IMG/VR virus record: IMGVR_UViG_3300025674_000003
Strand: one strand, 5' to 3'
From: an uncultured virus (IMG/VR IMGVR_UViG_3300025674_000003)
Taxonomy: Duplodnaviria > Heunggongvirae > Uroviricota > Caudoviricetes > Crassvirales
DNA: 64,000 nucleotides
In this document: positions 1 through 64,000 of the stretch, one piece after another
Position numbering within the stretch: the stretch's first letter is position 1
Layout of the letters: every line of letters starts with the position of its first letter
Notes under the pieces: generated by a model
The model's database searches: none
What the model was told of the DNA's origin: nothing
Seen by the model: only the letters and a program-made list of their open reading frames with translations
Position numbers and translations under genes: made by a program

Positions 1-117
1 CGCATTTTTTTGATGGATCATCAACTCTTCTCCAGTCTTCTTTTTCAAACCAGTCACGTAATGTAGCGCCTTTTTTACGAGCGCCTTTTACATTAGTCTT
101 TGATGATCTTTTATATT
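1..117. repeat. Terminal direct repeat / circular assembly overlap (copy 1)
   Basis: 1-117 is identical to 63884-64000. Confidence 0.97.
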
Positions 118-364
118 TACCTTTAGCGCCAGCGGCTTTTTTAGAGTTAACTAGCTTTTGTCTTTGCTCTTTACTCATGCTTCTTATTTTAGAAGCCGGT
201 AAACAAGTTTTAGTTGTACCGCCACCTTTTTGTTTTTTCTTTTTAACTGGTGAATTTTTTTTACAACTACCTTTACTATATGGATCTTTGCCAGCAACAG
301 CAGAGTAACCAGGCCAACATCTTTTTAATACAGGCGAATTAAAAGGTTGCTTATATCCTTGCAT
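1..364 (-). CDS. Small basic protein spanning the circular junction (MQGYKQPFNSPVLKRCWPGY...LRDWFEKEDWRRVDDPSKKCGE)
   Basis: Translated by hand from ATG 364; continues across the junction to a stop at 63876-63878; not in the ORF track. Confidence 0.8.
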   Translation of the reverse strand, partial: MQGYKQPFNSPVLKRCWPGYSAVAGKDPYSKGSCKKNSPVKKKKQKGGGTTKTCLPASKIRSMSKEQRQKLVNSKKAAGAKGKYKRSSKTNVKGARKKGATLRDWFEKEDWRRVDDPSKKC

Positions 365-519
365 TATTTTTTCTTTTTACCACCAAATTTACTAGGGCCT
401 CCAGCTTTAGTACAGCGCACGCCCCAACCTGAAGCATAAGCACTAGGCCATACTTTAAATTTTCTTTTAGCAGCAGCTTTACACGCTGAACTAATTTTTC
501 TTATTGGTGAACTTGCCAT
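364..519 (-). CDS. 51-aa basic protein (MASSPIRKISSACKAAAKRKFKVWPSAYASGWGVRCTK...)
   Basis: Hand translation; TAATG-type stop/start overlap with both neighbours. Confidence 0.75.
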   Translation of the reverse strand: MASSPIRKISSACKAAAKRKFKVWPSAYASGWGVRCTKAGGPSKFGGKKKK

Positions 520-737
520 TACCCTAATTTAGCTCTTTTAGTTATAGGCATACCAGCTCCACATTCACATGAAGCTTTTAATACTTCTATAGGATCAGCT
601 CCCGAACTACTTCCTGGTTTATGAGCTCTACCAACTTGATCTAATGGTCCGTCCCATATTGCGTTTTCACCTACAACACCTACTTTTGTTCCTGGTTTTA
701 ATCTTTCCATTGATGGATCGTATTTTCTATGATGCAT
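519..737 (-). CDS. Hypothetical protein
   Basis: ORF tightly packed in the late arm. Confidence 0.7.
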   Translation of the reverse strand: MHHRKYDPSMERLKPGTKVGVVGENAIWDGPLDQVGRAHKPGSSSGADPIEVLKASCECGAGMPITKRAKLG

Positions 738-747
738 AATTTTGTTT

Positions 748-1812
748 TTAAATTATTTTTTTATTTTTGTTTTTACCAAAAGGCATTCTAAAACCTATAT
801 TTATACCTCCTTTTTGACTTTGATTTTCATTAAAGTTTTTCTGTCTTTGCTGTAGTCTAGCTACTTTTCTCATTTTACCTTGCTCAGTAGCCTTTGCTAT
901 TCTATCATCAAAAGACTTTGTATTTCTTTTATAAGTACCTAAAAAAGAACTTCTATTAGGATCACTTACTTTAAAAGCATCTTGATTGTCTAAAAAAGAA
1001 TATTTTGAATTTTGAGTATTACCTCCAGTGTTTAAATTTATAGTGTTTTGAGTTCCGCCTGGATTATTTAATGGGTTGCTATATGAACCAGTATTAGCTG
1101 ATGGTTTTGTTGAACTTGTTGGTAAACCAGGTAATGGAACACTACTCGTTGAATTTGATTTAGTGTTATAACTGTTTACACCAGGTGATTGTGTTTGACT
1201 TGCTATCGCTCCTCCTAAATTCATAGCTGTATTATATGCGTCTACTGCATTAAATATTGCTTTTGGATCTATTTTTTGAGCTAAAGGAGATACAGCAGCT
1301 GTTCTTTCTTGTAAATTACCATATATACCTGTGGCTGCATTTTGAGTAGTGTCATTGAAAGGACTAGAATCACCTAATAGCATATTTTGGTTTTCTTGAG
1401 TATTTTGCATCGTGTCATTTATTATAGTTGGTCTACCAGCATCACCATATGTTTTTAGATCAGCTTGTTGTTGTTGATAAGCAAGATTTTCTTGGTACTT
1501 CTTATAACCCATACCCTGCCTATCTAAATCAGTTACATTAGCTTCATCATATCTTATATGATCTGGTTGCTGGAAATATTGTTTGTTTAGATCTTTTCCT
1601 TTATAAACAGGCATACCATATCTATCAACAGCTGTACTAGGTGCTTTACCGCCGTATTTTTGGTAATCTTCAAAAGATACTATATCTTCGTTTCTACCAG
1701 CTATTTTAGCGTTAAGATTTTTTACACCAAAATCTCTATCAAATCTGCTTAGTTCAACCTGTTTTTCTAGTTGAGGATTAAACGAATAAGGCATGCTTGA
1801 TTTAAAACCCAT
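748..1812 (-). CDS. Low-complexity N/Q/S/T-rich protein, possible internal virion protein
   Basis: 354-aa ORF; MGFK N-terminus shared with neighbouring basic proteins. Confidence 0.6.
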   Translation of the reverse strand: MGFKSSMPYSFNPQLEKQVELSRFDRDFGVKNLNAKIAGRNEDIVSFEDYQKYGGKAPSTAVDRYGMPVYKGKDLNKQYFQQPDHIRYDEANVTDLDRQGMGYKKYQENLAYQQQQADLKTYGDAGRPTIINDTMQNTQENQNMLLGDSSPFNDTTQNAATGIYGNLQERTAAVSPLAQKIDPKAIFNAVDAYNTAMNLGGAIASQTQSPGVNSYNTKSNSTSSVPLPGLPTSSTKPSANTGSYSNPLNNPGGTQNTINLNTGGNTQNSKYSFLDNQDAFKVSDPNRSSFLGTYKRNTKSFDDRIAKATEQGKMRKVARLQQRQKNFNENQSQKGGINIGFRMPFGKNKNKKII

Positions 1813-1813
1813 T

Positions 1814-2260
1814 TTATCTATATTTATCTTTATTTACGTTATATATAGCTTTTGTTAAAACTTTATCACTATATGATTTACACTTTATAACAGTGTTTCT
1901 TCTTTCGCTAGTTGGTATGTTTTCTTCACCTAGCATTATTTTGTAAATTCTATTTATTAACTGTTTAAACTTAAAAGAAACTTTATATATGTTATATTTT
2001 TGAGTAGTTCTATTTCTATTTCTCCAAACAACAATCCAATTGTTTTTTATTAACTTATTCCATCTTCTATTATTCCAACTAAAGGAATAACTACCTTCTA
2101 TAAAATCTTTTTTAGTAAAATATTCTATAGCATCTAAATATACAAGCAGCTCTAATTCAGCATCTGTTAAGTCGTTGTTTTTACAAGCCCATTTGCGTAT
2201 TATACGGTAATGTTTTAGCAGGTTTAATTCTTTTAAATCTTCTGCATCAAGCTTTCTCAT
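1814..2260 (-). CDS. Basic hypothetical protein, possible winged-helix DNA-binding protein
   Basis: LTDAELELLVYL helix followed by a WIVVW...YKVS strand pattern. Confidence 0.5.
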   Translation of the reverse strand: MRKLDAEDLKELNLLKHYRIIRKWACKNNDLTDAELELLVYLDAIEYFTKKDFIEGSYSFSWNNRRWNKLIKNNWIVVWRNRNRTTQKYNIYKVSFKFKQLINRIYKIMLGEENIPTSERRNTVIKCKSYSDKVLTKAIYNVNKDKYR

Positions 2261-2517
2261 AAAACAACGACCACGTCTTGTATTTTTATAACGTGATATA
2301 TATTTTTTTCATATTCTATTTTATGACCAGCGTGTCGATCATATAATATAACATCATTTTTATTTAGACCTTGTATTTCATCGCCAACAGAGTAAACTGT
2401 AGCCTGAACATATCTAATGTCATCTCTATGGTTTTCAGCTAATAACAAACCACCTTTTGTTTTAGTAGTTCCTTCCTTAAGCTTTTTAATAATAATGTTT
2501 CTACCTACCGCCTTCAT
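2257..2517 (-). CDS. groES: Co-chaperonin GroES (Cpn10)
   Basis: TKGGLLL mobile loop, VYSVGDE, DVILY, IQDVVVVL; adjacent to groEL. Confidence 0.9.
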   Translation of the reverse strand: MKAVGRNIIIKKLKEGTTKTKGGLLLAENHRDDIRYVQATVYSVGDEIQGLNKNDVILYDRHAGHKIEYEKNIYHVIKIQDVVVVL

Positions 2518-4054
2518 CTACTCTTAAATTATTTATTACACAATCAGTAGATAATATAGTAGTTGCTACAGAAGCCGCGTTTTTTAAAGCGCTTTTAGTA
2601 ACTAAGACAGGATCAATAATTCCTTGTTTAGTCATATTTACCATACTTCCTGTAACTACATCTAAACCAAAACCTTTCTTATTAAAAATTTCAAATTTTA
2701 GTCCAGCATTTTTTAGTATTGTTTTATAAGGGGCTGTTATAGCTTTTATTAATACTTCTTCAGCTTTATTTTTACTTTTTAAATAAAGAGAAGCATTTAG
2801 TAAAGCAACACCTCCGCCTGGTACAATACCTTCTTTGACAGCGGCTTTTGTAGCACAGATAGCGTCTTCGACTCTATCCATTTTTTCTTTTAACTCTATT
2901 TCAGAATTAGCACCAACTTTTACAACTGCTATTTTAGCAGAAAGCATTGCTAATCTTTTTTCTAAACTTATTATCTTATCAGGTATTTTACAAGTTAAAA
3001 GTTGCTTTTTTATTTTATTTGTAATATTTAAACAATCTTCATTTTGTTTTTCAAATTGAAGTATTGTATCTGTTTCGCTTGTTATTGATTTTAAGCAAGA
3101 ACCAAGATGATCAATTTGAATTAAATCCATGTCATCTCCAAGATCTTCATTTATTAATGTAGCTCCCGTTAGCAAAGCTAAATCATCAAGCATTTGTTTT
3201 CTATTAACCCCTAAAACAGGAGCGTTTATTACATTTACTTTTATGTTACCTTTTGTTTTATTCATTGCTAAAGCAGATAAAACTTCATTACTTAAATCTG
3301 CAATTATTAATAATGGTTTATTATTTTTAATAACATATTCTAAAACAGACTGTATTTGTCTTATACTTTCTACGTTATTCTCTATTAATAAAACTAAAGG
3401 ATTATTTAATTCAGCTGTATTTTTAATTTTATTTGTAACAAAATGAGGACTTGTTAAACCTTTAAAGTATTGAGCACCTTCTATAATTTCTAATTCTGTT
3501 TGACCAGACTCAGACTGCTCCATCATAACAACACCAGTGTTTTCAACTGAATTAAAAGCTTTTCCTATTAAATTTCCTAGCTCTTTGTCGTTATTTGTTG
3601 ATATTGTAGCTATTTGATTTATCATATTACCTTTTACTGGTAATGATATATCATCTAAATATTGTATTACTTTATCAACAGTATTGTTTATACCTTTTTT
3701 TAATTCTCTATTGTTTATACTAGAATCTATTTTATCAGCTTCTTCTAATATCGCATGAGCTAAAACGGTTGCGGTTGTAGTACCATCACCCGCTTCTTTT
3801 ACTGTTTTTTTTGCAGCTTGTTTTAACAAGTTGCACCCTAAGTTTTCTATTGGGTTTCTAAGTACTACACTTTCCGCTACTGTTACACCGTCTTTTGTTA
3901 TTGTTGGGTTTCCAAAGTTATCTTCTAGCAAAACACAACTTCCTCCAGCTCCAAGAGTTGAACTAACTGCTTTAGCTAATTTTTCTATACCTTTAAAAAC
4001 CTCTTTTTTAGCTTCGTGCCCAAAGCTTAGATTTTTAACTATGTTATCTGACAT
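2501..4054 (-). CDS. groEL: Chaperonin GroEL (Cpn60), lacking the GGM tail
   Basis: TITKDGVTVA, AGDGTTTATVLA, GIVPGGGVAL, GIIDPVLV motifs. Confidence 0.97.
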   Translation of the reverse strand: MSDNIVKNLSFGHEAKKEVFKGIEKLAKAVSSTLGAGGSCVLLEDNFGNPTITKDGVTVAESVVLRNPIENLGCNLLKQAAKKTVKEAGDGTTTATVLAHAILEEADKIDSSINNRELKKGINNTVDKVIQYLDDISLPVKGNMINQIATISTNNDKELGNLIGKAFNSVENTGVVMMEQSESGQTELEIIEGAQYFKGLTSPHFVTNKIKNTAELNNPLVLLIENNVESIRQIQSVLEYVIKNNKPLLIIADLSNEVLSALAMNKTKGNIKVNVINAPVLGVNRKQMLDDLALLTGATLINEDLGDDMDLIQIDHLGSCLKSITSETDTILQFEKQNEDCLNITNKIKKQLLTCKIPDKIISLEKRLAMLSAKIAVVKVGANSEIELKEKMDRVEDAICATKAAVKEGIVPGGGVALLNASLYLKSKNKAEEVLIKAITAPYKTILKNAGLKFEIFNKKGFGLDVVTGSMVNMTKQGIIDPVLVTKSALKNAASVATTILSTDCVINNLRVDEGGR

Positions 4055-4093
4055 ATTGTATTATATTAAATTATATTAAATTTTTATTTATTT

Positions 4094-4384
4094 TTATTCA
4101 AAAGTCTTAACAACTTTAGGGCCGTTTGCAAAATCTATTTTTTTTAAATAATGCTCTATTGTTTTATCTATAGATGTTTCAGCCGCTTCAATTGTTTCAC
4201 GCCTTGTAACATCAACCCATTCGTCGTCTTTACGCATGTCTTTGTATTCAGTCTGGTAATATCCATTTTGTAACTGAACAATTCTCCAGTTTGCTTTATT
4301 TGCAATATGGTTCCATAATTTTAAATGGTTTTTGTTTGGTTGTGGTTGACTACTCCACGAATTAGTCGAATAATAAACTGTCAT
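4094..4384 (-). CDS. Hypothetical protein
   Basis: 96-aa ORF just downstream of a late-promoter-like motif. Confidence 0.7.
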   Translation of the reverse strand: MTVYYSTNSWSSQPQPNKNHLKLWNHIANKANWRIVQLQNGYYQTEYKDMRKDDEWVDVTRRETIEAAETSIDKTIEHYLKKIDFANGPKVVKTFE

Positions 4385-4432
4385 TGGTTTTGGTTTTTAA
4401 TTAATATTTGGTTACGCTCTTTACCGAGCAGG

Positions 4433-4460
4433 TATATATTTATTATTACTTGTTTTTCTT
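4433..4460 (-). promoter_or_regulatory. Putative late promoter (AAGAAAAACAAGTAATAATAAATATATA)
   Basis: One of five intergenic minus-strand copies of A-tract + AWGTAA + AT-rich motif. Confidence 0.45.
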
Positions 4461-4465
4461 TATTT

Positions 4466-4735
4466 TTACTCTTCTCTTAGCTCTTCTCTTATTTCATCTT
4501 TTATTCTAGTTATATTTCCATATAAACTAGTTTTAATAAAACTTATATAATCTTCGTCTCTTATTTCAGGAAAACCTATAAATTCACCGTGTATTTCTTC
4601 AGGTGTTGAGTTTAACCAACCAGATCTATTAGCTACTCTTCCGTAACCCCATCCAGTTAAAACCCATTGTATTTCATATCTAAAATTTTTACCTTCACGT
4701 ATTGTATTGCAATTATAACCCCATCTAAATTCCAT
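4466..4735 (-). CDS. Hypothetical protein
   Basis: 89-aa ORF. Confidence 0.6.
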   Translation of the reverse strand: MEFRWGYNCNTIREGKNFRYEIQWVLTGWGYGRVANRSGWLNSTPEEIHGEFIGFPEIRDEDYISFIKTSLYGNITRIKDEIREELREE

Positions 4736-4741
4736 AATATA

Positions 4742-5182
4742 TTATTTTACTGTTTTTAACAAACCATCTTCAAATGTCCAGGTTTCTTTGCCAACTGTTT
4801 TTTGACCTTTAAATCCACTTACAGAAGCATTACTACCAGCTGGTCCTGTAGCGCCAGTGTCACCTTTATCACCTTTATCACCTTTATCACCTTTATCACC
4901 TTTTGACGCGGCGCTTGATGAGTCTTTACCAAAAGCATCTTTTACAAAAGCATGTAATTCTTCTATGTCTTGCCTCATATTTTCTATTTCTTTTAAAAGA
5001 TATATTGACTTAGAATAGTTTTCATGATCATTTAAAAGTTCTGTTATATCTGATACTGCAGCTATTTCTGAAGCTACACTTGAGGGTACAACAATCTCAC
5101 CGTTAGAGTCTTTATAAGCTTTTGTTGTGTTACCACTTTTATAAAGCTTTTTTGTTCTTATATTATCGTTTATATTAGCCAT
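4742..5182 (-). CDS. Collagen-like (Gly-X-Y) tail-fibre-associated protein
   Basis: GDKGDKGDKGDKGDTGATGPAG; ATG 5182 preferred over the overlapping 5203 start. Confidence 0.65.
   Translation of the reverse strand: MANINDNIRTKKLYKSGNTTKAYKDSNGEIVVPSSVASEIAAVSDITELLNDHENYSKSIYLLKEIENMRQDIEELHAFVKDAFGKDSSSAASKGDKGDKGDKGDKGDTGATGPAGSNASVSGFKGQKTVGKETWTFEDGLLKTVK
4861..4902. repeat. 9-bp tandem repeat (cacctttat)n encoding GDK collagen triplets
   Basis: Visible tandem cacctttat units. Confidence 0.85.
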
Positions 5183-5183
5183 A

Positions 5184-6323
5184 TTAAGAAATTGAATATT
5201 CAAGAACTATAGTTACTGCGCCTCCGCCCATAGTTCTAGATTGAGTTCCAAAAGCATCACTCGTTTGCATTGCTATCCTAAGTAGATCACCTTCATTAAA
5301 AGTAAAATCATTGTTACCAAAATTATACTCAGCCTGCATGTTTGTGGTAGCTCCATTAGATACAGTAGCTTGATATTGAGTAGATGATAATGTTCCGTTT
5401 ACTTGTTTTTTAAACCTAACATTCGTGGCTGTAGGAGTTGCGCCTCCAGAGTGCCTTACATGAATTTTTTTAACTCTACCATCATAAGGCGCTACAAAAG
5501 CATTATAGTATTGATTGGAATTACCTGTTTGGACAGTGTTAAAAGGAACATAATTAAAGTCTGCAGATGCAGCTTTTTCGTGAACAATTGTATTAATTGT
5601 GTTTTTAATATAACCCCTATAAGCATCTGTTGCAGCGTTTGATTTAACATAACCACCCACAGTTGTATTATCGCTAATTGTTATCTCGCCGTTAGCGTCA
5701 TCAACATTAATATTAACACCATTTGTACCACCTGCCATCAAAGTTATTTCATCGTTTTCTGAATAAACCTTATTATTTCCACTTACAGAAATATCACCAA
5801 CCATTCTAAGTTTTGATGCAGATAGAGATAATCTTTGAGTACCAGATATAGACCATCTAATTTCTTCTGGACTATAATTAAAATACATACCGGTAGTACT
5901 TCTTCCGCTGAAATAATAAACAGGCGCTGAACTGCTCCCTTGACTTGAAGTGCTATATCTACTTGATATACCACAATTACCTGACCCAGTAATATTACCT
6001 TGAACACTTATATTTGTTGTCCAACTAGTAGGAGCACCAAAATAAACAGTTGCACCATTAGCTCCACCAATGTATAAATTACCAGAAGAACTATTTGGAT
6101 ACAAATCTATACTACCTCTATAAACACCATTATTATAAAAAAATATACTATCTGGACCTATTTCTGTATAAGTTTGACCATTACTTCCCCCTGCTCTAAC
6201 TACTCCATTTGCATGAAATGTTGTGGCTGGTGAAGCTATATTAACACCTACTCTAGAATTAGATGTATCTGTAGTTAATATGTTTGATTGGACTTCTACG
6301 TCACAATAATAGTTAATAGGCAT
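5184..6323 (-). CDS. Tail fibre / receptor-binding-like protein
   Basis: RVGVNIASPATTFHANG fibre repeat; G/S/N/T-rich; beta-rich C-terminal domain. Confidence 0.65.
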   Translation of the reverse strand: MPINYYCDVEVQSNILTTDTSNSRVGVNIASPATTFHANGVVRAGGSNGQTYTEIGPDSIFFYNNGVYRGSIDLYPNSSSGNLYIGGANGATVYFGAPTSWTTNISVQGNITGSGNCGISSRYSTSSQGSSSAPVYYFSGRSTTGMYFNYSPEEIRWSISGTQRLSLSASKLRMVGDISVSGNNKVYSENDEITLMAGGTNGVNINVDDANGEITISDNTTVGGYVKSNAATDAYRGYIKNTINTIVHEKAASADFNYVPFNTVQTGNSNQYYNAFVAPYDGRVKKIHVRHSGGATPTATNVRFKKQVNGTLSSTQYQATVSNGATTNMQAEYNFGNNDFTFNEGDLLRIAMQTSDAFGTQSRTMGGGAVTIVLEYSIS

Positions 6324-6340
6324 AAATATTAAATTTTATT

Positions 6341-6373
6341 AAAACCCTCCTAAATTAATAGGAGGGATTTTTT
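6341..6373. terminator. Intrinsic terminator-like hairpin
   Basis: CCCTCCTA-aattaa-TAGGAGGG flanked by A and T tracts. Confidence 0.7.
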
Positions 6374-6376
6374 GTT

Positions 6377-8845
6377 TTACTCGTTAGTTACTCTTGATAC
6401 AAGAACTCTTACGTCTTGACCAACAGCGCTATCAAATGTTATTGATAAAGCATTTGTACTAGTTCTGTCAACACAAGCATAAATTGTTTCTTTACTTGTA
6501 TCGCCATAAAGCTGTACAATTACATCGTAAGATCCTAAATTGTGAGTTACAGTTTCAGAACCAGCAGATGGACTTGTTAAAGTAGTAGCAAAAGATTGAG
6601 TATCAGTTATGTAATCTTTAAGTTCTCTTAGTGATACTCTTTTGTTTTGCGGAACACTTTCATCATAGAATGGGAATTCATCTGCATCATCTAAGTTAGA
6701 AGCATTTCCAATACTAGTTAAACCAGCAATGTTAAGTCCTACTTTTGGTATTGGACCAGTACTGTCAGCTACATTAATACCTAATAAACCGTTTGATGTA
6801 GAAGCTTGAACAGCAGTTACATCACCTTGTGGTATTGTTGGGAATGTTTGTAAAGAACCTGTACCATCAACATATTGTGATGATGTTCCAGCGCCTGTAA
6901 ATGCTAAAGTTCCAGAACCTGTTACTGGTGAACCAGATACACTAAACGCGGCTGGTGCTGATAAACCAACACTTGTAACACCTGTAACTACACTTGATGG
7001 TGCAAAAGGTAAATCTGAAACTAAACCTCTTTTAACAGCGTCACTAGCTGAAGAGTCTGCATACATAATAAGATCACCTGTAGCTATTGAAGTACCTTCA
7101 GCATTAGCAGCTTTAACTACAACGTTGTTTGTACCTGTATATTGTACGTTTACTTCTGGCGTTGCTGTAGATCCGTCATCTATTCTAATACCATCACCAG
7201 CATCAATACCAGTTACATCTCCAGCAGGAACAGTAACCCAACTACCAGTACCATCTAAATACTTACCAGCAGAACCACCACTTGGAACAATACCTAGTGT
7301 AGAACCACCGCCGTATATATCTGCAGAAACCCAACCGTTAGATGTTACACTAAAGTGCGCTGAGTTGAAACCAGCTACACCTTTTACAGTTGCGCCATCA
7401 GTAGAACCTTCTCCAGCTATACTTTGTCCTGATTGAACAATTGTATAATCTGAAGCGCTCGGTGTTGAACCTGCTGCGATTGCATTATTTGCAAATATTA
7501 AATCTCCAACTTCTACTACAGTTCCTAAAAATGAAGTGTTGTTTGAATCTGTTACAGCGTAGTAATCACCTTGATCTAAAGCTACATTACTTGAACCAGT
7601 TAAAGCTGGACTATTAGTTATAGCATTATATCCACCTTGAAATACTCCAACTCCAGCAGCTATAGATTGAACTTGTGCTAAGTTAACACCGTCTGTACCT
7701 GCAGTACCAGTTGCTACATCTAATAGTTTGTTTCCACCAAAGTCTACATCTGCTTCTGCATCACCAAATTGATTTAAATGAATATCATCTATATCAATTT
7801 TTTTGTTACCAGAACTATTTACAATAAGCTCTGCGGTCGCAGCAACTGATGTAACTGTGGTTATTTCGTTAAGATCTAAGTTAATGTTTACTGTTCTACC
7901 ACTTTCTACAGTATCGATACCTTCTTTACCAGCTACTGAATTACCAGCAATTGTAGCAGTTTGACCAGATGATACTGTTGATGAACCTGAATCACCAGCT
8001 ATTGTCCATGATCCGTAATTATCACCACCAATGTATGTTTTTAATTGAGATAAGTTTGCGTATTTAACACCATCGTCTGTAGCATCAGAGAATATAATGT
8101 CATCTGCATCAGCTAAAGTAACACTAGTACCATCAGCTGCAGATAAAATTACGTTATCAGTTCCTGCATAATCAACAGCTACATTAGTGCTATTAATCTG
8201 TATACCAGCTCCTGAGCCAATTGCTAGGGTTACCGATGTATTTCCTGATTGGTTAGCAGTAAAAGTAAAGTTACTTCCAGATAAACCATTACCAGCTGTA
8301 ACAGATAATGTTCCGTTATTAACAGTTGGTATAGTTGGGAAAGTAACTAAATCACCTGCTCCATCTACATATTGTGAACTTGTACCATCAAAAGATAATG
8401 TTAATGTTCCATTAGATGTTATTGTATTACCTGAAGTTGCATCACCATCTGAAGCTAAAGTTATACTAGTAATACCTACATCAGAAGGTACTGCCCAAGT
8501 ATTATCTTTTGTTAAGAATCTAGTTCCAGCAGATGCAGTTCCATCAACCGCGCTAAGATCTATTGTACCCATGTTTACCGCACCAGTAGCTGATGAGTTA
8601 GCTGTTCCAGTTACATAAGTTCCAAACGCATTAGTAAATGATGTTACACCACCAGCAGACGCTAATGATACCCAACCAGCTCCTGTATACAATCTTAATA
8701 CATCACTTGTTGTGTTATAGTAGATTTGTCCTTCTACCCCGGATGGATCAGAACCAAGATTTTCTATTCTTGGTTTGACCAGTTGATTTTGGTTTAAATC
8801 AATTGATGCGAGCATGTCCAACCCGCAGTAGTACTTAATTGCCAT
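6377..8845 (-). CDS. Tail fibre / virion structural protein
   Basis: 822 aa, G/S/T/D-rich; EGQIYYNTT, repeated SSQYVDG motifs, VTHNLGS...VQLY C-terminus. Confidence 0.7.
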   Translation of the reverse strand: MAIKYYCGLDMLASIDLNQNQLVKPRIENLGSDPSGVEGQIYYNTTSDVLRLYTGAGWVSLASAGGVTSFTNAFGTYVTGTANSSATGAVNMGTIDLSAVDGTASAGTRFLTKDNTWAVPSDVGITSITLASDGDATSGNTITSNGTLTLSFDGTSSQYVDGAGDLVTFPTIPTVNNGTLSVTAGNGLSGSNFTFTANQSGNTSVTLAIGSGAGIQINSTNVAVDYAGTDNVILSAADGTSVTLADADDIIFSDATDDGVKYANLSQLKTYIGGDNYGSWTIAGDSGSSTVSSGQTATIAGNSVAGKEGIDTVESGRTVNINLDLNEITTVTSVAATAELIVNSSGNKKIDIDDIHLNQFGDAEADVDFGGNKLLDVATGTAGTDGVNLAQVQSIAAGVGVFQGGYNAITNSPALTGSSNVALDQGDYYAVTDSNNTSFLGTVVEVGDLIFANNAIAAGSTPSASDYTIVQSGQSIAGEGSTDGATVKGVAGFNSAHFSVTSNGWVSADIYGGGSTLGIVPSGGSAGKYLDGTGSWVTVPAGDVTGIDAGDGIRIDDGSTATPEVNVQYTGTNNVVVKAANAEGTSIATGDLIMYADSSASDAVKRGLVSDLPFAPSSVVTGVTSVGLSAPAAFSVSGSPVTGSGTLAFTGAGTSSQYVDGTGSLQTFPTIPQGDVTAVQASTSNGLLGINVADSTGPIPKVGLNIAGLTSIGNASNLDDADEFPFYDESVPQNKRVSLRELKDYITDTQSFATTLTSPSAGSETVTHNLGSYDVIVQLYGDTSKETIYACVDRTSTNALSITFDSAVGQDVRVLVSRVTNE

Positions 8846-8867
8846 TTTTTAAATGTTTTAGTTATTG

Positions 8868-9575
8868 TTAGTTTAAATATGATTTGCCCGACGCTTGCTC
8901 GTCGAAATTGACGTGTATTACAGTATCGTTGATATAATCAACGCATCCGTAAATCACATCGTCTTGCGTGTCTACGGTCGTCACTGAAGGTCTTGTCTTA
9001 CCTGTTGTATTATTAATAACCCACTGAGTAGACATTACATTGAACTCTTGTACAACTGTCTGACCTGTGCCATCATTAATATTAAATTGTATAATTGTAT
9101 ATTGTGTTCCTTGTGGAGCTATATTACCATTACCACCGATATATGTTAATGTTGCTATATAATAACTAGGATTACTTGGATCCACAGCGTAAGTGTTTAA
9201 TGTAAAATGACCAAAATTACTAATTTCTGTACCTTGGCCTAATAATATATCTTTACCTGTTATATACTCTAAAAACTTAACTACATTTTGTCCATTTAAT
9301 TCTGTTATAGATAAATGTATTGTAGTTAGTGCACTAATAGCGCTGCCAGATCCACCACCATTAGCTCTTGATATTGTTCCAGCCCCACCATTTTCGGTGT
9401 CTGACCATTTAAAAGACATTTGTCCACCAATATTTACTTTGGCATTAATGTTTAAATAGTTTGCTACTGCAGAAGCAGTGAATTGTTTTGTTTGTCTATT
9501 TACTGCATCCGTTCCAATCCAAGCGTCATTGTCTGTGACGTTTTTATCGAAAGGATAAGAACTTATTCTTGCCAT
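8868..9575 (-). CDS. Virion structural protein
   Basis: MARISSYP start; C-terminus (YGCVDY) resembles that of 6377-8845 (YACVDR). Confidence 0.6.
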   Translation of the reverse strand: MARISSYPFDKNVTDNDAWIGTDAVNRQTKQFTASAVANYLNINAKVNIGGQMSFKWSDTENGGAGTISRANGGGSGSAISALTTIHLSITELNGQNVVKFLEYITGKDILLGQGTEISNFGHFTLNTYAVDPSNPSYYIATLTYIGGNGNIAPQGTQYTIIQFNINDGTGQTVVQEFNVMSTQWVINNTTGKTRPSVTTVDTQDDVIYGCVDYINDTVIHVNFDEQASGKSYLN

Positions 9576-9581
9576 TTGTTA

Positions 9582-10073
9582 TTAGTATATTCTTATTTCA
9601 ATCATTCCATTCTGAACATCATCTACGAAACTAGAGTCAGCATTATCTTGATTTGTAATTCTTACATAGTTAGGTCCAGCTATTTTAACGCTAAGAGATT
9701 TAGTTCCAGTAGATGCGGGTGTAGATTGCGCGTTGTCTTCCCAAGAAGAAACATTTACATAAACATTGTCTTTAATAGCAGCATCAGGAGTAAAATCATA
9801 AATACCAACACCAGCTTTAGTCCATGTCCATGTTAATCCTGTTGTATTTTGCAGTACGTTAGTTGATATTGGAACTCCAGTAGCACCTGATTGAGTCCAT
9901 CTAGCTACATATGTTGTATAAGCAGCGGTAGGATTAGCAAATCCTGCTATATCTGAAACTGAAAAGTTTTTTGTAACATTTTGTTCGTTAGTATCAGGCG
10001 TAGCTACACTAGTACCTAGTAGTAAGTCTGATTTTTTTGGTACACCTGTTGGATATGAGGTTAAATTAGCCAT
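9582..10073 (-). CDS. Virion structural protein
   Basis: MANLTSYP start paralogous to the neighbour; IEIRIY C-terminal strand. Confidence 0.6.
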   Translation of the reverse strand: MANLTSYPTGVPKKSDLLLGTSVATPDTNEQNVTKNFSVSDIAGFANPTAAYTTYVARWTQSGATGVPISTNVLQNTTGLTWTWTKAGVGIYDFTPDAAIKDNVYVNVSSWEDNAQSTPASTGTKSLSVKIAGPNYVRITNQDNADSSFVDDVQNGMIEIRIY

Positions 10074-10081
10074 TTTTTTTA

Positions 10082-10315
10082 TTATTTTTTTGTTCCTTTA
10101 CCGTAATTGCCTCTATTTGCTTTAACACTTACAAACCTTTTTTTAGTATGATCATAGTCTTTGTCTAGTAACCAGTTTTTACCATGATTTTTTTCTGCTT
10201 TTCTTCTTTTTCTTTGATTTTCAGCTTTTTTACGCTTTCTATCGTCTGTTTTTGCATACTCAAGATCTCTCTTGGCTTTGTCTCTTCGTGCTTTTGCGCT
10301 TAATTTTTGAGCCAT
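10082..10315 (-). CDS. Very basic small protein with degenerate HNH-like motif
   Basis: DYDH...SVKANRG; first gene of the minus arm. Confidence 0.55.
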   Translation of the reverse strand: MAQKLSAKARRDKAKRDLEYAKTDDRKRKKAENQRKRRKAEKNHGKNWLLDKDYDHTKKRFVSVKANRGNYGKGTKK

Positions 10316-10332
10316 TTTAATTTTGTTTTCGT

Positions 10333-10359
10333 ATATTATATATACTTACATAGTTTTTA
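10333..10359 (-). promoter_or_regulatory. Putative late promoter (ATAAAAACTATGTAAGTATATATAATA)
   Basis: Heads the whole minus arm; matches four other intergenic copies. Confidence 0.5.
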
Positions 10360-10381
10360 TTGTTTTTACCTGTAAAACGAC

Positions 10382-10424
10382 TGACAATAGGTACTTACTT
10401 ATATATTTAGGTACCCTTATGTCA
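10382..10424 (+). promoter_or_regulatory. TGACA...TGTCA inverted-repeat site 1
   Basis: TGACAATAGGTACTTACTTATATATTTAGGTACCCTTATGTCA. Confidence 0.65.
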
Positions 10425-10645
10425 CATAAAATAAAAAAACGTCACAAATAGAGGGCTATGGTGTTACTACTAGTTTTTAGAAAAGTTTTTAGAAAAGCAA
10501 AATCGTTTCATTTTACCGGGTCCGGCCAATTTCTAGGGTTTTAGGTTTAACGTTTCAAGCCATTGTTTGATTTTCCAGGGAGTTTTTAGCTTTTTTTTAC
10601 TCAGCTAGTCACGGACTTGCGAGTGATTTACTTGTACGACCACTC

Positions 10646-10676
10646 ACGGACTTACTCGCGTCATATGTAGATAATA
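10646..10676 (+). promoter_or_regulatory. Putative early promoter P1
   Basis: ACGGACT-TACTCGCGTCATATGT-AGATAATA (16-nt spacer); an isolated extra CACGGACTTGCG lies at 10610-10621. Confidence 0.75.
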
Positions 10677-10718
10677 TATTCGAAGTTTAAAACTAATATT
10701 AATTTAATTTAAAATCCT

Positions 10719-10958
10719 ATGTCAAAAGTAAATCAAATTACTACAAAAAGATTTGTTATCAGAAAATCTTTAATCGGTAAAAACACAGTGATTACATTCA
10801 CTAACAAGAACAAAGAAGTATGTAAGTACAATCACGACTTAGTCTACAATCAATTAAAAGAAAAGTTCGATGCTATGCCATGCTTCAACAAGTACAACAG
10901 TTATACAAACTCAAACAATCTACCTAAGTTTGTAAGAGACCTTGAGAAAATAGTATAA
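10719..10958 (+). CDS. Early protein, paralogue A (79 aa)
   Basis: 62/79 residues identical to 11158-11397 by manual alignment. Confidence 0.85.
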   Translation: MSKVNQITTKRFVIRKSLIGKNTVITFTNKNKEVCKYNHDLVYNQLKEKFDAMPCFNKYNSYTNSNNLPKFVRDLEKIV

Positions 10959-11088
10959 CACTAATGACCTAAGCAAGTCACTAAACTGCTTTATTTTTTA
11001 TTAGCCTGGTTTTGAAATAGGATCGGAAGAGTATACTCCAACCTACGCTATACTTAAGTATTCTTTTTATACCATGTTAGCCACTCGC

Positions 11089-11119
11089 ACGGACTTGCGT
11101 GTTAATTTAAAAGATAATA
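11089..11119 (+). promoter_or_regulatory. Putative early promoter P2
   Basis: ACGGACT-N16-AGATAATA. Confidence 0.75.
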
Positions 11120-11157
11120 TAACTGTAAGCAACGAAGCTTACATTAAACTATATACT

Positions 11158-11397
11158 ATGCAAAATACTAAAAAACTTACAACAAAACGCTTTGTAATTC
11201 GCAAATCACTAATTGGTCAAAATGTAGTAATTACATTTACTAACAAAAACAAAAAGAAATGTACTTATAACCATGACTTAGTTTACAAGCAACTCAAAGA
11301 GCGATTTGAAGCTATGCCTTGCTTCGCTAAGTATAAATCTTATACTAACTCTAATAACTTACCAAAATTTGTTAGAGATTTAGATAAAATAGTCTAA
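11158..11397 (+). CDS. Early protein, paralogue B (79 aa)
   Basis: ATG 11158 gives the same length as paralogue A; the 11074 start would run through promoter P2. Confidence 0.85.
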   Translation: MQNTKKLTTKRFVIRKSLIGQNVVITFTNKNKKKCTYNHDLVYKQLKERFEAMPCFAKYKSYTNSNNLPKFVRDLDKIV

Positions 11398-11406
11398 ATA
11401 ATATAC

Positions 11407-11448
11407 TGACATTAGCTAGTTACTTATATACTTAATTAGCTTTTGTCA
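11407..11448 (+). promoter_or_regulatory. TGACA...TGTCA inverted-repeat site 2
   Basis: TGACATTAGCTAGTTACTTATATACTTAATTAGCTTTTGTCA. Confidence 0.65.
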
Positions 11449-11477
11449 GTTTTTTTATAACTGATGCAAATTCTTGC

Positions 11478-11508
11478 ACGGACTTGCGTCAAAAAACTAT
11501 AGATAATA
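11478..11508 (+). promoter_or_regulatory. Putative early promoter P3
   Basis: ACGGACT-N16-AGATAATA. Confidence 0.75.
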
Positions 11509-11603
11509 TATGCGAGATTATTATTATACTGTGCTCATCAAGACACAGTGCATTATACCTCAGCACTATTTTTATTTACTAAACAAAATAACACCTTTAA
11601 ACT

Positions 11604-11816
11604 ATGCAAGAAAACACTATTAAATTCTTAAACAAAACAACTATTAAACTAAATAATAAGACTTACAATGGCTATCTAGTCGGCGAGTTACCAAAGAAAT
11701 TTGCTTTTATTTACAACGAGCAAAAAGATCAGGAAGGTATAACTCACTGGTTTAACTATAAAGGTCTTACATTTGTAGAAAAACAAGTAAGTATATGGGA
11801 TGCTTTACGTCAATAA
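11604..11816 (+). CDS. Early hypothetical protein
   Basis: 70-aa ORF after P3. Confidence 0.7.
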   Translation: MQENTIKFLNKTTIKLNNKTYNGYLVGELPKKFAFIYNEQKDQEGITHWFNYKGLTFVEKQVSIWDALRQ

Positions 11817-11821
11817 ACCGT

Positions 11822-11852
11822 ACAGACTTAACAAAAAAAACTATAGATAATA
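11822..11852 (+). promoter_or_regulatory. Putative early promoter P4
   Basis: ACAGACT-N16-AGATAATA (one mismatch). Confidence 0.7.
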
Positions 11853-11867
11853 TATTAAAATAATACT

Positions 11868-12011
11868 ATGAGTATAACTAAAACATTAGATACACTAGCA
11901 CAAGAGTGGTATGGCGAGTTTGGCTTTTCTACATGCACTAGTGAAGAACAAGACGTTATAGTAAACTACGTCTTCAAACAACAACAAGAACAAAAAAGTA
12001 AAAATAAATAA
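11868..12011 (+). CDS. Early hypothetical protein (47 aa, MSITKTLDTLAQEWYGEFGF...)
   Basis: Hand translation; fills the gap between P4 and the next gene. Confidence 0.65.
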   Translation: MSITKTLDTLAQEWYGEFGFSTCTSEEQDVIVNYVFKQQQEQKSKNK

Positions 12012-12013
12012 CT

Positions 12014-12442
12014 ATGACAAACTATCAAAAAGAGCAATTTATGCTAGAAGAACAGTTCGTAAAGCGTTTGCTTATCGACTATGGAATCAGAGAAGTAACA
12101 ACACAAAGACAAGCTAAAAACAGTACTCGTGAGTTTGAGTTTCCTGTACCTTGCTACTCAAAACAAAGACTTAAGTGGTTTAAAAGTAAAAACTATAACT
12201 TAAAAGATCTACCTCGACTAAGAATCGCTGTGTTTAAATCAGGCTATGTACGCAAGCAAAACGGTGTATACAAAGCTTACCAACTAAATCCTACTTACGA
12301 CCAAAATAACAGGTGGGTTTGGATGCGAGATAACGGTGAGCTATATGTATCAGAGCATATAAATAAAGCAAGAGCACTTATTTACTCACCACTTGTAAGA
12401 CTAAATTTTATGCTAAAATATTATCTTAAAAACTATGCGTGA
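12014..12442 (+). CDS. Early hypothetical protein
   Basis: 142-aa ORF. Confidence 0.7.
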   Translation: MTNYQKEQFMLEEQFVKRLLIDYGIREVTTQRQAKNSTREFEFPVPCYSKQRLKWFKSKNYNLKDLPRLRIAVFKSGYVRKQNGVYKAYQLNPTYDQNNRWVWMRDNGELYVSEHINKARALIYSPLVRLNFMLKYYLKNYA

Positions 12443-12563
12443 AAGAGCTATAAAAACAATACTAGATCTTACTGACAAGTATTCTAGACAAGAATTAGAA
12501 TCAATAAAAGATACACTAGAATTAGTAGCACTTAGCTACGACGTTAAAAAAATACTATTATGA
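12435..12563 (+). CDS. Early hypothetical protein (42 aa)
   Basis: Hand translation; overlaps the stop/start of both neighbours. Confidence 0.5.
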   Translation: MRERAIKTILDLTDKYSRQELESIKDTLELVALSYDVKKILL

Positions 12564-12703
12564 GATATAAAATATTATACATGAGCGACTTTTATGGCGC
12601 AGAAGAAATAGACACAGCAGAAACTAAAATAGAAGCTTTACGCCTTGTAGGTGAATACAAAATAGCTTTTCAGTCTAACAAAGTAAGTTATAAAAGAATA
12701 TGA
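12560..12703 (+). CDS. Early hypothetical protein (47 aa)
   Basis: Hand translation; ATGA overlaps on both sides. Confidence 0.55.
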   Translation: MRYKILYMSDFYGAEEIDTAETKIEALRLVGEYKIAFQSNKVSYKRI

Positions 12704-12915
12704 CTATTAATATAGAATATAACGACCACAATTACGAAGTTTACTTTGATGTAATACTTGGGTCTCACGGTGATTACTTTAATCCACCTGAACCACCTGA
12801 AATACATATACACTCTGTTGTAGGTGAAGATGGTAATGAAGTTCAAGATTATAGCATAATAAACTATGCTGAAGAAGAAATATATTACAGACTAAACGAC
12901 GGTTATTTTGACTAA
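12700..12915 (+). CDS. Acidic early hypothetical protein
   Basis: 71 aa, D/E/Y-rich, GDYFNPPEPPEI. Confidence 0.65.
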   Translation: MTINIEYNDHNYEVYFDVILGSHGDYFNPPEPPEIHIHSVVGEDGNEVQDYSIINYAEEEIYYRLNDGYFD

Positions 12916-12946
12916 ACGGACTAAATATAAATGACCACAGATAATA
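12916..12946 (+). promoter_or_regulatory. Putative early promoter P5
   Basis: ACGGACT-N16-AGATAATA. Confidence 0.75.
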
Positions 12947-12971
12947 TATATGAATTACAAAAATATAAACT

Positions 12972-13166
12972 ATGTATTGTAAATGTAAACCAAATACTAA
13001 AATACCTGAAGCTCGAGTAGCTATGGGTTATAAGACGTGTGTTGATTGTTCTACTACTGAGCAATATAGTTATGTACCAATTATTAATCATAAGACTGGT
13101 AATACTATTCAGATAGTAAGTCAATCACTCTCCGCTGTGGTGCATAGGTCATGGCGGAGAAAATAA
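12972..13166 (+). CDS. DksA/TraR-type C4 zinc-finger-like protein
   Basis: CKC...IPEARVAMGYKTCVDC resembles the IPxxR...CxxC zinc finger. Confidence 0.55.
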   Translation: MYCKCKPNTKIPEARVAMGYKTCVDCSTTEQYSYVPIINHKTGNTIQIVSQSLSAVVHRSWRRK

Positions 13167-13167
13167 C

Positions 13168-13446
13168 AGCTAGACGAGTAGCTTAATTAGGTATGATTAA
13201 AGGCAACAAGACATTTATGACACTAAGGTTTGATCACCTGTAATTGTGTGAACTATGACGTTGGCTCGATGATTACACATAAGTGAATAGCTAGCAAAAC
13301 ACCAATAACATCAATGCTCATTTACGCTTCGGCAGTATCAAGTAGTGCAGTATGTGAGGTGTTAAATAGTACAGTATCACGGATTGCAGAGTAATTAACT
13401 GCATGCACGGTGGAAGTCCGACTGCGAAAGCAAAGATAACTGTACT
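13168..13446 (+). ncRNA. Unassigned structured RNA(s)
   Basis: No convincing ORF, GC above background; stems AACACC/GGTGTT, GC-TTCG-GC, AGTACAGT/ACTGTACT, TGCAG/CTGCA, TGC-GAAA-GCA. Confidence 0.55.
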
Positions 13447-13449
13447 TAT

Positions 13450-13560
13450 GGGCGTGAGAAGGTCTTGACCGAGTACCGGTAACAGTAGACAACCAGGGAA
13501 TCCCATGGTGTCGAATCCAACCGGAGATTGGTAACGCAGGTTCGACTCCTGCCACGTCCA
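13450..13560 (+). ncRNA. tmRNA tRNA-like domain only (mini-tmRNA)
   Basis: Acceptor GGGCGTG/CACGTCC with G3.U70, discriminator A, stemless D-loop ending TTGAC, helix 2, T-arm GCAGG-TTCGACT-CCTGC. Confidence 0.8.
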
Positions 13561-13562
13561 CT

Positions 13563-13646
13563 ACAGACTGGTGGAAGCACAGTATCGAAAGAGTAAATCT
13601 GTCCGCCGTGAGAAGCTTAAGACATTGCTCACAGGTTGGTCGCCAA
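13563..13646 (+). ncRNA. Unassigned structured spacer RNA
   Basis: ACAGA/TCTGT enclosing GGTGGAAG and TC-GAAA-GA hairpins; GTGAG/CTCAC. Confidence 0.4.
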
Positions 13647-13650
13647 ATAT

Positions 13651-13724
13651 TGCGCTGTGGAGCAGTTGGTCAGCTCGCTAGGCTCATAACCTAGAGGTCG
13701 CAGGTTCGAATCCTGCTGGCGCAC
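13651..13724 (+). tRNA. tRNA-Met(CAT), initiator-like
   Basis: Cloverleaf TGCGCTG/TGGCGCA, GAGC/GCTC, CTAGG-CTCATAA-CCTAG, GCAGG-TTCGAAT-CCTGC. Confidence 0.93.
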
Positions 13725-13745
13725 CTAATTTTAAACTATATAATT

Positions 13746-13844
13746 ATGTGGAGTAACTGTTGCGGTGCAGAGCCGAGCTATTTAAGTGAAGATCTATGTA
13801 GTCAATGTCTTGAACATGCAGACTTTGATGACTATACGGACTAA
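13746..13844 (+). CDS. 32-aa Cys-rich mini-protein (MWSNCCGA...CSQCLEHADF)
   Basis: Hand translation; zinc-ribbon-like CC...CxxC. Confidence 0.55.
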   Translation: MWSNCCGAEPSYLSEDLCSQCLEHADFDDYTD

Positions 13845-13866
13845 ATATTAATACTAATAGATAATA
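13836..13866 (+). promoter_or_regulatory. Putative early promoter P6
   Basis: ACGGACT-N16-AGATAATA. Confidence 0.75.
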
Positions 13867-13881
13867 TAATAAAATAAAAAC

Positions 13882-14115
13882 ATGAAAACAATTTATCAGC
13901 AATTAAAACCAGAAATCAAATCTAAAATAAACCAAAGTGCTACAAAATACAGCACGGCTAAAAGACTTAAGTATACACTTATGGCTAAAAGATGGTGGTC
14001 AGATTTGACTGTAAGCGAACTAGGTGACATAATATCTTATGGCGGTATAGGTACTGTAGATGTATCACCACATGGTTATTTGTTTGGCAAAGATATTATT
14101 AAAAACGAACATTAA
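13882..14115 (+). CDS. Early hypothetical protein
   Basis: 77-aa ORF after P6. Confidence 0.7.
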   Translation: MKTIYQQLKPEIKSKINQSATKYSTAKRLKYTLMAKRWWSDLTVSELGDIISYGGIGTVDVSPHGYLFGKDIIKNEH

Positions 14116-14116
14116 T

Positions 14117-14473
14117 ATGAGTGATTCAATAAAAGCATGGCATGAAATGCAAGAAGAAAAACTAGCTTCATTAAAAGCAGATGAAGCAATAGCAAAAGTT
14201 ATAAGCGATCAAGGCGGTGAATATTATGTACCTCATAAAGGCGCTGAAGCTAAAGAAATAGTACACGCAGATGAGTCAGTTAAATATATATTTTTACTAG
14301 ATTTTTGTGACGGTAAAGTATATAGATATGACATTAGCGTATTATGTACAGATGAAAACAAATGGAATCCTGATCATGAAAGTTGTGAAGCATTTTTATA
14401 TGGTGCTGGTCACAGCTTAAAAGATTGTGAATGGATGGTAACTAATAATAATAAAATAGAATATGGCAACTAA
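14117..14473 (+). CDS. Early hypothetical protein
   Basis: ATG 14117 follows the previous stop directly. Confidence 0.65.
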   Translation: MSDSIKAWHEMQEEKLASLKADEAIAKVISDQGGEYYVPHKGAEAKEIVHADESVKYIFLLDFCDGKVYRYDISVLCTDENKWNPDHESCEAFLYGAGHSLKDCEWMVTNNNKIEYGN

Positions 14474-14909
14474 AATTTTAACAGAAAAATTAATCGAAGA
14501 AAAATTAAAAGAAAAAGGTATATCATTATATGATGGTGATGAAAATGCTTTAGAAAAATTACAAAAGTATTATGAGTTTGAATTGGTTGATAGTTATAAC
14601 AAATCACCAGACTACTCTATATACGCTGAATCAACAGCTGATGGCTATGAAGTTTGGGTTGCTACAAGCGGTGATGGTAGAGATGTGTGTATTAGTGAAG
14701 ATGTATATTATTATGACAGCGATCTTAGCGATCCTTTATTAGATGCTATGATGGACTATAATGAGATTATATATGTAGACGATCTAGAAGCTTATTTTGT
14801 GCAGGATGCTATTGATAGAGCTTGGGAAGCAATGGTTGATGATATGTATGGAGAAGTTGAAGATGAATTAATAGAACAAGGTTATGAAAGAGTTAAAGAA
14901 GAAGAATAA
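14463..14909 (+). CDS. Highly acidic early protein (possible DNA mimic)
   Basis: About 40 of 148 residues are D/E. Confidence 0.65.
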   Translation: MATKILTEKLIEEKLKEKGISLYDGDENALEKLQKYYEFELVDSYNKSPDYSIYAESTADGYEVWVATSGDGRDVCISEDVYYYDSDLSDPLLDAMMDYNEIIYVDDLEAYFVQDAIDRAWEAMVDDMYGEVEDELIEQGYERVKEEE

Positions 14910-14911
14910 TC

Positions 14912-15067
14912 ATGGATAAGATAGAGAAATACGTAAGAGAAAAATACCCTAAAAGATTTAAAAACAAAGAGGTATTAGTTAAAGAAGCAGCAGGTATATA
15001 CTTTGTGTCAACACATAAAGATGAATCACCTATAATATTAAATAAAAAAACACTAGATCAGTTATGA
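14912..15067 (+). CDS. Early hypothetical protein (51 aa)
   Basis: Hand translation; fills the gap, ATGA overlap with the next gene. Confidence 0.55.
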   Translation: MDKIEKYVREKYPKRFKNKEVLVKEAAGIYFVSTHKDESPIILNKKTLDQL

Positions 15068-15333
15068 AAATAAAAGTAAGACCAATGTATGGTAACTCAA
15101 ATAGATCAATTCCTAATCAATATAAGATAGTAACCCCTAAAGGTATATACTTTCAAAGCTATAACAGTATAATAGCCTATAAACCTTATCATGGTAAAAT
15201 ACAGTTAGATGAATATTATTGGGATTATTCAAGAACAACAGGTAAATACCGTAATATGTTTCTCAATGAATTTATAGATGAAACAAGAGAAAAAATAAAA
15301 TCAGGTAAATACAAGTTAGTGAATCTCAATTAG
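15064..15333 (+). CDS. Early hypothetical protein
   Basis: FQSYNSIIA...YWDYSRTTGKYRN. Confidence 0.7.
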   Translation: MKIKVRPMYGNSNRSIPNQYKIVTPKGIYFQSYNSIIAYKPYHGKIQLDEYYWDYSRTTGKYRNMFLNEFIDETREKIKSGKYKLVNLN

Positions 15334-15441
15334 TTATGAATAAGAAAATAAATTATGGAAAATTATTTTCAATTCTATTTATAATATTATTGTGTTACTT
15401 ATGTTTACTAGTAAAACAATATGAATTAGGATTATTATAAC

Positions 15442-15472
15442 ACGGACTTAACTTAACATTAATTAGATAATA
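15442..15472 (+). promoter_or_regulatory. Putative early promoter P7
   Basis: ACGGACT-N16-AGATAATA. Confidence 0.75.
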
Positions 15473-15479
15473 TATATAT

Positions 15480-15761
15480 ATGACAGAGCAACAAATGAAT
15501 AGACTTGCTGAAATTATTGTAGATAAAATAATACAGCGACAAACAGAATATGATGAAAAATTTAAGGCTGATCTAGCTGAATTAGCTAAACAAAACCCTG
15601 AATTAGAAATAGGTACTATAACTCAAGAAGAATTAATACAAGAAGAATTAGATAATTTATATGAAGATCTAAAAGAGTTAGAAGATAAAGAAGATTACGT
15701 GGCAGCAGCTTCATTACTTATTAAAATAGAAAAATATAAAAAGAAATACAATATAAAGTAA
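15480..15761 (+). CDS. Acidic coiled-coil protein with C-terminal UVR-like motif
   Basis: LKELEDKEDYVAAASLLIKI. Confidence 0.55.
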   Translation: MTEQQMNRLAEIIVDKIIQRQTEYDEKFKADLAELAKQNPELEIGTITQEELIQEELDNLYEDLKELEDKEDYVAAASLLIKIEKYKKKYNIK

Positions 15762-15803
15762 CGTGTATAGCATAACCGCATATACGCATAATAATTAATA
15801 GAT

Positions 15804-16322
15804 ATGAATATATTTTATTTACATTCTGACCCAGTTAAAGCAGCACAGATACAATACAATAAGCATGTGGTTAAAATGATCTTAGAATCAGCCCAAATGC
15901 TTTGTACAGCTCATCATCATTATGGTTCTGGAGATAATGTTCCTTATAAAAAAGCACATTATAATCACCCATCAACAATATGGTGTAGAGAAAATGATAA
16001 ACAATATATGTGGTTGTTTCATCATATGTTAGCTCTAGGTTCAGAGTATACTAAAAGGTATGGTAAAAAGCATGTTTCAATAGATAAATGTTTTGGTCCA
16101 TTGTCTTTTTTGCCACCTAATATACCTACAGATCAAGAATTTAAAGAACCTCCACAATGTATGCCTGATCAATATAAAGTTCCGGGTTGTAGTATTACAG
16201 CATATTGGAATTATTATGAAGGTGAAAAATATGTCGTAGCAGGTAAAAACGAGAAATTAATAACAAGACCAGATGAATTTTTTAATATCAATATTAGTAA
16301 CAGCTACAATATACCATGCTGA
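15804..16322 (+). CDS. Pyrimidine-dimer DNA glycosylase (DenV)-like protein
   Basis: MNIFYL..DP, KHVVKMILESAQML, HYNHPSTIW, EYTKRYGKKH. Confidence 0.7.
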   Translation: MNIFYLHSDPVKAAQIQYNKHVVKMILESAQMLCTAHHHYGSGDNVPYKKAHYNHPSTIWCRENDKQYMWLFHHMLALGSEYTKRYGKKHVSIDKCFGPLSFLPPNIPTDQEFKEPPQCMPDQYKVPGCSITAYWNYYEGEKYVVAGKNEKLITRPDEFFNINISNSYNIPC

Positions 16323-16605
16323 CCCAGCTCAATGCAATGCTGATTATTTAACTACAGCATCTCTTAAAACAATTAATGAAGCTGATCCTCAAAGTCATAG
16401 ATGGATAGCTGTTTCTAGAGATTTAGAGCAACACGGCTTCGTTTTTGGAACTAAAGTTTGTGTTGAAGGAGCAGGAGAACTAGATGGTGTTTGGACTGTT
16501 GAAGACCGAATGAATAAACGATGGAAAAAACGTATTGACTTCCTTGTGAATAAAGATGTAAAAGGCGGTAAATGGAATAAAGTAAAAATAACAATTATAA
16601 AATGA
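16273..16605 (+). CDS. 3D / RlpA-like double-psi barrel protein (cell-wall related)
   Basis: Hydrophobic N-terminus, ATIY, TAS, IAVSRDL, VEDR...RIDFL. Confidence 0.65.
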   Translation: MNFLISILVTATIYHADPAQCNADYLTTASLKTINEADPQSHRWIAVSRDLEQHGFVFGTKVCVEGAGELDGVWTVEDRMNKRWKKRIDFLVNKDVKGGKWNKVKITIIK

Positions 16606-16689
16606 GTAGATATAAAATTTATAAGCATTTAATTGCTACCGACGCGTTTGGTATACGTACCAAAATTAAAAATTTTGTAAAACCTAGGC

Positions 16690-16732
16690 AGACAAAAGCC
16701 TATAATAATAAGAAAGTAAGAGGCTAATGTCA
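16690..16732 (-). promoter_or_regulatory. TGACA...TGTC inverted-repeat site 3, overlapping the start codon at 16727
   Basis: Reverse complement TGACATTAGCCTCTTACTTTCTTATTATTATAGGCTTTTGTCT. Confidence 0.65.
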
Positions 16733-17350
16733 CGTGAAAGAAACATGAAGTGGTTAAACGATCGTAGAATAAATTATAGGTGTGATCCTATTAATGACAA
16801 ACCTACTATTGAAAATTCATTGTATAGTTACTATGAAAATGGCACGCATGAATGTTATCACTTGTTTAATAGTAAAGCTAAAATTACTACATATAAATCT
16901 TTAAAATGGCATTTTTATGTTTTATATTATTTAAATACAGAAATACAATTAAGACAAGGTTATTGTAGACTTATATTTAAATTTATAGCAAACAAAGAAA
17001 ATGGTTTTGTTACGTTTTTTATTAGTGATAAAAAGTTAAACGAAATGATTAATGATGTCTTTAATACTGGTGGCGAACCACCTATAAACAAAAAACGTAA
17101 GATAATATTTAAAGATTTTTGTGGCTTGTCGTTTGATCAAAAGATGAGTGTAGTAGGTAAGCTTATTGGTAGATCTACTCGCGTGAGCGTAGAAGATATT
17201 TATCAATGCATGTTAGATCTAAATGATTGCGGTAAAAAAATAACATGGAGTAGAATAGCGGGACTGCTAAATTGTTCAGAAAGAACTATAATAAGAAAAA
17301 TAAATAATGAATTAAAAAAAGAAAAAGATATATTAAATGAAGAAATATAA
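16727..17350 (+). CDS. C-terminal HTH DNA-binding protein; candidate replication initiator/regulator
   Basis: ITWSRIAGLLNCSERTIIRKI helix-turn-helix. Confidence 0.6.
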   Translation: MSRERNMKWLNDRRINYRCDPINDKPTIENSLYSYYENGTHECYHLFNSKAKITTYKSLKWHFYVLYYLNTEIQLRQGYCRLIFKFIANKENGFVTFFISDKKLNEMINDVFNTGGEPPINKKRKIIFKDFCGLSFDQKMSVVGKLIGRSTRVSVEDIYQCMLDLNDCGKKITWSRIAGLLNCSERTIIRKINNELKKEKDILNEEI

Positions 17351-18095
17351 TATTCAAAACTATATAAGGTATAAAGAAGATATTAAAAAATCTATGCCAG
17401 AAGAAAAGTTTTACGATTACTACACTAGAAATGAATTAATTATAAAATTTTTACCTTTAGTAGAAGCTATGGCAAGAAAACAATCAACATCTCAACAGGC
17501 TATAGGTGTATTAACAATAATGGATCTGCTACAAATAGGTGGTATGGCTTTAGTTAAAGCAGTTGATAAGCTTGACTGGGAAATGTTGATCGATAAACCT
17601 GATATTGAAAAAACATTAAAAAGCTTTTTTAGTAAAAGAATAAAAGGCGCAATACGTAGAAGAATAGATATGCATAGAGGTAATATGAGAATACCTGAGC
17701 ATAAACAAAATGAAATAAGAAATAATCCAAAAGATAAGAAAATGGTAGAATTATTTTTTAATAGTATGTTTTTAAGTATTGATGCTAAAAGCGTTACAGA
17801 TGATGAGAATTTAATGTATCAAATACCAGATAAATCAGAACCTTATAATTTACAAATACTAAATATATACTTAATGGGTTTAATGGAAAAACATTTAGGC
17901 GTTAACTCTAAAGAATACGAAGTATTAAGACTATCATATGGTTTAGATTGTGATAAACATTCTGCAAAAGAAATAGCTCGTATACTAAAGATAGAAGGTG
18001 TTAGTGATTATGTAAGAGTTTCAGAATTAAAAAAGCAAGCAATAAATAAATTAATAGAAAACGTTGATCACTCACAAGTGCTTGATTTCCTGTAG
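17337..18095 (+). CDS. RNA polymerase sigma-70 family factor
   Basis: Region 2 (RNELIIKFLPLV, DLLQIG..ALVKAVDK, RIKGAIRR), LSID, region 4 (VLRLSYGL..SAKEIA..RVSELKKQAINKL). Confidence 0.9.
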   Translation: MKKYNIQNYIRYKEDIKKSMPEEKFYDYYTRNELIIKFLPLVEAMARKQSTSQQAIGVLTIMDLLQIGGMALVKAVDKLDWEMLIDKPDIEKTLKSFFSKRIKGAIRRRIDMHRGNMRIPEHKQNEIRNNPKDKKMVELFFNSMFLSIDAKSVTDDENLMYQIPDKSEPYNLQILNIYLMGLMEKHLGVNSKEYEVLRLSYGLDCDKHSAKEIARILKIEGVSDYVRVSELKKQAINKLIENVDHSQVLDFL

Positions 18096-18106
18096 GTTAC
18101 GCCTTC

Positions 18107-18137
18107 ACGGATTTAAAAATAAATGTAAAAGATAATA
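18107..18137 (+). promoter_or_regulatory. Putative early promoter P8
   Basis: ACGGATT-N16-AGATAATA, upstream of the replication genes. Confidence 0.65.
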
Positions 18138-18179
18138 CATATGTGTGATTATAATAATAAGCAATTTAAATAAAAACGA

Positions 18180-18722
18180 ATGAACATAAACGAAAAATTA
18201 GCTACAATTCAAACAAAGTTTAAATCGAAGAAAAGTAGATTTAACTCTTTCGGCAAATATTACTTCAGATCAGCCGAAGACATTCTCGAAGCAACAAAAC
18301 CCTTTCTACTAAAGTTAGGAGTATCAGTAACAATTGATGAACAATTAATTGATGTAAGTAATATACCTATAATTTGCTCAACAGCTACAATAAGTGACGG
18401 TAAAGAATCAATACATGCGTCAGCTTTAGTTGGAGTTGATCTAAATCAAAAAGGTATGCAAACACCTCAACAATTTGGTAGTGCATCCAGTTATGGTAAA
18501 AAATATGCATTAGGTAATTTATTCTTAATAGACGACACGCAAGACTCAGATGCGTCAAACACACACGGTAAGGCACCGAAAGCAAAAAATACATTAACCT
18601 CTAAATCAGATCCAGCGTTTAAAAAAGCACAGGACTACATAAAAGCAGGAGGTAAGTTAGATGCTATAAAAGCTAAATACAGTTTGTCTAAAGAAATAGA
18701 ATCAGAATTAAAAACATTATAA
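18180..18722 (+). CDS. ERF-family single-strand annealing protein
   Basis: NSFGKYYFRSAEDILEA, QQFGSASSYGKKYAL...DD.DSD. Confidence 0.85.
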   Translation: MNINEKLATIQTKFKSKKSRFNSFGKYYFRSAEDILEATKPFLLKLGVSVTIDEQLIDVSNIPIICSTATISDGKESIHASALVGVDLNQKGMQTPQQFGSASSYGKKYALGNLFLIDDTQDSDASNTHGKAPKAKNTLTSKSDPAFKKAQDYIKAGGKLDAIKAKYSLSKEIESELKTL

Positions 18723-19453
18723 TGACTGAAAAACAAATTATAAAGAAGTTAAAAGATGATAAACATTATTATGGAGATTTTGGTAAACAATATCTTAGTA
18801 ATTCTGATATAGGTAAACTATTAACAAATCCACTTGGTCTTAGAGATGAGCAAAAACAAATACCAGCTTTTTTAATAGGTGGTTATTTTCACACAGCAAT
18901 ACTAGAACCAGATAAACTTAAAAAGTTTAAAATAATAGATACTACAACTAGAAATACAAAGTTGTATAAAGAAATATCTGGAGGTGAAATGTGTTTATTA
19001 CAGAACGAAGTTGATAAACTAGAGTTAATGATAGATAAAATGCTTAATAACAAAGCATGTGTTGATCTTATAAGAGGTATAAATGTAGAATATGAAAAAC
19101 CTGGTATAACAAAGCTTGAAGGATTAAAATGGAAAGGCAAAGCTGATATAATTAATCACGATGAAAGATTAATAGTTGATTTAAAAACAACTGCAGATCT
19201 TCATAAATTTAGATATTCAGCTTCTAAATATAATTATGATAGTCAAGCTTATATATATCAAAACTTATTTGGTTATGAATTAATATTTATAGCTATAGAT
19301 AAAACTACGCATCAAATAGGTATTTTTGATTGCTCACCTGATTTTTTAGCGCGTGGTAAAGACAAAGTAGAAAGAGCAGTAGAACAATATAAATTATTTT
19401 ATGAATCAGAGGACTTTGATCCTCAACAATATTTTATTAATCAAACTTTATAA
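18722..19453 (+). CDS. PD-(D/E)XK exonuclease (RecE/ExoVIII-like)
   Basis: LSNSDI, FHTAILEP, KGKADI, VDLKTT, YDSQAYIY. Confidence 0.85.
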   Translation: MTEKQIIKKLKDDKHYYGDFGKQYLSNSDIGKLLTNPLGLRDEQKQIPAFLIGGYFHTAILEPDKLKKFKIIDTTTRNTKLYKEISGGEMCLLQNEVDKLELMIDKMLNNKACVDLIRGINVEYEKPGITKLEGLKWKGKADIINHDERLIVDLKTTADLHKFRYSASKYNYDSQAYIYQNLFGYELIFIAIDKTTHQIGIFDCSPDFLARGKDKVERAVEQYKLFYESEDFDPQQYFINQTL

Positions 19454-19455
19454 TT

Positions 19456-19770
19456 ATGGCGAGTATAATTAAAGCAAGTATCAATTTAAGTAATATTGAT
19501 AAATCAAAAGTTATTGAAGGTAAAAAAGGTAAATATCTACCTATAGTAATAACTTTAAATGACGAAGTAGATCAATTTGGGAATCAAGGTCCTATTATTG
19601 TAAGTCAAACAAAAGAAGAAAGAGAAAGTAAAGCAGCTAAAACTTATCTAGGTAATGTTCAAGTTGTATGGACAAACGGAGAAAATGTAGCAGCAGCACC
19701 TAGACAAGATGAACCAGTTAAAGCACCTGTTGTTGCACCAGACGCGGTTGCAGACGATTTACCATTTTAA
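19456..19770 (+). CDS. Putative single-stranded DNA-binding protein
   Basis: Acidic DDLPF C-terminus; between recombinase and helicase genes. Confidence 0.7.
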   Translation: MASIIKASINLSNIDKSKVIEGKKGKYLPIVITLNDEVDQFGNQGPIIVSQTKEERESKAAKTYLGNVQVVWTNGENVAAAPRQDEPVKAPVVAPDAVADDLPF

Positions 19771-19779
19771 TTAATTTAA

Positions 19780-21504
19780 ATGCAGACAGTAGAGATCAAT
19801 GGATTTTTGATTGACCAGTTTAATCAACATAAGCTAGAAGAAGGGAAAAAGCAGGGTATATGTCCTCTTTGCTCGCACACTAGAAAACCTAAAAATCAAA
19901 AAGCAAAATGTGCTTCATATGATTGGGAACGGGGTCTTGGTACTTGTCACAATTGTAATACATCATTTCAACTACATACTTATCAACGCAAAGGAGCTAG
20001 TGAAAAAGAATACGTAAGACCTATTGATAAGCAAGAGGATTACAATATAACTGGAGATCCAGAGCAAAAAGTTTTGAAATGGTTTAAAACAAGAGGTATA
20101 TCAGCTCAGACTCTTATCGACTTACAAGTTGGTGAGGGTCATGAGTATATGCCGCAAACCGGTAAGACCGAGAATACTATAAAGTTTAATTACTTTATGG
20201 GCGATCAACTTATTAATATTAAATATAGAGATGGTCGTAAAAACTTTAAGTTATATAAGGGTGCTGAAAAAGTATTTTATAATATTAATAGTATTGTTGG
20301 CTATGAATATTGTATTATAACTGAAGGAGAAATGGACGTGTTAGCACTTCACGAAGCTGGTATACCAAATAGTATATCAGTTCCTAATGGAGCTACACTT
20401 AATAGTAATAATTTAGATTATCTTGACAATTGTATAGATTATTTTGAAGACAAAGAAAAAGTAATACTTGCTGTTGATTCAGATGAAGCAGGACAAGCAT
20501 TACAATCAGAACTAGTTAGAAGACTTGGTGCTGAGGTTTGTTATTTAGTTTCATTTGATGATTGTAAAGATGCTAATGAATATCTTATAAAATATGGCAA
20601 AGAAAAATTATCGGAGCGTATTGCGCAAGCAAGACCAGTACCTCTCGAAAATGTTACGACATTCAAAGACATCGAAGATGAAGTTACTGACTTTGTACGC
20701 AATGGGTTTAAAAAAGGATTTCAAATTGGTTTGGAAAACTTTGACAACATTTTTAGCACGTATACCGGTCAGTTTATTACTGTTACTGGCATACCTAGTA
20801 GCGGTAAGTCTGATTTTGTTGATCAGATGGTTGTAGGTTATAATCGTAATTATGGTTGGAAAACAGCGTTTGCTTCACCAGAAAATGCACCTACGTATTT
20901 ACACGCTCACAAGCTAATGCGTAAAACATGGGAAGGTATGCCAACATCAAAGGATATACACGGTGATAAATGGAATAAAGTTGCTAATCATGTTAATGAT
21001 AACTATTTTTTTATAGATATGGAAAGATATAGTTTAGAGTCTGTATTACGCAAAGGCGCTGAACTAGTTAAACGCAAGGGTATTAAATGTTTAGTTATAG
21101 ATCCTTTTAATAAGATTAGAGACATTGACTGTAAAACAGAAGATGTTAATAGATATACAATGGAGTATTTAACTAAGATAGAAACGTTTGCAAAAAAGTT
21201 TGATGTACTAGTATTTATTGTAGCGCATCCAACTAAAATGTATAAAGATAAAGATGGAAAAATTGAAGAACCGACAATGTATAATATCAAAGGCGGAGGC
21301 GAGTGGTATGACGCGAGTTATCATGGCATTTTGGTACACAGGGACTATGATGCAAAAACGGTTAAAGCCAAGATACTTAAAGTTAAGTTTCAAAATTTGG
21401 GTGAGAATGGAGCTGAGGCTCATTTTAAATGGGAACCAAAGTCGGGTTGTTTTATACCGTTTGAACCAATAAGTATTAACGACGAACCAATGCCATGGGA
21501 ATAA
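19780..21504 (+). CDS. T7 gp4/Twinkle-type primase-helicase
   Basis: CPLC...CHNC, TOPRIM EGEMD and DSD, Walker A GIPSSGKS, VIDP, VAHP. Confidence 0.93.
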   Translation: MQTVEINGFLIDQFNQHKLEEGKKQGICPLCSHTRKPKNQKAKCASYDWERGLGTCHNCNTSFQLHTYQRKGASEKEYVRPIDKQEDYNITGDPEQKVLKWFKTRGISAQTLIDLQVGEGHEYMPQTGKTENTIKFNYFMGDQLINIKYRDGRKNFKLYKGAEKVFYNINSIVGYEYCIITEGEMDVLALHEAGIPNSISVPNGATLNSNNLDYLDNCIDYFEDKEKVILAVDSDEAGQALQSELVRRLGAEVCYLVSFDDCKDANEYLIKYGKEKLSERIAQARPVPLENVTTFKDIEDEVTDFVRNGFKKGFQIGLENFDNIFSTYTGQFITVTGIPSSGKSDFVDQMVVGYNRNYGWKTAFASPENAPTYLHAHKLMRKTWEGMPTSKDIHGDKWNKVANHVNDNYFFIDMERYSLESVLRKGAELVKRKGIKCLVIDPFNKIRDIDCKTEDVNRYTMEYLTKIETFAKKFDVLVFIVAHPTKMYKDKDGKIEEPTMYNIKGGGEWYDASYHGILVHRDYDAKTVKAKILKVKFQNLGENGAEAHFKWEPKSGCFIPFEPISINDEPMPWE

Positions 21505-21756
21505 ATGCCTAGAATAAAAAAGCAATCAATGGGTGAATATGCACCAACTAAAGTTCAATTAAAAGCTTATAGATGGTGTATTAATAATGGAATATATATA
21601 TCGCCCTTTGCTACAGGTGATGCAACTTGGTATATAGAAATAAAAATTAACGGTAAAACAAATAGATCACCTGATGTGTATAGCAAAACCGCTATATGGA
21701 TCAAGATGTATGAGTTCTACGAATATTATTATAATAAATATGAAAAACGCTTATAA
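21505..21756 (+). CDS. Hypothetical protein
   Basis: 83-aa ORF. Confidence 0.65.
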   Translation: MPRIKKQSMGEYAPTKVQLKAYRWCINNGIYISPFATGDATWYIEIKINGKTNRSPDVYSKTAIWIKMYEFYEYYYNKYEKRL

Positions 21757-22381
21757 CAATGCGAATGAGGCTTATGAGGCATTATTAGATGAGGTTATTA
21801 TACATGGTATAGACTTTGATAATACTAAAGCTTTATTTAACTGTGGGTTTTACATACGTAACCCTTTGGATAATCATATAACCAATAAACAACGTAATTG
21901 GAAACTAGAGTATGCTGAAGCTGAATGGCAATGGTATTTGTCTGGTGATCCAAGAATTAGTAAGCTAGGCGAACTATATGGTAAAGTACCACCAATATGG
22001 GAGCGTATGGCTGATAGCAATGGTGAGGTTAATTCTAATTATGGTTATCAATGGAAACGAAACGATCAAATAGATTATGTTGTAGCAAAATTAAAAGACA
22101 ATCCTAAAACCAGACATGCAGCAATAAGTATATATGACGCGAAAGAGTGGCTAAAATATACTAAAGATACACCATGTACATACGCTGTTCAATTTACAAT
22201 TGTAAACAATGTATTAAATATGTCTGTTTATATGCGTTCTAATGACATCTGGTACGGTTTCTGTAATGATCAATATCAATTTTCATCATTACAAAAAATG
22301 ATTGCAGAGAGATTAAATATTGATGTTGGATGGTATTATCATCATGCACACAATATGCACTTGTATAACGACAAATTATAA
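21740..22381 (+). CDS. Thymidylate-synthase-family enzyme, dCMP hydroxymethylase/methylase type
   Basis: GEVNSNYG, PCT catalytic Cys, MRSNDIWYGFCND with Asp at the N177-equivalent position. Confidence 0.8.
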   Translation: MKNAYNNANEAYEALLDEVIIHGIDFDNTKALFNCGFYIRNPLDNHITNKQRNWKLEYAEAEWQWYLSGDPRISKLGELYGKVPPIWERMADSNGEVNSNYGYQWKRNDQIDYVVAKLKDNPKTRHAAISIYDAKEWLKYTKDTPCTYAVQFTIVNNVLNMSVYMRSNDIWYGFCNDQYQFSSLQKMIAERLNIDVGWYYHHAHNMHLYNDKL

Positions 22382-22385
22382 ATTT

Positions 22386-23159
22386 ATGTATTATATTTAT
22401 CACATACCAGGTAAAAAGATTGGTGTTACACGTAATCTTAATACCAGAGTTACCCTTATACAAGGTTATAAGGAGGGTGAGTATGAAGTTCTTGAGCAAT
22501 CAGATGATATAGATTATATATCAGATCGCGAAATAGAACTTCAAAAGTCTTATGGCTATAAAACAGATATTCATAAGTATAACAAATTAAAACCTATATT
22601 AAATAAAATGAGAATAAACGCTACAGAACAAACATCAACCTTTCCTTGTCCTTTAAATAAATTAAAAGGACGATTAATGGACAACATTGGTTTAAAATGG
22701 CAGACAGAGTTAGGAGAGTTTGAATTAAAAAAATCAACTATTAACTGGATAATGGCTAATGCTAAAACTTCAATGTTTAATGAAAATAGAAGTTATATTT
22801 ATAATAAAGCTTTTTATGAATCTTTTTTAAATCCAAATCACAATCCACCTACTGATCATGAAGTTTCACGATTTAATTTAATAAGACAATGGGCTAATGA
22901 CAGAGGAATAATAACAAAAGGTAATTCTCATACTCAATATGTTAAGTTTCAAGAAGAAGCAGGTGAATTAGCTCAAGCTTTGTTAAAAAAAGATAGAAAA
23001 GAAATATACGATGCTATTGGAGATATTGTTGTAGTATTAACTAATTTAGCTACGCTTGAAGATATGAAGATAGAAAACTGTATTGATTACGCTTATAATG
23101 AAATAGCTAATAGAAAAGGTAAAATGGTTAACGGTACATTTGTAAAAGAAACATTATAA
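22386..23159 (+). CDS. GIY-YIG-like N-terminus fused to MazG-like NTP pyrophosphatase
   Basis: YYIYHIPGKKIGVT...REIELQ; KFQEEAGEL...DAIGD...AYNEIANRKG. Confidence 0.7.
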   Translation: MYYIYHIPGKKIGVTRNLNTRVTLIQGYKEGEYEVLEQSDDIDYISDREIELQKSYGYKTDIHKYNKLKPILNKMRINATEQTSTFPCPLNKLKGRLMDNIGLKWQTELGEFELKKSTINWIMANAKTSMFNENRSYIYNKAFYESFLNPNHNPPTDHEVSRFNLIRQWANDRGIITKGNSHTQYVKFQEEAGELAQALLKKDRKEIYDAIGDIVVVLTNLATLEDMKIENCIDYAYNEIANRKGKMVNGTFVKETL

Positions 23160-23473
23160 TGAGAATAAAAACAGAAGATAAAATAGTTCAAGCTGTATTA
23201 GCTAAAATGGATCAACGTAGTTTAGATGGTCAAAAAAAATATGGCGCAACAATGATGGGCGAAATAGAAAATGAAGTTAAAGATCTTGATAGATTTTTAA
23301 TAGATGTTCAAGAAGAATTAATGGATGCATTATTGTATATAGAAGCTGCAAGAAGATGTTTATCAGATGAAATAGAAGAGGCTATGATTAACAGAATAAA
23401 TATAGTTGGTCAAAACGGTAACGATGGTTTACACTATCACGATATTGAATTAAATGAAGAGGAGATCTTATAA
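23159..23473 (+). CDS. All-alpha NTP pyrophosphatase-like protein
   Basis: RSLDGQKKYG...QEELMDALLY. Confidence 0.5.
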   Translation: MRIKTEDKIVQAVLAKMDQRSLDGQKKYGATMMGEIENEVKDLDRFLIDVQEELMDALLYIEAARRCLSDEIEEAMINRINIVGQNGNDGLHYHDIELNEEEIL

Positions 23474-23912
23474 ACGTAAAAGAAAACGCGGGCCAGTACA
23501 GTCAAAGAAAGTGACATATGATGGTATTAACTTTTCGTCTGGCCTTGAGCGTTATATGTATATGGCTTTAAAAAAAGCAAATATTAAAGCTAAATACGAA
23601 GGAGAAACTTTTGTTTTATTAAGCGGTTTTCATTTTGAAAACGAAGTATATGAAAGATGCTCTAACGGTAAAGGTGATTATAAAAATAGAGGTTGTAAAA
23701 GAATATTACCTATAAAATATACACCTGATTTTATTGGAGAAGATTTTATAATTGAAACAAAAGGTAGAGCTAATGAGTCTTTTCCAATGCGTTGGAAGTT
23801 ATTTAAAAGACTTGTTATGAATCAGTTTCCTAACATAACATTATATAAACCACAAAATCAAAAAGAATGCGACGAGACAATAAGCATAATCCTTACGAAG
23901 CGAAAAGGATAG
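23454..23912 (+). CDS. T7 endonuclease I-like Holliday junction resolvase
   Basis: FSSGLE, YTPDF, IETKG. Confidence 0.8.
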   Translation: MKRRSYKRKRKRGPVQSKKVTYDGINFSSGLERYMYMALKKANIKAKYEGETFVLLSGFHFENEVYERCSNGKGDYKNRGCKRILPIKYTPDFIGEDFIIETKGRANESFPMRWKLFKRLVMNQFPNITLYKPQNQKECDETISIILTKRKG

Positions 23913-24040
23913 CAAGAAAAAAATATGCTGAAAGGCAGATAGATAAATGGTGGATGTGGTCTTGGGAAATGAGAGGGAAAATAAAATTTAAAGAATTAAT
24001 AGAAAAACAAGATAAATACGGAATAAAAGTTTATGGATAA
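23867..24040 (+). CDS. Hypothetical protein (57 aa)
   Basis: Hand translation; fills the intergenic gap. Confidence 0.45.
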   Translation: MRRDNKHNPYEAKRIARKKYAERQIDKWWMWSWEMRGKIKFKELIEKQDKYGIKVYG

Positions 24041-24179
24041 TAAAAAAGTAGCATGGTCACTAGAAATAGGTTTTTACCCTGGTGTACTATTTGGTTTAAG
24101 AACATATGACGAACAAGAAAGAGTTTCTTGGGTTTTATATGTGCCTTTTATTGATCTTTGTTTAACAATTTATAAATAA
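24033..24179 (+). CDS. Hypothetical protein (48 aa)
   Basis: Hand translation; TAATG overlap with nrdB. Confidence 0.55.
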   Translation: MDNKKVAWSLEIGFYPGVLFGLRTYDEQERVSWVLYVPFIDLCLTIYK

Positions 24180-25147
24180 TGGGATTATTTGATGAGCGCA
24201 TAGCGTACAAACCGTTTGAATATCCTGAGTATTATACAGAAGGTTGGTTAAAACAAGCTCAAGCATTTTGGTTACATACTGAAATACCCATGAGTGGAGA
24301 TGTAAAAGATTGGAACGAAAAATTAAATGATAAAGAAAAGAACTTGGTCGGTAATATACTACTCGGTTTCGCGCAGACGGAGTGCGCGGTTTCTGATTAC
24401 TGGACCCAAAAAGTAGTTAGCTGGTTTCCTAAACACGAAATACAGCAAATGGCAATGATGTTTGGATCGCAAGAAACAATACACGCTGTTGCTTATAGTT
24501 ATTTAAATGAAACATTAAAATTAGAAGATTATGAAGCTTTCTTACATGAAGAAGCAACGGCTAATCGCTTTGACAATCTTGTTGCTTACAACGGGACTGA
24601 ATCTGTGGGTGTTGCGAAAAGCTTGGCTGTATTTTCAGCCTTCGCTGAAGGAGTTAGTCTGTATAGTGCTTTTGCAGTGCTGTATAGTTTTCAGTTACGA
24701 AATTTACTCAAAGGTATTGGGCAACAAATGAAATGGTCTGTAAGAGACGAATCATTACACAGTAAAATGGGTTGCAGATTATTTAGGCATATGTGTGAAG
24801 AGGATAATAAACTATTGTCCGCTTGTAAACCAGATGTTATAAAAGCTGCTGAAATAATGGTTGATCTTGAAGAAAAGTACATTGATAAAATGTTTGAGAT
24901 GGGTGATATAGAAGGTATTAAATCTTACGACTTAAAACAATTTATAAGAAAAAGAACAAATGAAAAACTTATGGAACTCGGTTATACAGAACTTAAAGAT
25001 AAGTTCGAATATGACACTAAAGCAGCGGCTGAGCTTGATTGGTTTTATCATCTTACCGGGGGCGTTACCCATACTGATTTTTTCGCTATTCGTCCAACAG
25101 ACTATAGTAAGGCTAATGAGGGCGAAGACTTTGAAGATATTTGGTAA
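24179..25147 (+). CDS. nrdB: Ribonucleotide reductase class Ia beta subunit
   Basis: FWLHTEI, QETIHAVAY, EGVSLYSAF, RDESLH, DFFAIRPTDY. Confidence 0.95.
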   Translation: MGLFDERIAYKPFEYPEYYTEGWLKQAQAFWLHTEIPMSGDVKDWNEKLNDKEKNLVGNILLGFAQTECAVSDYWTQKVVSWFPKHEIQQMAMMFGSQETIHAVAYSYLNETLKLEDYEAFLHEEATANRFDNLVAYNGTESVGVAKSLAVFSAFAEGVSLYSAFAVLYSFQLRNLLKGIGQQMKWSVRDESLHSKMGCRLFRHMCEEDNKLLSACKPDVIKAAEIMVDLEEKYIDKMFEMGDIEGIKSYDLKQFIRKRTNEKLMELGYTELKDKFEYDTKAAAELDWFYHLTGGVTHTDFFAIRPTDYSKANEGEDFEDIW

Positions 25148-25225
25148 TTGGTGTAAAGTCTATGAAAAAGGTATAAACCTTAATATAGATATAACACAAG
25201 ATGATATAAACAAAGATCTATACAA

Positions 25226-25414
25226 ATGAAAAATTTTTTAAAATATACGGTAATCTGGATAAGTCAAAATCTAGCAATACCCTTTTGGGTTGTAGGACAT
25301 ATACATTTATCTATACATAATTTTAAAGACTTATATGAATTGATTTGTAGTTTAACTATGAATATAATTGTTTTTATAGGTTTTATAATAGATTATAAAA
25401 ATGAAAGAAAGTAA
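25226..25414 (+). CDS. Small membrane protein
   Basis: Two hydrophobic segments. Confidence 0.55.
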   Translation: MKNFLKYTVIWISQNLAIPFWVVGHIHLSIHNFKDLYELICSLTMNIIVFIGFIIDYKNERK

Positions 25415-25631
25415 ATTAATAGAAATGAAAAATAAAATAGATGCTCAAAATAGAATAATGCAGCATTTATTAAATGAATTAAGTAATATAAGAGACTTAG
25501 CAATAGGTACCTTAGAAACACTAAAATTAATGCCAGGATACAATGAAGCGTTGGAGCAAATTAAAAATAAAATTACTGAAAAGTCTAGTAAGACAGAAAA
25601 GGCTAAGTCCTTGGAAGCGACTAGCGACTAG
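25401..25631 (+). CDS. Hypothetical coiled-coil protein
   Basis: 76-aa ORF. Confidence 0.6.
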   Translation: MKESKLIEMKNKIDAQNRIMQHLLNELSNIRDLAIGTLETLKLMPGYNEALEQIKNKITEKSSKTEKAKSLEATSD

Positions 25632-25806
25632 AATAGGTTATATGGGTGCTGGTTTTTTAATCGCAGCACAGTGGACTATAGAACCTAAATTATATATAAT
25701 AGGTTTTATATGTGTAATGATACAAACAGCTTCAAGAAAACAATGGAATCTTGTCGCTTTAAATATGAATGGACTAATAGCATGGATAACACACTTAACT
25801 AAGTAA
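25543..25806 (+). CDS. Small multi-pass membrane protein (start uncertain)
   Basis: Three hydrophobic segments; ends just before nrdA. Confidence 0.55.
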   Translation: MKRWSKLKIKLLKSLVRQKRLSPWKRLATRIGYMGAGFLIAAQWTIEPKLYIIGFICVMIQTASRKQWNLVALNMNGLIAWITHLTK

Positions 25807-25807
25807 T

Positions 25808-27526
25808 ATGTGGAATAATGAATGGAAAAAAGGCGAAGACTACCCAAAATGGGGAGATACAGAAGTCTATAAAAAAACAATCTCAGGAGGATATTTACTT
25901 GCTGGAGAATCTCCTAAGCAAGCATATGAAAGAGTATCAAAAACGGTTGCGAGAAGGTTATACAAGCCAGAAATGGCAGAAAAATTCTTTGAATATATAT
26001 GGAACGGATGGCTTTGTTTGGCGTCTCCTGTTCTTAGTAACACTGGTACTGATCGCGGTCTTCCTATTAGCTGTTTTGGTATTGATGTAGCAGATAGTAT
26101 TCAAGATATAGGTCATAAAAATTTAGAAATGATGTTATTAGCTAAACACGGTGGTGGTGTTGGCATTGGTATTAATATGATTAGACCTTCAGGCGCTAAA
26201 ATTACTGGTAATGGAACAAGCGACGGAGTTGTACCGTTTTGTAAAATATATGATTCAACAATACTCGCAACTAATCAAGGATCTGTTAGAAGAGGAGCTG
26301 CATCAGTTAATATTAATATTGAGCATAGCGACTTCGAAGAGTGGTTAGAAATTAGAGAGCCAAAAGGAGATGTTAATAGACAATCTCTTAACTTACACCA
26401 ATGCGTTGTAATAGGTGATAAGTTTATGAGAAAAATAGAACAAGGAGATAAACAGGCTAGAAAAAAATGGGGTAAGTTATTACAAAAGCGTAAAGCAACC
26501 GGTGAACCGTATATATTATTTAAAGGAAATACAAATAAAAATAACCCTAGAGCTTATAAAGATAATGGACTAAAAGTTCATATGACAAATATTTGCTCAG
26601 AAATAACACTGCATACTGATGAAAATCATAGTTTTGTTTGTTGTTTATCATCATTAAATTTAGCTAAATATGAAGAATGGAAAGGTACAAATCTTATATA
26701 CGACGCCACTTGGTTTCTTGATGGCGTTATGGAGGAATTTATTCAAAGAGCCAAAGGACTTAGAGGTTTTGAAAATGCCGTTCGCTCCGCTACAAAAGGA
26801 CGAGCACTTGGGTTGGGTGTACTTGGATGGCACACCTATCTCCAAGAAAACGGCTTACCTTTTGAAGGTCTCCTTGCTCAGTTTGAAACTAGGAAAATAT
26901 TTTCGCAAATTAAAATTGAAAGCGAAAGAGCTTCTAGAGTTCTTGCTGAAACTTATGGCGAACCTTTGTGGTGTGCTGGTACTGGTTATCGTAATACTCA
27001 TTTGCGTGCTATTGCTCCCACTGTTAGTAATTCAAAGCTTAGTGGCAATGTTTCACCAGGAATAGAACCATGGGCTGCAAATGTATTTACTGAACAATCT
27101 GCTAAAGGAACTTTTATACGTAAAAACCCTACGCTAGTAAAATTATTAAGAAAACTTAAAATAAATAATAATGAAACATGGGATAAAATACTTGCTGACG
27201 GTGGTAGTGTTCAAAATCTTTCTGAGCTTGATGATGTTATCATGGCGCATGACATACCAGCAAAAGAGGTATTTAAAACTTTTAAAGAGATTAATCAATT
27301 AGAATTAGTTAATCAAGCTGGTATACGTCAGCAATATATAGATCAATCTGTTAGTTTAAATCTAGCTTTTCCTAGCGTTGCTACGCCTAAATGGATTAAT
27401 CAAGTACATATGCAAGCTTGGAAAAATGGTATTAAAACTTTGTATTATACTAGAACAGAAAGTGTTTTACGTGGAGATATTGCGCAGCAAGCGATGAGTG
27501 AAGATTGTCTTGCGTGTGATGGTTAG
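25808..27526 (+). CDS. nrdA: Ribonucleotide reductase class Ia alpha subunit (no ATP cone)
   Basis: SPVLSN, ISCF, NICSEI, CCLSSLN, AIAPT, KTLYY, C-terminal CLAC. Confidence 0.95.
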   Translation: MWNNEWKKGEDYPKWGDTEVYKKTISGGYLLAGESPKQAYERVSKTVARRLYKPEMAEKFFEYIWNGWLCLASPVLSNTGTDRGLPISCFGIDVADSIQDIGHKNLEMMLLAKHGGGVGIGINMIRPSGAKITGNGTSDGVVPFCKIYDSTILATNQGSVRRGAASVNINIEHSDFEEWLEIREPKGDVNRQSLNLHQCVVIGDKFMRKIEQGDKQARKKWGKLLQKRKATGEPYILFKGNTNKNNPRAYKDNGLKVHMTNICSEITLHTDENHSFVCCLSSLNLAKYEEWKGTNLIYDATWFLDGVMEEFIQRAKGLRGFENAVRSATKGRALGLGVLGWHTYLQENGLPFEGLLAQFETRKIFSQIKIESERASRVLAETYGEPLWCAGTGYRNTHLRAIAPTVSNSKLSGNVSPGIEPWAANVFTEQSAKGTFIRKNPTLVKLLRKLKINNNETWDKILADGGSVQNLSELDDVIMAHDIPAKEVFKTFKEINQLELVNQAGIRQQYIDQSVSLNLAFPSVATPKWINQVHMQAWKNGIKTLYYTRTESVLRGDIAQQAMSEDCLACDG

Positions 27527-27542
27527 TTAGTTTATTTAAATC

Positions 27543-27572
27543 AAAAAAGGAGATCAAACGATCTCCTTTCTT
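27543..27572. terminator. Bidirectional terminator between the converging arms
   Basis: AAAGGAGATC-aaac-GATCTCCTTT. Confidence 0.75.
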
Positions 27573-27618
27573 GGTTACAGGATCTTTGGGTATGGTACGC
27601 CCATTTTTTTTTTGATCC

Positions 27619-27759
27619 TTATTTTTTACACATACACTTCGCTACTGGACAGTCTGCTACATTTATAACTAGTTTTGATAAAAACCAATTCCATTTACAG
27701 CAGCACTTACACCAAAATGCCTGTATTGCTAATCCCCATTTTACAAATAATTTTCCCAT
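27619..27759 (-). CDS. 46-aa Cys/Trp-rich basic peptide
   Basis: Hand translation MGKLFVKWGLAIQAFWCKCCCKWNWFLSKLVINVADCPVAKCMCKK; directly after endolysin. Confidence 0.6.
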   Translation of the reverse strand: MGKLFVKWGLAIQAFWCKCCCKWNWFLSKLVINVADCPVAKCMCKK

Positions 27760-27775
27760 AATTTTTATTTTTTAT

Positions 27776-28237
27776 TTATATTACTTTATATTTAGTTCTA
27801 CCGTTTTCTTTATATGCTTTTAAGCATCTATTTCTATTATCTTCATCATTAACATAAGATACATGTATCCAATTTGGATTTGTGTCTGTGCCAAACTCCC
27901 ATATTAATTGATCAAAATTTAAGTTTTCTTTTATCCAATGATACATTTCTGCGTTGGTTTTATGTCCATAGACGTCGTCTAAGTCTATTGCTTGGCCTTT
28001 ACAGTGCTGAGATGTTTTTGATCCTCCTATTGCAGTATTTAGTTCTGCTGATCTAAAAAATGAATTTACTTTTATTGGTCCTCCAACCCATTCTCTAAGT
28101 GGTTCAAATATTTTAGACGCTGTTAAACCCATGGTTTCTACGTGAACTGGGCTAGGTGTATTATCTATTCCTTTACGCTTAGCTGTATTTGAGTGTATAG
28201 CTTCAGCATACGTTATATGATCACTTATCTTTTGCAT
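27776..28237 (-). CDS. Endolysin, peptidase M15A family
   Basis: FRS..LN.AIGGS..SQH..GQAID...WIHVS. Confidence 0.88.
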   Translation of the reverse strand: MQKISDHITYAEAIHSNTAKRKGIDNTPSPVHVETMGLTASKIFEPLREWVGGPIKVNSFFRSAELNTAIGGSKTSQHCKGQAIDLDDVYGHKTNAEMYHWIKENLNFDQLIWEFGTDTNPNWIHVSYVNDEDNRNRCLKAYKENGRTKYKVI

Positions 28238-28239
28238 AA

Positions 28240-29319
28240 TTATAATTTAAAGTTAATGCCAGCTTTAATTACTTTTATTTTTCTATCCCAATATTTTTGT
28301 ATAGCTATTTCGCTAAACAAACCAAACTTTTTGTTTATGTTTATTCCAAATTGTCCACCAAAAGAATAATCAATCCATTTATTATTACCTATAAAAGCCT
28401 CATATGAACAATGTTCTTTACCTTCATCTGCATAAGTTTTATGTATAGGAAGTATATTACCATAAGCGTGTATCCAATGACTTTTTCTATAATGATAAAA
28501 ATCTAAACCGATTACACCGGATAAATTAGCATAACCACCAGACACTAATTCTAATTGCTCTGAGTTATATTGATTAACAAGATCACCGAATATATTTTCT
28601 CTATAATCTAAATCAGAGTTAGAAATTAAAACTCCATTTTGATCATACCAAAAATAATCTATACCTGTTTCACCTGTAGAAAAGTTTTCCCAAGAGTAAG
28701 GTACATCATTATGTCCATAGTAATCTCTACTTAAATTCCACCAATAGTTATCTTCAAGATATGATTCTATAGGATTTACACCATAAGCTTTTTCATATGT
28801 TCTATATGCAGCACCAATACTTAAACTTATTTTTTTACCAATAGGTAATCTTAATCTAAGATCTGCTAACTTGTAATCTAAATCAACTAATTCATTTTTT
28901 GTTCTTTCTACTTTAGCAACCCAGTAATTAGCTAAGTATCTAACAAACATTTGACTGTTTTCAAACTCAGATCTTTGCTGTCTACCTTTTGAATATTCAA
29001 ATAAATACTCTAAACCTTTAGCGTTACCTATATTAGCAGATTTACCTATATTAGTTTCACTTCCGTTGTAAAACTGATCTCTGTTTTCATAGTCAAAAAA
29101 AGCTAATTTTCTAATACCAATTGTTAACGTTTGATCAGCGGGTGTGTTAGGTGTTGTTTCTATTAAATCATTGCTAGCACTAACAGCAAATGATTGCATT
29201 GGTTGTATAGAGTTGTTTTGATCATAGCTAGCATAAACAGTACTATATTTAAATATTTTTTTAAATTGAGCTTGACTAGTAAAACTAATCAGTAAAAATA
29301 ATAACAATAATTTTTTCAT
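28240..29319 (-). CDS. Secreted protein, probable outer-membrane beta-barrel
   Basis: Sec signal MKKLLLLFLLISFTSQA; alternating aromatic strands; ends KAGINFKL. Confidence 0.55.
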   Translation of the reverse strand: MKKLLLLFLLISFTSQAQFKKIFKYSTVYASYDQNNSIQPMQSFAVSASNDLIETTPNTPADQTLTIGIRKLAFFDYENRDQFYNGSETNIGKSANIGNAKGLEYLFEYSKGRQQRSEFENSQMFVRYLANYWVAKVERTKNELVDLDYKLADLRLRLPIGKKISLSIGAAYRTYEKAYGVNPIESYLEDNYWWNLSRDYYGHNDVPYSWENFSTGETGIDYFWYDQNGVLISNSDLDYRENIFGDLVNQYNSEQLELVSGGYANLSGVIGLDFYHYRKSHWIHAYGNILPIHKTYADEGKEHCSYEAFIGNNKWIDYSFGGQFGININKKFGLFSEIAIQKYWDRKIKVIKAGINFKL

Positions 29320-29652
29320 TTAAAACTTGTTTGATTGTAGTTCATCTACTTTGTTAATAACTTTTTTTAATGTATCATCTGGTAATTTTAAAGACATACC
29401 ACCGTGTATTCTTAAAACTTCTTCGCCATTATTATATACGCAAATAGTTGGCAAATATTCTATATTTTCTTTAGTAAAATATTCTTTATGTTCACTCATA
29501 TAAAATGTATGAGTGTTAAAGCTTTTTAATTTTTTTAATGATATTTCTTTTTCTAATAAAAATTTTGCGCTGTATTGAACAATACTAATATCGTCTTTAT
29601 AGTTTTGTCCAAATGCAAAAGTGCTAAATAGTAATGCAATAATTAATCTCAT
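29320..29652 (-). CDS. Secreted thioredoxin-like-fold protein without CxxC
   Basis: Signal peptide; IEYLPTICVYNNGEEVLRI cis-Pro-type motif. Confidence 0.55.
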   Translation of the reverse strand: MRLIIALLFSTFAFGQNYKDDISIVQYSAKFLLEKEISLKKLKSFNTHTFYMSEHKEYFTKENIEYLPTICVYNNGEEVLRIHGGMSLKLPDDTLKKVINKVDELQSNKF

Positions 29653-29957
29653 CTTCTTTGTATTTCATAAAGACGCTGATCTAACTTATCTATCATTTGT
29701 TTTATTTCCTCAACGTCTTTTTCAATGTTATCAACTTGTTCAATAACTTTTTCCACGTTCGATCTAATCAATTCGTCTTTGTATTTAAATTCTAATGAAG
29801 TTATTTCTGGCTTTGGTTCTTCCATAGCTAAAGCTATATCAGATTTTAAAGTGAAATAAGTTGTAGATAATCCTACAACAAAACTTATAATTATACCTAT
29901 TGTTTTAACATCTAATGTAAATTTAGTATCTTCGCCTATTTGTGGTATTTTTGTCAT
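29649..29957 (-). CDS. Single-TM coiled-coil membrane protein
   Basis: TIGIIISFVVGLSTTYF followed by heptad repeats. Confidence 0.6.
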   Translation of the reverse strand: MTKIPQIGEDTKFTLDVKTIGIIISFVVGLSTTYFTLKSDIALAMEEPKPEITSLEFKYKDELIRSNVEKVIEQVDNIEKDVEEIKQMIDKLDQRLYEIQRR

Positions 29958-29963
29958 TTTTTT

Positions 29964-32900
29964 TTATAAATTTATATCCAAATCTAAATCTACATCTAGA
30001 TCTATATCTTCTATTTCACCTCCAAAATCAATACCAAAAGGATTGTTAGGAGTGTTATTGTTTTGGTTTTGATCTTCGTCTAAGTCTAAATTCCATTTAC
30101 TAAAGCCAAAGAAAAACGCCATTCTTTGCCAAGTTTCATATTGACTATCTAAAACAGACATTGCATTCTCTGCTTTTATCATCAACCTATCAAGAGGTAT
30201 ATTTAAAGTAGCAGAAGTCATAGTAGTTAAAGCTTCAAGCGCATATTTATTTTTAAAAGGATTCCAACCGTAATAATCAAAATATTCTGAATTATAACTA
30301 TAAGATTGCCAAGCTTTTGCTATTTTTCTAGCTTTAATACCTATTGAAGGTGAAACATTTAAAGCTTCTAAAACTACTTGATATTCTTTACCTCTACCTT
30401 TTCTAGGATCTTGGCTTAGTTCATAAGCTTTTAAACCTACATTTTTTATAGCGGCAATATAAGCACCATATAAACCAGCTCCTCTTATTAATGTATCTAA
30501 CATACCGTTTGCGGCTCTAGTTTTACTCTGCGTATAATCTACTTGTTGATCATCATCATCGTCCCACATTCTAAATAATGCGTTTTGTAAAAAATTAAAT
30601 ATGAAGTTTTGAACAGCAGCATAATAAACTATTTTAGAAACATTACCAGCAAAACTACCTCTTCTTTTAGCTATGTCAATTGCAGATCTTTTTATAATTC
30701 TAGAATATTGAAGAGGAGTATTTTGAAAAGACAAAAATAATCTACCTTCTACTGATGCTTGATTTTTAGATATTCTAGCAGGATCCGCAGACTGTTGACT
30801 AACTTCAGCTGTTTCGTAAAACTCTCTCATCGCTTGTTTTTCTGCATCTGGTAAATCTACTCCTTTACTAACTAAATCATTTATTCTATTTCTATAAAAT
30901 GTAACACCACCTAATGTTATAGCTAAACTATCTGCAGCTCTAGTTGGTATAAAACCTTTTTTAAGAGCCCAAAATATTAAACCTTTTGTTTTTTGTGCCC
31001 ATGTTTTATTATTAGGATTATTTAAGACATCTACTATTTCAGATTCTTGTAAATCACTTAACAAACCAGATCTTCTATCTTTTAAATAAGGAGAATTCCA
31101 AAGAGTGTTAAAATCTTTAGCCATTTGTGGAACATTTAATATAGCTTTACCAGCGGCTAAAGGATTATTAAATGTCATATTAATAAAGTTTGTAGCTGAT
31201 ATTGTTTGAAGCAAAGCAGATCTCATGTTAAAGAACATAGTAACACCAACAGAACCATTTAACCAATCAACCCAGCCTCTAGTAGCTTTACTCATTCCTT
31301 TAGGTTTGTTAGTACCTGTCTCCATTCTATGAAGTATGTCCGTTAAAGCATCAACAAAAGGTGTACCATAAACAGCTTCAAGCTTAGTCATTGTTTCTTT
31401 ATTAAATATAATATCTTTGTTTTGTTTCCATTTTTGAAGATATTTAGCTCTATTTAATTTCGTTAGTATTGACTGAACATCACCTAATACACTACCATCT
31501 ATCCATTGTTGTGGTGGCTCTATATATCCATTAGGTTGTTTTGATAAAAGAGATATTTGATTTGCTATCTTTTTAAGCTTAGGATTTGTTCTTACAACTT
31601 CAGATAAATTAAAAATATCTTTATTTTCTAAATCAGGTATTTGATAACCTGCTTTTTTCCACAAATAAACTCTTATAGCTTGATCATTGCTAAAGCCAGA
31701 ATAGCTAGAATCTTCTCTTAATAGTTTTTTAGTTGGTTTATCAAATAAATTTTTCCAATCTCTATGTGCTGAGTTTCTAGCGTTAATTAAATCTAAACTA
31801 CCCTCTGAGTAAGGTTTAATTAAGTTTTCAGTAACCCAATCTATTTGTTTTTGACCTTTTGTACCACTGGCTGAAGCCACAATATACATTAATCCTAAAA
31901 AGTCAGCATCACCTGGTGGTAAATAAATTCCCTGATTAGAAATACTTTTAGCCATTTGCTCTGCTCTAGCTTTAGAAAAACTTTCTTCAACTGCGACACC
32001 TGTGTTTTCTTCTATTATCTCATTAAAAGCAGTATTTAAATTATTACTATATTGCTTTCTTTCATTTTGCATAGAAAATTTAACATCTGAAACGTCTAAA
32101 ACGTTTTTAGTTATTTTACCTTTTCTATTGTTTTCGTTTTTAAAATTAAAATCATTGTAACCCTGAGATATTTTATCTATTAAATAATAAGAAATAGCTT
32201 TATCATTCATTTTACCTAAGTCAGGTACATTAAATTTATTTGTTCTTTTCTTATATTTTATAACCTCTCTAGAGGCTTGATCCATTATTCTAGCTGTAAA
32301 AAATTGATCTGCCGTATTATTTGTATATCTTAAATAAGAGTTTAATTTAGCATTGTTTTTAGTTCCATTACTCATGCTAAATTTAATTTTATCAGACTTA
32401 CCTGTAGCAAAATTATTTATTACTTTATTTCTAGTATTTATATTTTTTAAATCATTATATAAATTAGGATTTTTATTAGATATTTCATTTAAAAAAGCAT
32501 CGTTTCTCAATGAATTTCTACCTTCTTGTAGAACAACAACATCACCAAATAACTCCATTAAAGCTGTTCTTCTGTCAAAGTAAGCAGTTGCCCATAATTT
32601 ATTACCAGTTCTACCTAATTCTACAGGTAAAAACTTTTTTATTAAAACATTTGGATTTTTACTATACGTTCTGATTATCCTAGTCGCTTCATCTATACCA
32701 AAGTAACTTTGTAAGAAAGTAGCTACGTTTATATCTTTAGTTTTAATGGGTTGACCTTGATCATTTGTGTTTTTTAATCTTGGTGGTATTTTTTTAATTG
32801 CATAAGTTGATTCACCTGTAACTGGATCTATAGGGTTGTTAATAACGTCCCATATTAATTTCCAATTATTAAACATAAAAGAATCTAAATCTTTGCTATT

Positions 32901-35900
32901 TTGAAAAGTCATTCTTCTTGAAAGAGTTTGTGAAAGAATAGATAATTTCTTTTTAAAATTTCTAAAATCTAAAGTTTCTATATTTGGTGATGATAATATT
33001 TCTCTTCTAACCTCTGCCGCTATTATAGCTGCTGGGTTTATCTCTTGAGAATAAGCTTTATATGTTTTTATCATTCCACCGGAGGCTACACTATAAGTTT
33101 TAAATGACTTTAGCTTTTTAAGTTCTTTAACTTCTTCGTCTGTTAAATACTTTTTACTTTCTAATTCTAAGCCTCTTTCAAGATCTCTTTTTTCTTGTTC
33201 TAATTGTTTTCTTATTGCAGGATCAGTTACTATTTTAAGCTTTTTATTAACAGCAATAGATGGGTCGTTTGCACTTAAAGCAAAATCACCTCCAACTGGT
33301 ACTCCTTCTATCAATATAGGTTGACCATCTTTATTTGAAAAACCAAAAACAGGATCAGTTAATAATGTTATTAATTCATCTTGATTTTTTTCAAACTCTT
33401 CTTTTTGTTCTTGTATTTCACTTTGACTAGTTGTTTCTATAGATGTAGATCTCTCATCTATTTCATCTGTAAATTTTTGACTAGTAACGTTACCAGTTCT
33501 AAGTGCAGTTTTCATTTTATTTCTTAACTGGCTATTTATCCAGCCGTTAAGATTATTGTTTTCTAATACAATTTCACCTTTAGAATTTTTATATCCTTTT
33601 TCGTCAAGCTTATTTAACGCATTATTAATTTCAGAAGAAGACAAACCTTTTTCTTTTAACTCTTTTCTTTTGTTTTCTCTTAATTGTAAAAATTCTTTAT
33701 TAAAGTTTCTAATGTGAGGTATTAAAGCAATAGCTGTTTCAGCTAACATGTCTTCTGCGCTATAATCAGGTAAATTACTATATAATACACTAGCCTTGTC
33801 TAATATAGGTTTTTCATATTCATTTAGAATATCATAAAGAACAGAATCTACACCCGTAGATTTACCCCATAAATTTTTATTATAAAAAGAATTTACTTTA
33901 GCTTTAAACTCTTCACTAGATATAGGTCTTTTAGTTTTTAAAGCAAACTTTTCGTCAAAAGTATAATTATCTTCTATTTCTTTTATTTCATCAGGTGTTG
34001 GTTCTCTATCAACAACAGGTTGTTTAGGCGCTTGTTTTTTGTTTTTATCTACAAATTTTTGTGATTCAGTTTCAAGAGCTTTAGTATCTACTTCTGCTCC
34101 TTGTTTAGCTACTTTGGATAAAGCTTTGTTTCTATCTGCTGTTAATATTCTAGCATTTATACTAGAGTTATAGTCTTTTATAAAATTATAAACATCTTTT
34201 GCTGAGTTAAATTTTATATCTTTTAATCCTAAAAACTGCAAAACTTGTCTTATTGTGTCTGCTATTTTAGTAAAAGTATCTGTTTCATATGTTACAGCGC
34301 CTACTGTGATAGCGTCTGAGTAAAGAGTTAAAACTTCTTCCCATTGATTACCAACAGCTTCAGCTACCTTTCTATCATATTCTTGTTTAGTTATAGTACC
34401 AGCTTTTAAATCAGCATCAAAGCCTTTTATAACATTATTATAAAAATTTATATAGCTAGTAAAATCAGATAAAAATTCATCTGGTAAAGCTTTTTCAAGA
34501 GACTCGTTGTTATCCAGTTTGTCTTGTATCTTCATTACTTCTGCTAATAAAGATTTTCCTAAAAGAACTTGTGCTTGTGGATTATTTCTTATTGTTTCAT
34601 ACATTACAGCATGTAAAAACTCATGTTCCTTTACTGTAACTTTACCATCTTTAGCTGCTTTTTCGTTATTTATTACTATATACTGCTGATCACCTCTTTG
34701 TATTGTTGTTCCATATTTACCAGCTGTAGATATAGCTTTTGCTTTTGTATAGCCTAATTCATTTACTAAAAAATCTACAACTTCATTTGTAGAATTAAAT
34801 TCATTCCAAGAGACGTTTTCTATTTTACCACTTTTTATAGCTTTTTTTATTATACCTGACTTTCTTTTTGTTATGTCATTATAATAAGCTGTTTTTATTT
34901 TTTCATCTAATGCTGCTATTCTAGCATCTGTTTCTGAGTGAAAAGAAGGATCTTCTGTTTTTCTTTGTTGTCTTAGTTTAGCTACTTCATTTACATCTCC
35001 TAGTATTTGAGTTGCAGCTTCAGCAGATAAATCTTGAGGCATTCTATTTATATTATTATCAAAAGCATTTATTTCTTCTAATAATTGATCAGCCTCTTGT
35101 TGAGTGTAAATATTTTGTGAAACTTGAGTTGCTAACAAATCTTTAACTGAATCTTTTTTATAAGCTAAAAAACTTAACGCATTAAATCTATCTATAGCAC
35201 TCATTCCAAGAAGTTGTCTAGCTGTTTGTTTTGCTAAATCAACAGTAACACCGGCGCCAGGTAACACAGCTCCAGCAAAGAAAGATAAAACACTAGTGTC
35301 AATAAAGTCTTGAAGACTCATTGTGTCTTTTAATATTTTTCTACCAGCTCTATCATTTACATTTTTATTAACAGCAAAAGTTTCACCTATTTGTTGCACG
35401 TTTTCTTGAAACATTTCTTTAAAACCTTCGCCACCTAAATTAATAAGCGTTCCAAGTTTTCCACTTCTAAAATAATCTATAAAGCCTTTTTTACCTTTTT
35501 TAGTATATTCTTGTATGGCGTTAGAAACAAAGTTTTTAGTTGTTAATTTTCCAAATATAGCATCTGTTGCTCTTGTTTGAGGTGATATTGGTGCTGTTAT
35601 CGCATACAATATACCTGTTTGTATAGATCCTATAGCAGCTAATTCTTTAGCTTCTTGATCATTTAATCCAGCTTTTCTAGCTTCAGCTAATGTGTTTTCA
35701 TATCCTCTAGAGAAACCTATAGTTGCTTGACCTATTATAGCATCAGACATTGTTCTCTTAATAGGAATAGATTTTAAAAATTTTCTTGTTTTACCTAGAA
35801 CACCTAAACCTTTTGTAAATCCTCCAACGGCTCTAATACCATTACCCATTCCTCTTGAAAGTGCTATTTGAACAATTAAATCACCTATAACTTGAGATCC

Positions 35901-37322
35901 AGCATCAAAAGCACCAAGCGTACTAAACGAGTTATCTTTTACGCCTTGTTTTCTTGCTTTTTCTCTTATTTCATCACCTTTTTCTATTGATAAAAAATTT
36001 GTTGCATCTATTTTTCTATCTACGTCTAATATTCTACCATCTCCTGTTACCAAGTATTTAGTACCTGTTTCTTGATCAATTATAGACTTTCCAATACCAG
36101 AGACATATCTACCAGGACCAGTATTATATGTCAAACCAAAATCAAAGCCCATAGCTTCTAAAGCTATTTCTTCTCTTATAGATTCTGATACTCCTTCAAA
36201 ATAATCACCAGGTAATAAACCATAAGCAGAAGCGCTTAATTCACTTACACTTTTGCTAAAGCCATTCCAACCATTACCTAACACATTTAATATAAATTTA
36301 CCCGTGCCAATATTTCCATTTGTATCTAATAATTGTTTATACTGAAGTTGTTCTCTCTCATCAACCTCTTGCATTTTAGCAGATATAAGAGGAAATTCTT
36401 CTCTTAAATAATTTTCGTATTGATATATATTTATATTTTCAGGAGATAAATTAAACTTTTTATTTGTTACTTTTGGATCAACACCTGTTTCTAGCTCATA
36501 CATCAACTGCTGCTGCTTAATATCTCTCTGCAGTTGATCATTTATATACATGTTTAGATATTGTAATTTTTTTCTTTCATAAGCTAATTCAGGGTCATAA
36601 TTATTACCATATGATTTTTTATTTAAATCTAATTCTAAAAATCTTTTTAAATCTTCATCATAGCCTTTTTCTTTCATGTAACCAGCAAAATCCACCTGAT
36701 TCATGTTTTCTAAATAAATATCACCATATACATCGTCTACAAATCCGTCATTAGGACTTTTGTCTTCGTATATATATGGTTTATTTAAATTTTGTATATC
36801 TATATAAGCTTGTATTTCATTAGGGCTTTTTGTTTGAAATGTACCTATCTTACTTCTAGCTTGTTTTCTTTCATAATCACTAGGCATAATCAATGTAGAT
36901 ATACCAAGAGGATCTTGCTTATAACCAGCTTTTATTAAATCATCTTCAGAAATAAAACCATAGTCTAAAGCTCTTTGAACGTTTTGGTCTTCAAAAGTAC
37001 CAAACTCATTAACTTCTAATAAATCTTCAGGATTAGTTTTACTTATAGCTCCACCTATTTTTTGAGACAACTCATCATTTCCTTGTGGATTAAAATATTC
37101 AAAATTATCTAGAGATACCGAAGAAAAATTTTCCGAAGTTAAATCCCCATCTTGATTCGGTGCGAACAGGTTGTTTGAAGGCATCGCATCTGCACCTGCT
37201 GCAACACCCTCCACTTTTTTTAATTTTGCATCCGGGTTTTCAGATAAGAAAATTATTCTTTGTTCTTCTGGCATGTTAGTCAAATCAACTTCTTCGCCGT
37301 TTGGTAATATATATATTTCCAT
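29964..37322 (-). CDS. Giant putative ejection / polyvalent protein with zincin motif and sigma-region-2-like segment
   Basis: 2452 aa at the end of the tail/ejection block; HEFLH at 34611-34625; sigma-like segment about 33498-33840. Confidence 0.7.
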   Translation of the reverse strand: MEIYILPNGEEVDLTNMPEEQRIIFLSENPDAKLKKVEGVAAGADAMPSNNLFAPNQDGDLTSENFSSVSLDNFEYFNPQGNDELSQKIGGAISKTNPEDLLEVNEFGTFEDQNVQRALDYGFISEDDLIKAGYKQDPLGISTLIMPSDYERKQARSKIGTFQTKSPNEIQAYIDIQNLNKPYIYEDKSPNDGFVDDVYGDIYLENMNQVDFAGYMKEKGYDEDLKRFLELDLNKKSYGNNYDPELAYERKKLQYLNMYINDQLQRDIKQQQLMYELETGVDPKVTNKKFNLSPENINIYQYENYLREEFPLISAKMQEVDEREQLQYKQLLDTNGNIGTGKFILNVLGNGWNGFSKSVSELSASAYGLLPGDYFEGVSESIREEIALEAMGFDFGLTYNTGPGRYVSGIGKSIIDQETGTKYLVTGDGRILDVDRKIDATNFLSIEKGDEIREKARKQGVKDNSFSTLGAFDAGSQVIGDLIVQIALSRGMGNGIRAVGGFTKGLGVLGKTRKFLKSIPIKRTMSDAIIGQATIGFSRGYENTLAEARKAGLNDQEAKELAAIGSIQTGILYAITAPISPQTRATDAIFGKLTTKNFVSNAIQEYTKKGKKGFIDYFRSGKLGTLINLGGEGFKEMFQENVQQIGETFAVNKNVNDRAGRKILKDTMSLQDFIDTSVLSFFAGAVLPGAGVTVDLAKQTARQLLGMSAIDRFNALSFLAYKKDSVKDLLATQVSQNIYTQQEADQLLEEINAFDNNINRMPQDLSAEAATQILGDVNEVAKLRQQRKTEDPSFHSETDARIAALDEKIKTAYYNDITKRKSGIIKKAIKSGKIENVSWNEFNSTNEVVDFLVNELGYTKAKAISTAGKYGTTIQRGDQQYIVINNEKAAKDGKVTVKEHEFLHAVMYETIRNNPQAQVLLGKSLLAEVMKIQDKLDNNESLEKALPDEFLSDFTSYINFYNNVIKGFDADLKAGTITKQEYDRKVAEAVGNQWEEVLTLYSDAITVGAVTYETDTFTKIADTIRQVLQFLGLKDIKFNSAKDVYNFIKDYNSSINARILTADRNKALSKVAKQGAEVDTKALETESQKFVDKNKKQAPKQPVVDREPTPDEIKEIEDNYTFDEKFALKTKRPISSEEFKAKVNSFYNKNLWGKSTGVDSVLYDILNEYEKPILDKASVLYSNLPDYSAEDMLAETAIALIPHIRNFNKEFLQLRENKRKELKEKGLSSSEINNALNKLDEKGYKNSKGEIVLENNNLNGWINSQLRNKMKTALRTGNVTSQKFTDEIDERSTSIETTSQSEIQEQKEEFEKNQDELITLLTDPVFGFSNKDGQPILIEGVPVGGDFALSANDPSIAVNKKLKIVTDPAIRKQLEQEKRDLERGLELESKKYLTDEEVKELKKLKSFKTYSVASGGMIKTYKAYSQEINPAAIIAAEVRREILSSPNIETLDFRNFKKKLSILSQTLSRRMTFQNSKDLDSFMFNNWKLIWDVINNPIDPVTGESTYAIKKIPPRLKNTNDQGQPIKTKDINVATFLQSYFGIDEATRIIRTYSKNPNVLIKKFLPVELGRTGNKLWATAYFDRRTALMELFGDVVVLQEGRNSLRNDAFLNEISNKNPNLYNDLKNINTRNKVINNFATGKSDKIKFSMSNGTKNNAKLNSYLRYTNNTADQFFTARIMDQASREVIKYKKRTNKFNVPDLGKMNDKAISYYLIDKISQGYNDFNFKNENNRKGKITKNVLDVSDVKFSMQNERKQYSNNLNTAFNEIIEENTGVAVEESFSKARAEQMAKSISNQGIYLPPGDADFLGLMYIVASASGTKGQKQIDWVTENLIKPYSEGSLDLINARNSAHRDWKNLFDKPTKKLLREDSSYSGFSNDQAIRVYLWKKAGYQIPDLENKDIFNLSEVVRTNPKLKKIANQISLLSKQPNGYIEPPQQWIDGSVLGDVQSILTKLNRAKYLQKWKQNKDIIFNKETMTKLEAVYGTPFVDALTDILHRMETGTNKPKGMSKATRGWVDWLNGSVGVTMFFNMRSALLQTISATNFINMTFNNPLAAGKAILNVPQMAKDFNTLWNSPYLKDRRSGLLSDLQESEIVDVLNNPNNKTWAQKTKGLIFWALKKGFIPTRAADSLAITLGGVTFYRNRINDLVSKGVDLPDAEKQAMREFYETAEVSQQSADPARISKNQASVEGRLFLSFQNTPLQYSRIIKRSAIDIAKRRGSFAGNVSKIVYYAAVQNFIFNFLQNALFRMWDDDDDQQVDYTQSKTRAANGMLDTLIRGAGLYGAYIAAIKNVGLKAYELSQDPRKGRGKEYQVVLEALNVSPSIGIKARKIAKAWQSYSYNSEYFDYYGWNPFKNKYALEALTTMTSATLNIPLDRLMIKAENAMSVLDSQYETWQRMAFFFGFSKWNLDLDEDQNQNNNTPNNPFGIDFGGEIEDIDLDVDLDLDINL

Positions 37323-37327
37323 TTATT

Positions 37328-39061
37328 TTATTTTATTTTCAAAGCCTTATTCATTCTCTTAATATAGTCATCGTCAGTTTCGCCTGTATTTTTAGGATTT
37401 GCTCTAATCCAATCTATTTTAACAGCTCTAAGCATTAAGTTAGTTTCATTTTCAATTGCTTTTCTTTCAGATGATGTAGTATTATCTAAAGCAAATTCTA
37501 ATCTACCTACAGCGCTATCAAAATTATAATCACCAGCATAAACAGGTTTTCCGTTTATTATTTTATATAAACCATCTTTTGGAGCTAACTCATTAAATAC
37601 AGCTCTAGGATCTTTATCTTTATCTTTATAAAACTCTTCATTTGTCTTAGAGTTTGATATTTTTGGATTATTAGGATTTTGTAACCATCTTTCATATATG
37701 TTATCTCTACTCATATATCTACCTTTTGGTCCTTCTATCTTAAACATATTATCTAAAACTATAGCTTGATTATCATCACCTCCAACTACTATATTATTAA
37801 AATAATTAGCTCGATAACCTATATTAGGATCTTTTGGTGTTTTAACTTTTGGTTGAATAACTGTTTTATTACCTGCTTTGTACCATCTACCTTGAGAATC
37901 TTGAACCAAGCCAGATGTTCTAGCTTTCATTATAGCATCAAATAAAGCTGTTTTATATTCTTCATCTGTTGGTTGTAATCTTTGGTATTCATTTTCAATA
38001 CCTTCATCAAGTTTTCTTAAATCAACGTTCCAACCATTTGCAGCTTGCTGCACATTTGATGTTACACCAGCAATTTTAGAAGACAAAATAGATTCCATAT
38101 CTTGTCTAATTAAATCCATATTTAAGTATTGTCTAACTTCTTCGGTATTTCTAGATCTACTGCTACCTTCCACTTTTACTTTGTCTCTAAATATAACAGG
38201 ATCACTCCAATATTTATCTTGAAATTGACCATTTGCACCAACAATACCTAGTCCGTTGTTGTCTTTTGTTCGGTCCGCTGGTTTCATTCGCTCTAAACTT
38301 TCACTAACAAGTTGAGGAACTGTTGATACGAAAGAAAATGTTTGACCTTCTGTAACATTTTGATCCCACGCTCTAGCGCTTAAATATTTTTCTCTATATT
38401 CACCTTGAGTTAACTTACCATCTTGCATTCTTTTAGGTTCATAACCAGAAACTTTAATAAGTATATCATTTTTTTCTTCATCATAAACCATTTCAAAATC
38501 AGCCTGTGAATATATACCAGCTAAAGCATTAACTAAAAACTGATTGCCAGCTATTTCGTCTTCTGTGTCTCCTATTATAGTAACCTCTTTACCTATTTTA
38601 GCCGCGTTTTCTCTCCAATATTCACCTGTAGAAACTAAGTTCTGCGTGGTTCTTTGTGTTAGATTTAACAAATCGTAATAATCTTGTATTGCTTTTTTGG
38701 CTGAGTTTCTTTTTTCATTATCACCATATTGTGTTTTTAAGTATATTTGAGCTTGAGTAGCAATATCTATTCTTCCGTTTAATGTTTTCATTAATTCATC
38801 TTGAATAGCATTTGTTTTTGGTGATGTAGCTAATTTATTCATTTGCTCAAGATTCCACACATCGGCGTCTCCTTGAACTCTTTGCATTCTCTCTAGTATT
38901 CTTTTTTGCTCTAGATCTTTTTGTTGTTTTATTCTCTCTTGTTCTTCTAAAGCCTTTTGTTGGCTCATTTGTCCTTGTTGCAAAGCTTTAACAAAGCTCA
39001 TAGCACCAGTATCAACAGGTGTTATGCGAGATGGATTTTCATATGCTCCCATGTTTTTCAT
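37328..39061 (-). CDS. Putative ejection / internal virion protein
   Basis: Helical Q/K/E-rich N-terminus; position between pilot and giant protein. Confidence 0.6.
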   Translation of the reverse strand: MKNMGAYENPSRITPVDTGAMSFVKALQQGQMSQQKALEEQERIKQQKDLEQKRILERMQRVQGDADVWNLEQMNKLATSPKTNAIQDELMKTLNGRIDIATQAQIYLKTQYGDNEKRNSAKKAIQDYYDLLNLTQRTTQNLVSTGEYWRENAAKIGKEVTIIGDTEDEIAGNQFLVNALAGIYSQADFEMVYDEEKNDILIKVSGYEPKRMQDGKLTQGEYREKYLSARAWDQNVTEGQTFSFVSTVPQLVSESLERMKPADRTKDNNGLGIVGANGQFQDKYWSDPVIFRDKVKVEGSSRSRNTEEVRQYLNMDLIRQDMESILSSKIAGVTSNVQQAANGWNVDLRKLDEGIENEYQRLQPTDEEYKTALFDAIMKARTSGLVQDSQGRWYKAGNKTVIQPKVKTPKDPNIGYRANYFNNIVVGGDDNQAIVLDNMFKIEGPKGRYMSRDNIYERWLQNPNNPKISNSKTNEEFYKDKDKDPRAVFNELAPKDGLYKIINGKPVYAGDYNFDSAVGRLEFALDNTTSSERKAIENETNLMLRAVKIDWIRANPKNTGETDDDYIKRMNKALKIK

Positions 39062-39062
39062 T

Positions 39063-39743
39063 TTAGTTATTGTTTCCGCTTGCTATTACACTACCAATAC
39101 TACCAACTAAATTTTGTGCAGAACTATACATGTTACCCTCAGCAGCACCAACAGCGGATCTAGCTGCTCTAAGATCACCTTCTGCATTGTCAAGTTGTCT
39201 AGATACTCTATTTAGTTTTTGATTTTCTCTAGTTTCTTGAGCTCCAAAGACAAATTGTTTACCCATTACTTCTGCGCTTTGAAGTCTTTGAGCTTCTTGC
39301 ATTTTTAATTGTTGATATGCTTGCTCGCCTTTTGCATACAATTGTTGATTTTTAGCTTCTTGCATTTCTAAGCTAGCTGATATTTGTTTTTTGCTTGCTA
39401 AAGCGGCTTGGGCTAAAGCAGTTGCGCCACCAGCGGAAGCACCCGTAGCTCTTAATGTATCTAACGTGTTTGCTAAAGATATTTCAGCTTGTTCAGCTTG
39501 AAATTCAGCTGCTTGCGTCGCTACTCCTAAATTTGCATATGTATTACTTATATTGCCTGAAGTATCAGTTACATTTTCATATGGATTTACAATAGGTTGT
39601 CTACTATCTTCTAAAGCTTGTAATTCAGAGTTTAATCTATCTCTTTCTCTCTTGGCATTATTTAATTCACCTTGAGCTCTTTTTTTAGCTTGATTAGCAC
39701 CTATCATACCGATACCGGCGGAAATTACTGAGGCTGCTCCCAT
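39063..39743 (-). CDS. Putative pilot / ejection protein
   Basis: G/A-rich hydrophobic N-terminus, A/Q-rich coiled coil. Confidence 0.65.
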   Translation of the reverse strand: MGAASVISAGIGMIGANQAKKRAQGELNNAKRERDRLNSELQALEDSRQPIVNPYENVTDTSGNISNTYANLGVATQAAEFQAEQAEISLANTLDTLRATGASAGGATALAQAALASKKQISASLEMQEAKNQQLYAKGEQAYQQLKMQEAQRLQSAEVMGKQFVFGAQETRENQKLNRVSRQLDNAEGDLRAARSAVGAAEGNMYSSAQNLVGSIGSVIASGNNN

Positions 39744-39745
39744 TA

Positions 39746-40138
39746 TTATCTATGTTTATATATTACATAATGTTTATCGTCTAAAACATTATAATTTAAT
39801 TTTTTTACTTTGTCTTTTATGTTGGTGTTTGAAGATGTAGCCCATATAAATCTACAATCTTTATTTAGTCCTATATTTACTAAATAATCTATTAATTCTG
39901 TTATTAGCTTATTTCTGTCTTTATCTCTATATTCTGGATTAGATACAAGAAAATCAACATAACCTATTTTAGCATCTGTTAAATATAAATAACCAGCTGC
40001 TATATTTAAATTATTTTTTGATATTATAAAACCATTTGGTGATAAACAATCATCGTGAGGTTTTTCTAAGCCCCAAGCCAACCACCATTTATTTATTTCT
40101 TCTTTATCTTTTAATTTTATTTTATTAAATTTTATCAT
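39746..40138 (-). CDS. GNAT-like acetyltransferase
   Basis: IAAGYLY...YVDFLVSNPEYR; typical position next to podovirus ejection genes. Confidence 0.6.
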   Translation of the reverse strand: MIKFNKIKLKDKEEINKWWLAWGLEKPHDDCLSPNGFIISKNNLNIAAGYLYLTDAKIGYVDFLVSNPEYRDKDRNKLITELIDYLVNIGLNKDCRFIWATSSNTNIKDKVKKLNYNVLDDKHYVIYKHR

Positions 40139-40141
40139 ATA

Positions 40142-41416
40142 TTAATAAGAAGATTCTTTGTACTCTGTAGATATGGCAAATAATTCATTATTACCAGAAT
40201 CTCCAGTGTTTGTTGCGGTAAATAAAACTTCTGCTGTATATCCTTTTATACCAGAAATAGATCCACCATAAACAACCTCACCTTGAGCAAATGCAGTAGA
40301 ATTAACTATGTTTGCAAAGTATTTATCTTCTTTTCTTTTAAATTCGTTTTTAAATAATTGACTTTCTAAATCATTTAAAGTAGTAGGCATTACATAAACA
40401 TTTATTGGAAGACCAGAATCTCCTGAGTTAGTTGATATACTTGTCATTGACCAGTTGGATCCACCTTCGTAATTTATTGTTTGAAAGTTTTTAACTAATG
40501 AAGGCTGTTTGTTAAATATAGTAGTAACAGTTGAGTTGTATTGTGTACCGTAAAAATTAGCTCTATTAACATTTGATGCATAGTGTAAATATATTCCTCC
40601 TGAATTTGTAGAATAAAAATTATTTTGAACACTAGCCATATTGTTTGGAGCATAACTATATCTACTTGACCAACCTTGAACTTGTTCGTCAAAACTTAAT
40701 GTTTCTACATCTATACCACTAGCTTTAGATTGTATAGAAACAACATAACATTTGTTGTGAATATCCCATCCGCCAACTACTCTACCATTGTTTAGAGTTG
40801 AAAATCTATCTCTAAAATAATCATACATACCATAAGCTGATATTTCTGTAATACCGTCCATAGAAAGCCTTAAAACAGCTCCCTGTGACGCGTCTGTAAA
40901 GTATTTTCTATAACCATAAACAGCAAAACTTTCTGGATTTGTACTTATACCAAACTCACCAGCATAAGGTGTTATAGCACCAATAACAACGTTAGATGCT
41001 GTTTGAACAGGTTGTCCTTCTTGAGTATATATAGCGTCTTTATCAATAAGAGCTCTATTAACTTTGTTTTCTTGAAATATAATTAAATTAGTATCTTCAG
41101 CGTAAAGTTTTTGTATAGAGCCTTTAGTTGGATCAACTGTTCTAGTTATGTCTTCACCAGAAGGAAACTGATTAGTTTGATTTATACCAGTTCTAGAGTT
41201 AAGTATTCCAGAGTATATAATAGAATTTCCTAAAGATTCTTGTAAATTTTGCTCTGCTCTTAAAAAAGCTCTTGGTGCTAGACCTGTTTGAACATTATTA
41301 TACCCGCCTTTTATTCTAGATTCTTCAATAAACCAGTTATAAGCAGTGTTTACATCTCCTTGTACTATTTTTTTTAAAACAAAGGTGTTATAGTATTTTA
41401 CTGGTGTTATAGCCAT
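40142..41416 (-). CDS. Tail stabilisation/hub protein, C-terminal part
   Basis: GSIQKLYAEDTNL, GISTNPESFA, KNFQTINYEG, KEDKYFANI. Confidence 0.65.
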   Translation of the reverse strand: MAITPVKYYNTFVLKKIVQGDVNTAYNWFIEESRIKGGYNNVQTGLAPRAFLRAEQNLQESLGNSIIYSGILNSRTGINQTNQFPSGEDITRTVDPTKGSIQKLYAEDTNLIIFQENKVNRALIDKDAIYTQEGQPVQTASNVVIGAITPYAGEFGISTNPESFAVYGYRKYFTDASQGAVLRLSMDGITEISAYGMYDYFRDRFSTLNNGRVVGGWDIHNKCYVVSIQSKASGIDVETLSFDEQVQGWSSRYSYAPNNMASVQNNFYSTNSGGIYLHYASNVNRANFYGTQYNSTVTTIFNKQPSLVKNFQTINYEGGSNWSMTSISTNSGDSGLPINVYVMPTTLNDLESQLFKNEFKRKEDKYFANIVNSTAFAQGEVVYGGSISGIKGYTAEVLFTATNTGDSGNNELFAISTEYKESSY

Positions 41417-41417
41417 G

Positions 41418-41443
41418 TTATATTATAATTACTTATTTTTTTA
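41418..41443 (-). promoter_or_regulatory. Putative late promoter (TAAAAAAATAAGTAATTATAATATAA)
   Basis: Matches the recurring intergenic motif. Confidence 0.5.
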
Positions 41444-41451
41444 ATTTATTA

Positions 41452-44400
41452 CTATGCTGGTCCAACAAATTGTGATCCAAAATCAGTAGGATAGCCTGGA
41501 ACACTACCATTTGAATCAGCATAAAAAGGTGTTGTATTATTTGGGTTTGTTATACCTAAAGTTGTTCCTAAAGGTGCGTTTTGAGTTGTAGAATAAGTTA
41601 CGCTAAATGTACCAACAGTTGTTGCGTTTCCTGGAGTTTGTTGAAATTGCAAGTTAACTAAAGCGCAACCTGAATAATCATAACTACCATAGTTAGGCGT
41701 GTTTGTGTTTTTCATTCCTGGTCTTAATCCATTTTGCTTAGCAGTATTAAATTCACTTGTAGTTAGACCACCTGAAGCAGCTGTAAAAGGTTGTAATACA
41801 GCAAAAGTTACTGGAGCTGTCGCCATTCCAGCTTGAGGAGAAGAAGGTGGATTTGAGAAATTACTATTTGCCGTGGCATTTGGTATAAACGTATATGTAT
41901 TTCCTTGTGCGTCAGTACCACCTGTTGTATTATCTCCAAAACGTCCTCCCGCAATTGTTCTATGTTGTGAAGAAGAACTTTGAGTAGAACTTGTTATTTC
42001 TGCTTTTATATATAAATACACTGTATTTGGTGTCCAGTTTTGAATTTGATAATATTGATCTTGAGCAGCACCAGAAAATTGCGAAACTCCGTTAGAACTT
42101 CCACCAGCACCAGAATTATTATACATGTTTATTATAACACCTGTTCCTTGGTAAGCTCCTACATAGTATTCTATTTTAGCACTTGTTCCATTTGGTTGTT
42201 GAGTACTTTGAGCTCCTAAAGTATCAGTTAAATTCATATATATTTCATACTGATTACCTGGTTCATTTGCCCAGCCAGGGAATTGTCCATTTGCGTTTGG
42301 TTTAGCAGTGAGTGAGAAAAAAACTTGATCACCACTAGCACTAGTAGCTTGACCATCTTGATAAGTTGGAAAATTACTACTATTTTGATACGTGTTAAAA
42401 ACTTGAGATAAATTTAAAGGTGTTGATGTTTCTGTTATTGTTTGAGTAACACCAGTACCAGAATTAGTTTTTACCGCACTGTCTATTGTCCAACCAGATG
42501 TAAAATTTGAAGAAGAAAAAGTTATTTTTGTTGGCGAACTATCATTTAAACTGTTTGCTCTTGCTGAACCGTTTTCACCTGCCATTGATTGATTTGCTCC
42601 AGGGTTATTTGTAACTATACCTCCAGCTGATGATGTAACCGTAGGATAAACAACGGCTGGCGTGCATATTGGAGTTGTATTTTCTAACTGAATTATTGTT
42701 GATTGATCAACTTGAGTACCATCTATTTGAACAAATGTAAATGTAAATAAAAATTTACCTCTAGTAGCGACACTATCTGATTCAAACGTTGCTCCTGCGT
42801 AAAATCTATCATTTGTTTTTATAACGTAACTTCCAGTTTGAGCACCTGTTTCAACTGTAAATCTATTTGCTTGAGATGTACTTGAATCTAATTGACCTAT
42901 ATTAGGACCACTTGAAAAATAACTAAAGCATGTGAAGCCTGCTAAAGTAGTATTTGTTAAATTCTGACCACCAGCAGTTGGGAAAAAGTCTGTAGTTATT
43001 GCAACACCTGAAGCCATTGATTCAAAAAATCCATAACTAAAATTACTTAAACCTGTTATATTTGTGTTTTCATTTTCTATATCTAGATTTAATTCAGATA
43101 TTAAGCTAGATGTTGAAGATTCATAGAATAACTCTAACGGTGAAACATAAGGTGCTGTTTCGTAAACAGCTAGACCTAAGTCAGGTGAATAAGGAAAATT
43201 ACCACTACCTTGTGTAGGTATTGTATATTGACCTTCTTTTAAACCTACAGCTTTTTGAGTTGATATTTTAGCTATAAACGGTTTTGTTTCATAACTATAT
43301 ATTGAATAAAAGTTTATTTCTCCAACAGCAATTGTTGGAGGATTTACTGGTTGTAAACCTGGGAATAAATCTTGTATACCACCTACTAAATCAACTTGAT
43401 CAGAAGACGCTTCTGGATCTATTTGTTTATTAAAAGTAGAATAAGTGACTGTAGTAGAAGCTACTTCATTTATATTAGTAACTCTTGGCCACATAGCAAC
43501 ATCACTTGTAAATTGATTTTGCTGAGGCCCAACATCTTGTAAATTTCGAGGTACTTTATTTATATTATCATTAACTAAAGATATAAATCCTACTTCATTT
43601 TGTTCTTTTGTTTCGCCTTTTATAGGATAACCATTTATAATCCCGGGTAAATAAACATTGTAATAATCTTGTTGTTGTTGTTTTACCACAGATTTATAAA
43701 TATAAAAACCTAAAACATTTATATCGTAAGTTGCGTAAGTATTTATTTGACCTAATTTACTAGGTTCTGGTCTTGTTCCTGGTGTGTTATCAAATAAATA
43801 ATTTGTTGCAACTTCTTCTTTTGTAAAAAATTCAACACCCCTAACTCCATTAGAATCACTAATAGCTGTTACACTTGTGATTTCTGTATAATCTATATAT
43901 AATCCTTTCAACTTCTTTCCTACAGCATAATAATCAGCGTATGTAGAAGGAAAATCAGGAAATAAAGGTCTGTTTGTACTAGATGAAGCACCTGTATCAT
44001 ATTTGTATAGGTTTTCAGATGTATATAAGACTTCAAACTTTACAACATCACCAACCGGTATCCCTGTTGAAAAAGTTACTTGTACATAATTATTTGAATT
44101 AGCTATAGTATATGAAGTACTATCTTGTAGTATCCAACCATTACCGCTATCAACTAAAACTCTAAAAGTATTATCATTTGAATTAGCATCTGCATACAAT
44201 ATAGTTGTTGAAAAAACTGTTTGATTAGCAGTTGCTATTATACACTCTGTACCTAAACTTCTAAAATAAGCATATAATGCACTTGGTGCACTTGCAGTTT
44301 CTGTGTCTACTTCATAGTAATTACCTTGAGCATATGCTCCTGGATAACCAGATATACCTATATCACCTTCTGGTATTTGTTGTAAGTAATTTAAAGTAAG

Positions 44401-46386
44401 AGTATCACCCGTCCAAGGTTGAAGTGAATTGCTAAAACTTATTGGTTTGTAATCGTGATAAAAATTAGAACCAGGTTGAGGATCACCATTTGAATCTAAA
44501 ACACCATCATAATTAGATAATACAACATCAGTTTGCCTACCATATTTGTCAGACAAAACAATACCGACTTGATAATTTCTATTTTGTTTTACTGAATGCT
44601 GAGGATATTCTATAAACTGCTGAGCGCTTTTATCAGCAACACCTACATAGTAATCTAATCCATTTGGAGCACTATGACCTTCTAGGTAATTAGCATACAT
44701 TATTCTATTGCCGCTTGTTTCTTGAGCTAAAGCTTTAACAGGAACTTTGTCAAATACTCTAGTCGTTTGTATTGCTGGTAAAGTTGTTATAGGTATAGTT
44801 GATTGATAAGAGTATTGATAAATGTTAGTATTATTTAATGAGTTTATAAAACTAGAATCTACTTTTACTGTTTCAATAACTTGATATGCTTGAGTATCTG
44901 ACTGCTTGTATATTATGTCTATAGCTTTTACCTTATACTTATTTATTATATCAATACATGGTAACTCAATATTTAAAACAGCGTTGTTTATAGAGTTCTG
45001 CATAAACTCTACAACACTAGTTATAAAAGCTTGATTTTCATCATCATTAACAAACTCACCTTCTTGGTAAGGTATAAATACATCTTGACTAAATGGAGCT
45101 ATAGTTGAATATTCGTTATCATCAAATTTAAATCTATAAGAAAATCTAACAAATCTTTCTGATAAATAATCAGGATCTCCATTCCAACCAGTGTAATTAG
45201 TGTTTCTTAAAACTCTTACAGAGTAACCATCAACTGTAGCGCTAGTACCTGTCGTAGATATGGCATTTGTAGTATTGAATTTAACAAAAGCATTTGCATT
45301 AGGATTTGAAGAATCATAAGCATCTGATGTCCAAAATCTAGTTTCTGTTGTTAAATTTAAAAAACCTTGAGGATCAGGACTTGTTGTACTGTTTCTATAA
45401 CCAGCTGGTAAAACATCTGTACCGAGTTGATCATCACCAGCTCCAGAAGCCCATAAAAATTGACTTTTATAAATACTAGCCGAAGATCCAGCTGTACCTA
45501 TAATACCATTCCATTCAGCTAAAGTGGGTATTCTATGACCAACAGGAGCTAAACCTCTAGGATCTATAACAGCCCATTTGTTGTATAATAAACCATATGT
45601 TACACCATTACCATTATAATTAGCATAATAACACCATCTGCCTTGTTGATTTTGATCAGCTGTGGTCCAGTCTGCTATATTTTGAGCTTCAGGTATTGCA
45701 TCTCCATTTCTATATTTTTTTACAGCTAAATTTTCTTGAGATATTTTATATATACCTATTTCTACTACTGGAGGATCAGCAGCATCAGACATTGTTGATG
45801 GTTTTAATACTTGCTGAAAATTAGCATAATAAGAAGCTCCAGCTCTCATATTTATAAAAGATGGTGGAGAATAAGGAGCAAATTTAGCTACAGATATTTG
45901 ATCTTCATTAGTATAATAACCTAATGGTTTATCTACATTTATTTTTCTAGGTTGATTTCTATTGTCTGTAAAAAATAATTGGTTTTCTATTAAACTTATT
46001 CCAGACATGAAAAAATCATTATTACCAGAAAAATTTAAAAAACTACCATTTACTAATTCTGTTCTATTATTTGTTAATATGTTAACATAACCAATACTAC
46101 ACAAAGCGTTTAAAGGCGCGGGATCAGTTCCAAAATAATTAGTTCTAAAATAATATAATCTATTATTAGCTTCATCTTCGTAAACACCAATTATAATATG
46201 ACCACTAGCTGGTGTTACGCCTGTTGTTGAATTACCTAATATAGACTCAACAGCACCAACATCGCTATTTTCTGATCTAGATATAGCTATGTTTAAAGCA
46301 TCTCTATATTCGTTATTTGGAATTAGTCTTTCATCTAAGTCTTTATTCATTTTAGACTTAATGAAACTATTTTTAGCTTCTGCCAT
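41452..46386 (-). CDS. Tail stabilisation/hub protein, N-terminal part, with inserted Fib_succ_major-like domain
   Basis: KMNKDLDERL..NEYRDALN, LFFTDNRNQPRKIN, FSYRFKFDDNEYS; insert about 45202-45770. Confidence 0.7.
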   Translation of the reverse strand: MAEAKNSFIKSKMNKDLDERLIPNNEYRDALNIAISRSENSDVGAVESILGNSTTGVTPASGHIIIGVYEDEANNRLYYFRTNYFGTDPAPLNALCSIGYVNILTNNRTELVNGSFLNFSGNNDFFMSGISLIENQLFFTDNRNQPRKINVDKPLGYYTNEDQISVAKFAPYSPPSFINMRAGASYYANFQQVLKPSTMSDAADPPVVEIGIYKISQENLAVKKYRNGDAIPEAQNIADWTTADQNQQGRWCYYANYNGNGVTYGLLYNKWAVIDPRGLAPVGHRIPTLAEWNGIIGTAGSSASIYKSQFLWASGAGDDQLGTDVLPAGYRNSTTSPDPQGFLNLTTETRFWTSDAYDSSNPNANAFVKFNTTNAISTTGTSATVDGYSVRVLRNTNYTGWNGDPDYLSERFVRFSYRFKFDDNEYSTIAPFSQDVFIPYQEGEFVNDDENQAFITSVVEFMQNSINNAVLNIELPCIDIINKYKVKAIDIIYKQSDTQAYQVIETVKVDSSFINSLNNTNIYQYSYQSTIPITTLPAIQTTRVFDKVPVKALAQETSGNRIMYANYLEGHSAPNGLDYYVGVADKSAQQFIEYPQHSVKQNRNYQVGIVLSDKYGRQTDVVLSNYDGVLDSNGDPQPGSNFYHDYKPISFSNSLQPWTGDTLTLNYLQQIPEGDIGISGYPGAYAQGNYYEVDTETASAPSALYAYFRSLGTECIIATANQTVFSTTILYADANSNDNTFRVLVDSGNGWILQDSTSYTIANSNNYVQVTFSTGIPVGDVVKFEVLYTSENLYKYDTGASSSTNRPLFPDFPSTYADYYAVGKKLKGLYIDYTEITSVTAISDSNGVRGVEFFTKEEVATNYLFDNTPGTRPEPSKLGQINTYATYDINVLGFYIYKSVVKQQQQDYYNVYLPGIINGYPIKGETKEQNEVGFISLVNDNINKVPRNLQDVGPQQNQFTSDVAMWPRVTNINEVASTTVTYSTFNKQIDPEASSDQVDLVGGIQDLFPGLQPVNPPTIAVGEINFYSIYSYETKPFIAKISTQKAVGLKEGQYTIPTQGSGNFPYSPDLGLAVYETAPYVSPLELFYESSTSSLISELNLDIENENTNITGLSNFSYGFFESMASGVAITTDFFPTAGGQNLTNTTLAGFTCFSYFSSGPNIGQLDSSTSQANRFTVETGAQTGSYVIKTNDRFYAGATFESDSVATRGKFLFTFTFVQIDGTQVDQSTIIQLENTTPICTPAVVYPTVTSSAGGIVTNNPGANQSMAGENGSARANSLNDSSPTKITFSSSNFTSGWTIDSAVKTNSGTGVTQTITETSTPLNLSQVFNTYQNSSNFPTYQDGQATSASGDQVFFSLTAKPNANGQFPGWANEPGNQYEIYMNLTDTLGAQSTQQPNGTSAKIEYYVGAYQGTGVIINMYNNSGAGGSSNGVSQFSGAAQDQYYQIQNWTPNTVYLYIKAEITSSTQSSSSQHRTIAGGRFGDNTTGGTDAQGNTYTFIPNATANSNFSNPPSSPQAGMATAPVTFAVLQPFTAASGGLTTSEFNTAKQNGLRPGMKNTNTPNYGSYDYSGCALVNLQFQQTPGNATTVGTFSVTYSTTQNAPLGTTLGITNPNNTTPFYADSNGSVPGYPTDFGSQFVGPA

Positions 46387-46389
46387 GTA

Positions 46390-47652
46390 TTAATTTTTTA
46401 TCCACTTAGACTTATTTCTCATCACTTGAACTATTTCTCCAAGTTTTATGTTAGATAGTCTTATTTTAGCATTTCTTAATTTAGATATTTTATCTTTTCT
46501 TAATCTTTGTACTATATACTCTGGTTGATTAATTCTACCTGATATTAAAGAATATAATATCGTTGCATACATTGCATCTTCTGCTAGTTTAGGTACTCTA
46601 CTATCTAAATCATAAGCTAAACCATCAGATATGTATTCAAATGATATTAACTTATTCACTAAATTACTTGAAAAAGATAATTTATTTTCTCTTTCATTTA
46701 TATTAAACCAACCATTAGCTTGAGATGCGCTAGGTTCTAAACCGTACATTTGACCATAACCCCATTGGCCAAAACCTCCCCAACCATATCCATATCCATA
46801 CCAATCTTCTTCTGTAAATGCATTTTCAACAATACCATCTAACAAATTAGGATCTGCTTTATGCCATCTATGTTGAATAATTGATGTTCCTTCAAGATCG
46901 TTACCAAAATTATCTTGAGTAGGTATACCTTCTGAATCTTGAGCTTGAGTATAATATGGACTTATAGTAATGTTGTCTGCAGGATATATAATATGTTTTA
47001 CACCTAAATCATCAATCCAAGAGCATCTAACGTAATTAACATAATCTTGAGGTAAAACAAGTGTTAAATTAGAAGGAATTGTTAATTCAGATGATTTAAT
47101 ACTTTTCAATGTATCGTAACTGAACTCCTGCATAGCTCTTTTTGCAAAGAAAATAATATCACTTCTTTTAGCATTTGGTAATAATTTATCTTGTCCGACA
47201 TACCCAACTTGAAAATTATTTATAATATCATTTAATTTTATGTATTGATAACTGCCGTAATTATCTTCAGTAGCTTCGCCATATGCTTTTTGTGATTCAT
47301 CTAATCCATATTTACCACCTGTTAAAATAGTTAATTGAACTACTATAAAAGCATCGGCACCAGGCGCCGCTGCTAAAACTACTGTTTTATTGTCAGCTTC
47401 CACAGACATACTAGTATTCCATTCTACATAAGAATTTGGTAAACCTGTTGGACTTGTGTAAACTTTAAAATTATTTAAAGCATAATCTGCGTTATTAGAA
47501 TCCCAGTCACCTAAATACAAGTCGGTGTCAAAAGTAGTTACAAACTTTTGATTCTGATCGTTTGCATTGTTACCTCTAAAACCCTGCGCTCCTTGATAAT
47601 ACTGTTGAGCTGTTTCGCTTATTAATCCATTGTTTGGTGGTAATATTGCCAT
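46390..47652 (-). CDS. Tail tubular / ring protein
   Basis: LPQDYVNYVR, EYISDGL, LRNAKIRL; position after the adaptor gene. Confidence 0.6.
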   Translation of the reverse strand: MAILPPNNGLISETAQQYYQGAQGFRGNNANDQNQKFVTTFDTDLYLGDWDSNNADYALNNFKVYTSPTGLPNSYVEWNTSMSVEADNKTVVLAAAPGADAFIVVQLTILTGGKYGLDESQKAYGEATEDNYGSYQYIKLNDIINNFQVGYVGQDKLLPNAKRSDIIFFAKRAMQEFSYDTLKSIKSSELTIPSNLTLVLPQDYVNYVRCSWIDDLGVKHIIYPADNITISPYYTQAQDSEGIPTQDNFGNDLEGTSIIQHRWHKADPNLLDGIVENAFTEEDWYGYGYGWGGFGQWGYGQMYGLEPSASQANGWFNINERENKLSFSSNLVNKLISFEYISDGLAYDLDSRVPKLAEDAMYATILYSLISGRINQPEYIVQRLRKDKISKLRNAKIRLSNIKLGEIVQVMRNKSKWIKN

Positions 47653-47658
47653 ATCTTA

Positions 47659-48603
47659 TTAATTTCTTTTGTTTTGTTCTTCTTTTTGAACTTCAGCTGT
47701 AGCAGCTTGTATAATTAGAGGATCTTTTATAACTATACCAGCATATTGTAATATTTGTAATATAACATTGTTTTGCTCTGTAGGATCTAGTTCGAAATCT
47801 ACAGAAGTAGCAGGATCCCAAACATAATAACCAGCTGATGAGTCAAAGTTCCAAACAACATCTGCAGGTTTTTTTATATAAGTAGCTTGTATACTAGAAT
47901 TTATTGTTTGAGGATAAACTATTATTTGTTTGTTTTCATAAACAAAAACAGGAAAATAATCTGATGGTTTAGTTATAGGAGATAAATTCATTAAAGCAAG
48001 TTCATGTCTTTCTATCATTTCAACAGCTTTATCTTCTTTATATAAAACAGTTCCTAATCTATAAAAATCTTGAGGATACAATATTATTCTTATAGTGCTT
48101 CCAGTTGCAATAGCACCAGCGGTTAAATTAAAAGCGCCGCCAGTTATATTAAAATTAGCATATGCTACACCTGGACTGCCTGTAGGTGTTTCTAGTGTTA
48201 CTTGAACGTTACTAGTTTCTACTTGAGCTTGTGTTATTGATGTTAGTGGGTATGATGTTGTGTTGTTTGCAGTGGCAAAAACCTGAGATCCAGTTGCAAC
48301 ACCTGAAGAATTTGGTGTTGTAAAGTAACCAGGGTAGGTTGTAGTTGGAGCTGTATAAGTACAGTTGCCTATTCTTTTAAAAGCATCTAGTTTTTCTTGT
48401 ACATTTTTATAGCGATTACCATATTCGCTATCATTTTGTGGCAATCTCATTTGTTGATTTATAGTTTGAAAATAATCATCAACTATGTCTAACTGAACTT
48501 GTGTTGCTAGTTTATTAAACTCGTTAGGCGTTAAATAGCCTCTTTGTTCTTTGTTTATAATTAACAAGACTGTTTTATAGACTTGATCTACGTTTATTGC
48601 CAT
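47659..48603 (-). CDS. Head-tail adaptor / tail tubular protein
   Basis: NKEQRGYLTPNEFN, YIKKP; post-capsid position. Confidence 0.6.
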   Translation of the reverse strand: MAINVDQVYKTVLLIINKEQRGYLTPNEFNKLATQVQLDIVDDYFQTINQQMRLPQNDSEYGNRYKNVQEKLDAFKRIGNCTYTAPTTTYPGYFTTPNSSGVATGSQVFATANNTTSYPLTSITQAQVETSNVQVTLETPTGSPGVAYANFNITGGAFNLTAGAIATGSTIRIILYPQDFYRLGTVLYKEDKAVEMIERHELALMNLSPITKPSDYFPVFVYENKQIIVYPQTINSSIQATYIKKPADVVWNFDSSAGYYVWDPATSVDFELDPTEQNNVILQILQYAGIVIKDPLIIQAATAEVQKEEQNKRN

Positions 48604-48646
48604 TTTTATATCTTTATTTTAACATAAGGCCCGAGTAATCGAGCCC

Positions 48647-48670
48647 TATATTAGTATTACATGTTATTTA
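48647..48670 (-). promoter_or_regulatory. Putative late promoter (TAAATAACATGTAATACTAATATA)
   Basis: Matches the motif; followed by hairpin AGGGCTCG/CGGGCCT. Confidence 0.5.
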
Positions 48671-49419
48671 AACTTTTTCTCTATAGATTTAAATATTTCT
48701 ACACCTTCATCTGTTTTAAAGAATGCAGCCATTGCAGAGTATGGATTTTCGTCAAATGGAACAGTCATTAGCTTTTTACCGTTTGATGCCCAGGTAAAGA
48801 ATCTTTGATCTTGAGATAAGTCTATTATATTGGCTTCAACAGCTTTAATAGCAAAGTTTCTTAACTCTACATTTTCATCATTAACTAGTTCTATAAATAA
48901 TTCGGGATTATTTCTAGCAAATATTAATAAATCTCTTTTAAGTTCTTTAGAACTCATTTCATTTACTCTTGAACCTACTTCAACTCTCATTATTGCTTCT
49001 GCCATGTTTATATCAACATTTCTAGCGGCATTTAAAGCGTCAACCTGTAAATTTAAAATATCTAATTCATCTACAGCAACCTCAACAGGATCAAATTCGT
49101 AATAACTTTTATTTCTTAACGGATGATAAAGAGATAATAATTTTTGAAGATTTTGTTTAGATTTTGGAACAGCTAATACACCGTCTCTAAACACAATATG
49201 ACCTAAAGTAGCTTCACCTTTTTGTTCATCTACAAATACAGAATTTTGATTTGTAGCATATCTTATTTCTCTTTGTTCTTTTTTATCTTCGTCAAAATAT
49301 AAAAGAGCGTGTTTTCTTGTATGTTTTGATGGGATAGTAAAAGTCAATGGTTCTATTCCATTAGAAAGAATGTATCTTCTATCTTTTATTTCCCAAGTTT
49401 CTTTTTTTTCTTTTTTCAT
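48664..49419 (-). CDS. Hypothetical protein of the head module
   Basis: 251-aa ORF after the major capsid gene. Confidence 0.7.
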   Translation of the reverse strand: MKKEKKETWEIKDRRYILSNGIEPLTFTIPSKHTRKHALLYFDEDKKEQREIRYATNQNSVFVDEQKGEATLGHIVFRDGVLAVPKSKQNLQKLLSLYHPLRNKSYYEFDPVEVAVDELDILNLQVDALNAARNVDINMAEAIMRVEVGSRVNEMSSKELKRDLLIFARNNPELFIELVNDENVELRNFAIKAVEANIIDLSQDQRFFTWASNGKKLMTVPFDENPYSAMAAFFKTDEGVEIFKSIEKKFK

Positions 49420-49444
49420 GATATAATATAATTAAATAGTTTAT

Positions 49445-49474
49445 AATAATTACCCCGCCCGAAGACGGGGATAA
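49445..49474 (-). terminator. Terminator-like hairpin after the capsid gene
   Basis: CCCCGTC-TTCG-GGCGGGG followed by TAATTATT. Confidence 0.7.
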
Positions 49475-49490
49475 TCATCAGTTTGGATTA

Positions 49491-50930
49491 TTATAATCCT
49501 TTAAACAATACAAAGTTGTTAGCAGCTTGTGTTACTAAACATCTTTCAGATAGGAAGTTTACTTCCATAGCATCTAGATCAGATGTAAAAGCACCACCAG
49601 CAGAACCAGTTAACCATGATTTCATTCTTCTGTCATCACCTTGAGAAGCTCTATATCTTACGTGTAAGAAAGGTCTTCTAATGTTAGTACCTAAGATTTG
49701 ATCATATACTGTTGAAGTTCCAGCAGGAATTAAAACACCTTCGATTGATGAAGGTCCAACCATTCCACCTCTTGTAGAAGCGTCATTTAAGTATTTCCAG
49801 TCAGTTTTGTAGAAATCATAAGATCCTCTACGGAAACCTGAAAATCCAAGGTTAAGAGCCATTTCTTCAGAATTTTCAAACAAACCAAAAGCAGTACCTC
49901 CAGCGTATCCGCCAGAAATGCTAGCTAGCATGTCATCAAAGTCAAGAGCAGTTTGTCTCTGTAAGAAAAGCATGTTTTCTTCAATAGCACCTTGAGTGTC
50001 TAAGTTTTTAAGAATTGCATCAAAAGCATCAATTCCAGCAGCAGCAGTAAAACCAGTTTGTACATTACCTCTATCATTGATAGCAGCAAATAAACCTTGA
50101 GTACCACCTAATCCAGCAGGAATAGCAGCGTTATTTTTTAATTCTCCTTCAACCATAGCCATTTCTAGGTAATCTTCAAAACGTAGTCTTGTTTCAGACT
50201 CTGCTTTTAAATACCATAAATAACCAGAAGTTCCGTCTTCAGTTGCAACTTCTACCCAACCGATTTGTGCCATATCAGAACCATTTACAACGTATTTGTT
50301 TCTAATAATGATTGGTGAGTTAGAATATTGCTTAAATGAAGGATCAACACTAATATAGCCGTCTGTTGAAGTTGCACTATAATTAGGTGTTGAAGAACCT
50401 TTAGCGTATTCAGAACCATATACAAATACTTTTACTTTACCAGTTAAACCAGCAAGAGCTAAAGTATTAGCAGTATAAGGTAGAGCAGTAATTTGTCCTA
50501 CACCAGCTCCACCAGGAACAGTAGCGCTAACATAACATTTTGCTTCTACTCCATTGTCATCTAAAACTACGATAGTAGCTCCTACAGATATAACGTTAGT
50601 TACATCAGCAGCTGTACCTGTAAAATTGATAACATTACTTGCACCGTAAGCAGGTGTAAGACCAGTATAAGCTATATGTAGTCTGTTTTGCTCAGACCAA
50701 ATTACTTGATCAGAGGTCATAGGCATTTCAGCCCCTACCATACGTAAAAATCCGCCTAACGTTCTGTTTCCATAACGCTCTACTTCTTGTTCGTATACCT
50801 CAGGTAGGTATTGTTGCGCGAAATCTACAAAATCAGCAGCAGCTTTGTCAGTCCACTGTAGATAATTGCTATTTAAGACTTCTTGCTTTTGAGATGGGAC
50901 AATTGACCCAAATTGTGGTGTTAAAGCCAT
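49491..50930 (-). CDS. Major capsid protein
   Basis: 479 aa after portal and scaffold, followed by a hairpin; QQYLPE..E.E.ERYG, LGFSGFRRG. Confidence 0.85.
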   Translation of the reverse strand: MALTPQFGSIVPSQKQEVLNSNYLQWTDKAAADFVDFAQQYLPEVYEQEVERYGNRTLGGFLRMVGAEMPMTSDQVIWSEQNRLHIAYTGLTPAYGASNVINFTGTAADVTNVISVGATIVVLDDNGVEAKCYVSATVPGGAGVGQITALPYTANTLALAGLTGKVKVFVYGSEYAKGSSTPNYSATSTDGYISVDPSFKQYSNSPIIIRNKYVVNGSDMAQIGWVEVATEDGTSGYLWYLKAESETRLRFEDYLEMAMVEGELKNNAAIPAGLGGTQGLFAAINDRGNVQTGFTAAAGIDAFDAILKNLDTQGAIEENMLFLQRQTALDFDDMLASISGGYAGGTAFGLFENSEEMALNLGFSGFRRGSYDFYKTDWKYLNDASTRGGMVGPSSIEGVLIPAGTSTVYDQILGTNIRRPFLHVRYRASQGDDRRMKSWLTGSAGGAFTSDLDAMEVNFLSERCLVTQAANNFVLFKGL

Positions 50931-50946
50931 AATCTTTAATTTTTAA

Positions 50947-52146
50947 TTAGTTAAATTTTTTTGTTTTTATCTTTAATTTAGAAGAATCAGCACCACTTAT
51001 AGCCCTTACTTTTAGACCATTAACAAAAACACTTCCAGCATTACCTTCTTTTCTAGGTTCTGTAGTTATGTTTTTAGACTTAGCAACAACGTCTTTTACA
51101 GCGTCGGCTTTGCCTTGTTCGTAAAAATGTTTAGCTATTGTATCTGCATTTCTTGCAGCATACATGGCTTTGTGATAACCTTTTGCATCTTCTAGTACAC
51201 CTTTTTCATTTAAGAACGTCTTAACAAAATTAGTAATGTCTAGTTGATTGTCAACCACTTCGTTTGGATTTTTAATACCGTATCTAAATTTTTTTTCTCC
51301 TAAATCAAAATCAAAACCTTCGAATTTATCATTAAAAGTACTTCTTGTTACACGTTCAAAATCTTCTCGTTGTTTGGATAACACTTTTTGTTCCTCATTG
51401 TATCTATTAAAAAAGTCAATTGCTTTTTGTTGATCTTTATTTACGTTTGATTTCAACTTGATTTCATCGTAATATTTACTTTTAAGATCTTCTAAAAAGC
51501 TTTTAGCTTTTCCAATTTCTTCTTTATATGCTAGTTTTTTCTTTCTAACATCTCTTTCGTCGTCTACTTCTTCGTCATATTTAAAGTTATCTTCTAATAA
51601 AAAATTAACTTCTTCATAATCTAAATGTGGACGAGTATTTTTATAATATTCTCTTAGTAAGCTAGTGTCATCTACTTTAGTGTAATCAGCACTTAGTCTT
51701 ACATAATCTTGAACCGTTCCACCAGTTTCTTCCATAAAATTAACAAGCTTTTCAATATTTTCAGGTAATGGTTTACCTAAAACTTTTTCATCTCTTATAG
51801 CTTCTTCAACTTGTTTTTTTATTTCTTTTTCTTCTTTCTTTTCTTCTACTGGTATTTCTTTAATAACAGTCTCAGCGGGCTCTTCGTGTGTTTGTCCCAC
51901 TTTTTGCAATCCCACCTCGGATCCTTCTTCGCGTAACACGCTGCTCTCTGTTTCTTGCTTTTGAACGGCATCTTGTTTTTCTTTTGTTTTTGATAAATCT
52001 ATTTTTGCAGGTTCCTCTTTTTTAGCAGAAGCCATATCCATTTTAATTGTTTCTTCTGGTGTTGTAAGTTTTTTAGGAACTCTTTTTTTAGATTTAATTT
52101 TAAAATCTCCTTCCTGTTTTACAGGTTCATTGTTTTTTTCTGACAT
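50947..52146 (-). CDS. Putative scaffold protein
   Basis: E/K-rich helical protein between portal and capsid; HFYEQGKADA. Confidence 0.7.
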   Translation of the reverse strand: MSEKNNEPVKQEGDFKIKSKKRVPKKLTTPEETIKMDMASAKKEEPAKIDLSKTKEKQDAVQKQETESSVLREEGSEVGLQKVGQTHEEPAETVIKEIPVEEKKEEKEIKKQVEEAIRDEKVLGKPLPENIEKLVNFMEETGGTVQDYVRLSADYTKVDDTSLLREYYKNTRPHLDYEEVNFLLEDNFKYDEEVDDERDVRKKKLAYKEEIGKAKSFLEDLKSKYYDEIKLKSNVNKDQQKAIDFFNRYNEEQKVLSKQREDFERVTRSTFNDKFEGFDFDLGEKKFRYGIKNPNEVVDNQLDITNFVKTFLNEKGVLEDAKGYHKAMYAARNADTIAKHFYEQGKADAVKDVVAKSKNITTEPRKEGNAGSVFVNGLKVRAISGADSSKLKIKTKKFN

Positions 52147-52178
52147 AATATAATATAATTAAAAATTTACAATTTTTT

Positions 52179-54593
52179 TTATCTAGGGTCAAATTGTTCT
52201 AACCCGAAACCACCTAAATTATCAAATCCAGCGGATTCAAAATCTTGAGGTAATGTATTATTTTTTCTTTGATCTATTAGTTTTGACTCTTGAGAACCTT
52301 GCATTTTTATTCTATTGTCTTTTCTATTCTCTATTTCTTGTTCTTTTTGAGTCTCTGCGTCAGCTTTTATTTTTGCTAACTGCATATTGTATTGAAATTC
52401 CTCAGCCATCAAACCTTTCTTTATTTCTGCCTCTTGTAACATTTTCTTTATTTCTAATTGCATTTTAGAGGTTTCAATTTGTATTTCAGTTTCTGCTAAA
52501 GCTTGTTGTTTTTGCATTTCTGCTGTTATAGCAGCTTCAGAAGCTTGTGCGTTTGCTTGAGCTTGAGCTTGTATATTAGCTCTTTGGTTTTCTTGATCTT
52601 TTTTAGCTTTTTCTTTACGTTTCTGTTTTAATAAAGCATTTGCTAGTTTTATGTTTTTAACTTGTCTAATATCTATAGCATCGTCTAAGTCTATACCACC
52701 TGACTGCAAAGCTATTTGTATATTTTGCTCTAATTGAGCTTTAGCCTCTTCATCTGGTTCTAATTCTAAGAATATACCAAAATCTTGAAGATTTTTTTCT
52801 TGTAATTCTTCTAAAGTTCCTGTGTTATATGAAGATATAGAATCTATTAAAGCAGCTCTTGTTAAAGGGTAATTTAACGCGTCTGCTATTCTAAGAGCTA
52901 TATTTTCACAAGATCTTAATGTTAAATATAAACCACCTTGCATAATATGTCTTAATGCAGTATTTGAATTAGCAGCAGCTAATTTTTGTAAACCTACTAA
53001 CGCATCTTTACTAGGTGTGCTAGCGTCGCTTGCTTCATTTAAACCGGTTACATCACGTATCATTTGTAAATAATACTGGTAAGTTTGAATTAGGCTTTGT
53101 ATTTTAGCACCTCCATTGCTTGTTTGAAGCTCTTGAATAGGTACTTTACCTCTATTTAAATCGCCATCTTGCGTCATAGATCTACCAACAATAGAACCTG
53201 TTTGAAAATACATGTTTAACGCTTCAGACGCATTATAATTTGTTCCATTACCTAAATCAACTTCAGCTAAACCATCTACATCAACAAAAACACCATCAGG
53301 AACCATGCGTGATAATACTTGTTGTAACTTCAAATGTGTTAATTGTATCATATCAGCAAAACCTGTTATTCTGCTAACTGTAGACTCAATAGCGCCTTTG
53401 TACATACGTGGTGCACATATAGAGTAATTCATATTAACTTTTGTTAAATTAGAATTAGGTCTAGTCATATTTTCAGATAACCTCCAATCTAACATCATTT
53501 CATGACCAAGTATTTTTGCTCCTGTATATAAAACTTCTATACTTCTACCTACTCTTTCAAAATTATCATTTGGTTGAGGATTAAAAGTATCTGGTTTTTC
53601 TAAAGCTTTTTCTAAACCTTGATCTGTTTGTTTTATTTTAAATACTTGATTGCTGTATGTTTTATATTCAAAATATAAAACTTGAACTTGATTATATGAA
53701 TCTTGTTGTGCATAGAAATTCCTAGTATAATTTGCGTCACCTGGAAATTTTTCTATTTTTTTAAGTTCTTCATCTGTTAAACCAGGAAATTGTTTTTTAA
53801 GCTCAACTAAACTTATTGATTTAACTTCTCCAGCATAATATATATCATCAAAGTTAGGATCTTCCGTGTATGAATAAACTAAATTAGCAGGGTCAACATA
53901 ATTAACAGTAACACCGTTAGCTAAATTAAAATCTGTTTTAACAGCAGCTATACCTATTATAGTTAAATCTTGTATTAATCTTTTCTTTATTAATTCGTAT
54001 TTGTTATAAGATAAAACATTCTCTATAGCCTCTTCTTCAGCTATTTCAATTGATTGTTTATAGCTTAATTGCATATGAAGATCTAATTCTTGCTGAGATT
54101 CTGGTATATTATTAGGATCATTGGTATTGAAAAAATTCATACCAGTAGCTTGATTAGTTGCTTCAATAATTTCTTTAGCATACATGTCTCGCATTATCGC
54201 ATCTGCATACTTTGTTCTTTGCTTTAAAGATTCAGGATCTTGAGCAAAAGCTTTAATGTCAAATATTTTTTGAGACATACCATTAACTATTATATCTACA
54301 AACTTAGGTATAATAGGTACTGGTTTCCAGTCTAAATTTAAATAAGATAAATCGCCATTGACAGCTAATTCATCTTTGTATTTTTGTACAGGTTGTTCAC
54401 CTCTTGCGTAAAGTCTTAATCTATGAAAATTTAACCAGCTATTCTGGTATCTATTACCTAAACCCCCTCTATCTCCAGAAAACCACTCTCCTTCAATAGC
54501 TCGTCCTACGGCGTAACCATAATCATAACTTTGCTTTTCTTCATCAGATACTACCTGACTAGGAAACGAACCTGCGTAATTAGTGTAAATCAT
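52179..54593 (-). CDS. Portal protein
   Basis: 804 aa right after terL; PIIPKFVDI; C-terminal Q/E coiled coil. Confidence 0.85.
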   Translation of the reverse strand: MIYTNYAGSFPSQVVSDEEKQSYDYGYAVGRAIEGEWFSGDRGGLGNRYQNSWLNFHRLRLYARGEQPVQKYKDELAVNGDLSYLNLDWKPVPIIPKFVDIIVNGMSQKIFDIKAFAQDPESLKQRTKYADAIMRDMYAKEIIEATNQATGMNFFNTNDPNNIPESQQELDLHMQLSYKQSIEIAEEEAIENVLSYNKYELIKKRLIQDLTIIGIAAVKTDFNLANGVTVNYVDPANLVYSYTEDPNFDDIYYAGEVKSISLVELKKQFPGLTDEELKKIEKFPGDANYTRNFYAQQDSYNQVQVLYFEYKTYSNQVFKIKQTDQGLEKALEKPDTFNPQPNDNFERVGRSIEVLYTGAKILGHEMMLDWRLSENMTRPNSNLTKVNMNYSICAPRMYKGAIESTVSRITGFADMIQLTHLKLQQVLSRMVPDGVFVDVDGLAEVDLGNGTNYNASEALNMYFQTGSIVGRSMTQDGDLNRGKVPIQELQTSNGGAKIQSLIQTYQYYLQMIRDVTGLNEASDASTPSKDALVGLQKLAAANSNTALRHIMQGGLYLTLRSCENIALRIADALNYPLTRAALIDSISSYNTGTLEELQEKNLQDFGIFLELEPDEEAKAQLEQNIQIALQSGGIDLDDAIDIRQVKNIKLANALLKQKRKEKAKKDQENQRANIQAQAQANAQASEAAITAEMQKQQALAETEIQIETSKMQLEIKKMLQEAEIKKGLMAEEFQYNMQLAKIKADAETQKEQEIENRKDNRIKMQGSQESKLIDQRKNNTLPQDFESAGFDNLGGFGLEQFDPR

Positions 54594-56810
54594 TTATCTT
54601 ATTATTTTTGAACTAAATCCTTTATTGTCATATTTTTTAAAACCAAGGTTTTTAACTTCTAATTTTCTTTTAAAAACTGGCGTGTAAAGATTTTTATTAC
54701 AAGCCATTATTGCTAAACCTGAACTAATAGAAGCATCGTGTTTTGTTCTATCATTTATATCAAATCTAGACCAATCTTCTAAAGTTTTTTGAAAATATAC
54801 GTTTCCATAACCTTCGTCTAATTTACCTACATAATTTTCAATATAGGATTCTATAGCAGCCGCGTGAGCTTGTTTTATATCTTGACTTGAATTAGGTATT
54901 CCACCTATTTCTTTTTCTGTTACAGATAATTTCATATATACTTTATCTGGTCTATTCATAGAATAACCTCTATAACCTCTTCTTTTAAAATGATATAAAA
55001 GTCTAGGTTTATTATTTTCTGCTAATATAGGCATTCCATAAAACACACAAGCCATAAGAACATCTTCGAAAAATATCTCAGCAGTCTGTGGTCTTGCTAT
55101 GTATTCTAAAAAAAACATACTATTAGGCACATCTTCCATTGAAAACTTTGTTAATCCGTGAAGTGATCCTTTAGAACCACGCGCGTCAACAGTACCTGAT
55201 ATGTCATATGGATCACAACCAAAAGAGCCACAATGTTCATTTCCTGGGTATTTTAATCCATTTTTAATTATTACACGATTTTGTAAATTTAAAGGTGGAA
55301 CCCAAGTTACACTAAATCTACCTGAATCATTAGGAACAAATAAAACCTTAGTATCTTTAACACCATTTTGCCATTGAAACGATCCTTTTGTAACAAAAGT
55401 GTTTGTTCTAAAATCTTCGTTATAATCTATTTGTTCGTATATTTTAGTTAAGTTAAATAAAGATTGTTTAGCTTCGTCTCTAAACGCATGTTGTTCTGTT
55501 CTTGGAAACTGTCTATAAAATTCATTTAAACCTTCTTGATCTTTTTTTAAACCATCAACTTCGTTTTGCCAATATTCTAGTACACCTATTTTTATTTTTC
55601 TTCCGTGCGGACCCTCTGTATTTTCGATTGGAGTTTCGAAGACAGGTAAGCCATAAGAATCAATGTATCCTTCGTAGTTCCATTCCATAGGTATGAACAA
55701 AGAATATAATCCTGAGCGAGTCTCTCCATTGGCGTTTCTTTCTTTGACGTTCGAATCATAATATAGTTTTTTAAAGTTATTACCACCTTTGTCAAGTGCA
55801 TTACTGGTTGATCCCATCATACACTTACCTATAATTCTACCACCTAATCTTAGCGTGGTTTTTGTAACCCTCCAGTTGTTGAGGATGTTGTTCGGCTTCT
55901 CCCATTTACCGCTTTCATCATGGACGAGGAGTTTAAGTTTCTCCCCATCGTAGGAGTTGTCACCTGTATTCTTCCAGTCGATTGTGGTGTCCAATCCCTG
56001 TAATTCGTCCTCGGTTTCGTCGTAGGCAGCGGTGAGCTTTCTACGGGTGAACTTTGAGGCTGGTACACGGTAGGCAAGCTCGGTCTTTGGGCGGTCCATA
56101 CCGTCCTGGGTCGGCTTGAAAAAGAAGGGGTAATTAACCGATATGGGTACCACCTTGTCTGTGAACATCTTTTTAGCATCAGGACCGGACTTTGATAATA
56201 TACCATATCTAGAGTCAGATGATATGGTTGCCAAGTTAACCACCTCTCCTGACGCCATAAAGGAAAACCCAGAACGTCTGTTCTTAAGGTAGCACAGTCC
56301 GTAACATCTATCATCGGCTTTACAAGCTTCCCAGAAAATGAAGAATAATCTATTTGACTCCCGAAAGTCTGGTGCCCCGACATCAATCTTACTCCACTGC
56401 AAGTACATGTAATGAGTACCAGTAATATAAGTAGGAATGTCTTTGTTATAAAACCAAAAACCTTTCTCCCTACGGGTAAACTCATTATCGATGTAATCAT
56501 ACCACTTTTCTTTAAAATCTAGTGGATATTGTTTCCAATCAAAAGTAGATTTAATTCTATCTAATTCTTTTGGATATTCAAATTGTGTCCACTTATTGTT
56601 ATCAAACTTATATATATTTTCTTTTTTTGGTAAAGCTATTTTTAGGTTTTGTATCTCATACACTTGACCTATTTTACCAGTTTTACTTATAACTACAACA
56701 TCGTGTTCTTCGTTATAACCATATTCCCAACTATTGCTTTTGTTATTTCTTTTTAAAACTTTACTTGGAATATGATCTTCTAGTATTTTATATAAAGTTT
56801 GTTTATACAT
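54594..56810 (-). CDS. terL: Terminase large subunit
   Basis: KNRRSGFS Walker A, LLVHDESGKW Walker B, GCDPYD nuclease motif; ATG 56810. Confidence 0.92.
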   Translation of the reverse strand: MYKQTLYKILEDHIPSKVLKRNNKSNSWEYGYNEEHDVVVISKTGKIGQVYEIQNLKIALPKKENIYKFDNNKWTQFEYPKELDRIKSTFDWKQYPLDFKEKWYDYIDNEFTRREKGFWFYNKDIPTYITGTHYMYLQWSKIDVGAPDFRESNRLFFIFWEACKADDRCYGLCYLKNRRSGFSFMASGEVVNLATISSDSRYGILSKSGPDAKKMFTDKVVPISVNYPFFFKPTQDGMDRPKTELAYRVPASKFTRRKLTAAYDETEDELQGLDTTIDWKNTGDNSYDGEKLKLLVHDESGKWEKPNNILNNWRVTKTTLRLGGRIIGKCMMGSTSNALDKGGNNFKKLYYDSNVKERNANGETRSGLYSLFIPMEWNYEGYIDSYGLPVFETPIENTEGPHGRKIKIGVLEYWQNEVDGLKKDQEGLNEFYRQFPRTEQHAFRDEAKQSLFNLTKIYEQIDYNEDFRTNTFVTKGSFQWQNGVKDTKVLFVPNDSGRFSVTWVPPLNLQNRVIIKNGLKYPGNEHCGSFGCDPYDISGTVDARGSKGSLHGLTKFSMEDVPNSMFFLEYIARPQTAEIFFEDVLMACVFYGMPILAENNKPRLLYHFKRRGYRGYSMNRPDKVYMKLSVTEKEIGGIPNSSQDIKQAHAAAIESYIENYVGKLDEGYGNVYFQKTLEDWSRFDINDRTKHDASISSGLAIMACNKNLYTPVFKRKLEVKNLGFKKYDNKGFSSKIIR
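55850..56500 (-). CDS. Candidate overprinted lipoprotein in the +1 frame of terL
   Basis: 216 open codons; RK..K + FLLILLVLITC signal; coincides with a local GC rise. Confidence 0.5.
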   Translation of the reverse strand: MITSIMSLPVGRKVFGFITKTFLLILLVLITCTCSGVRLMSGHQTFGSQIDYSSFSGKLVKPMIDVTDCATLRTDVLGFPLWRQERWLTWQPYHLTLDMVYYQSPVLMLKRCSQTRWYPYRLITPSFSSRPRTVWTAQRPSLPTVYQPQSSPVESSPLPTTKPRTNYRDWTPQSTGRIQVTTPTMGRNLNSSSMMKAVNGRSRTTSSTTGGLQKPR

Positions 56811-57084
56811 TTTTAGATCTACCTTCAGCAAAACCAGCAAAAGTTCTTTCTTTTTTAACTTCTTTTGGTTTTTCGTTTAACATATCCTCTTCTTCTTGTA
56901 AACGTTGTAATATTTCAAAAGCATCAAATATTGCTAATTTTTTTGTTGCTGCAGCATTTTTAAGTCTGTCTGCAGATATATCATCGTCTGAATCTACAAT
57001 AGGTTCTTTAGCCACCTTTATAAGCTCTTCAACAGCTACGCGCCCAGCTTGGATTATATTCTTCTTCGTTTCCTTTGTGCTCAT
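56803..57084 (-). CDS. Putative terminase small subunit
   Basis: Small helical protein overlapping the terL start. Confidence 0.55.
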   Translation of the reverse strand: MSTKETKKNIIQAGRVAVEELIKVAKEPIVDSDDDISADRLKNAAATKKLAIFDAFEILQRLQEEEDMLNEKPKEVKKERTFAGFAEGRSKNV

Positions 57085-57634
57085 ATTTAATTACAATATC
57101 ATTTGATTTCATACAATAAACTCTTTCATTTTCAATAATAAAATCCCATTCGCTGTTAGGTGTAAAACCCACAACATCACCAGGATTAATATTAAGCGCT
57201 TCTAATGAGTTATTACTATATTTTAGTATACCTATAAGGGCTTGTTCTTTTTTGTTGCTTAATTTATCTTTATTTATTATCGGTTTAACAAAACATCTAT
57301 CACCAAACGAGTGATAACCATTATTGTTTTTATAAAGATATATTTGATCTAAGCTACAAAAATACAAATCATTTTTAAAATATGATCTGCTTTTTTTCTT
57401 AACACCTTTCATACCGTAAAATGTTCTAAACACATTTTGATGTACTATTATTAAATCACCTTTTTTTATAGGTGTTTTAAAAGCTTTAGGTGTTTCTATA
57501 ACCTCGGCTATTCTATTAACAAACTTCCAGTTTTCAACCTTAGTATTTAATACTAATTCTTTATCATCTACTTTTATGCTATTAGAATATTCTTTACCAA
57601 ATGGTTTTACTATAAAATCATATAGACTTTTCAT
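57029..57634 (-). CDS. GroES-like (possibly two-domain) protein
   Basis: IKKGDLIIVH; FGDRCFVKP...NPGDVVGF...YCMKSNDI. Confidence 0.5.
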   Translation of the reverse strand: MKSLYDFIVKPFGKEYSNSIKVDDKELVLNTKVENWKFVNRIAEVIETPKAFKTPIKKGDLIIVHQNVFRTFYGMKGVKKKSRSYFKNDLYFCSLDQIYLYKNNNGYHSFGDRCFVKPIINKDKLSNKKEQALIGILKYSNNSLEALNINPGDVVGFTPNSEWDFIIENERVYCMKSNDIVIKYEHKGNEEEYNPSWARSC

Positions 57635-57861
57635 TAATACTCTAAATCGTACTCAACTGATATAGCCATGTTAGAATTAAACTTCTTCCATGGCAATACC
57701 TCGTTGTTTTTCTTTATGTGAATATTATAGGAATTATCGTTTTCGTCAAGAAGTATATGTGATATTTCGTGACCACCGTAAACTTGTTGTCCTACTGAAT
57801 AATGCATTGCGTCGTTTTTATAATCAGATCCAATGCTTATTTTTCTAATATTACTCAACAT
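57634..57861 (-). CDS. Hypothetical protein
   Basis: 75-aa ORF. Confidence 0.7.
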   Translation of the reverse strand: MLSNIRKISIGSDYKNDAMHYSVGQQVYGGHEISHILLDENDNSYNIHIKKNNEVLPWKKFNSNMAISVEYDLEY

Positions 57862-58099
57862 CTTGTTTAGTAATTTCAGATATTTTACCAGTTTGTAAAT
57901 CTATGTTAACAGAACCATAAGTTTTTTCTAACTGTTCTTTAGTTTCTTGTATTTCATCGCTTAATTTTTTAATAACGCTATGCGTATTTATTTTTTCAAC
58001 ATCTAAAATACCTAAATGTTTCAACAATTCATTTAACTTATTTTGTTGTTCATTAACAAGTTCTAATTCTTCTTTTTTTATTTTTTTTGCTTTCGCCAT
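57851..58099 (-). CDS. Hypothetical coiled-coil protein
   Basis: 82-aa ORF ending YGSVNIDLQTG. Confidence 0.7.
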   Translation of the reverse strand: MAKAKKIKKEELELVNEQQNKLNELLKHLGILDVEKINTHSVIKKLSDEIQETKEQLEKTYGSVNIDLQTGKISEITKQDVE

Positions 58100-58132
58100 G
58101 ATTTAATTAAATTTGATTAATATATTTTTTTA

Positions 58133-58693
58133 TTATTTACATACAATTATGTCACCAGCTCCAACAGTGTTTAGAGCAGTAACATAGTCAACAGCCACGG
58201 GTAGTATGCTACCAGCTGGAACGTTTTTAAAAGTTATAGCTTGTGCAGCTACAGGAACACCATCGTTTACGGCTGTAATTTGTAGAGTAGCATTTCCACC
58301 GCCACCACTTACTGTTACAATATCATTTACATTGTAACCTGATCCTGCAGCGTTTATTGCTACAGCAGTTATTACGTTAGAAGTTACTGTTGTGTTTACA
58401 GTTAAACCTAATCCATCACCAGATGTTGTTGTTGCAACACCTGTACCATTACTGTAACCACTGCCTCCATTTGTGATTGAAAGAGCTTTTACAGAACTTA
58501 AATTAGTACCAGGTAATATAACACTAACATCACCGCTTACACCAACGTAAAGTACAGAACTATTTAAAAAAGTTCCTAATGTTCCGGTTTGGTTTTCAAA
58601 AACCCAAGCTGGTAAAGGATTTGGGGCTCCTACTAAACCCGTTAAAGGCATTGCTTTACCTACAATACCATCATTAGTTATAAATTTTGACAT
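58133..58693 (-). CDS. Virion structural / decoration protein
   Basis: ITNGGSGY and AAGSGY repeats; G/T/V-rich. Confidence 0.6.
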   Translation of the reverse strand: MSKFITNDGIVGKAMPLTGLVGAPNPLPAWVFENQTGTLGTFLNSSVLYVGVSGDVSVILPGTNLSSVKALSITNGGSGYSNGTGVATTTSGDGLGLTVNTTVTSNVITAVAINAAGSGYNVNDIVTVSGGGGNATLQITAVNDGVPVAAQAITFKNVPAGSILPVAVDYVTALNTVGAGDIIVCK

Positions 58694-58698
58694 TTTTT

Positions 58699-59163
58699 TT
58701 ATTTTTTACTTATTGTTTTAAATTTTTCTGCACCTCGTGAACCAAAATAAGCCACGTAAACTGTAATTAAAAGAGATTTTAATAGATCAACCCAACCGCC
58801 ATCAACATCAAACTGTATATTAGAGCTTTCAAGAACTATTAAAATTATTAAAGATATAGTTAAAAATATAAGAGTCATAGGGCGTGTGTTTTTAGACAAC
58901 CATGAATCTGATTTCATATCACTATCCCAACGCTTAGATATTTCTTGCATTTCTACCATGTCTTGCTCTAATAACTTTAAAGCTTTTTCTTTATCTTCTG
59001 GTGGTAAAATTACAGGATCTTCTTTTTTTATTAAGTTTTTAACTACACCTAATAAGCCTTGATCTGGTAAAACATCAGATATACCATCAACTAGCTTAGG
59101 CGCAGTTCCTAATAAAAACTGACCGACTTTTGTATCTTTAAACTTCTTTTTATTATCTGGCAT
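58699..59163 (-). CDS. Holin (3TM / GTA-holin-like)
   Basis: SDSWLSKNTRP, hydrophobic helices, AYFGSRGAEK. Confidence 0.7.
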   Translation of the reverse strand: MPDNKKKFKDTKVGQFLLGTAPKLVDGISDVLPDQGLLGVVKNLIKKEDPVILPPEDKEKALKLLEQDMVEMQEISKRWDSDMKSDSWLSKNTRPMTLIFLTISLIILIVLESSNIQFDVDGGWVDLLKSLLITVYVAYFGSRGAEKFKTISKK

Positions 59164-59603
59164 TATTTTTTAATTACCTTTAGTATTGATTGATAAATTT
59201 TATTTATATCGAATGTATTTTTTGCTAAAGATACAGAATTTTTATTTATATCTTCGTAAGCTTTTACAGACGACTTACTAAGTTTTAAATGAGCAGCGTG
59301 TGATTTATTTATTAAATTAATATTCTCAACAGCTTTCTGTATTTTATTAGCGTATTCTTTTTGAGCTTTAACTATTTCACTAGTGTCATAAGGTTCATAA
59401 ATTACACGCGAGTTATCGTTTGTATCTTTAGTTGTCTCGAATGCAGAATAAGCAAAAACAATAGCTTCTGTTATCATACCTATTGTTAATAATAATGAGC
59501 CATATGGCCAGTGTTGAATTTTAGCAAGAGCTCCTAAAATAACGACTGCAGCTCCGAGCCCGTAGAGCATATTAGTAAAGTCTAATTTTAAATTTTTTAA
59601 CAT
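59163..59603 (-). CDS. gldL: GldL/PorL-like two-TM protein
   Basis: YGLGAAVVILGALAKIQHW...IGMITEAIVFAYSAFE matches the GldL N-terminal TM domain. Confidence 0.85.
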   Translation of the reverse strand: MLKNLKLDFTNMLYGLGAAVVILGALAKIQHWPYGSLLLTIGMITEAIVFAYSAFETTKDTNDNSRVIYEPYDTSEIVKAQKEYANKIQKAVENINLINKSHAAHLKLSKSSVKAYEDINKNSVSLAKNTFDINKIYQSILKVIKK

Positions 59604-59635
59604 AACATTTAATTTAATTATTTATATATAATCTA

Positions 59636-59661
59636 TATATAAATAGTTACATGTTATTTTA
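59636..59661 (-). promoter_or_regulatory. Putative late promoter (TAAAATAACATGTAACTATTTATATA)
   Basis: Shares AAATAACATGTAA with the 48647-48670 copy. Confidence 0.5.
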
Positions 59662-59673
59662 ATTAATTACGAT

Positions 59674-61635
59674 TTACTTCTTTTTATCTCCACTAAAAAC
59701 CATTTTACTACCAAATAAACCACCTGTAACAGCTGGTAATTTATTCATTGATTTAGCTAAAGAAGAAAAATTACTTTTAGATTTATCCATAAAATCAAAA
59801 ATTCTAGTACCACTTACATTTACATCTTTACCATCGCTTTTTAACACGGCTTGAGTTACTGGATTTTTATCAAAATAATTTTTAGCTTTAGATAAAATCT
59901 GTGGAGTTATTTTATCATAAGGATTTTTTATAAAACCTTGATCAAGCAAAGATTGTCTTAATTCTCCCGCAAAAGCCCTAGGCTCCATATTTCCACTTCC
60001 TCCATATTTAAAATAATCGTAATCTATGTCTGATGCTGGTTGATTTGCTAAATGATCTTGAAATCGTGAGTCTGCTGCTTTGTGATTTTTAGCAAAATCA
60101 TCGCTATGAACATTTAGATTATCTCTTGCAGATAGCAGATCATCATATTTTTTGTTATAATCTAAAACCTCTTTGCTAGGTTTAATAGCACTAGATAACT
60201 CTCTGTCAAGAGGCGTTGTTCTACCAACTTGAAAACCGTGTTGCTGTTCGTGAGCATAGATTGTTTTTGGTTTAGCTATATTTTTATCTCCTAAAATAAA
60301 ATTACCTTTATTTAATTGAGAGGCATTTTGAACGCCTTGTAATGAAAATCTATCAACATCATTAGTTTTTTTAAAACCACCAAAAGTAGCATTGGAATCT
60401 AAATATTCTCTAGGAACAGAATTATATAATATGTCTTTTGCTTCACTGTAATTTAATTTCCCTCCTTTTATAGCCTCAGCTGCCCTTTCATTTAAATTAG
60501 GTTTAGACATTTCTTGAATTCTAAAATTAACATTTTTTTGCGCTTGTTCAGCTAAGTCAGCATCAAATAGTTTTTTTGTTTTTGTGCCAAGACCGCCTAA
60601 AAAGTTTTGTTCAATTTCTAAAAATTCATTACCAGGTGTTTGTTTTCTTATAAATGGATGGGCGTGTGCTTCAGGGATTTGCATTGTTTTTCTTAATTTT
60701 TCCATTTCACCCTGTAAATAACCTAACTCTTGATCATATAATCTTTTTTGACCTTCAGGTGTATTTAATCGCTCCATTGTTTTTAATCTTTCAAATTTAC
60801 TAACCTCAGCGTTTTTACTTAAATCTTCAAGAGTATTATACATAGATTCTCTAGTTTTTGGATTAAATCTTCCAAATATACCTGGTGATTCTGGTAATTT
60901 ACTAGCCGCACTAGCAGCTTCGTCTCCTTTTGCAGCCAAACTATAAACTAAATCATCTGATTTGTTTGCTAGTCCTTTTGCTAATTTAGCTCCTTTTGCA
61001 CCTTTAGTTAATAATCCAGCTCCAAAGAGTAAATTGGCTGGATCTGCTACTATATCCATAGCTGTATTTAAAGAACCTCCTAAATCCCATCCAGGTTTAT
61101 CTTCAAAACCTATTGTTTCAGATGGTAGTCTTTGTGATCCAGGTGTAAGAGCGTTTGCAAAATTATAAGGATTTCCTCTCAAAGCTTCTATACCTTCAAC
61201 CGCAAGTGATTGAGGAGCTTGAAGTGTTGTCATTACCATGGATGCAGGCTGTTCTGCTAATATACCTGTTACCATATCCATAGCATCACCTGCTAAACCT
61301 TCTCTAGTTTGAGCTCTTCTTCTAACACCTCTACCAATTGCCCCTGAGTCGTTAAAATATTCTTTTTGTTGATCAGAAAGTTCATCAAATAAAGGATATT
61401 GATTATAATCTACATCTGATCTTACTACTACTTCATCAAGATTTGGTCTATGTATCGAACCTTCTCCAAAGTATTTAGCATATTCCGCATCTGACATACC
61501 AGAATCGCTTTGTGTAGTATAAACTAAATCATCAACTATTTGTTGACCATCTTTTTTGCTATGAGGTTTGCCTTCATGCATTTTAACAGGACTAGAACTT
61601 CTTAGTTTTCCGAAATAATTTTTTTTAAGCCCCAT
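59674..61635 (-). CDS. Putative internal virion protein with zincin HExxH motif
   Basis: YAHEQQH...EPRAF; DIVADPANLL segment. Confidence 0.55.
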   Translation of the reverse strand: MGLKKNYFGKLRSSSPVKMHEGKPHSKKDGQQIVDDLVYTTQSDSGMSDAEYAKYFGEGSIHRPNLDEVVVRSDVDYNQYPLFDELSDQQKEYFNDSGAIGRGVRRRAQTREGLAGDAMDMVTGILAEQPASMVMTTLQAPQSLAVEGIEALRGNPYNFANALTPGSQRLPSETIGFEDKPGWDLGGSLNTAMDIVADPANLLFGAGLLTKGAKGAKLAKGLANKSDDLVYSLAAKGDEAASAASKLPESPGIFGRFNPKTRESMYNTLEDLSKNAEVSKFERLKTMERLNTPEGQKRLYDQELGYLQGEMEKLRKTMQIPEAHAHPFIRKQTPGNEFLEIEQNFLGGLGTKTKKLFDADLAEQAQKNVNFRIQEMSKPNLNERAAEAIKGGKLNYSEAKDILYNSVPREYLDSNATFGGFKKTNDVDRFSLQGVQNASQLNKGNFILGDKNIAKPKTIYAHEQQHGFQVGRTTPLDRELSSAIKPSKEVLDYNKKYDDLLSARDNLNVHSDDFAKNHKAADSRFQDHLANQPASDIDYDYFKYGGSGNMEPRAFAGELRQSLLDQGFIKNPYDKITPQILSKAKNYFDKNPVTQAVLKSDGKDVNVSGTRIFDFMDKSKSNFSSLAKSMNKLPAVTGGLFGSKMVFSGDKKK

Positions 61636-61637
61636 AA

Positions 61638-62105
61638 TTAAGAATTTTTAGTTTTTTGATAAGCTTCTTTTTCCCAAGGTAAATTTTTTGCACCTTCATT
61701 CATATCGTCTCTTGAATATGTTTTACCTTCCCAATAAACATTGTCGTCATCATAACTTAGCCTACCATCTTTTATTTGTTTAATATGCACCATTTCATGA
61801 TCTATGACATCTTGCTTTTGTTTTGGATCTTTAATGTCTTTATTTATAAGTATACTACCATTGTTAGTAGCCATACCTAAAGTATCATCACCCATATCTA
61901 CGTGCATTATAGGTGTATTGGAATTTTCTTCATTATATGGTGATCCTTTCATTTTAAAACCCATTTTTAAAGGAGAAGTTCTTTTACTTTTAGCTGCTTT
62001 TAAAGAAGCGTCATTTCCAGTTCCAGCGCCAGATCTTTTTCTTGCTTTGTTCCACTCAGGACTATGCATTAAAGAACTCCAACAGTGTTTTATTGGTGAA
62101 CCCAT
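61638..62105 (-). CDS. Small zincin-like metallopeptidase
   Basis: IDHEMVHIKQ...LPWEKEAY. Confidence 0.7.
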   Translation of the reverse strand: MGSPIKHCWSSLMHSPEWNKARKRSGAGTGNDASLKAAKSKRTSPLKMGFKMKGSPYNEENSNTPIMHVDMGDDTLGMATNNGSILINKDIKDPKQKQDVIDHEMVHIKQIKDGRLSYDDDNVYWEGKTYSRDDMNEGAKNLPWEKEAYQKTKNS

Positions 62106-62121
62106 ATATTAGTTTTTTTAT

Positions 62122-62152
62122 AAATAAACCCCGCGACAGTTAAGCCGCGAGG
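62122..62152 (-). terminator. Intrinsic terminator
   Basis: CCTCGCGGC-ttaact-GTCGCGGGG-TTTATTT. Confidence 0.7.
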
Positions 62153-62176
62153 ATATATTTAATTGATGGTTAGTTT

Positions 62177-62566
62177 TTATACAGTTGTATCAGTTATAAC
62201 AGACCATGAGTGCCAGTACATTTGTGCTGGACTAGCAGACTCGTCTTTACCTAATTGAGCTGTAGCAGCAACACCACCTGGATTAGCAGTCATAGCTTTT
62301 ACAATAGCTTGATCAGGAGCAGCTGAACCATTAGTGATTGTTGGATTAGTTAGTGCACCTTTAGCTTTAGATACTTCTATTTCTACAACTCTTCCAGCAA
62401 TACCTGCAGCAGCTGAATTTCCACCAGCTGGTGATCTTAATACAATACTTACTTTGTTTGTTCCATCGTAAGAAATGTCCCCGATATTGTCAACATCTAG
62501 TAAGTGAGCTTTTTGATTTGCAGGTGTGCTAGTGTCAACAATATTAAATTTAATGAATTTTGCCAT
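62177..62566 (-). CDS. Probable virion structural protein
   Basis: 129 aa, A/G-rich, followed by a terminator. Confidence 0.55.
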   Translation of the reverse strand: MAKFIKFNIVDTSTPANQKAHLLDVDNIGDISYDGTNKVSIVLRSPAGGNSAAAGIAGRVVEIEVSKAKGALTNPTITNGSAAPDQAIVKAMTANPGGVAATAQLGKDESASPAQMYWHSWSVITDTTV

Positions 62567-62629
62567 TTTGTTTTTGTTTTTGTTTTTGTTAATGAATTTG
62601 TTTGACTTGGGTTTTACAGTTCCCTACTG

Positions 62630-63184
62630 TTATCCTTTTAATCCAAATTTAAGTCCTTTATCAACTTTCATTTTTAATGCATGAATCTTTTTAAGCATGA
62701 TAGGATCTCCTTTCATCATAGCTGGATCGTTTGCATCACCCATAGCATTATAAGCTCCAGACATATCTTTAATATCGTCTGAATCAGCTAAATTTTTTAT
62801 AGGCATTGTTTCACCGTCTACTACCATTGTTTTTGCATTTGGATCTTTCTTTAATGTTTCAGCTTTTATAAAGCCTAAGTTTTTAGGAGCATGCTCCATT
62901 TTAGCAGCAGCTTCAGCTTTGCTAGCCATTACAGCTTTTCTTTGAGCGTCTGGCATGTCTTTTACAGCTACTTTAGGTGCTGGATCTCCATACATTTTAG
63001 CAGCTGGCTCTCCGTACATTTTAGCAACACAGTGCTTTTTTGCTGGATGAGAGTGCTTGTCGTGTTCACTATTTTCTAAATAATGCAGTCTAGCTTTAGC
63101 AGTAAGGTCTTTATTGTAAGCTTCTCTAGCATCATATTTTTGACCCGAAGAATATCTCGGATGATTTCCTGAATAATTTCCCAT
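62630..63184 (-). CDS. Basic protein with PAxKM-type repeats
   Basis: AKMYGEPAAKMYGDPAPK, DPAMMKGDPIMLKK. Confidence 0.65.
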   Translation of the reverse strand: MGNYSGNHPRYSSGQKYDAREAYNKDLTAKARLHYLENSEHDKHSHPAKKHCVAKMYGEPAAKMYGDPAPKVAVKDMPDAQRKAVMASKAEAAAKMEHAPKNLGFIKAETLKKDPNAKTMVVDGETMPIKNLADSDDIKDMSGAYNAMGDANDPAMMKGDPIMLKKIHALKMKVDKGLKFGLKG

Positions 63185-63212
63185 TTTGGTTTTGTTTTTG
63201 TTATTGTTGTTG

Positions 63213-63557
63213 TTATTGTTTGAGTTTATCTATTATGCTTTTACCAATGCCAAGTAATCCACCTGTCGCAACATCTGCGATTTTAAATTTGTTTTTATTA
63301 ACAAACTTTTTAGCATCACTAGTAAAGTCACTAACTTTTTCTGAAAAAGTTTTTGGTATTGTATTATCATATTTCCAGTCAAGTTTGTCATAAACAGCTC
63401 TTCTACCTTTACTACCAGGAGGATTGTTTTGTAACATTTGACTTTTAATAGCATCTACTCCTCTTTTTTGTAGATCGCTTGATGATACTTTTATTGAAGA
63501 CCCATCGTCTTGCAATATATTTTTTTTATCGTGATGATTTCTAATTGGTGATGGCAT
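63213..63557 (-). CDS. Basic hypothetical protein
   Basis: MPSPIRN start. Confidence 0.65.
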   Translation of the reverse strand: MPSPIRNHHDKKNILQDDGSSIKVSSSDLQKRGVDAIKSQMLQNNPPGSKGRRAVYDKLDWKYDNTIPKTFSEKVSDFTSDAKKFVNKNKFKIADVATGGLLGIGKSIIDKLKQ

Positions 63558-63568
63558 AATTTTTTATT

Positions 63569-63874
63569 TTAACATTTCCAGCGTCTACGCGCTGCTTTAC
63601 CTCTTTCGCCTGTCCAACCTTTGGATCTAGCGCAGAATGATTTTCTTCTTTTAGCATCTTTGCTGCCAGGTTTTACTTTACCTGTTACAGCTGTTTTAAG
63701 TTTACTACCAGGGTTTTTCTTTCTATATTCTTTAACGCCTTTTTCTGTCATACCAGCGCCTTCTTTAGTAGTTCTAAAATTTCTACCTTTACCCTTAGTA
63801 GTTTTTCTTGGCTCGTTTTTATGTAACGGTGATTCTATTGATGATGATTCTTTTATTCTTTTTAACCAAGTCAT
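63569..63874 (-). CDS. Very basic small protein (RRKSFCARS motif)
   Basis: ATG 63874 directly follows the stop of the junction-spanning gene. Confidence 0.75.
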   Translation of the reverse strand: MTWLKRIKESSSIESPLHKNEPRKTTKGKGRNFRTTKEGAGMTEKGVKEYRKKNPGSKLKTAVTGKVKPGSKDAKRRKSFCARSKGWTGERGKAARRRWKC

Positions 63875-63883
63875 ATTATTCTC

Positions 63884-64000
63884 CGCATTTTTTTGATGGA
63901 TCATCAACTCTTCTCCAGTCTTCTTTTTCAAACCAGTCACGTAATGTAGCGCCTTTTTTACGAGCGCCTTTTACATTAGTCTTTGATGATCTTTTATATT
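63884..64000. repeat. Terminal direct repeat / circular assembly overlap (copy 2)
   Basis: Identical to 1-117. Confidence 0.97.

What the first reader, a model, noticed from the sequence alone, without database searches (positions are those of the whole stretch)
33498..34625. Sigma-region-2-like segment and zincin motif inside the giant ejection protein: a virion-delivered sigma factor?
Seen: DILNEYEKPILDKASVLYSNLPDYSAEDMLAETAIALIPHIRNFN-(about 46-aa insert)-NNNLNGWINSQLRNKMKTALR, which follows the ECF sigma region-2 pattern (Y...AEDLxQE...FD...WL..IARN...D.LR), downstream of HEFLH...EE. Known: region 2 binds RNAP core and the -10 element; large phage polyvalent proteins often carry zincin peptidases. 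Inference: the protein is injected, possibly self-cleaved, and redirects host RNAP to the CGGACT-N16-AGATAATA promoters, which then express a second sigma for late genes. This would be a two-sigma cascade without a phage RNAP. I could not identify a region 4 by eye.
Basis: partly seen in the sequence, partly recalled or inferred. Interest (0 to 1): 0.85.

Follow-up and report, generated by a model that had tools for sequence, protein, structure and literature searches.

The report
Sigma-factor module inside giant phage protein
A giant protein of an uncultured aquatic phage, probably packed in the virus particle, carries the polymerase-gripping half of a bacterial sigma factor plus an unknown domain whose variants track the phage's early promoter sequences, so the phage may bring in its own promoter-reading subunit instead of its own RNA polymerase.

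Summary
Confirmed. The 2452-aa ORF (29964-37322, minus) holds an intact zincin and a real sigma-70 domain 2 (aa 1135-1281): a family profile finds 13 sigma factors among 14 PDB hits, and the predicted fold's top 21 matches are sigma domain 2. No region 4 was found; a folded 350-aa domain of unknown type follows, and K-F-[SA] linkers bracket the pair. Eight ACGGACT-N16-AGATAATA sites are real. New here: in 45 genomes, 31 sampled through the second (small) sigma gene, the promoters' upstream element follows the unknown post-sigma2 domain (similarity 0.82 for same domain, different small sigma; 0.54 for the reverse; background 0.58). A sigma2/beta' prediction passed weakly (0.60 vs control 0.00). 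Best reading (0.6): a virion-delivered early sigma working on host RNA polymerase, upstream of a second sigma. Packaging, cleavage and activity are untested, and one common promoter type is shared by very divergent modules. The scan noted this domain on ten other genomes; four notes called it optional or not the promoter reader. Here it was present in every one of 37 giants examined (28 by profile, 9 by eye).

The parts
29964..37322 (-). Giant 2452-aa polyvalent protein at the end of the virion gene block; probable ejection/cargo protein (inferred)
   Evidence: 261 homologs; same slot as Elemovirus gp18, annotated 'structural protein', which has a homologous zincin, iE 5e-7
34743..37322 (-). 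N-terminal region aa 1-860, acidic, two hydrophobic stretches starting near aa 561 and 678; no family
34098..34709 (-). Zincin-like metallopeptidase aa ~872-1075, HEFLH (34611-34625) and EE (34335-34340)
   Evidence: invariant in 56 of 56; HExxH in 64 of 65 non-redundant giants
33939..33950 (-). K-F-A linker (aa 1125) before the sigma module; candidate cleavage site (inferred)
33480..33920 (-). Sigma-70 domain 2 (regions 1.2/2.1-2.4), aa 1135-1281; D1191, E1195, F1207, W1261, K1269 at conserved columns
33561..33698 (-). 46-aa helical insert (aa 1209-1254) in the loop between regions 2.2 and 2.3; absent from distant relatives
32388..33437 (-). Post-sigma2 domain aa 1296-1645, confidently folded, no sigma region 4 match; candidate reader of the upstream promoter element
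   Evidence: co-variation
32373..32384 (-). K-F-S linker (aa 1647) closing the sigma module; relatives insert extra modules between aa 1650 and 1697
32070..32081 (-). Second K-F-S linker (aa 1748) before the conserved C-terminal domain
30063..32045 (-). Conserved C-terminal domain aa 1760-2420, no family
   Evidence: found in 40 of 42 related records
10646..10676 (+). Class-1 promoter-like site P1 (ACGGACT-N16-AGATAATA)
11089..11119 (+). Class-1 site P2
11478..11508 (+). Class-1 site P3
11822..11852 (+). Class-1 site P4 (ACAGACT variant)
12916..12946 (+). Class-1 site P5
13836..13866 (+). Class-1 site P6
15442..15472 (+). Class-1 site P7, the last one upstream of the small sigma gene
18107..18137 (+). 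Class-1 site P8 (ACGGATT variant), overlapping a candidate class-2 site, upstream of the ERF gene
17337..18095 (+). Stand-alone 252-aa sigma factor with regions 2 and 4 ('small sigma')
   Evidence: PHROG 351 E 5.6e-14; weak Pfam r2 and r4; 52-82% identical in most relatives
18125..18153 (+). Candidate class-2 promoter (GTAAA-N14-TGTGATTATA); similar sites at 10369 (minus) and 4469 (minus)
   Evidence: weak: 3 found against 3.0 expected in the window alone

Best explanation
The giant protein is a modular cargo protein that enters the cell with the DNA (inferred). Between two K-F-[SA] linkers it carries a two-part sigma module: a sigma-70 domain 2 (shown by profile and fold) that docks on the host beta' clamp (predicted, weak) and opens the GATAATA -10 box (inferred), and a non-sigma domain that takes the place of region 4 and reads the upstream element (inferred from co-variation). 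The module may be cut free by the neighbouring zincin at the linkers (inferred; not obligatory). Host core plus this module fires P1-P8, giving early genes, replication genes and the 252-aa second sigma, which then probably serves a second promoter class (weakly supported). No phage RNA polymerase is needed.
For: Sigma2 homology and fold. In 112 non-redundant sigma2 segments the core-binding acidic column is D/E in 87%, the two aromatic columns in 98% and 96%, a basic column in 97% (set chosen by profile). Complex with F. johnsoniae beta' 1-350: score 0.60, best of 3 controls 0.00, runs agree in >=66% of contacts, partner pLDDT >=79; the mark was reached by 116 of 157 solved complexes and 2 of 215 mismatches, but at <=0.60 by only 18 of 157 and by both mismatches; sigma2/beta' is a textbook pair and the host a stand-in, so this shows likeness only. 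The six ACGGAC-promoter genomes are one clade in giant-protein trees (zincin 100/99, C-terminal 100/100, sigma2 82/95) but not in the small-sigma tree (AU p 0.0115). In 45 genomes, upstream-element similarity is 0.82 for 60 pairs sharing the post-sigma2 cluster but not the small-sigma cluster, 0.54 for 80 pairs with the reverse, background 0.58; without the ACGGAC clade 0.82 / 0.67 / 0.67; the post-sigma2 domain also beats the C-terminal domain and sigma2 in such tables, at all thresholds tried. In joint regression it has p 0.001-0.009 in all four subsets, the small sigma p 0.07-0.15. All 11 genomes of the largest sigma2 cluster have G before GATAAT, across five small-sigma clusters. The domain is not optional in a sample drawn by the small sigma: 37 of 37 giants, 28 by profile, 9 by eye. 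Three GenBank relatives without either sigma lack the motif. [KRM][FY]S: 104 observed vs 34.3 expected between sigma2 and the C-terminal domain, 31 vs 29.8 in the N-terminal part.
Against: No region 4 fold or profile match for the post-sigma2 domain, although the sites have sigma-70-like 17-bp geometry that a two-domain sigma such as the small sigma would fit. The commonest promoter type (TACAAA..AATACGA..GATAATA) is shared by about 15 post-sigma2 clusters whose median normalised similarity is 0.04, while the small sigma stays at 0.61: a reader of a conserved site is not expected to diverge so far. Window-clade and distant post-sigma2 profiles align only over 31 columns, probability 1%. The C-terminal domain correlates as well or better overall (rho 0.58 vs 0.40; coefficient 0.47-0.48 in the full sets). 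Among the first 10 distant genomes alone the giant's sigma2 ranked 16 of 31 and the small sigma 10. C before GATAAT also tracks one small-sigma cluster, 5 of 5. The capsid tree does not reject the ACGGAC clade (AU p 0.056). Pairs are not independent and cluster thresholds were mine. A profile of the 15 most diverged slots hits no sigma in PDB or NCBIfam. Three giants (G056, G062, G084) have a sigma2 match but no HExxH. No virion or transcript-start data.
Confidence: 0.6

Rival explanations
1. The class-1 sites are read by the conserved 252-aa sigma (primed by leaky host transcription, then self-amplifying) or by a host alternative sigma. The giant's sigma2 only binds core RNA polymerase, as a decoy that displaces host sigmas or tethers polymerase to incoming DNA.
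For: The small sigma has regions 2 and 4 and is conserved like the majority promoter; it co-occurs with the sites in 58 of 61 early regions; the GenBank relatives lack both sigmas, so that control does not separate them; no region 4 in the giant; four earlier scan notes favoured this (unchecked notes).
Against: One small-sigma cluster of 12 genomes holds four promoter types that sort by giant module; 0.54 vs 0.82 table; AU p 0.0115; the small sigma's region 4.2 helix is the same in genomes with different upstream elements (motif in 31 of 45); DNA-side aromatic and basic columns of the giant's sigma2 are conserved, which a pure decoy would not need.
Confidence: 0.24
2. The sigma2 domain acts as a minimal, T4 gp55-like sigma that reads only the -10 box, and the upstream element is read by another part of the giant (C-terminal domain) or another virion protein; the post-sigma2 domain is a passenger.
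For: C-terminal domain correlates strongly with the upstream element in the full set; no DNA-binding fold proven for the post-sigma2 domain.
Against: Pairs sharing only the C-terminal cluster score 0.69-0.72, pairs sharing only the post-sigma2 cluster 0.82; the C-terminal effect vanishes among the 31 majority-type genomes (p 0.43) while the post-sigma2 effect stays (p 0.001); the linkers keep sigma2 and the post-sigma2 domain in one piece.
Confidence: 0.1
3. The sigma2 fold is a relic or structural helical bundle of the ejection protein with no role in transcription.
Against: Kept in every giant examined; functional columns conserved; weak predicted beta' binding above controls; co-variation with promoters 15-20 kb away.
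Confidence: 0.06

Closest known systems
Sigma-70 family domain 2 (Pfam PF04542; FliA 9wsf/6pmi, SigE 8b3z, SigC 2o7g, RpoH 8hkc)
   Same: Profile and fold match over regions 1.2/2.1-2.4; conserved acidic core-binding and aromatic columns.
   Different: Embedded in a 2452-aa protein, 46-aa insert, no detectable region 4, scores below curated cut-offs; followed by an unknown domain.
Phage polyvalent proteins with zincin-like MPTase (Iyer et al. 2017, PMC5512222; seen: abstract, section 8, passages)
   Same: Large multi-domain late-block protein, HExxH plus downstream Glu, variable modules, proposed injection and autoproteolysis.
   Different: The word 'sigma' occurs 0 times in the paper's main text (its supplementary and FTP files were not seen); recurring K-F-S linkers and promoter co-variation were not in the parts read.
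Virion RNA polymerases of N4 (described in PMC5512222 as MPTase-fused) and crAss-like phages (recalled)
   Same: Giant injected protein thought to start early transcription, zincin in the same chain.
   Different: Delivers a specificity subunit for host core rather than a catalytic enzyme; no RNAP family was hit by the window's large ORFs.
Phage-encoded sigma cascades: T4 gp55/gp33, SPO1 gp28 then gp33-34, phiEco32 gp36 (recalled; minimal phage sigmas also in passages of PMC7824862)
   Same: Phage sigma redirects host core; sequential sigmas; gp55 lacks region 4.
   Different: Those are small proteins made after infection from host-read early promoters; here the first sigma would arrive ready-made in the particle.
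Elemovirus and Maribacter phage Panino (cultured flavobacterial phages; capsid 42-48% identical)
   Same: Same gene order ending in a giant gene; Elemovirus gp18 has the homologous zincin.
   Different: No sigma2 module, no small sigma, no class-1 motif; TAnnTTTG host-type sites instead (Panino covered over 65 of 77 kb).

Membership tests
Sigma-70 domain 2 | Sequence similarity to region 2 profiles | tested here: met
   13 of 14 PDB hits are sigmas, best E 0.00097; single sequences stay below Pfam and NCBIfam cut-offs
Sigma-70 domain 2 | Domain-2 helical fold | tested here: met
Sigma-70 domain 2 | Region 2.2 acidic core-binding residues and region 2.3 aromatic | tested here: met
   D1191, E1195, W1261; columns 47%, 87%, 96% conserved; equivalence to E. 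coli D403, E407, Y430 is recalled and read through the FliA alignment; no tryptophan pair
Sigma-70 domain 2 | Binds the beta' clamp of core RNA polymerase | tested here: inconclusive
   weak support, 0.60 vs best control 0.00, stand-in host, textbook pair
Complete sigma-70 factor (groups 1-4) | Region 4 helix-turn-helix for the -35 box | tested here: inconclusive
Complete sigma-70 factor (groups 1-4) | Directs promoter-specific initiation | not testable with these tools
   only co-variation; RNA runs were contigs
Polyvalent protein with zincin MPTase | HExxH plus downstream Glu | tested here: met
   definition from PMC5512222 section 8
Polyvalent protein with zincin MPTase | Several unrelated, variable domains in one chain in the late gene block | tested here: met
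   insertions between aa 1650 and 1697; AAA-type kinase module in P0115 and L045
Polyvalent protein with zincin MPTase | Packaged and injected; autoproteolysis | not testable with these tools
   synteny with an annotated structural protein; linker enrichment
Virion RNA polymerase | RNA polymerase catalytic domain | tested here: inconclusive
   no Pfam or PHROG RNAP hit; aa 1-1119 and 1661-2452 were not folded

The most novel reading that the evidence does not exclude
A large family of uncultured flavobacterial phages (604 protein clusters match the sigma2 profile) starts infection by injecting a protease-released sigma factor of a new build: sigma domain 2 joined to a non-sigma promoter-reading domain that is swapped between lineages together with the promoter sequence. 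This would be a third route to early transcription beside host holoenzyme and virion RNA polymerase.
Probability: 0.45. Interest if true: 0.92.

Novelty: new variant of a known kind. Interest (0 to 1): 0.8.

Why it matters
Known phages transcribe early genes with host holoenzyme, with a packaged RNA polymerase, or after chemically modifying host polymerase. A packaged sigma subunit would be a further strategy, apparently used by a widespread aquatic phage family. It gives a natural library of matched reader/promoter pairs (at least five promoter types) that can be tested in vitro without culturing the phage, and a candidate new promoter-reading fold. The K-F-S linkers also give a concrete substrate for the long-proposed but untested self-processing of polyvalent proteins. 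No paper describing it was found in four searches of the held library; subscription papers and supplements were not covered.

Tried and rejected
Pfam and PHROG on the whole giant: nothing. tblastn of the segment and of the whole protein against INPHARED phages: no match. Foldseek against PDB and BFVD: nothing at E<=0.001. Region 4 in the post-sigma2 domain: not listed among 50 VIA rows, no PDB profile hit, ESM Atlas gave one unnamed viral cluster at 0.77. Profile of the 15 most diverged sigma2 slots: no sigma hit; it matches the first profile (probability 94.6, E 6.8e-8), partly by construction as I anchored the segments by eye. 'Optional cassette' reading: the first-look search found sigma2 in only 27 of 42 records, but the missed giants that were fetched carry a diverged copy in the same slot; L045 too, behind a kinase module. 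G021 has the module but no class-1 sites; it lacks an early region and holds two partial virion blocks, so it was dropped. G015, G013, G031, L281, L323 and L344 gave no motif from short upstream stretches. First class-2 pattern had the wrong spacing and found nothing; the corrected one peaks at 86 sites for gap 14 against 39-70 for other gaps in 17 genomes, but is at chance level in the window. My claim that the small sigma's 4.2 helix is invariant held for the first 14 genomes and not for the 45. RNA runs were contigs only and cannot show starts or strand. Generic sigma-70 promoter scan: 56 found against 46.0 expected.

Full report
Setting. The window is most of a phage genome with a + strand early/replication arm (about 10.6-27.5 kb) and a minus-strand virion arm. 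Its capsid protein is 42-50% identical to Elemovirus, Maribacter phage Panino and a spring-water phage, and Cellulophaga phages also match, so the host is probably a flavobacterium (inference; a GldL-like gene agrees). The finding is aa 900-1275 of a 2452-aa ORF at the end of the virion block. Elemovirus has a giant gene in the same slot, annotated as structural, with a homologous zincin. Packaging is inferred from this alone.

The zincin. H900, E901, H904 and E995-E996 are invariant in 56 sequences. Of 212 fetched proteins over 1800 aa, 183 had zincin, sigma2 and C-terminal matches; in 65 non-redundant ones the order was fixed in 64 and HExxH intact in 64. This set was chosen by those domains. 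In the independent sample three giants with sigma2 had no HExxH.

Promoters. Eight sites, all + strand, seven upstream of the small sigma gene. A related motif with the GATAATA box was found in 16 of 20 early regions reached through the giant and 58 of 61 reached through the small sigma (61 of 80 loci had enough upstream DNA). The upstream element varies: ACGGAC, TTACAAACAAAA, TACAAA..AATACGA (commonest), TCGAAA, TACGTTAC, TTTGCAAAC. Elemovirus, Panino and the spring-water record show neither sigma nor the motif and have TAnnTTTG sites, the recalled Bacteroidota housekeeping box.

Who reads them. The six ACGGAC genomes include three whose small sigma is 52-57% identical to the window's, while genomes at 68-76% have other elements. 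They form one clade in three giant-domain trees and not in the small-sigma tree (AU p 0.0115, G027 left out); the capsid test was not significant (p 0.056) (L005, 98% identical, stood in for the window's giant). Earlier scan notes said the domain is optional, so I drew a second sample through the small sigma. The C-terminal domain was found in 40 of 42 records and sigma2 in 27 of 42. On fetching 37 giants, an iterated profile trained without them scored 27 above the best reversed decoy (5.3 bits; four of them only 5.6-8.6), one more was a frameshifted hit, and nine showed the pattern by eye in the same slot. In the pooled 45 genomes (15 of the first set, G019 dropped for a broken giant, plus 30) the upstream element followed the post-sigma2 domain more than the small sigma, sigma2 or, in the paired tables, the C-terminal domain; the two bases before GATAAT followed sigma2 weakly (rho 0.19-0.23), as they did the small sigma and the C-terminal domain. 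This is the division of labour expected of a two-part sigma. Against it: the commonest element is shared by modules with almost no sequence similarity, the C-terminal domain correlates more strongly in the full set, the first small test among 10 distant genomes favoured nothing, and pairs are not independent.

Second tier. A motif GTAAA-N14-TGTRAT lies before the ERF gene and some late genes in genomes of several class-1 types and peaks at its spacing in the pooled count. It is the likely target of the small sigma, but the signal is weak.

Prior knowledge. Iyer et al. 2017 (PMC5512222; abstract, section 8, passages) describe injected zincin-bearing polyvalent proteins without the word sigma in the main text; supplements not seen. 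PMC7824862 (passages) describes phage sigmas as separate genes. Other papers were seen as search listings only. The scan reported the same domain on ten other genomes; these are unchecked notes, not support.

Verdict. The domain is a true sigma-70 domain 2 but not shown to be part of a complete sigma factor. It most likely works as a virion-delivered early sigma with a new upstream-reading domain (0.6); a decoy with the small or a host sigma reading the sites is the main rival (0.24).

Noticed in passing
window 59163-59603 (minus): GldL N-terminal domain gene (Pfam E 1.8e-23), a flavobacterial gliding-motor component, in the phage late arm.
   Followed up: no
window 2257-4054 (minus): GroEL (E 3.9e-56) with a small GroES-like neighbour; also in Elemovirus.
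   Followed up: no
window 59674-61635 and 61638-62105 (minus): Two further ORFs with HExxH motifs and a downstream Glu, possible extra zincins (read).
   Followed up: no
window about 16685-16729 (+): Conserved element upstream of the 207-aa HTH gene in all 15 genomes shown (GACAA..AG....AGTAA..GGCTAATG, often an inverted repeat); possible operator or origin.
   Followed up: no
window 10719-10958 and 11074-11397 (+): Tandem paralogous small genes right behind P1 and P2; they track the promoter type, probably by linkage.
   Followed up: partly
window 41452-46386 and 40142-41416 (minus): Tail muzzle-like protein split in two ORFs (PHROG 14478; crAss_MUZ_C), the first with an inserted Fib_succ_major domain.
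   Followed up: no
P0115 aa 1455-1617; L045 after the zincin: AAA_33/zeta-toxin-like kinase modules inserted between K-F/Y-S linkers in relatives' giants.
   Followed up: partly
window 13651-13725 (+); 13170-13294: One tRNA-Met gene; a gene-free stretch near 13170-13294 attracts partial matches from other contigs in three RNA runs, perhaps another structured RNA.
   Followed up: no
G068 and G094 giants (L363, L379): Two sigma2-like matches in one giant protein.
   Followed up: no
G021 (L145-L148): Record rated 99% complete but holding two partial virion blocks and no early region; probably chimeric.
   Followed up: yes

Follow-up and report, generated by a model that had tools for sequence, protein, structure and literature searches.

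Among described systems, the closest to the gene reported here are spanins. The lambda Rz1-type o-spanin, as presented in the accessible parts of a spanin survey, is a Pro-rich, unstructured lipoprotein encoded out of frame within another gene; approximately 96% of two-component spanins have an extra periplasmic Cys, and the lipobox consensus is [LVI][ASTVI][GAS]C, although the off-consensus box AWAC can work (PMC6139136). The frame that we call ORF A is likewise lipoprotein-like, Pro-rich, predicted to be unstructured and placed out of frame in another gene, and, as with the two-component spanins of that survey's accessible parts, its genome has an i-spanin-like gene with a transmembrane (TM) segment and a coiled coil, which the free-standing counterpart in related phages overlaps (PMC6139136). 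Our literature search, in which subscription papers were thinly covered, found no published account of ORF A or of its neighbour ORF B. New here are the alternation of ORF A with an unrelated free-standing lipoprotein and the assignment of a reopened stretch of the same frame to a probable second gene, ORF B.

An open frame held within the terminase gene

The window is the whole 64,000-nucleotide stretch of DNA that was analysed (IMG/VR IMGVR_UViG_3300025674_000003), and it has the following features at ORF A.

54594–56810, minus strand: terL, large terminase of 738 aa, the host frame (phrog_6681, E 4.5e-163)
55850–56500, minus strand: ORF A, 216 aa, ATG start, +1 frame of terL codons 104–320, an overprinted lipoprotein-like gene
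56402–56500, minus strand: predicted signal peptide of ORF A, residues 1–33, with a basic n-region and a hydrophobic h-region (selected core at 56434–56414)
56399–56401, minus strand: Cys34 of ORF A, the likely lipidated residue, in T33-C34-S35-G36 (context I/T-C-T-C-S-G)
55853–56140, minus strand: ORF A tail, approximately residues 121–216, S/T/P/R-rich, almost without acidic residues, disordered, and the cause of the GC-rich patch

The first-pass annotation had reported a 216-codon open +1 frame of terL, which we found at these coordinates with an ATG start, and a recount of its GC content at 55921–56160 gave the identical value of 124/240. Flanking 200-nt windows have a GC content of 0.24–0.31, and the GC rise is one of terL third positions, with a GC3 of 0.64 in codons 211–320 vs 0.13–0.14 in the flanks. 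Under ORF A lie both of what we take to be the Walker A-like and Walker B-like motifs of TerL, LKNRRSGFS (residues 175–183) and LLVHDESGKW (294–303), respectively; no solved structure matched TerL by sequence. When TerL residues were fixed and codons drawn from flank usage, the +1 frame over codons 104–320 was stop-free in 0 of 20,000 draws (mean, 12.8 stops); under the patch's own codon usage, it was stop-free in 5 of 20,000 (mean, 6.7 stops).

The frame is stop-free in 53 of 81 close terminases (clade 1) and in 55 of 70 terminases of clade 2, the sister group of clade 1 (support 98). The latter 70 were left from 120 pattern loci after 48 for which sufficient DNA was lacking, one duplicate, and L229, with a broken terL frame, had been dropped. 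None of 134 outgroup terminases had it open (0/79 sister and 0/55 distant), 26 of them with a GC3 of at least 0.5. ORF A is open in clades 1 and 2 only and so has the narrower range than terL that marks an overprinted gene, as does the selection seen in its frame, where stops are avoided, the start is kept and third positions are constrained. The start codon is ATG in 50 of the 53 open clade-1 homologues and ACG in 3. In open clade-1 genes, A-ending Leu, Ile and Val codons occupy 0 of 777 sites at which they would create a +1 stop, a zero that holds by definition of the open group, vs 62% of 599 harmless sites; in clade 2, which was not selected for openness, they occupy 5 of 599 stop-making sites vs 105 of 163 harmless ones. 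ORF A length varies among lineages (186–220 aa), and the GC rise stops where each lineage's ORF A stops: GC3 over codons 293–319 is 0.28 in 18 lineages whose frame ends at 292 and 0.69 in 34 whose frame ends at 320–322. Synonymous identity among open genes is only 0.49–0.60, so the open frame does not stem from a recent sweep.

On the terL tree the open or closed state is patchy (all trees were quick or FastTree trees, and L070 and L047 were each dropped from one as too short). The first pass had proposed that stops in homologues, together with a GC-rich patch grouping with a different lineage, would speak against a gene; stops do occur in 22 of the 81 close homologues, yet the closed genes do not form one lineage. 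Neither ORF A nor ORF B matched a Pfam or PHROG family, and an Atlas search with ORF A gave a best score of 0.80, under the useful level. A profile search of 1.84 billion representatives returned 151 matches, of which the 32 that were read and the 64 with the motif all looked like the same frame or TerL frameshift chimeras. From the sequence comparisons it appears practically certain that selection holds the ORF A frame stop-free and keeps its start, a hydrophobic helix and one cysteine, and that in the rest it keeps not the sequence but a hydrophilic, basic and disordered character.

Leader, cysteine and tail of ORF A

Leu at the leader positions over terL codons 126, 127, 129, 130 and 132 occurs in 92–100% of the 53 open vs 32–73% of the 22 closed genes. 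In the AlphaFold model of ORF A, the sole helix spans residues 9–35 and pLDDT is <50 from residue 36 and 41.5 overall. Cys34 is found in 53/53 open vs 27% of the 22 closed genes, as are Thr at −1 (100 vs 23%) and Ser at +2 (94 vs 18%). The earlier annotation had described a signal followed by a Cys in a non-canonical lipobox, LITC. Its leader holds up as a selected feature and the box is indeed off consensus at −1, but the conserved cysteine is Cys34: Cys32, that of LITC, is dictated by a Met-Tyr in TerL and gives way to Ser in three of the listed loci (L354, L393 and L408), all of which retain Cys34. Cys69 and Cys112 are invariant in 42/42 but are largely forced by TerL Met codons.

The window and clade 1 depart from the consensus with (I/T)-C-T-C or L-(I/T)-(I/T)-C, having Thr or Ile at −1. 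In clade 2 the leader is shifted and near-canonical, (I/T)-G-(S/L)-C, with Ser at −1 in 80% and Leu in 20% of 70 and with Gly at −2 off consensus; its Cys is dictated by a TerL Met-Cys and by the search pattern used. The two leaders differ, yet each sets its Cys 32–34 residues from the start. The T-C-S-G of ORF A, cut between S and G, would also fit signal peptidase I cleavage. The tail has S+T of 0.30, P of 0.10, K+R of 0.17, D+E of 0.03 and a hydrophobic fraction of 0.18, the last being 0.44 for the same stretch in closed lineages. The earlier suggestion of a real overlapping gene with a membrane-targeting leader is therefore supported by stop avoidance, the selected leader, the outgroups and the codon draws.

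A second frame, ORF B

The same frame had been noted to reopen at 55592–55801, which we also observed.

55592–55759, minus strand: ORF B, 55 aa from its likely start (69 aa from an upstream ATG at 55801), +1 frame of terL codons 351–406
55738–55679, minus strand: conserved core of ORF B, ExxMxRLxxDYxLCSYLWNG

ORF B is open in 150/150 clade members, all of which have an ATG within codons 349–355; 19 would be expected without one if sites were independent, and the sister group has it in 56/81. In both clades its region is the lowest third-position entropy window of terL. The AlphaFold model is a single helix (residues 10–54; mean pLDDT 70.8), the 39 database matches likewise looked like the same frame or TerL chimeras, with lengths of 25–125 only, and no free-standing counterpart was found in 24 records. 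ORF B is very probably a second, better conserved overprinted gene. As a tentative best guess, its short helix may bind some protein of the phage or the host late in infection, using an M-L-Y-C-W face.

RNA structure was considered as a cause of this conservation and rejected, the consensus energy (−3.25) being reached by 38 of 100 codon-column shuffles (40 rows, both clades). A scan of 55300–58200 gave 16 sigma-70-like sites vs 13.1 ± 4.2 expected and no terminators. Contigs from RNA runs cover the ORF region, but contigs carry no information on strand, start, frame or level; in the 4 of 10 listed runs that were analysed, the depth rise over this region was also seen in the two not on record as RNA.

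Alternation with a free-standing lipoprotein

The window encodes an envelope/lysis cluster and a holin elsewhere.

29649–29957, minus strand: gene for a 102-aa protein with a TM segment and an acidic coiled coil, a candidate partner with i-spanin-like topology (periplasmic part with K+R 12, D+E 17 and no Cys)
27776–29652, minus strand: rest of the cluster, namely 110-aa and 359-aa signal-peptide proteins and an M15 endolysin (PF08291, E 1e-16)
58699–59163, minus strand: holin (phrog_3427, E 1.3e-17)

The 110-aa protein has a weak thioredoxin-like match, and the 359-aa protein may be an outer-membrane barrel. Beside the TM-coiled-coil gene, relatives carry a free lipoprotein in a slot that is empty in the window. 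One such gene, lip1 (G002, 68104–68541), encodes 138–150 aa with a canonical x-S-C lipobox and no Cys beyond the lipidated one, and belongs to an Atlas cluster of 1017 viral hypothetical proteins; lip2 (G036, 40419–41036; 205 aa) is a second free-standing lipoprotein of related phages. The design of the free lipoproteins comprises a signal and Cys, an aromatic middle and a basic, S/T/P/N-rich disordered tail. ORF A and free lipoprotein tails are alike (S+T 0.31/0.30, P 0.13/0.15 and D+E 0.02/0.00), the middle of ORF A is far less aromatic (W+Y 0.12 vs 0.35), and no sequence likeness was detected between the two.

All 20 scoreable lipoprotein-bearing records lacked an intact ORF A (24 were searched, four of them without a scoreable ATPase region). 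Among records not found via the free gene, it was carried by 0/20 with open and 9/10 with closed or cut ORF A (Fisher p 7e-7, not tree-corrected), where coverage of 10 of the open records was limited to the cluster or to part of the record, and G111 is a case of the free gene lying elsewhere. Of the closed close homologues with a readable lysis cluster, 9/10 carry the free-standing lipoprotein. Tree contrasts gave 10 independent comparisons, 9.6 concordant and 0 opposite (p ~0.002), a conservative result in that G111 was scored as without the free gene, though it is present. The comparison leaves out G098 (cut cluster), G032, G033, G034, G048 (cut cluster), G062 (uncovered cluster) and G077 (broken terL frame). 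Three records, G011, G005 and G111, are intermediates that combine the free gene with a stub of ORF A in which the leader is intact. Two exceptions lack the free gene: G157, a closed record on a long branch in which ORF B is broken too, and G075 of clade 2, in which ORF A is cut at codon 220. Another candidate for the counterpart, a small basic gene with a signal peptide present in 3/4 closed complete genomes, was rejected: it occurs in open G098, G100 and G101, and 7 closed cluster loci do not have it.

Outside the clade, a u-spanin-like gene was found in the lysis cluster of 2/6 sister genomes scanned (G082 and G083), no lysis lipoprotein was found in the scan of G084, G085 and G086, and G123 and G088 retain the TM-coiled-coil gene and lack both ORF A and the free lipoprotein. 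No TM-coiled-coil homologue above threshold was found in G065, G066 and G067.

Proposed role and competing explanations

We propose that ORF A arose by overprinting of the terL half that encodes the ATPase, in a common ancestor of two clades of marine phages whose hosts are probably Flavobacteriia. ORF A is likely translated from the terL transcript, a late one, and its product is likely exported and given a lipid at Cys34; processing would leave a membrane-anchored chain of approximately 180 residues with a net charge of approximately +15. The alternation makes it quite likely that ORF A does the job of the unrelated free lipoprotein and, once that gene is held, decays 3′-first as its third positions drift to A/T. 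It is about as likely as not that this shared job belongs to the outer-membrane step of lysis, with ORF A either pairing, in the manner of an o-spanin, with the acidic TM-coiled-coil protein or serving as a tethered polycation. The earlier proposal of a spanin-like or exclusion lipoprotein gains indirect support in that the gene alternating with ORF A encodes a lipoprotein and sits in the endolysin/holin cluster, but ORF A is not a textbook Rz1. Taken whole, we lean slightly towards a late, basic, disordered lipoprotein that may replace the lysis-cluster lipoprotein, probably at the outer membrane. A bolder version is speculative and rather doubtful: a lysis lipoprotein invented inside the terminase ATPase, with an older i-spanin-like partner 26 kb off, a signal peptide redrawn between clades and repeated swaps for unrelated free lipoproteins, whose function would lie in anchor, charge and disorder, ORF B being indispensable to the group.

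An unlikely reading keeps ORF A real and interchangeable with the free gene and makes the shared job superinfection exclusion or envelope protection, by receptor masking or by keeping the infected cell intact. The barrel-like and thioredoxin-like exported proteins of the cluster are not standard lysis genes, G123 and G088 manage with neither protein, and ORF A can be dispensed with and differs in length among lineages, all of which would suit such a role. However, the free gene lies between endolysin and holin in 6/25 loci and overlaps the i-spanin-like gene in 13/18 loci with both, in G082 and G083 a u-spanin-like gene occupies the lysis cluster, and terL is a late gene, exclusion being mostly an early function. 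Slightly less probable again, ORF A could be real but not equivalent, the two genes excluding each other through joint harm or host range, or ORF A being anchored or secreted without lipidation and having a separate role. This accords with the lack of sequence likeness, the different middle, the non-canonical lipobox and the three stub-bearing records, in which the leader at least can coexist with the free gene; against it stand the shared overall design and tail make-up, a Cys maintained over Tyr, Phe or Ser in every open gene, and the second, near-canonical leader of clade 2.

It is very unlikely that the open frame itself is selected, through ribosome traffic or a programmed frameshift giving a TerL fusion, with no separate protein. 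Open genes conserve the +1 protein no better (46–55%) than closed genes conserve this frame when its stops are ignored (54–57%), and the stop-free stretch begins upstream of the ATG in many lineages, but ORF A has its own kept ATG, a selected helix and Cys, an amino-acid make-up selected up to each lineage's stop, and an alternating lipoprotein gene, and the TerL/ORF chimeras in protein databases change frame at many different points, like indel errors. The first pass had also offered chance opening by a recombined GC-rich patch, which the patchy state on the tree and the joint occurrence of high GC3 and openness might suggest. We reject it as extremely improbable: the frame rarely opens even under the patch's own codon usage, none of the 26 equally GC-rich sister genes is open, harmless A-ending codons persist where stop-making ones are avoided, and the GC rise ends at ORF ends. 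Recent recombination of a GC-rich block is likewise ruled out by synonymous divergence with stop avoidance, by the GC-rich outgroups and by the region tree, in which open and closed genes share 92–97% TerL identity (L009/L036) and form no clades by state (11 changes).

De novo genes rarely have a natural functional control. ORF A has one in the unrelated gene that shares its design and with which it alternates in at least 10 independent contrasts; the alternation predicts the function of ORF A, and equivalence is testable by swapping. ORF A is one candidate explanation for the way in which 'spanin-less' phages of marine flavobacteria get across the outer membrane. Overprinting is seen here in a genome of 60–70 kb that is under no size pressure. 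In this abundant group, hidden codon constraints act on terL, which is in standard use as a marker gene, and annotation pipelines miss both ORF A and ORF B.

Comparison with known systems

Relative to Rz1 as described in the accessible parts of the survey, ORF A lies in terL, 26 kb from the i-spanin-like candidate rather than in or beside the i-spanin gene, and its mature chain would be approximately 180 aa vs 40, with a lipobox off consensus (PMC6139136). Unlike a u-spanin, it has a hydrophilic, disordered C-terminal half without a C-terminal transmembrane helix. The free lipoproteins lip1 and lip2 share its design and alternate with it across the tree but are not homologous, are shorter and sit in the endolysin cluster. 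According to the portion of the report available to us, phiKT gp28, a disruptin, is also cationic and phage-encoded, and a breach of the outer membrane with no spanin involved has been proposed for it; it is a 56-aa amphipathic helix, whereas ORF A has four times that length, a leader and no helix after residue 35, and ORF B equals gp28 in size and predicted helix but has a core that is not strongly cationic (10.1101/515445). Like the de novo embedded lysis genes (sgl) of leviviruses and the overprinted accessory genes of viruses, in the available parts of their descriptions, ORF A arose out of frame within a gene that is essential and conserved, has a restricted range and is disorder-promoting in composition (PMC7693330, PMC8227390). 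Those genes, as covered there, belong to small, size-limited RNA or ssDNA genomes; the host here is a 60–70 kb tailed phage, with two genes stacked in terL and a non-homologous free-standing alternative (PMC7693330, PMC8227390).

An overlapping lipoprotein-like gene within terL

The feature of interest is as follows:
56500–55850, minus strand: ORF A, a lipoprotein-like ORF of 216 aa in the +1 frame of terL codons 104–320

The first-pass annotation had read ORF A as a real overlapping gene, with a GC-rich patch that opens the frame by chance as the alternative. Its GC count for the patch (124/240) was confirmed on recount, and the source is the third positions of terL (GC3 of 0.64 in codons 211–320 versus 0.13–0.14 outside). 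Chance opening was not sustained: only 5 of 20,000 draws were stop-free under the codon usage of the patch itself and none of 20,000 under that of the flanks, and the stop-free frame is not a product of chance. The GC rise tracks the extent of ORF A in each lineage, GC3 over codons 293–319 being 0.28 in 18 lineages whose ORF ends at codon 292 and 0.69 in 34 ending at 320–322.

Conservation of the frame held only in part. Among 81 close terminases (the window and the best 80 of 657 matches, 76–99% identical), codons 104–291 were open in 53, while 22 had at least four stops and 6 were intermediate or cut. Within the open set, A-ending Leu/Ile/Val codons were present at 0 of 777 stop-making sites, a zero that follows from the definition of the set, and at 62% of 599 harmless sites, matching the flanks. 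Synonymous identity between open genes was 0.49–0.60; thus, the open state is older than heavy divergence. The ORF A proteins (46–55% identical) showed no sequence conservation beyond that imposed by TerL, and what is conserved is residue make-up: the hydrophobic fraction dropped from 0.44 in closed frames (those with stops) to 0.19 in open ones, where S/T/P were higher. Five h-region leucines together with Thr33, Cys34, and Ser35 were invariant or almost invariant among open genes but unconstrained among closed ones, and the sole element of the AlphaFold model was a helix at 9–35. The lipobox in the window, already regarded as non-canonical, departs from the o-spanin consensus. Frame, leader, and make-up bear out a real overlapping gene, which is, judging from these sequence comparisons, under selection.

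Three loci (L021, L023, and L024) carried ACG for ATG at terL codon 104, with ORF A open to codon 292 and modest GC3; a non-AUG start, a TTG start, and early decay are the proposed alternatives.

Alternation with a free-standing lipoprotein

Open and closed states were scattered on the TerL trees, with 16 changes on the C-terminal tree and 11 on the overlap tree. The complete closed genome G002 contained a single free lipoprotein gene, encoding 145 aa with V-S-S-C, an aromatic middle, and a basic S/T/P/N-rich tail. This gene was found in neither the window nor G003, and the tail it encodes resembles that of ORF A in make-up. Of 24 records carrying this gene, terL could be scored in 20 and was closed in all 20 (15 of them in clade 1, the close terminases including the window's); a search of 48 long records with its profile gave two matches, both with terL closed. 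In records reached through terL or the TM-coiled-coil gene (an i-spanin-like candidate), not through a lipoprotein, the free lipoprotein or a like-built alternative (lip2) was present in 0 of 20 open versus 9 of 10 closed or truncated records; for part of this set, most of the query alignment was drawn from loci with the lipoprotein, and it nonetheless returned 15 open records. Among near-complete records only, the free lipoprotein or lip2 was present in 0/10 open versus 6/8 closed or truncated (p = 0.0015). With a quick tree built from 44 clade-1 rows, ten independent contrasts gave 9.6 concordant and 0 opposite (p about 0.002), and a smaller test gave 5/5 concordant (p = 0.06).

G011, G005, and G111 carried the free gene together with an ORF A stub retaining the leader, as decay in progress would predict. 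Exceptions were G157 and G075, without the free gene and without a full ORF A; outside the clade, G123 and G088 had the TM-coiled-coil gene and neither lipoprotein. Small free lipoproteins (50–68 aa), unrelated to the G002 type by scans, occurred off the lysis cluster in G066 (50389–50595), G075 (13264–13443), and G088 (945–1097, plus strand).

Phylogenetic range and origin

The frame was open in none of 79 sister-clade terminases, 26 of them with GC3 of at least 0.5, and in none of 55 distant ones. When an ORF A profile was run against 1.84 billion representatives, 151 proteins were returned, including a group with a different leader. A pattern scan yielded 70 usable loci of clade 2, the sister group with the shifted leader, whose terminases are 65–69% identical to the window's. 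The frame was open in 55 and cut at codons 220–277 in 15, with stop-making codons at 5/599 sites versus 105/163 harmless sites. Here ORF A starts approximately 14 codons upstream, and the Cys position of the window is lost; a box, (I/T)-G-(S/L)-C, lies at codon 121, where TerL Met-Cys and the search pattern both dictate the Cys, whereas neither dictates the Ser at −1 (80%), which needs TTC in an AT-rich gene. Clades 1 and 2 were sisters with an ORF-less group outside (support 98; quick tree, 47 rows). The simplest reading of these sequences is that ORF A arose once, on the stem, and that its signal peptide shifted later; two separate origins are possible.

A second ORF in the same frame

The reopening of the frame beyond ORF A (ORF B) was upheld: codons 340–396 were stop-free in 81/81 close terminases and codons 345–391 in 69/69 of clade 2, while codons 351–392 were stop-free in only 17/81 sister and 2/56 distant genes. 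Four-fold codons were frozen (GGA367, CCT374, and CCT389), and TerL first positions that are silent in the +1 frame were variable. An ATG, moving between three codons, lay within codons 349–355 in 150/150, where 19 would be expected without one (the lineages are not independent). Third-position entropy in terL reached its minimum here in clades 1 and 2 but elsewhere in the sister clade, and RNA structure did not account for it. Both clades share the core ExxMxRLxxDYxLCSYLWNG; ORF B matched no family, and 24 records yielded no free-standing homologue. ORF B was retained in lineages without ORF A and is therefore independent of it.

Genome setting and other candidate overprints

Other features of the window are:
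2501–4054: GroEL-like gene
3129–3446, plus strand: 105-codon ORF antisense to the GroEL-like gene
26670–27065, plus strand: open 131-codon second frame within nrdA
56803–57084, minus strand: 93-aa helical gene immediately ahead of terL
57029–57634: GroES

The window (GC 31.7%) is a phage genome with its late genes (holin, GroES, terL, portal, and major structural protein) on the minus strand. Among 87 records, its TerL was 32–45% identical to those of cultured phages of Flavobacterium, Cellulophaga, Maribacter, and Tenacibaculum, from which we infer a flavobacterial host, and 63.5% to one freshwater record. The 93-aa gene probably encodes TerS. It is missing from Elemovirus, Panino, and phi40:1, where the annotated terL is approximately 140 aa longer at the N-terminus, which suggests a fusion. 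The antisense ORF, with matches in 7 other records, is probably a shadow frame.

The literature searches turned up no description of a gene lying inside terL in these phages. A nested ORF of approximately 120 codons with an I-S-L-C motif, co-oriented with a longer gene that is probably nrdA, occurred in five records and may be another overprint:
G003, 2357–2719 and 68758–69081 (minus strand)
G063, 32660–33022
G066, 33565–33927
G067, 44378–44740
G077, 1500–1862

Lysis cluster and proposed function

Lysis-related features are:
Window, 27776–29957, minus strand: conserved cluster comprising the TM-coiled-coil gene and genes for a thioredoxin-like protein, a barrel-like exported protein, and an M15 endolysin
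Window, 59163–59603, minus strand: GldL-like protein beside the holin
G082, 48672–49130, and G083, 44798–45268, minus strand: u-spanin-like genes (lipobox and C-terminal helix) directly following the holin and endolysin genes of these sister-clade genomes

The barrel-like protein had no family match, and relatives of the TM-coiled-coil gene also occurred in 110–180 kb records without this terL. GldL is a subunit of the gliding/T9SS motor, and the phage-borne protein matched its N-terminal domain (PF22827, E = 1.8e-23); its PHROG match to 'Rz-like spanin' was weak (E = 4e-4), and among 24 records it was present in the window and G001 only.

The free lipoprotein gene overlapped the TM-coiled-coil gene in 13/18 loci and lay between endolysin and holin in 6/25. 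The coiled coil is acidic, and the ORF A and free lipoprotein chains are both basic. PMC6139136 describes o-spanins as lipoproteins, sometimes Pro-rich and unstructured, states that phage lipoprotein genes are rare, and reports 31 genomes with a lipoprotein and no linked i-spanin. The alternation, the cluster position, the charge, and these o-spanin descriptions point to ORF A as a late lipoprotein performing the outer-membrane step of lysis, a reading to which we give about even chances. ORF A would then pair with the TM-coiled-coil protein or, alternatively, act as a tethered polycation. Comparative sequence data establish its selection, leader, make-up, and alternation; its translation, lipidation, location, partner, and part in lysis are predicted. 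Because its lipobox and gene linkage both differ from those of o-spanins, ORF A is not classed as one, although on the lysis reading it would work alike.
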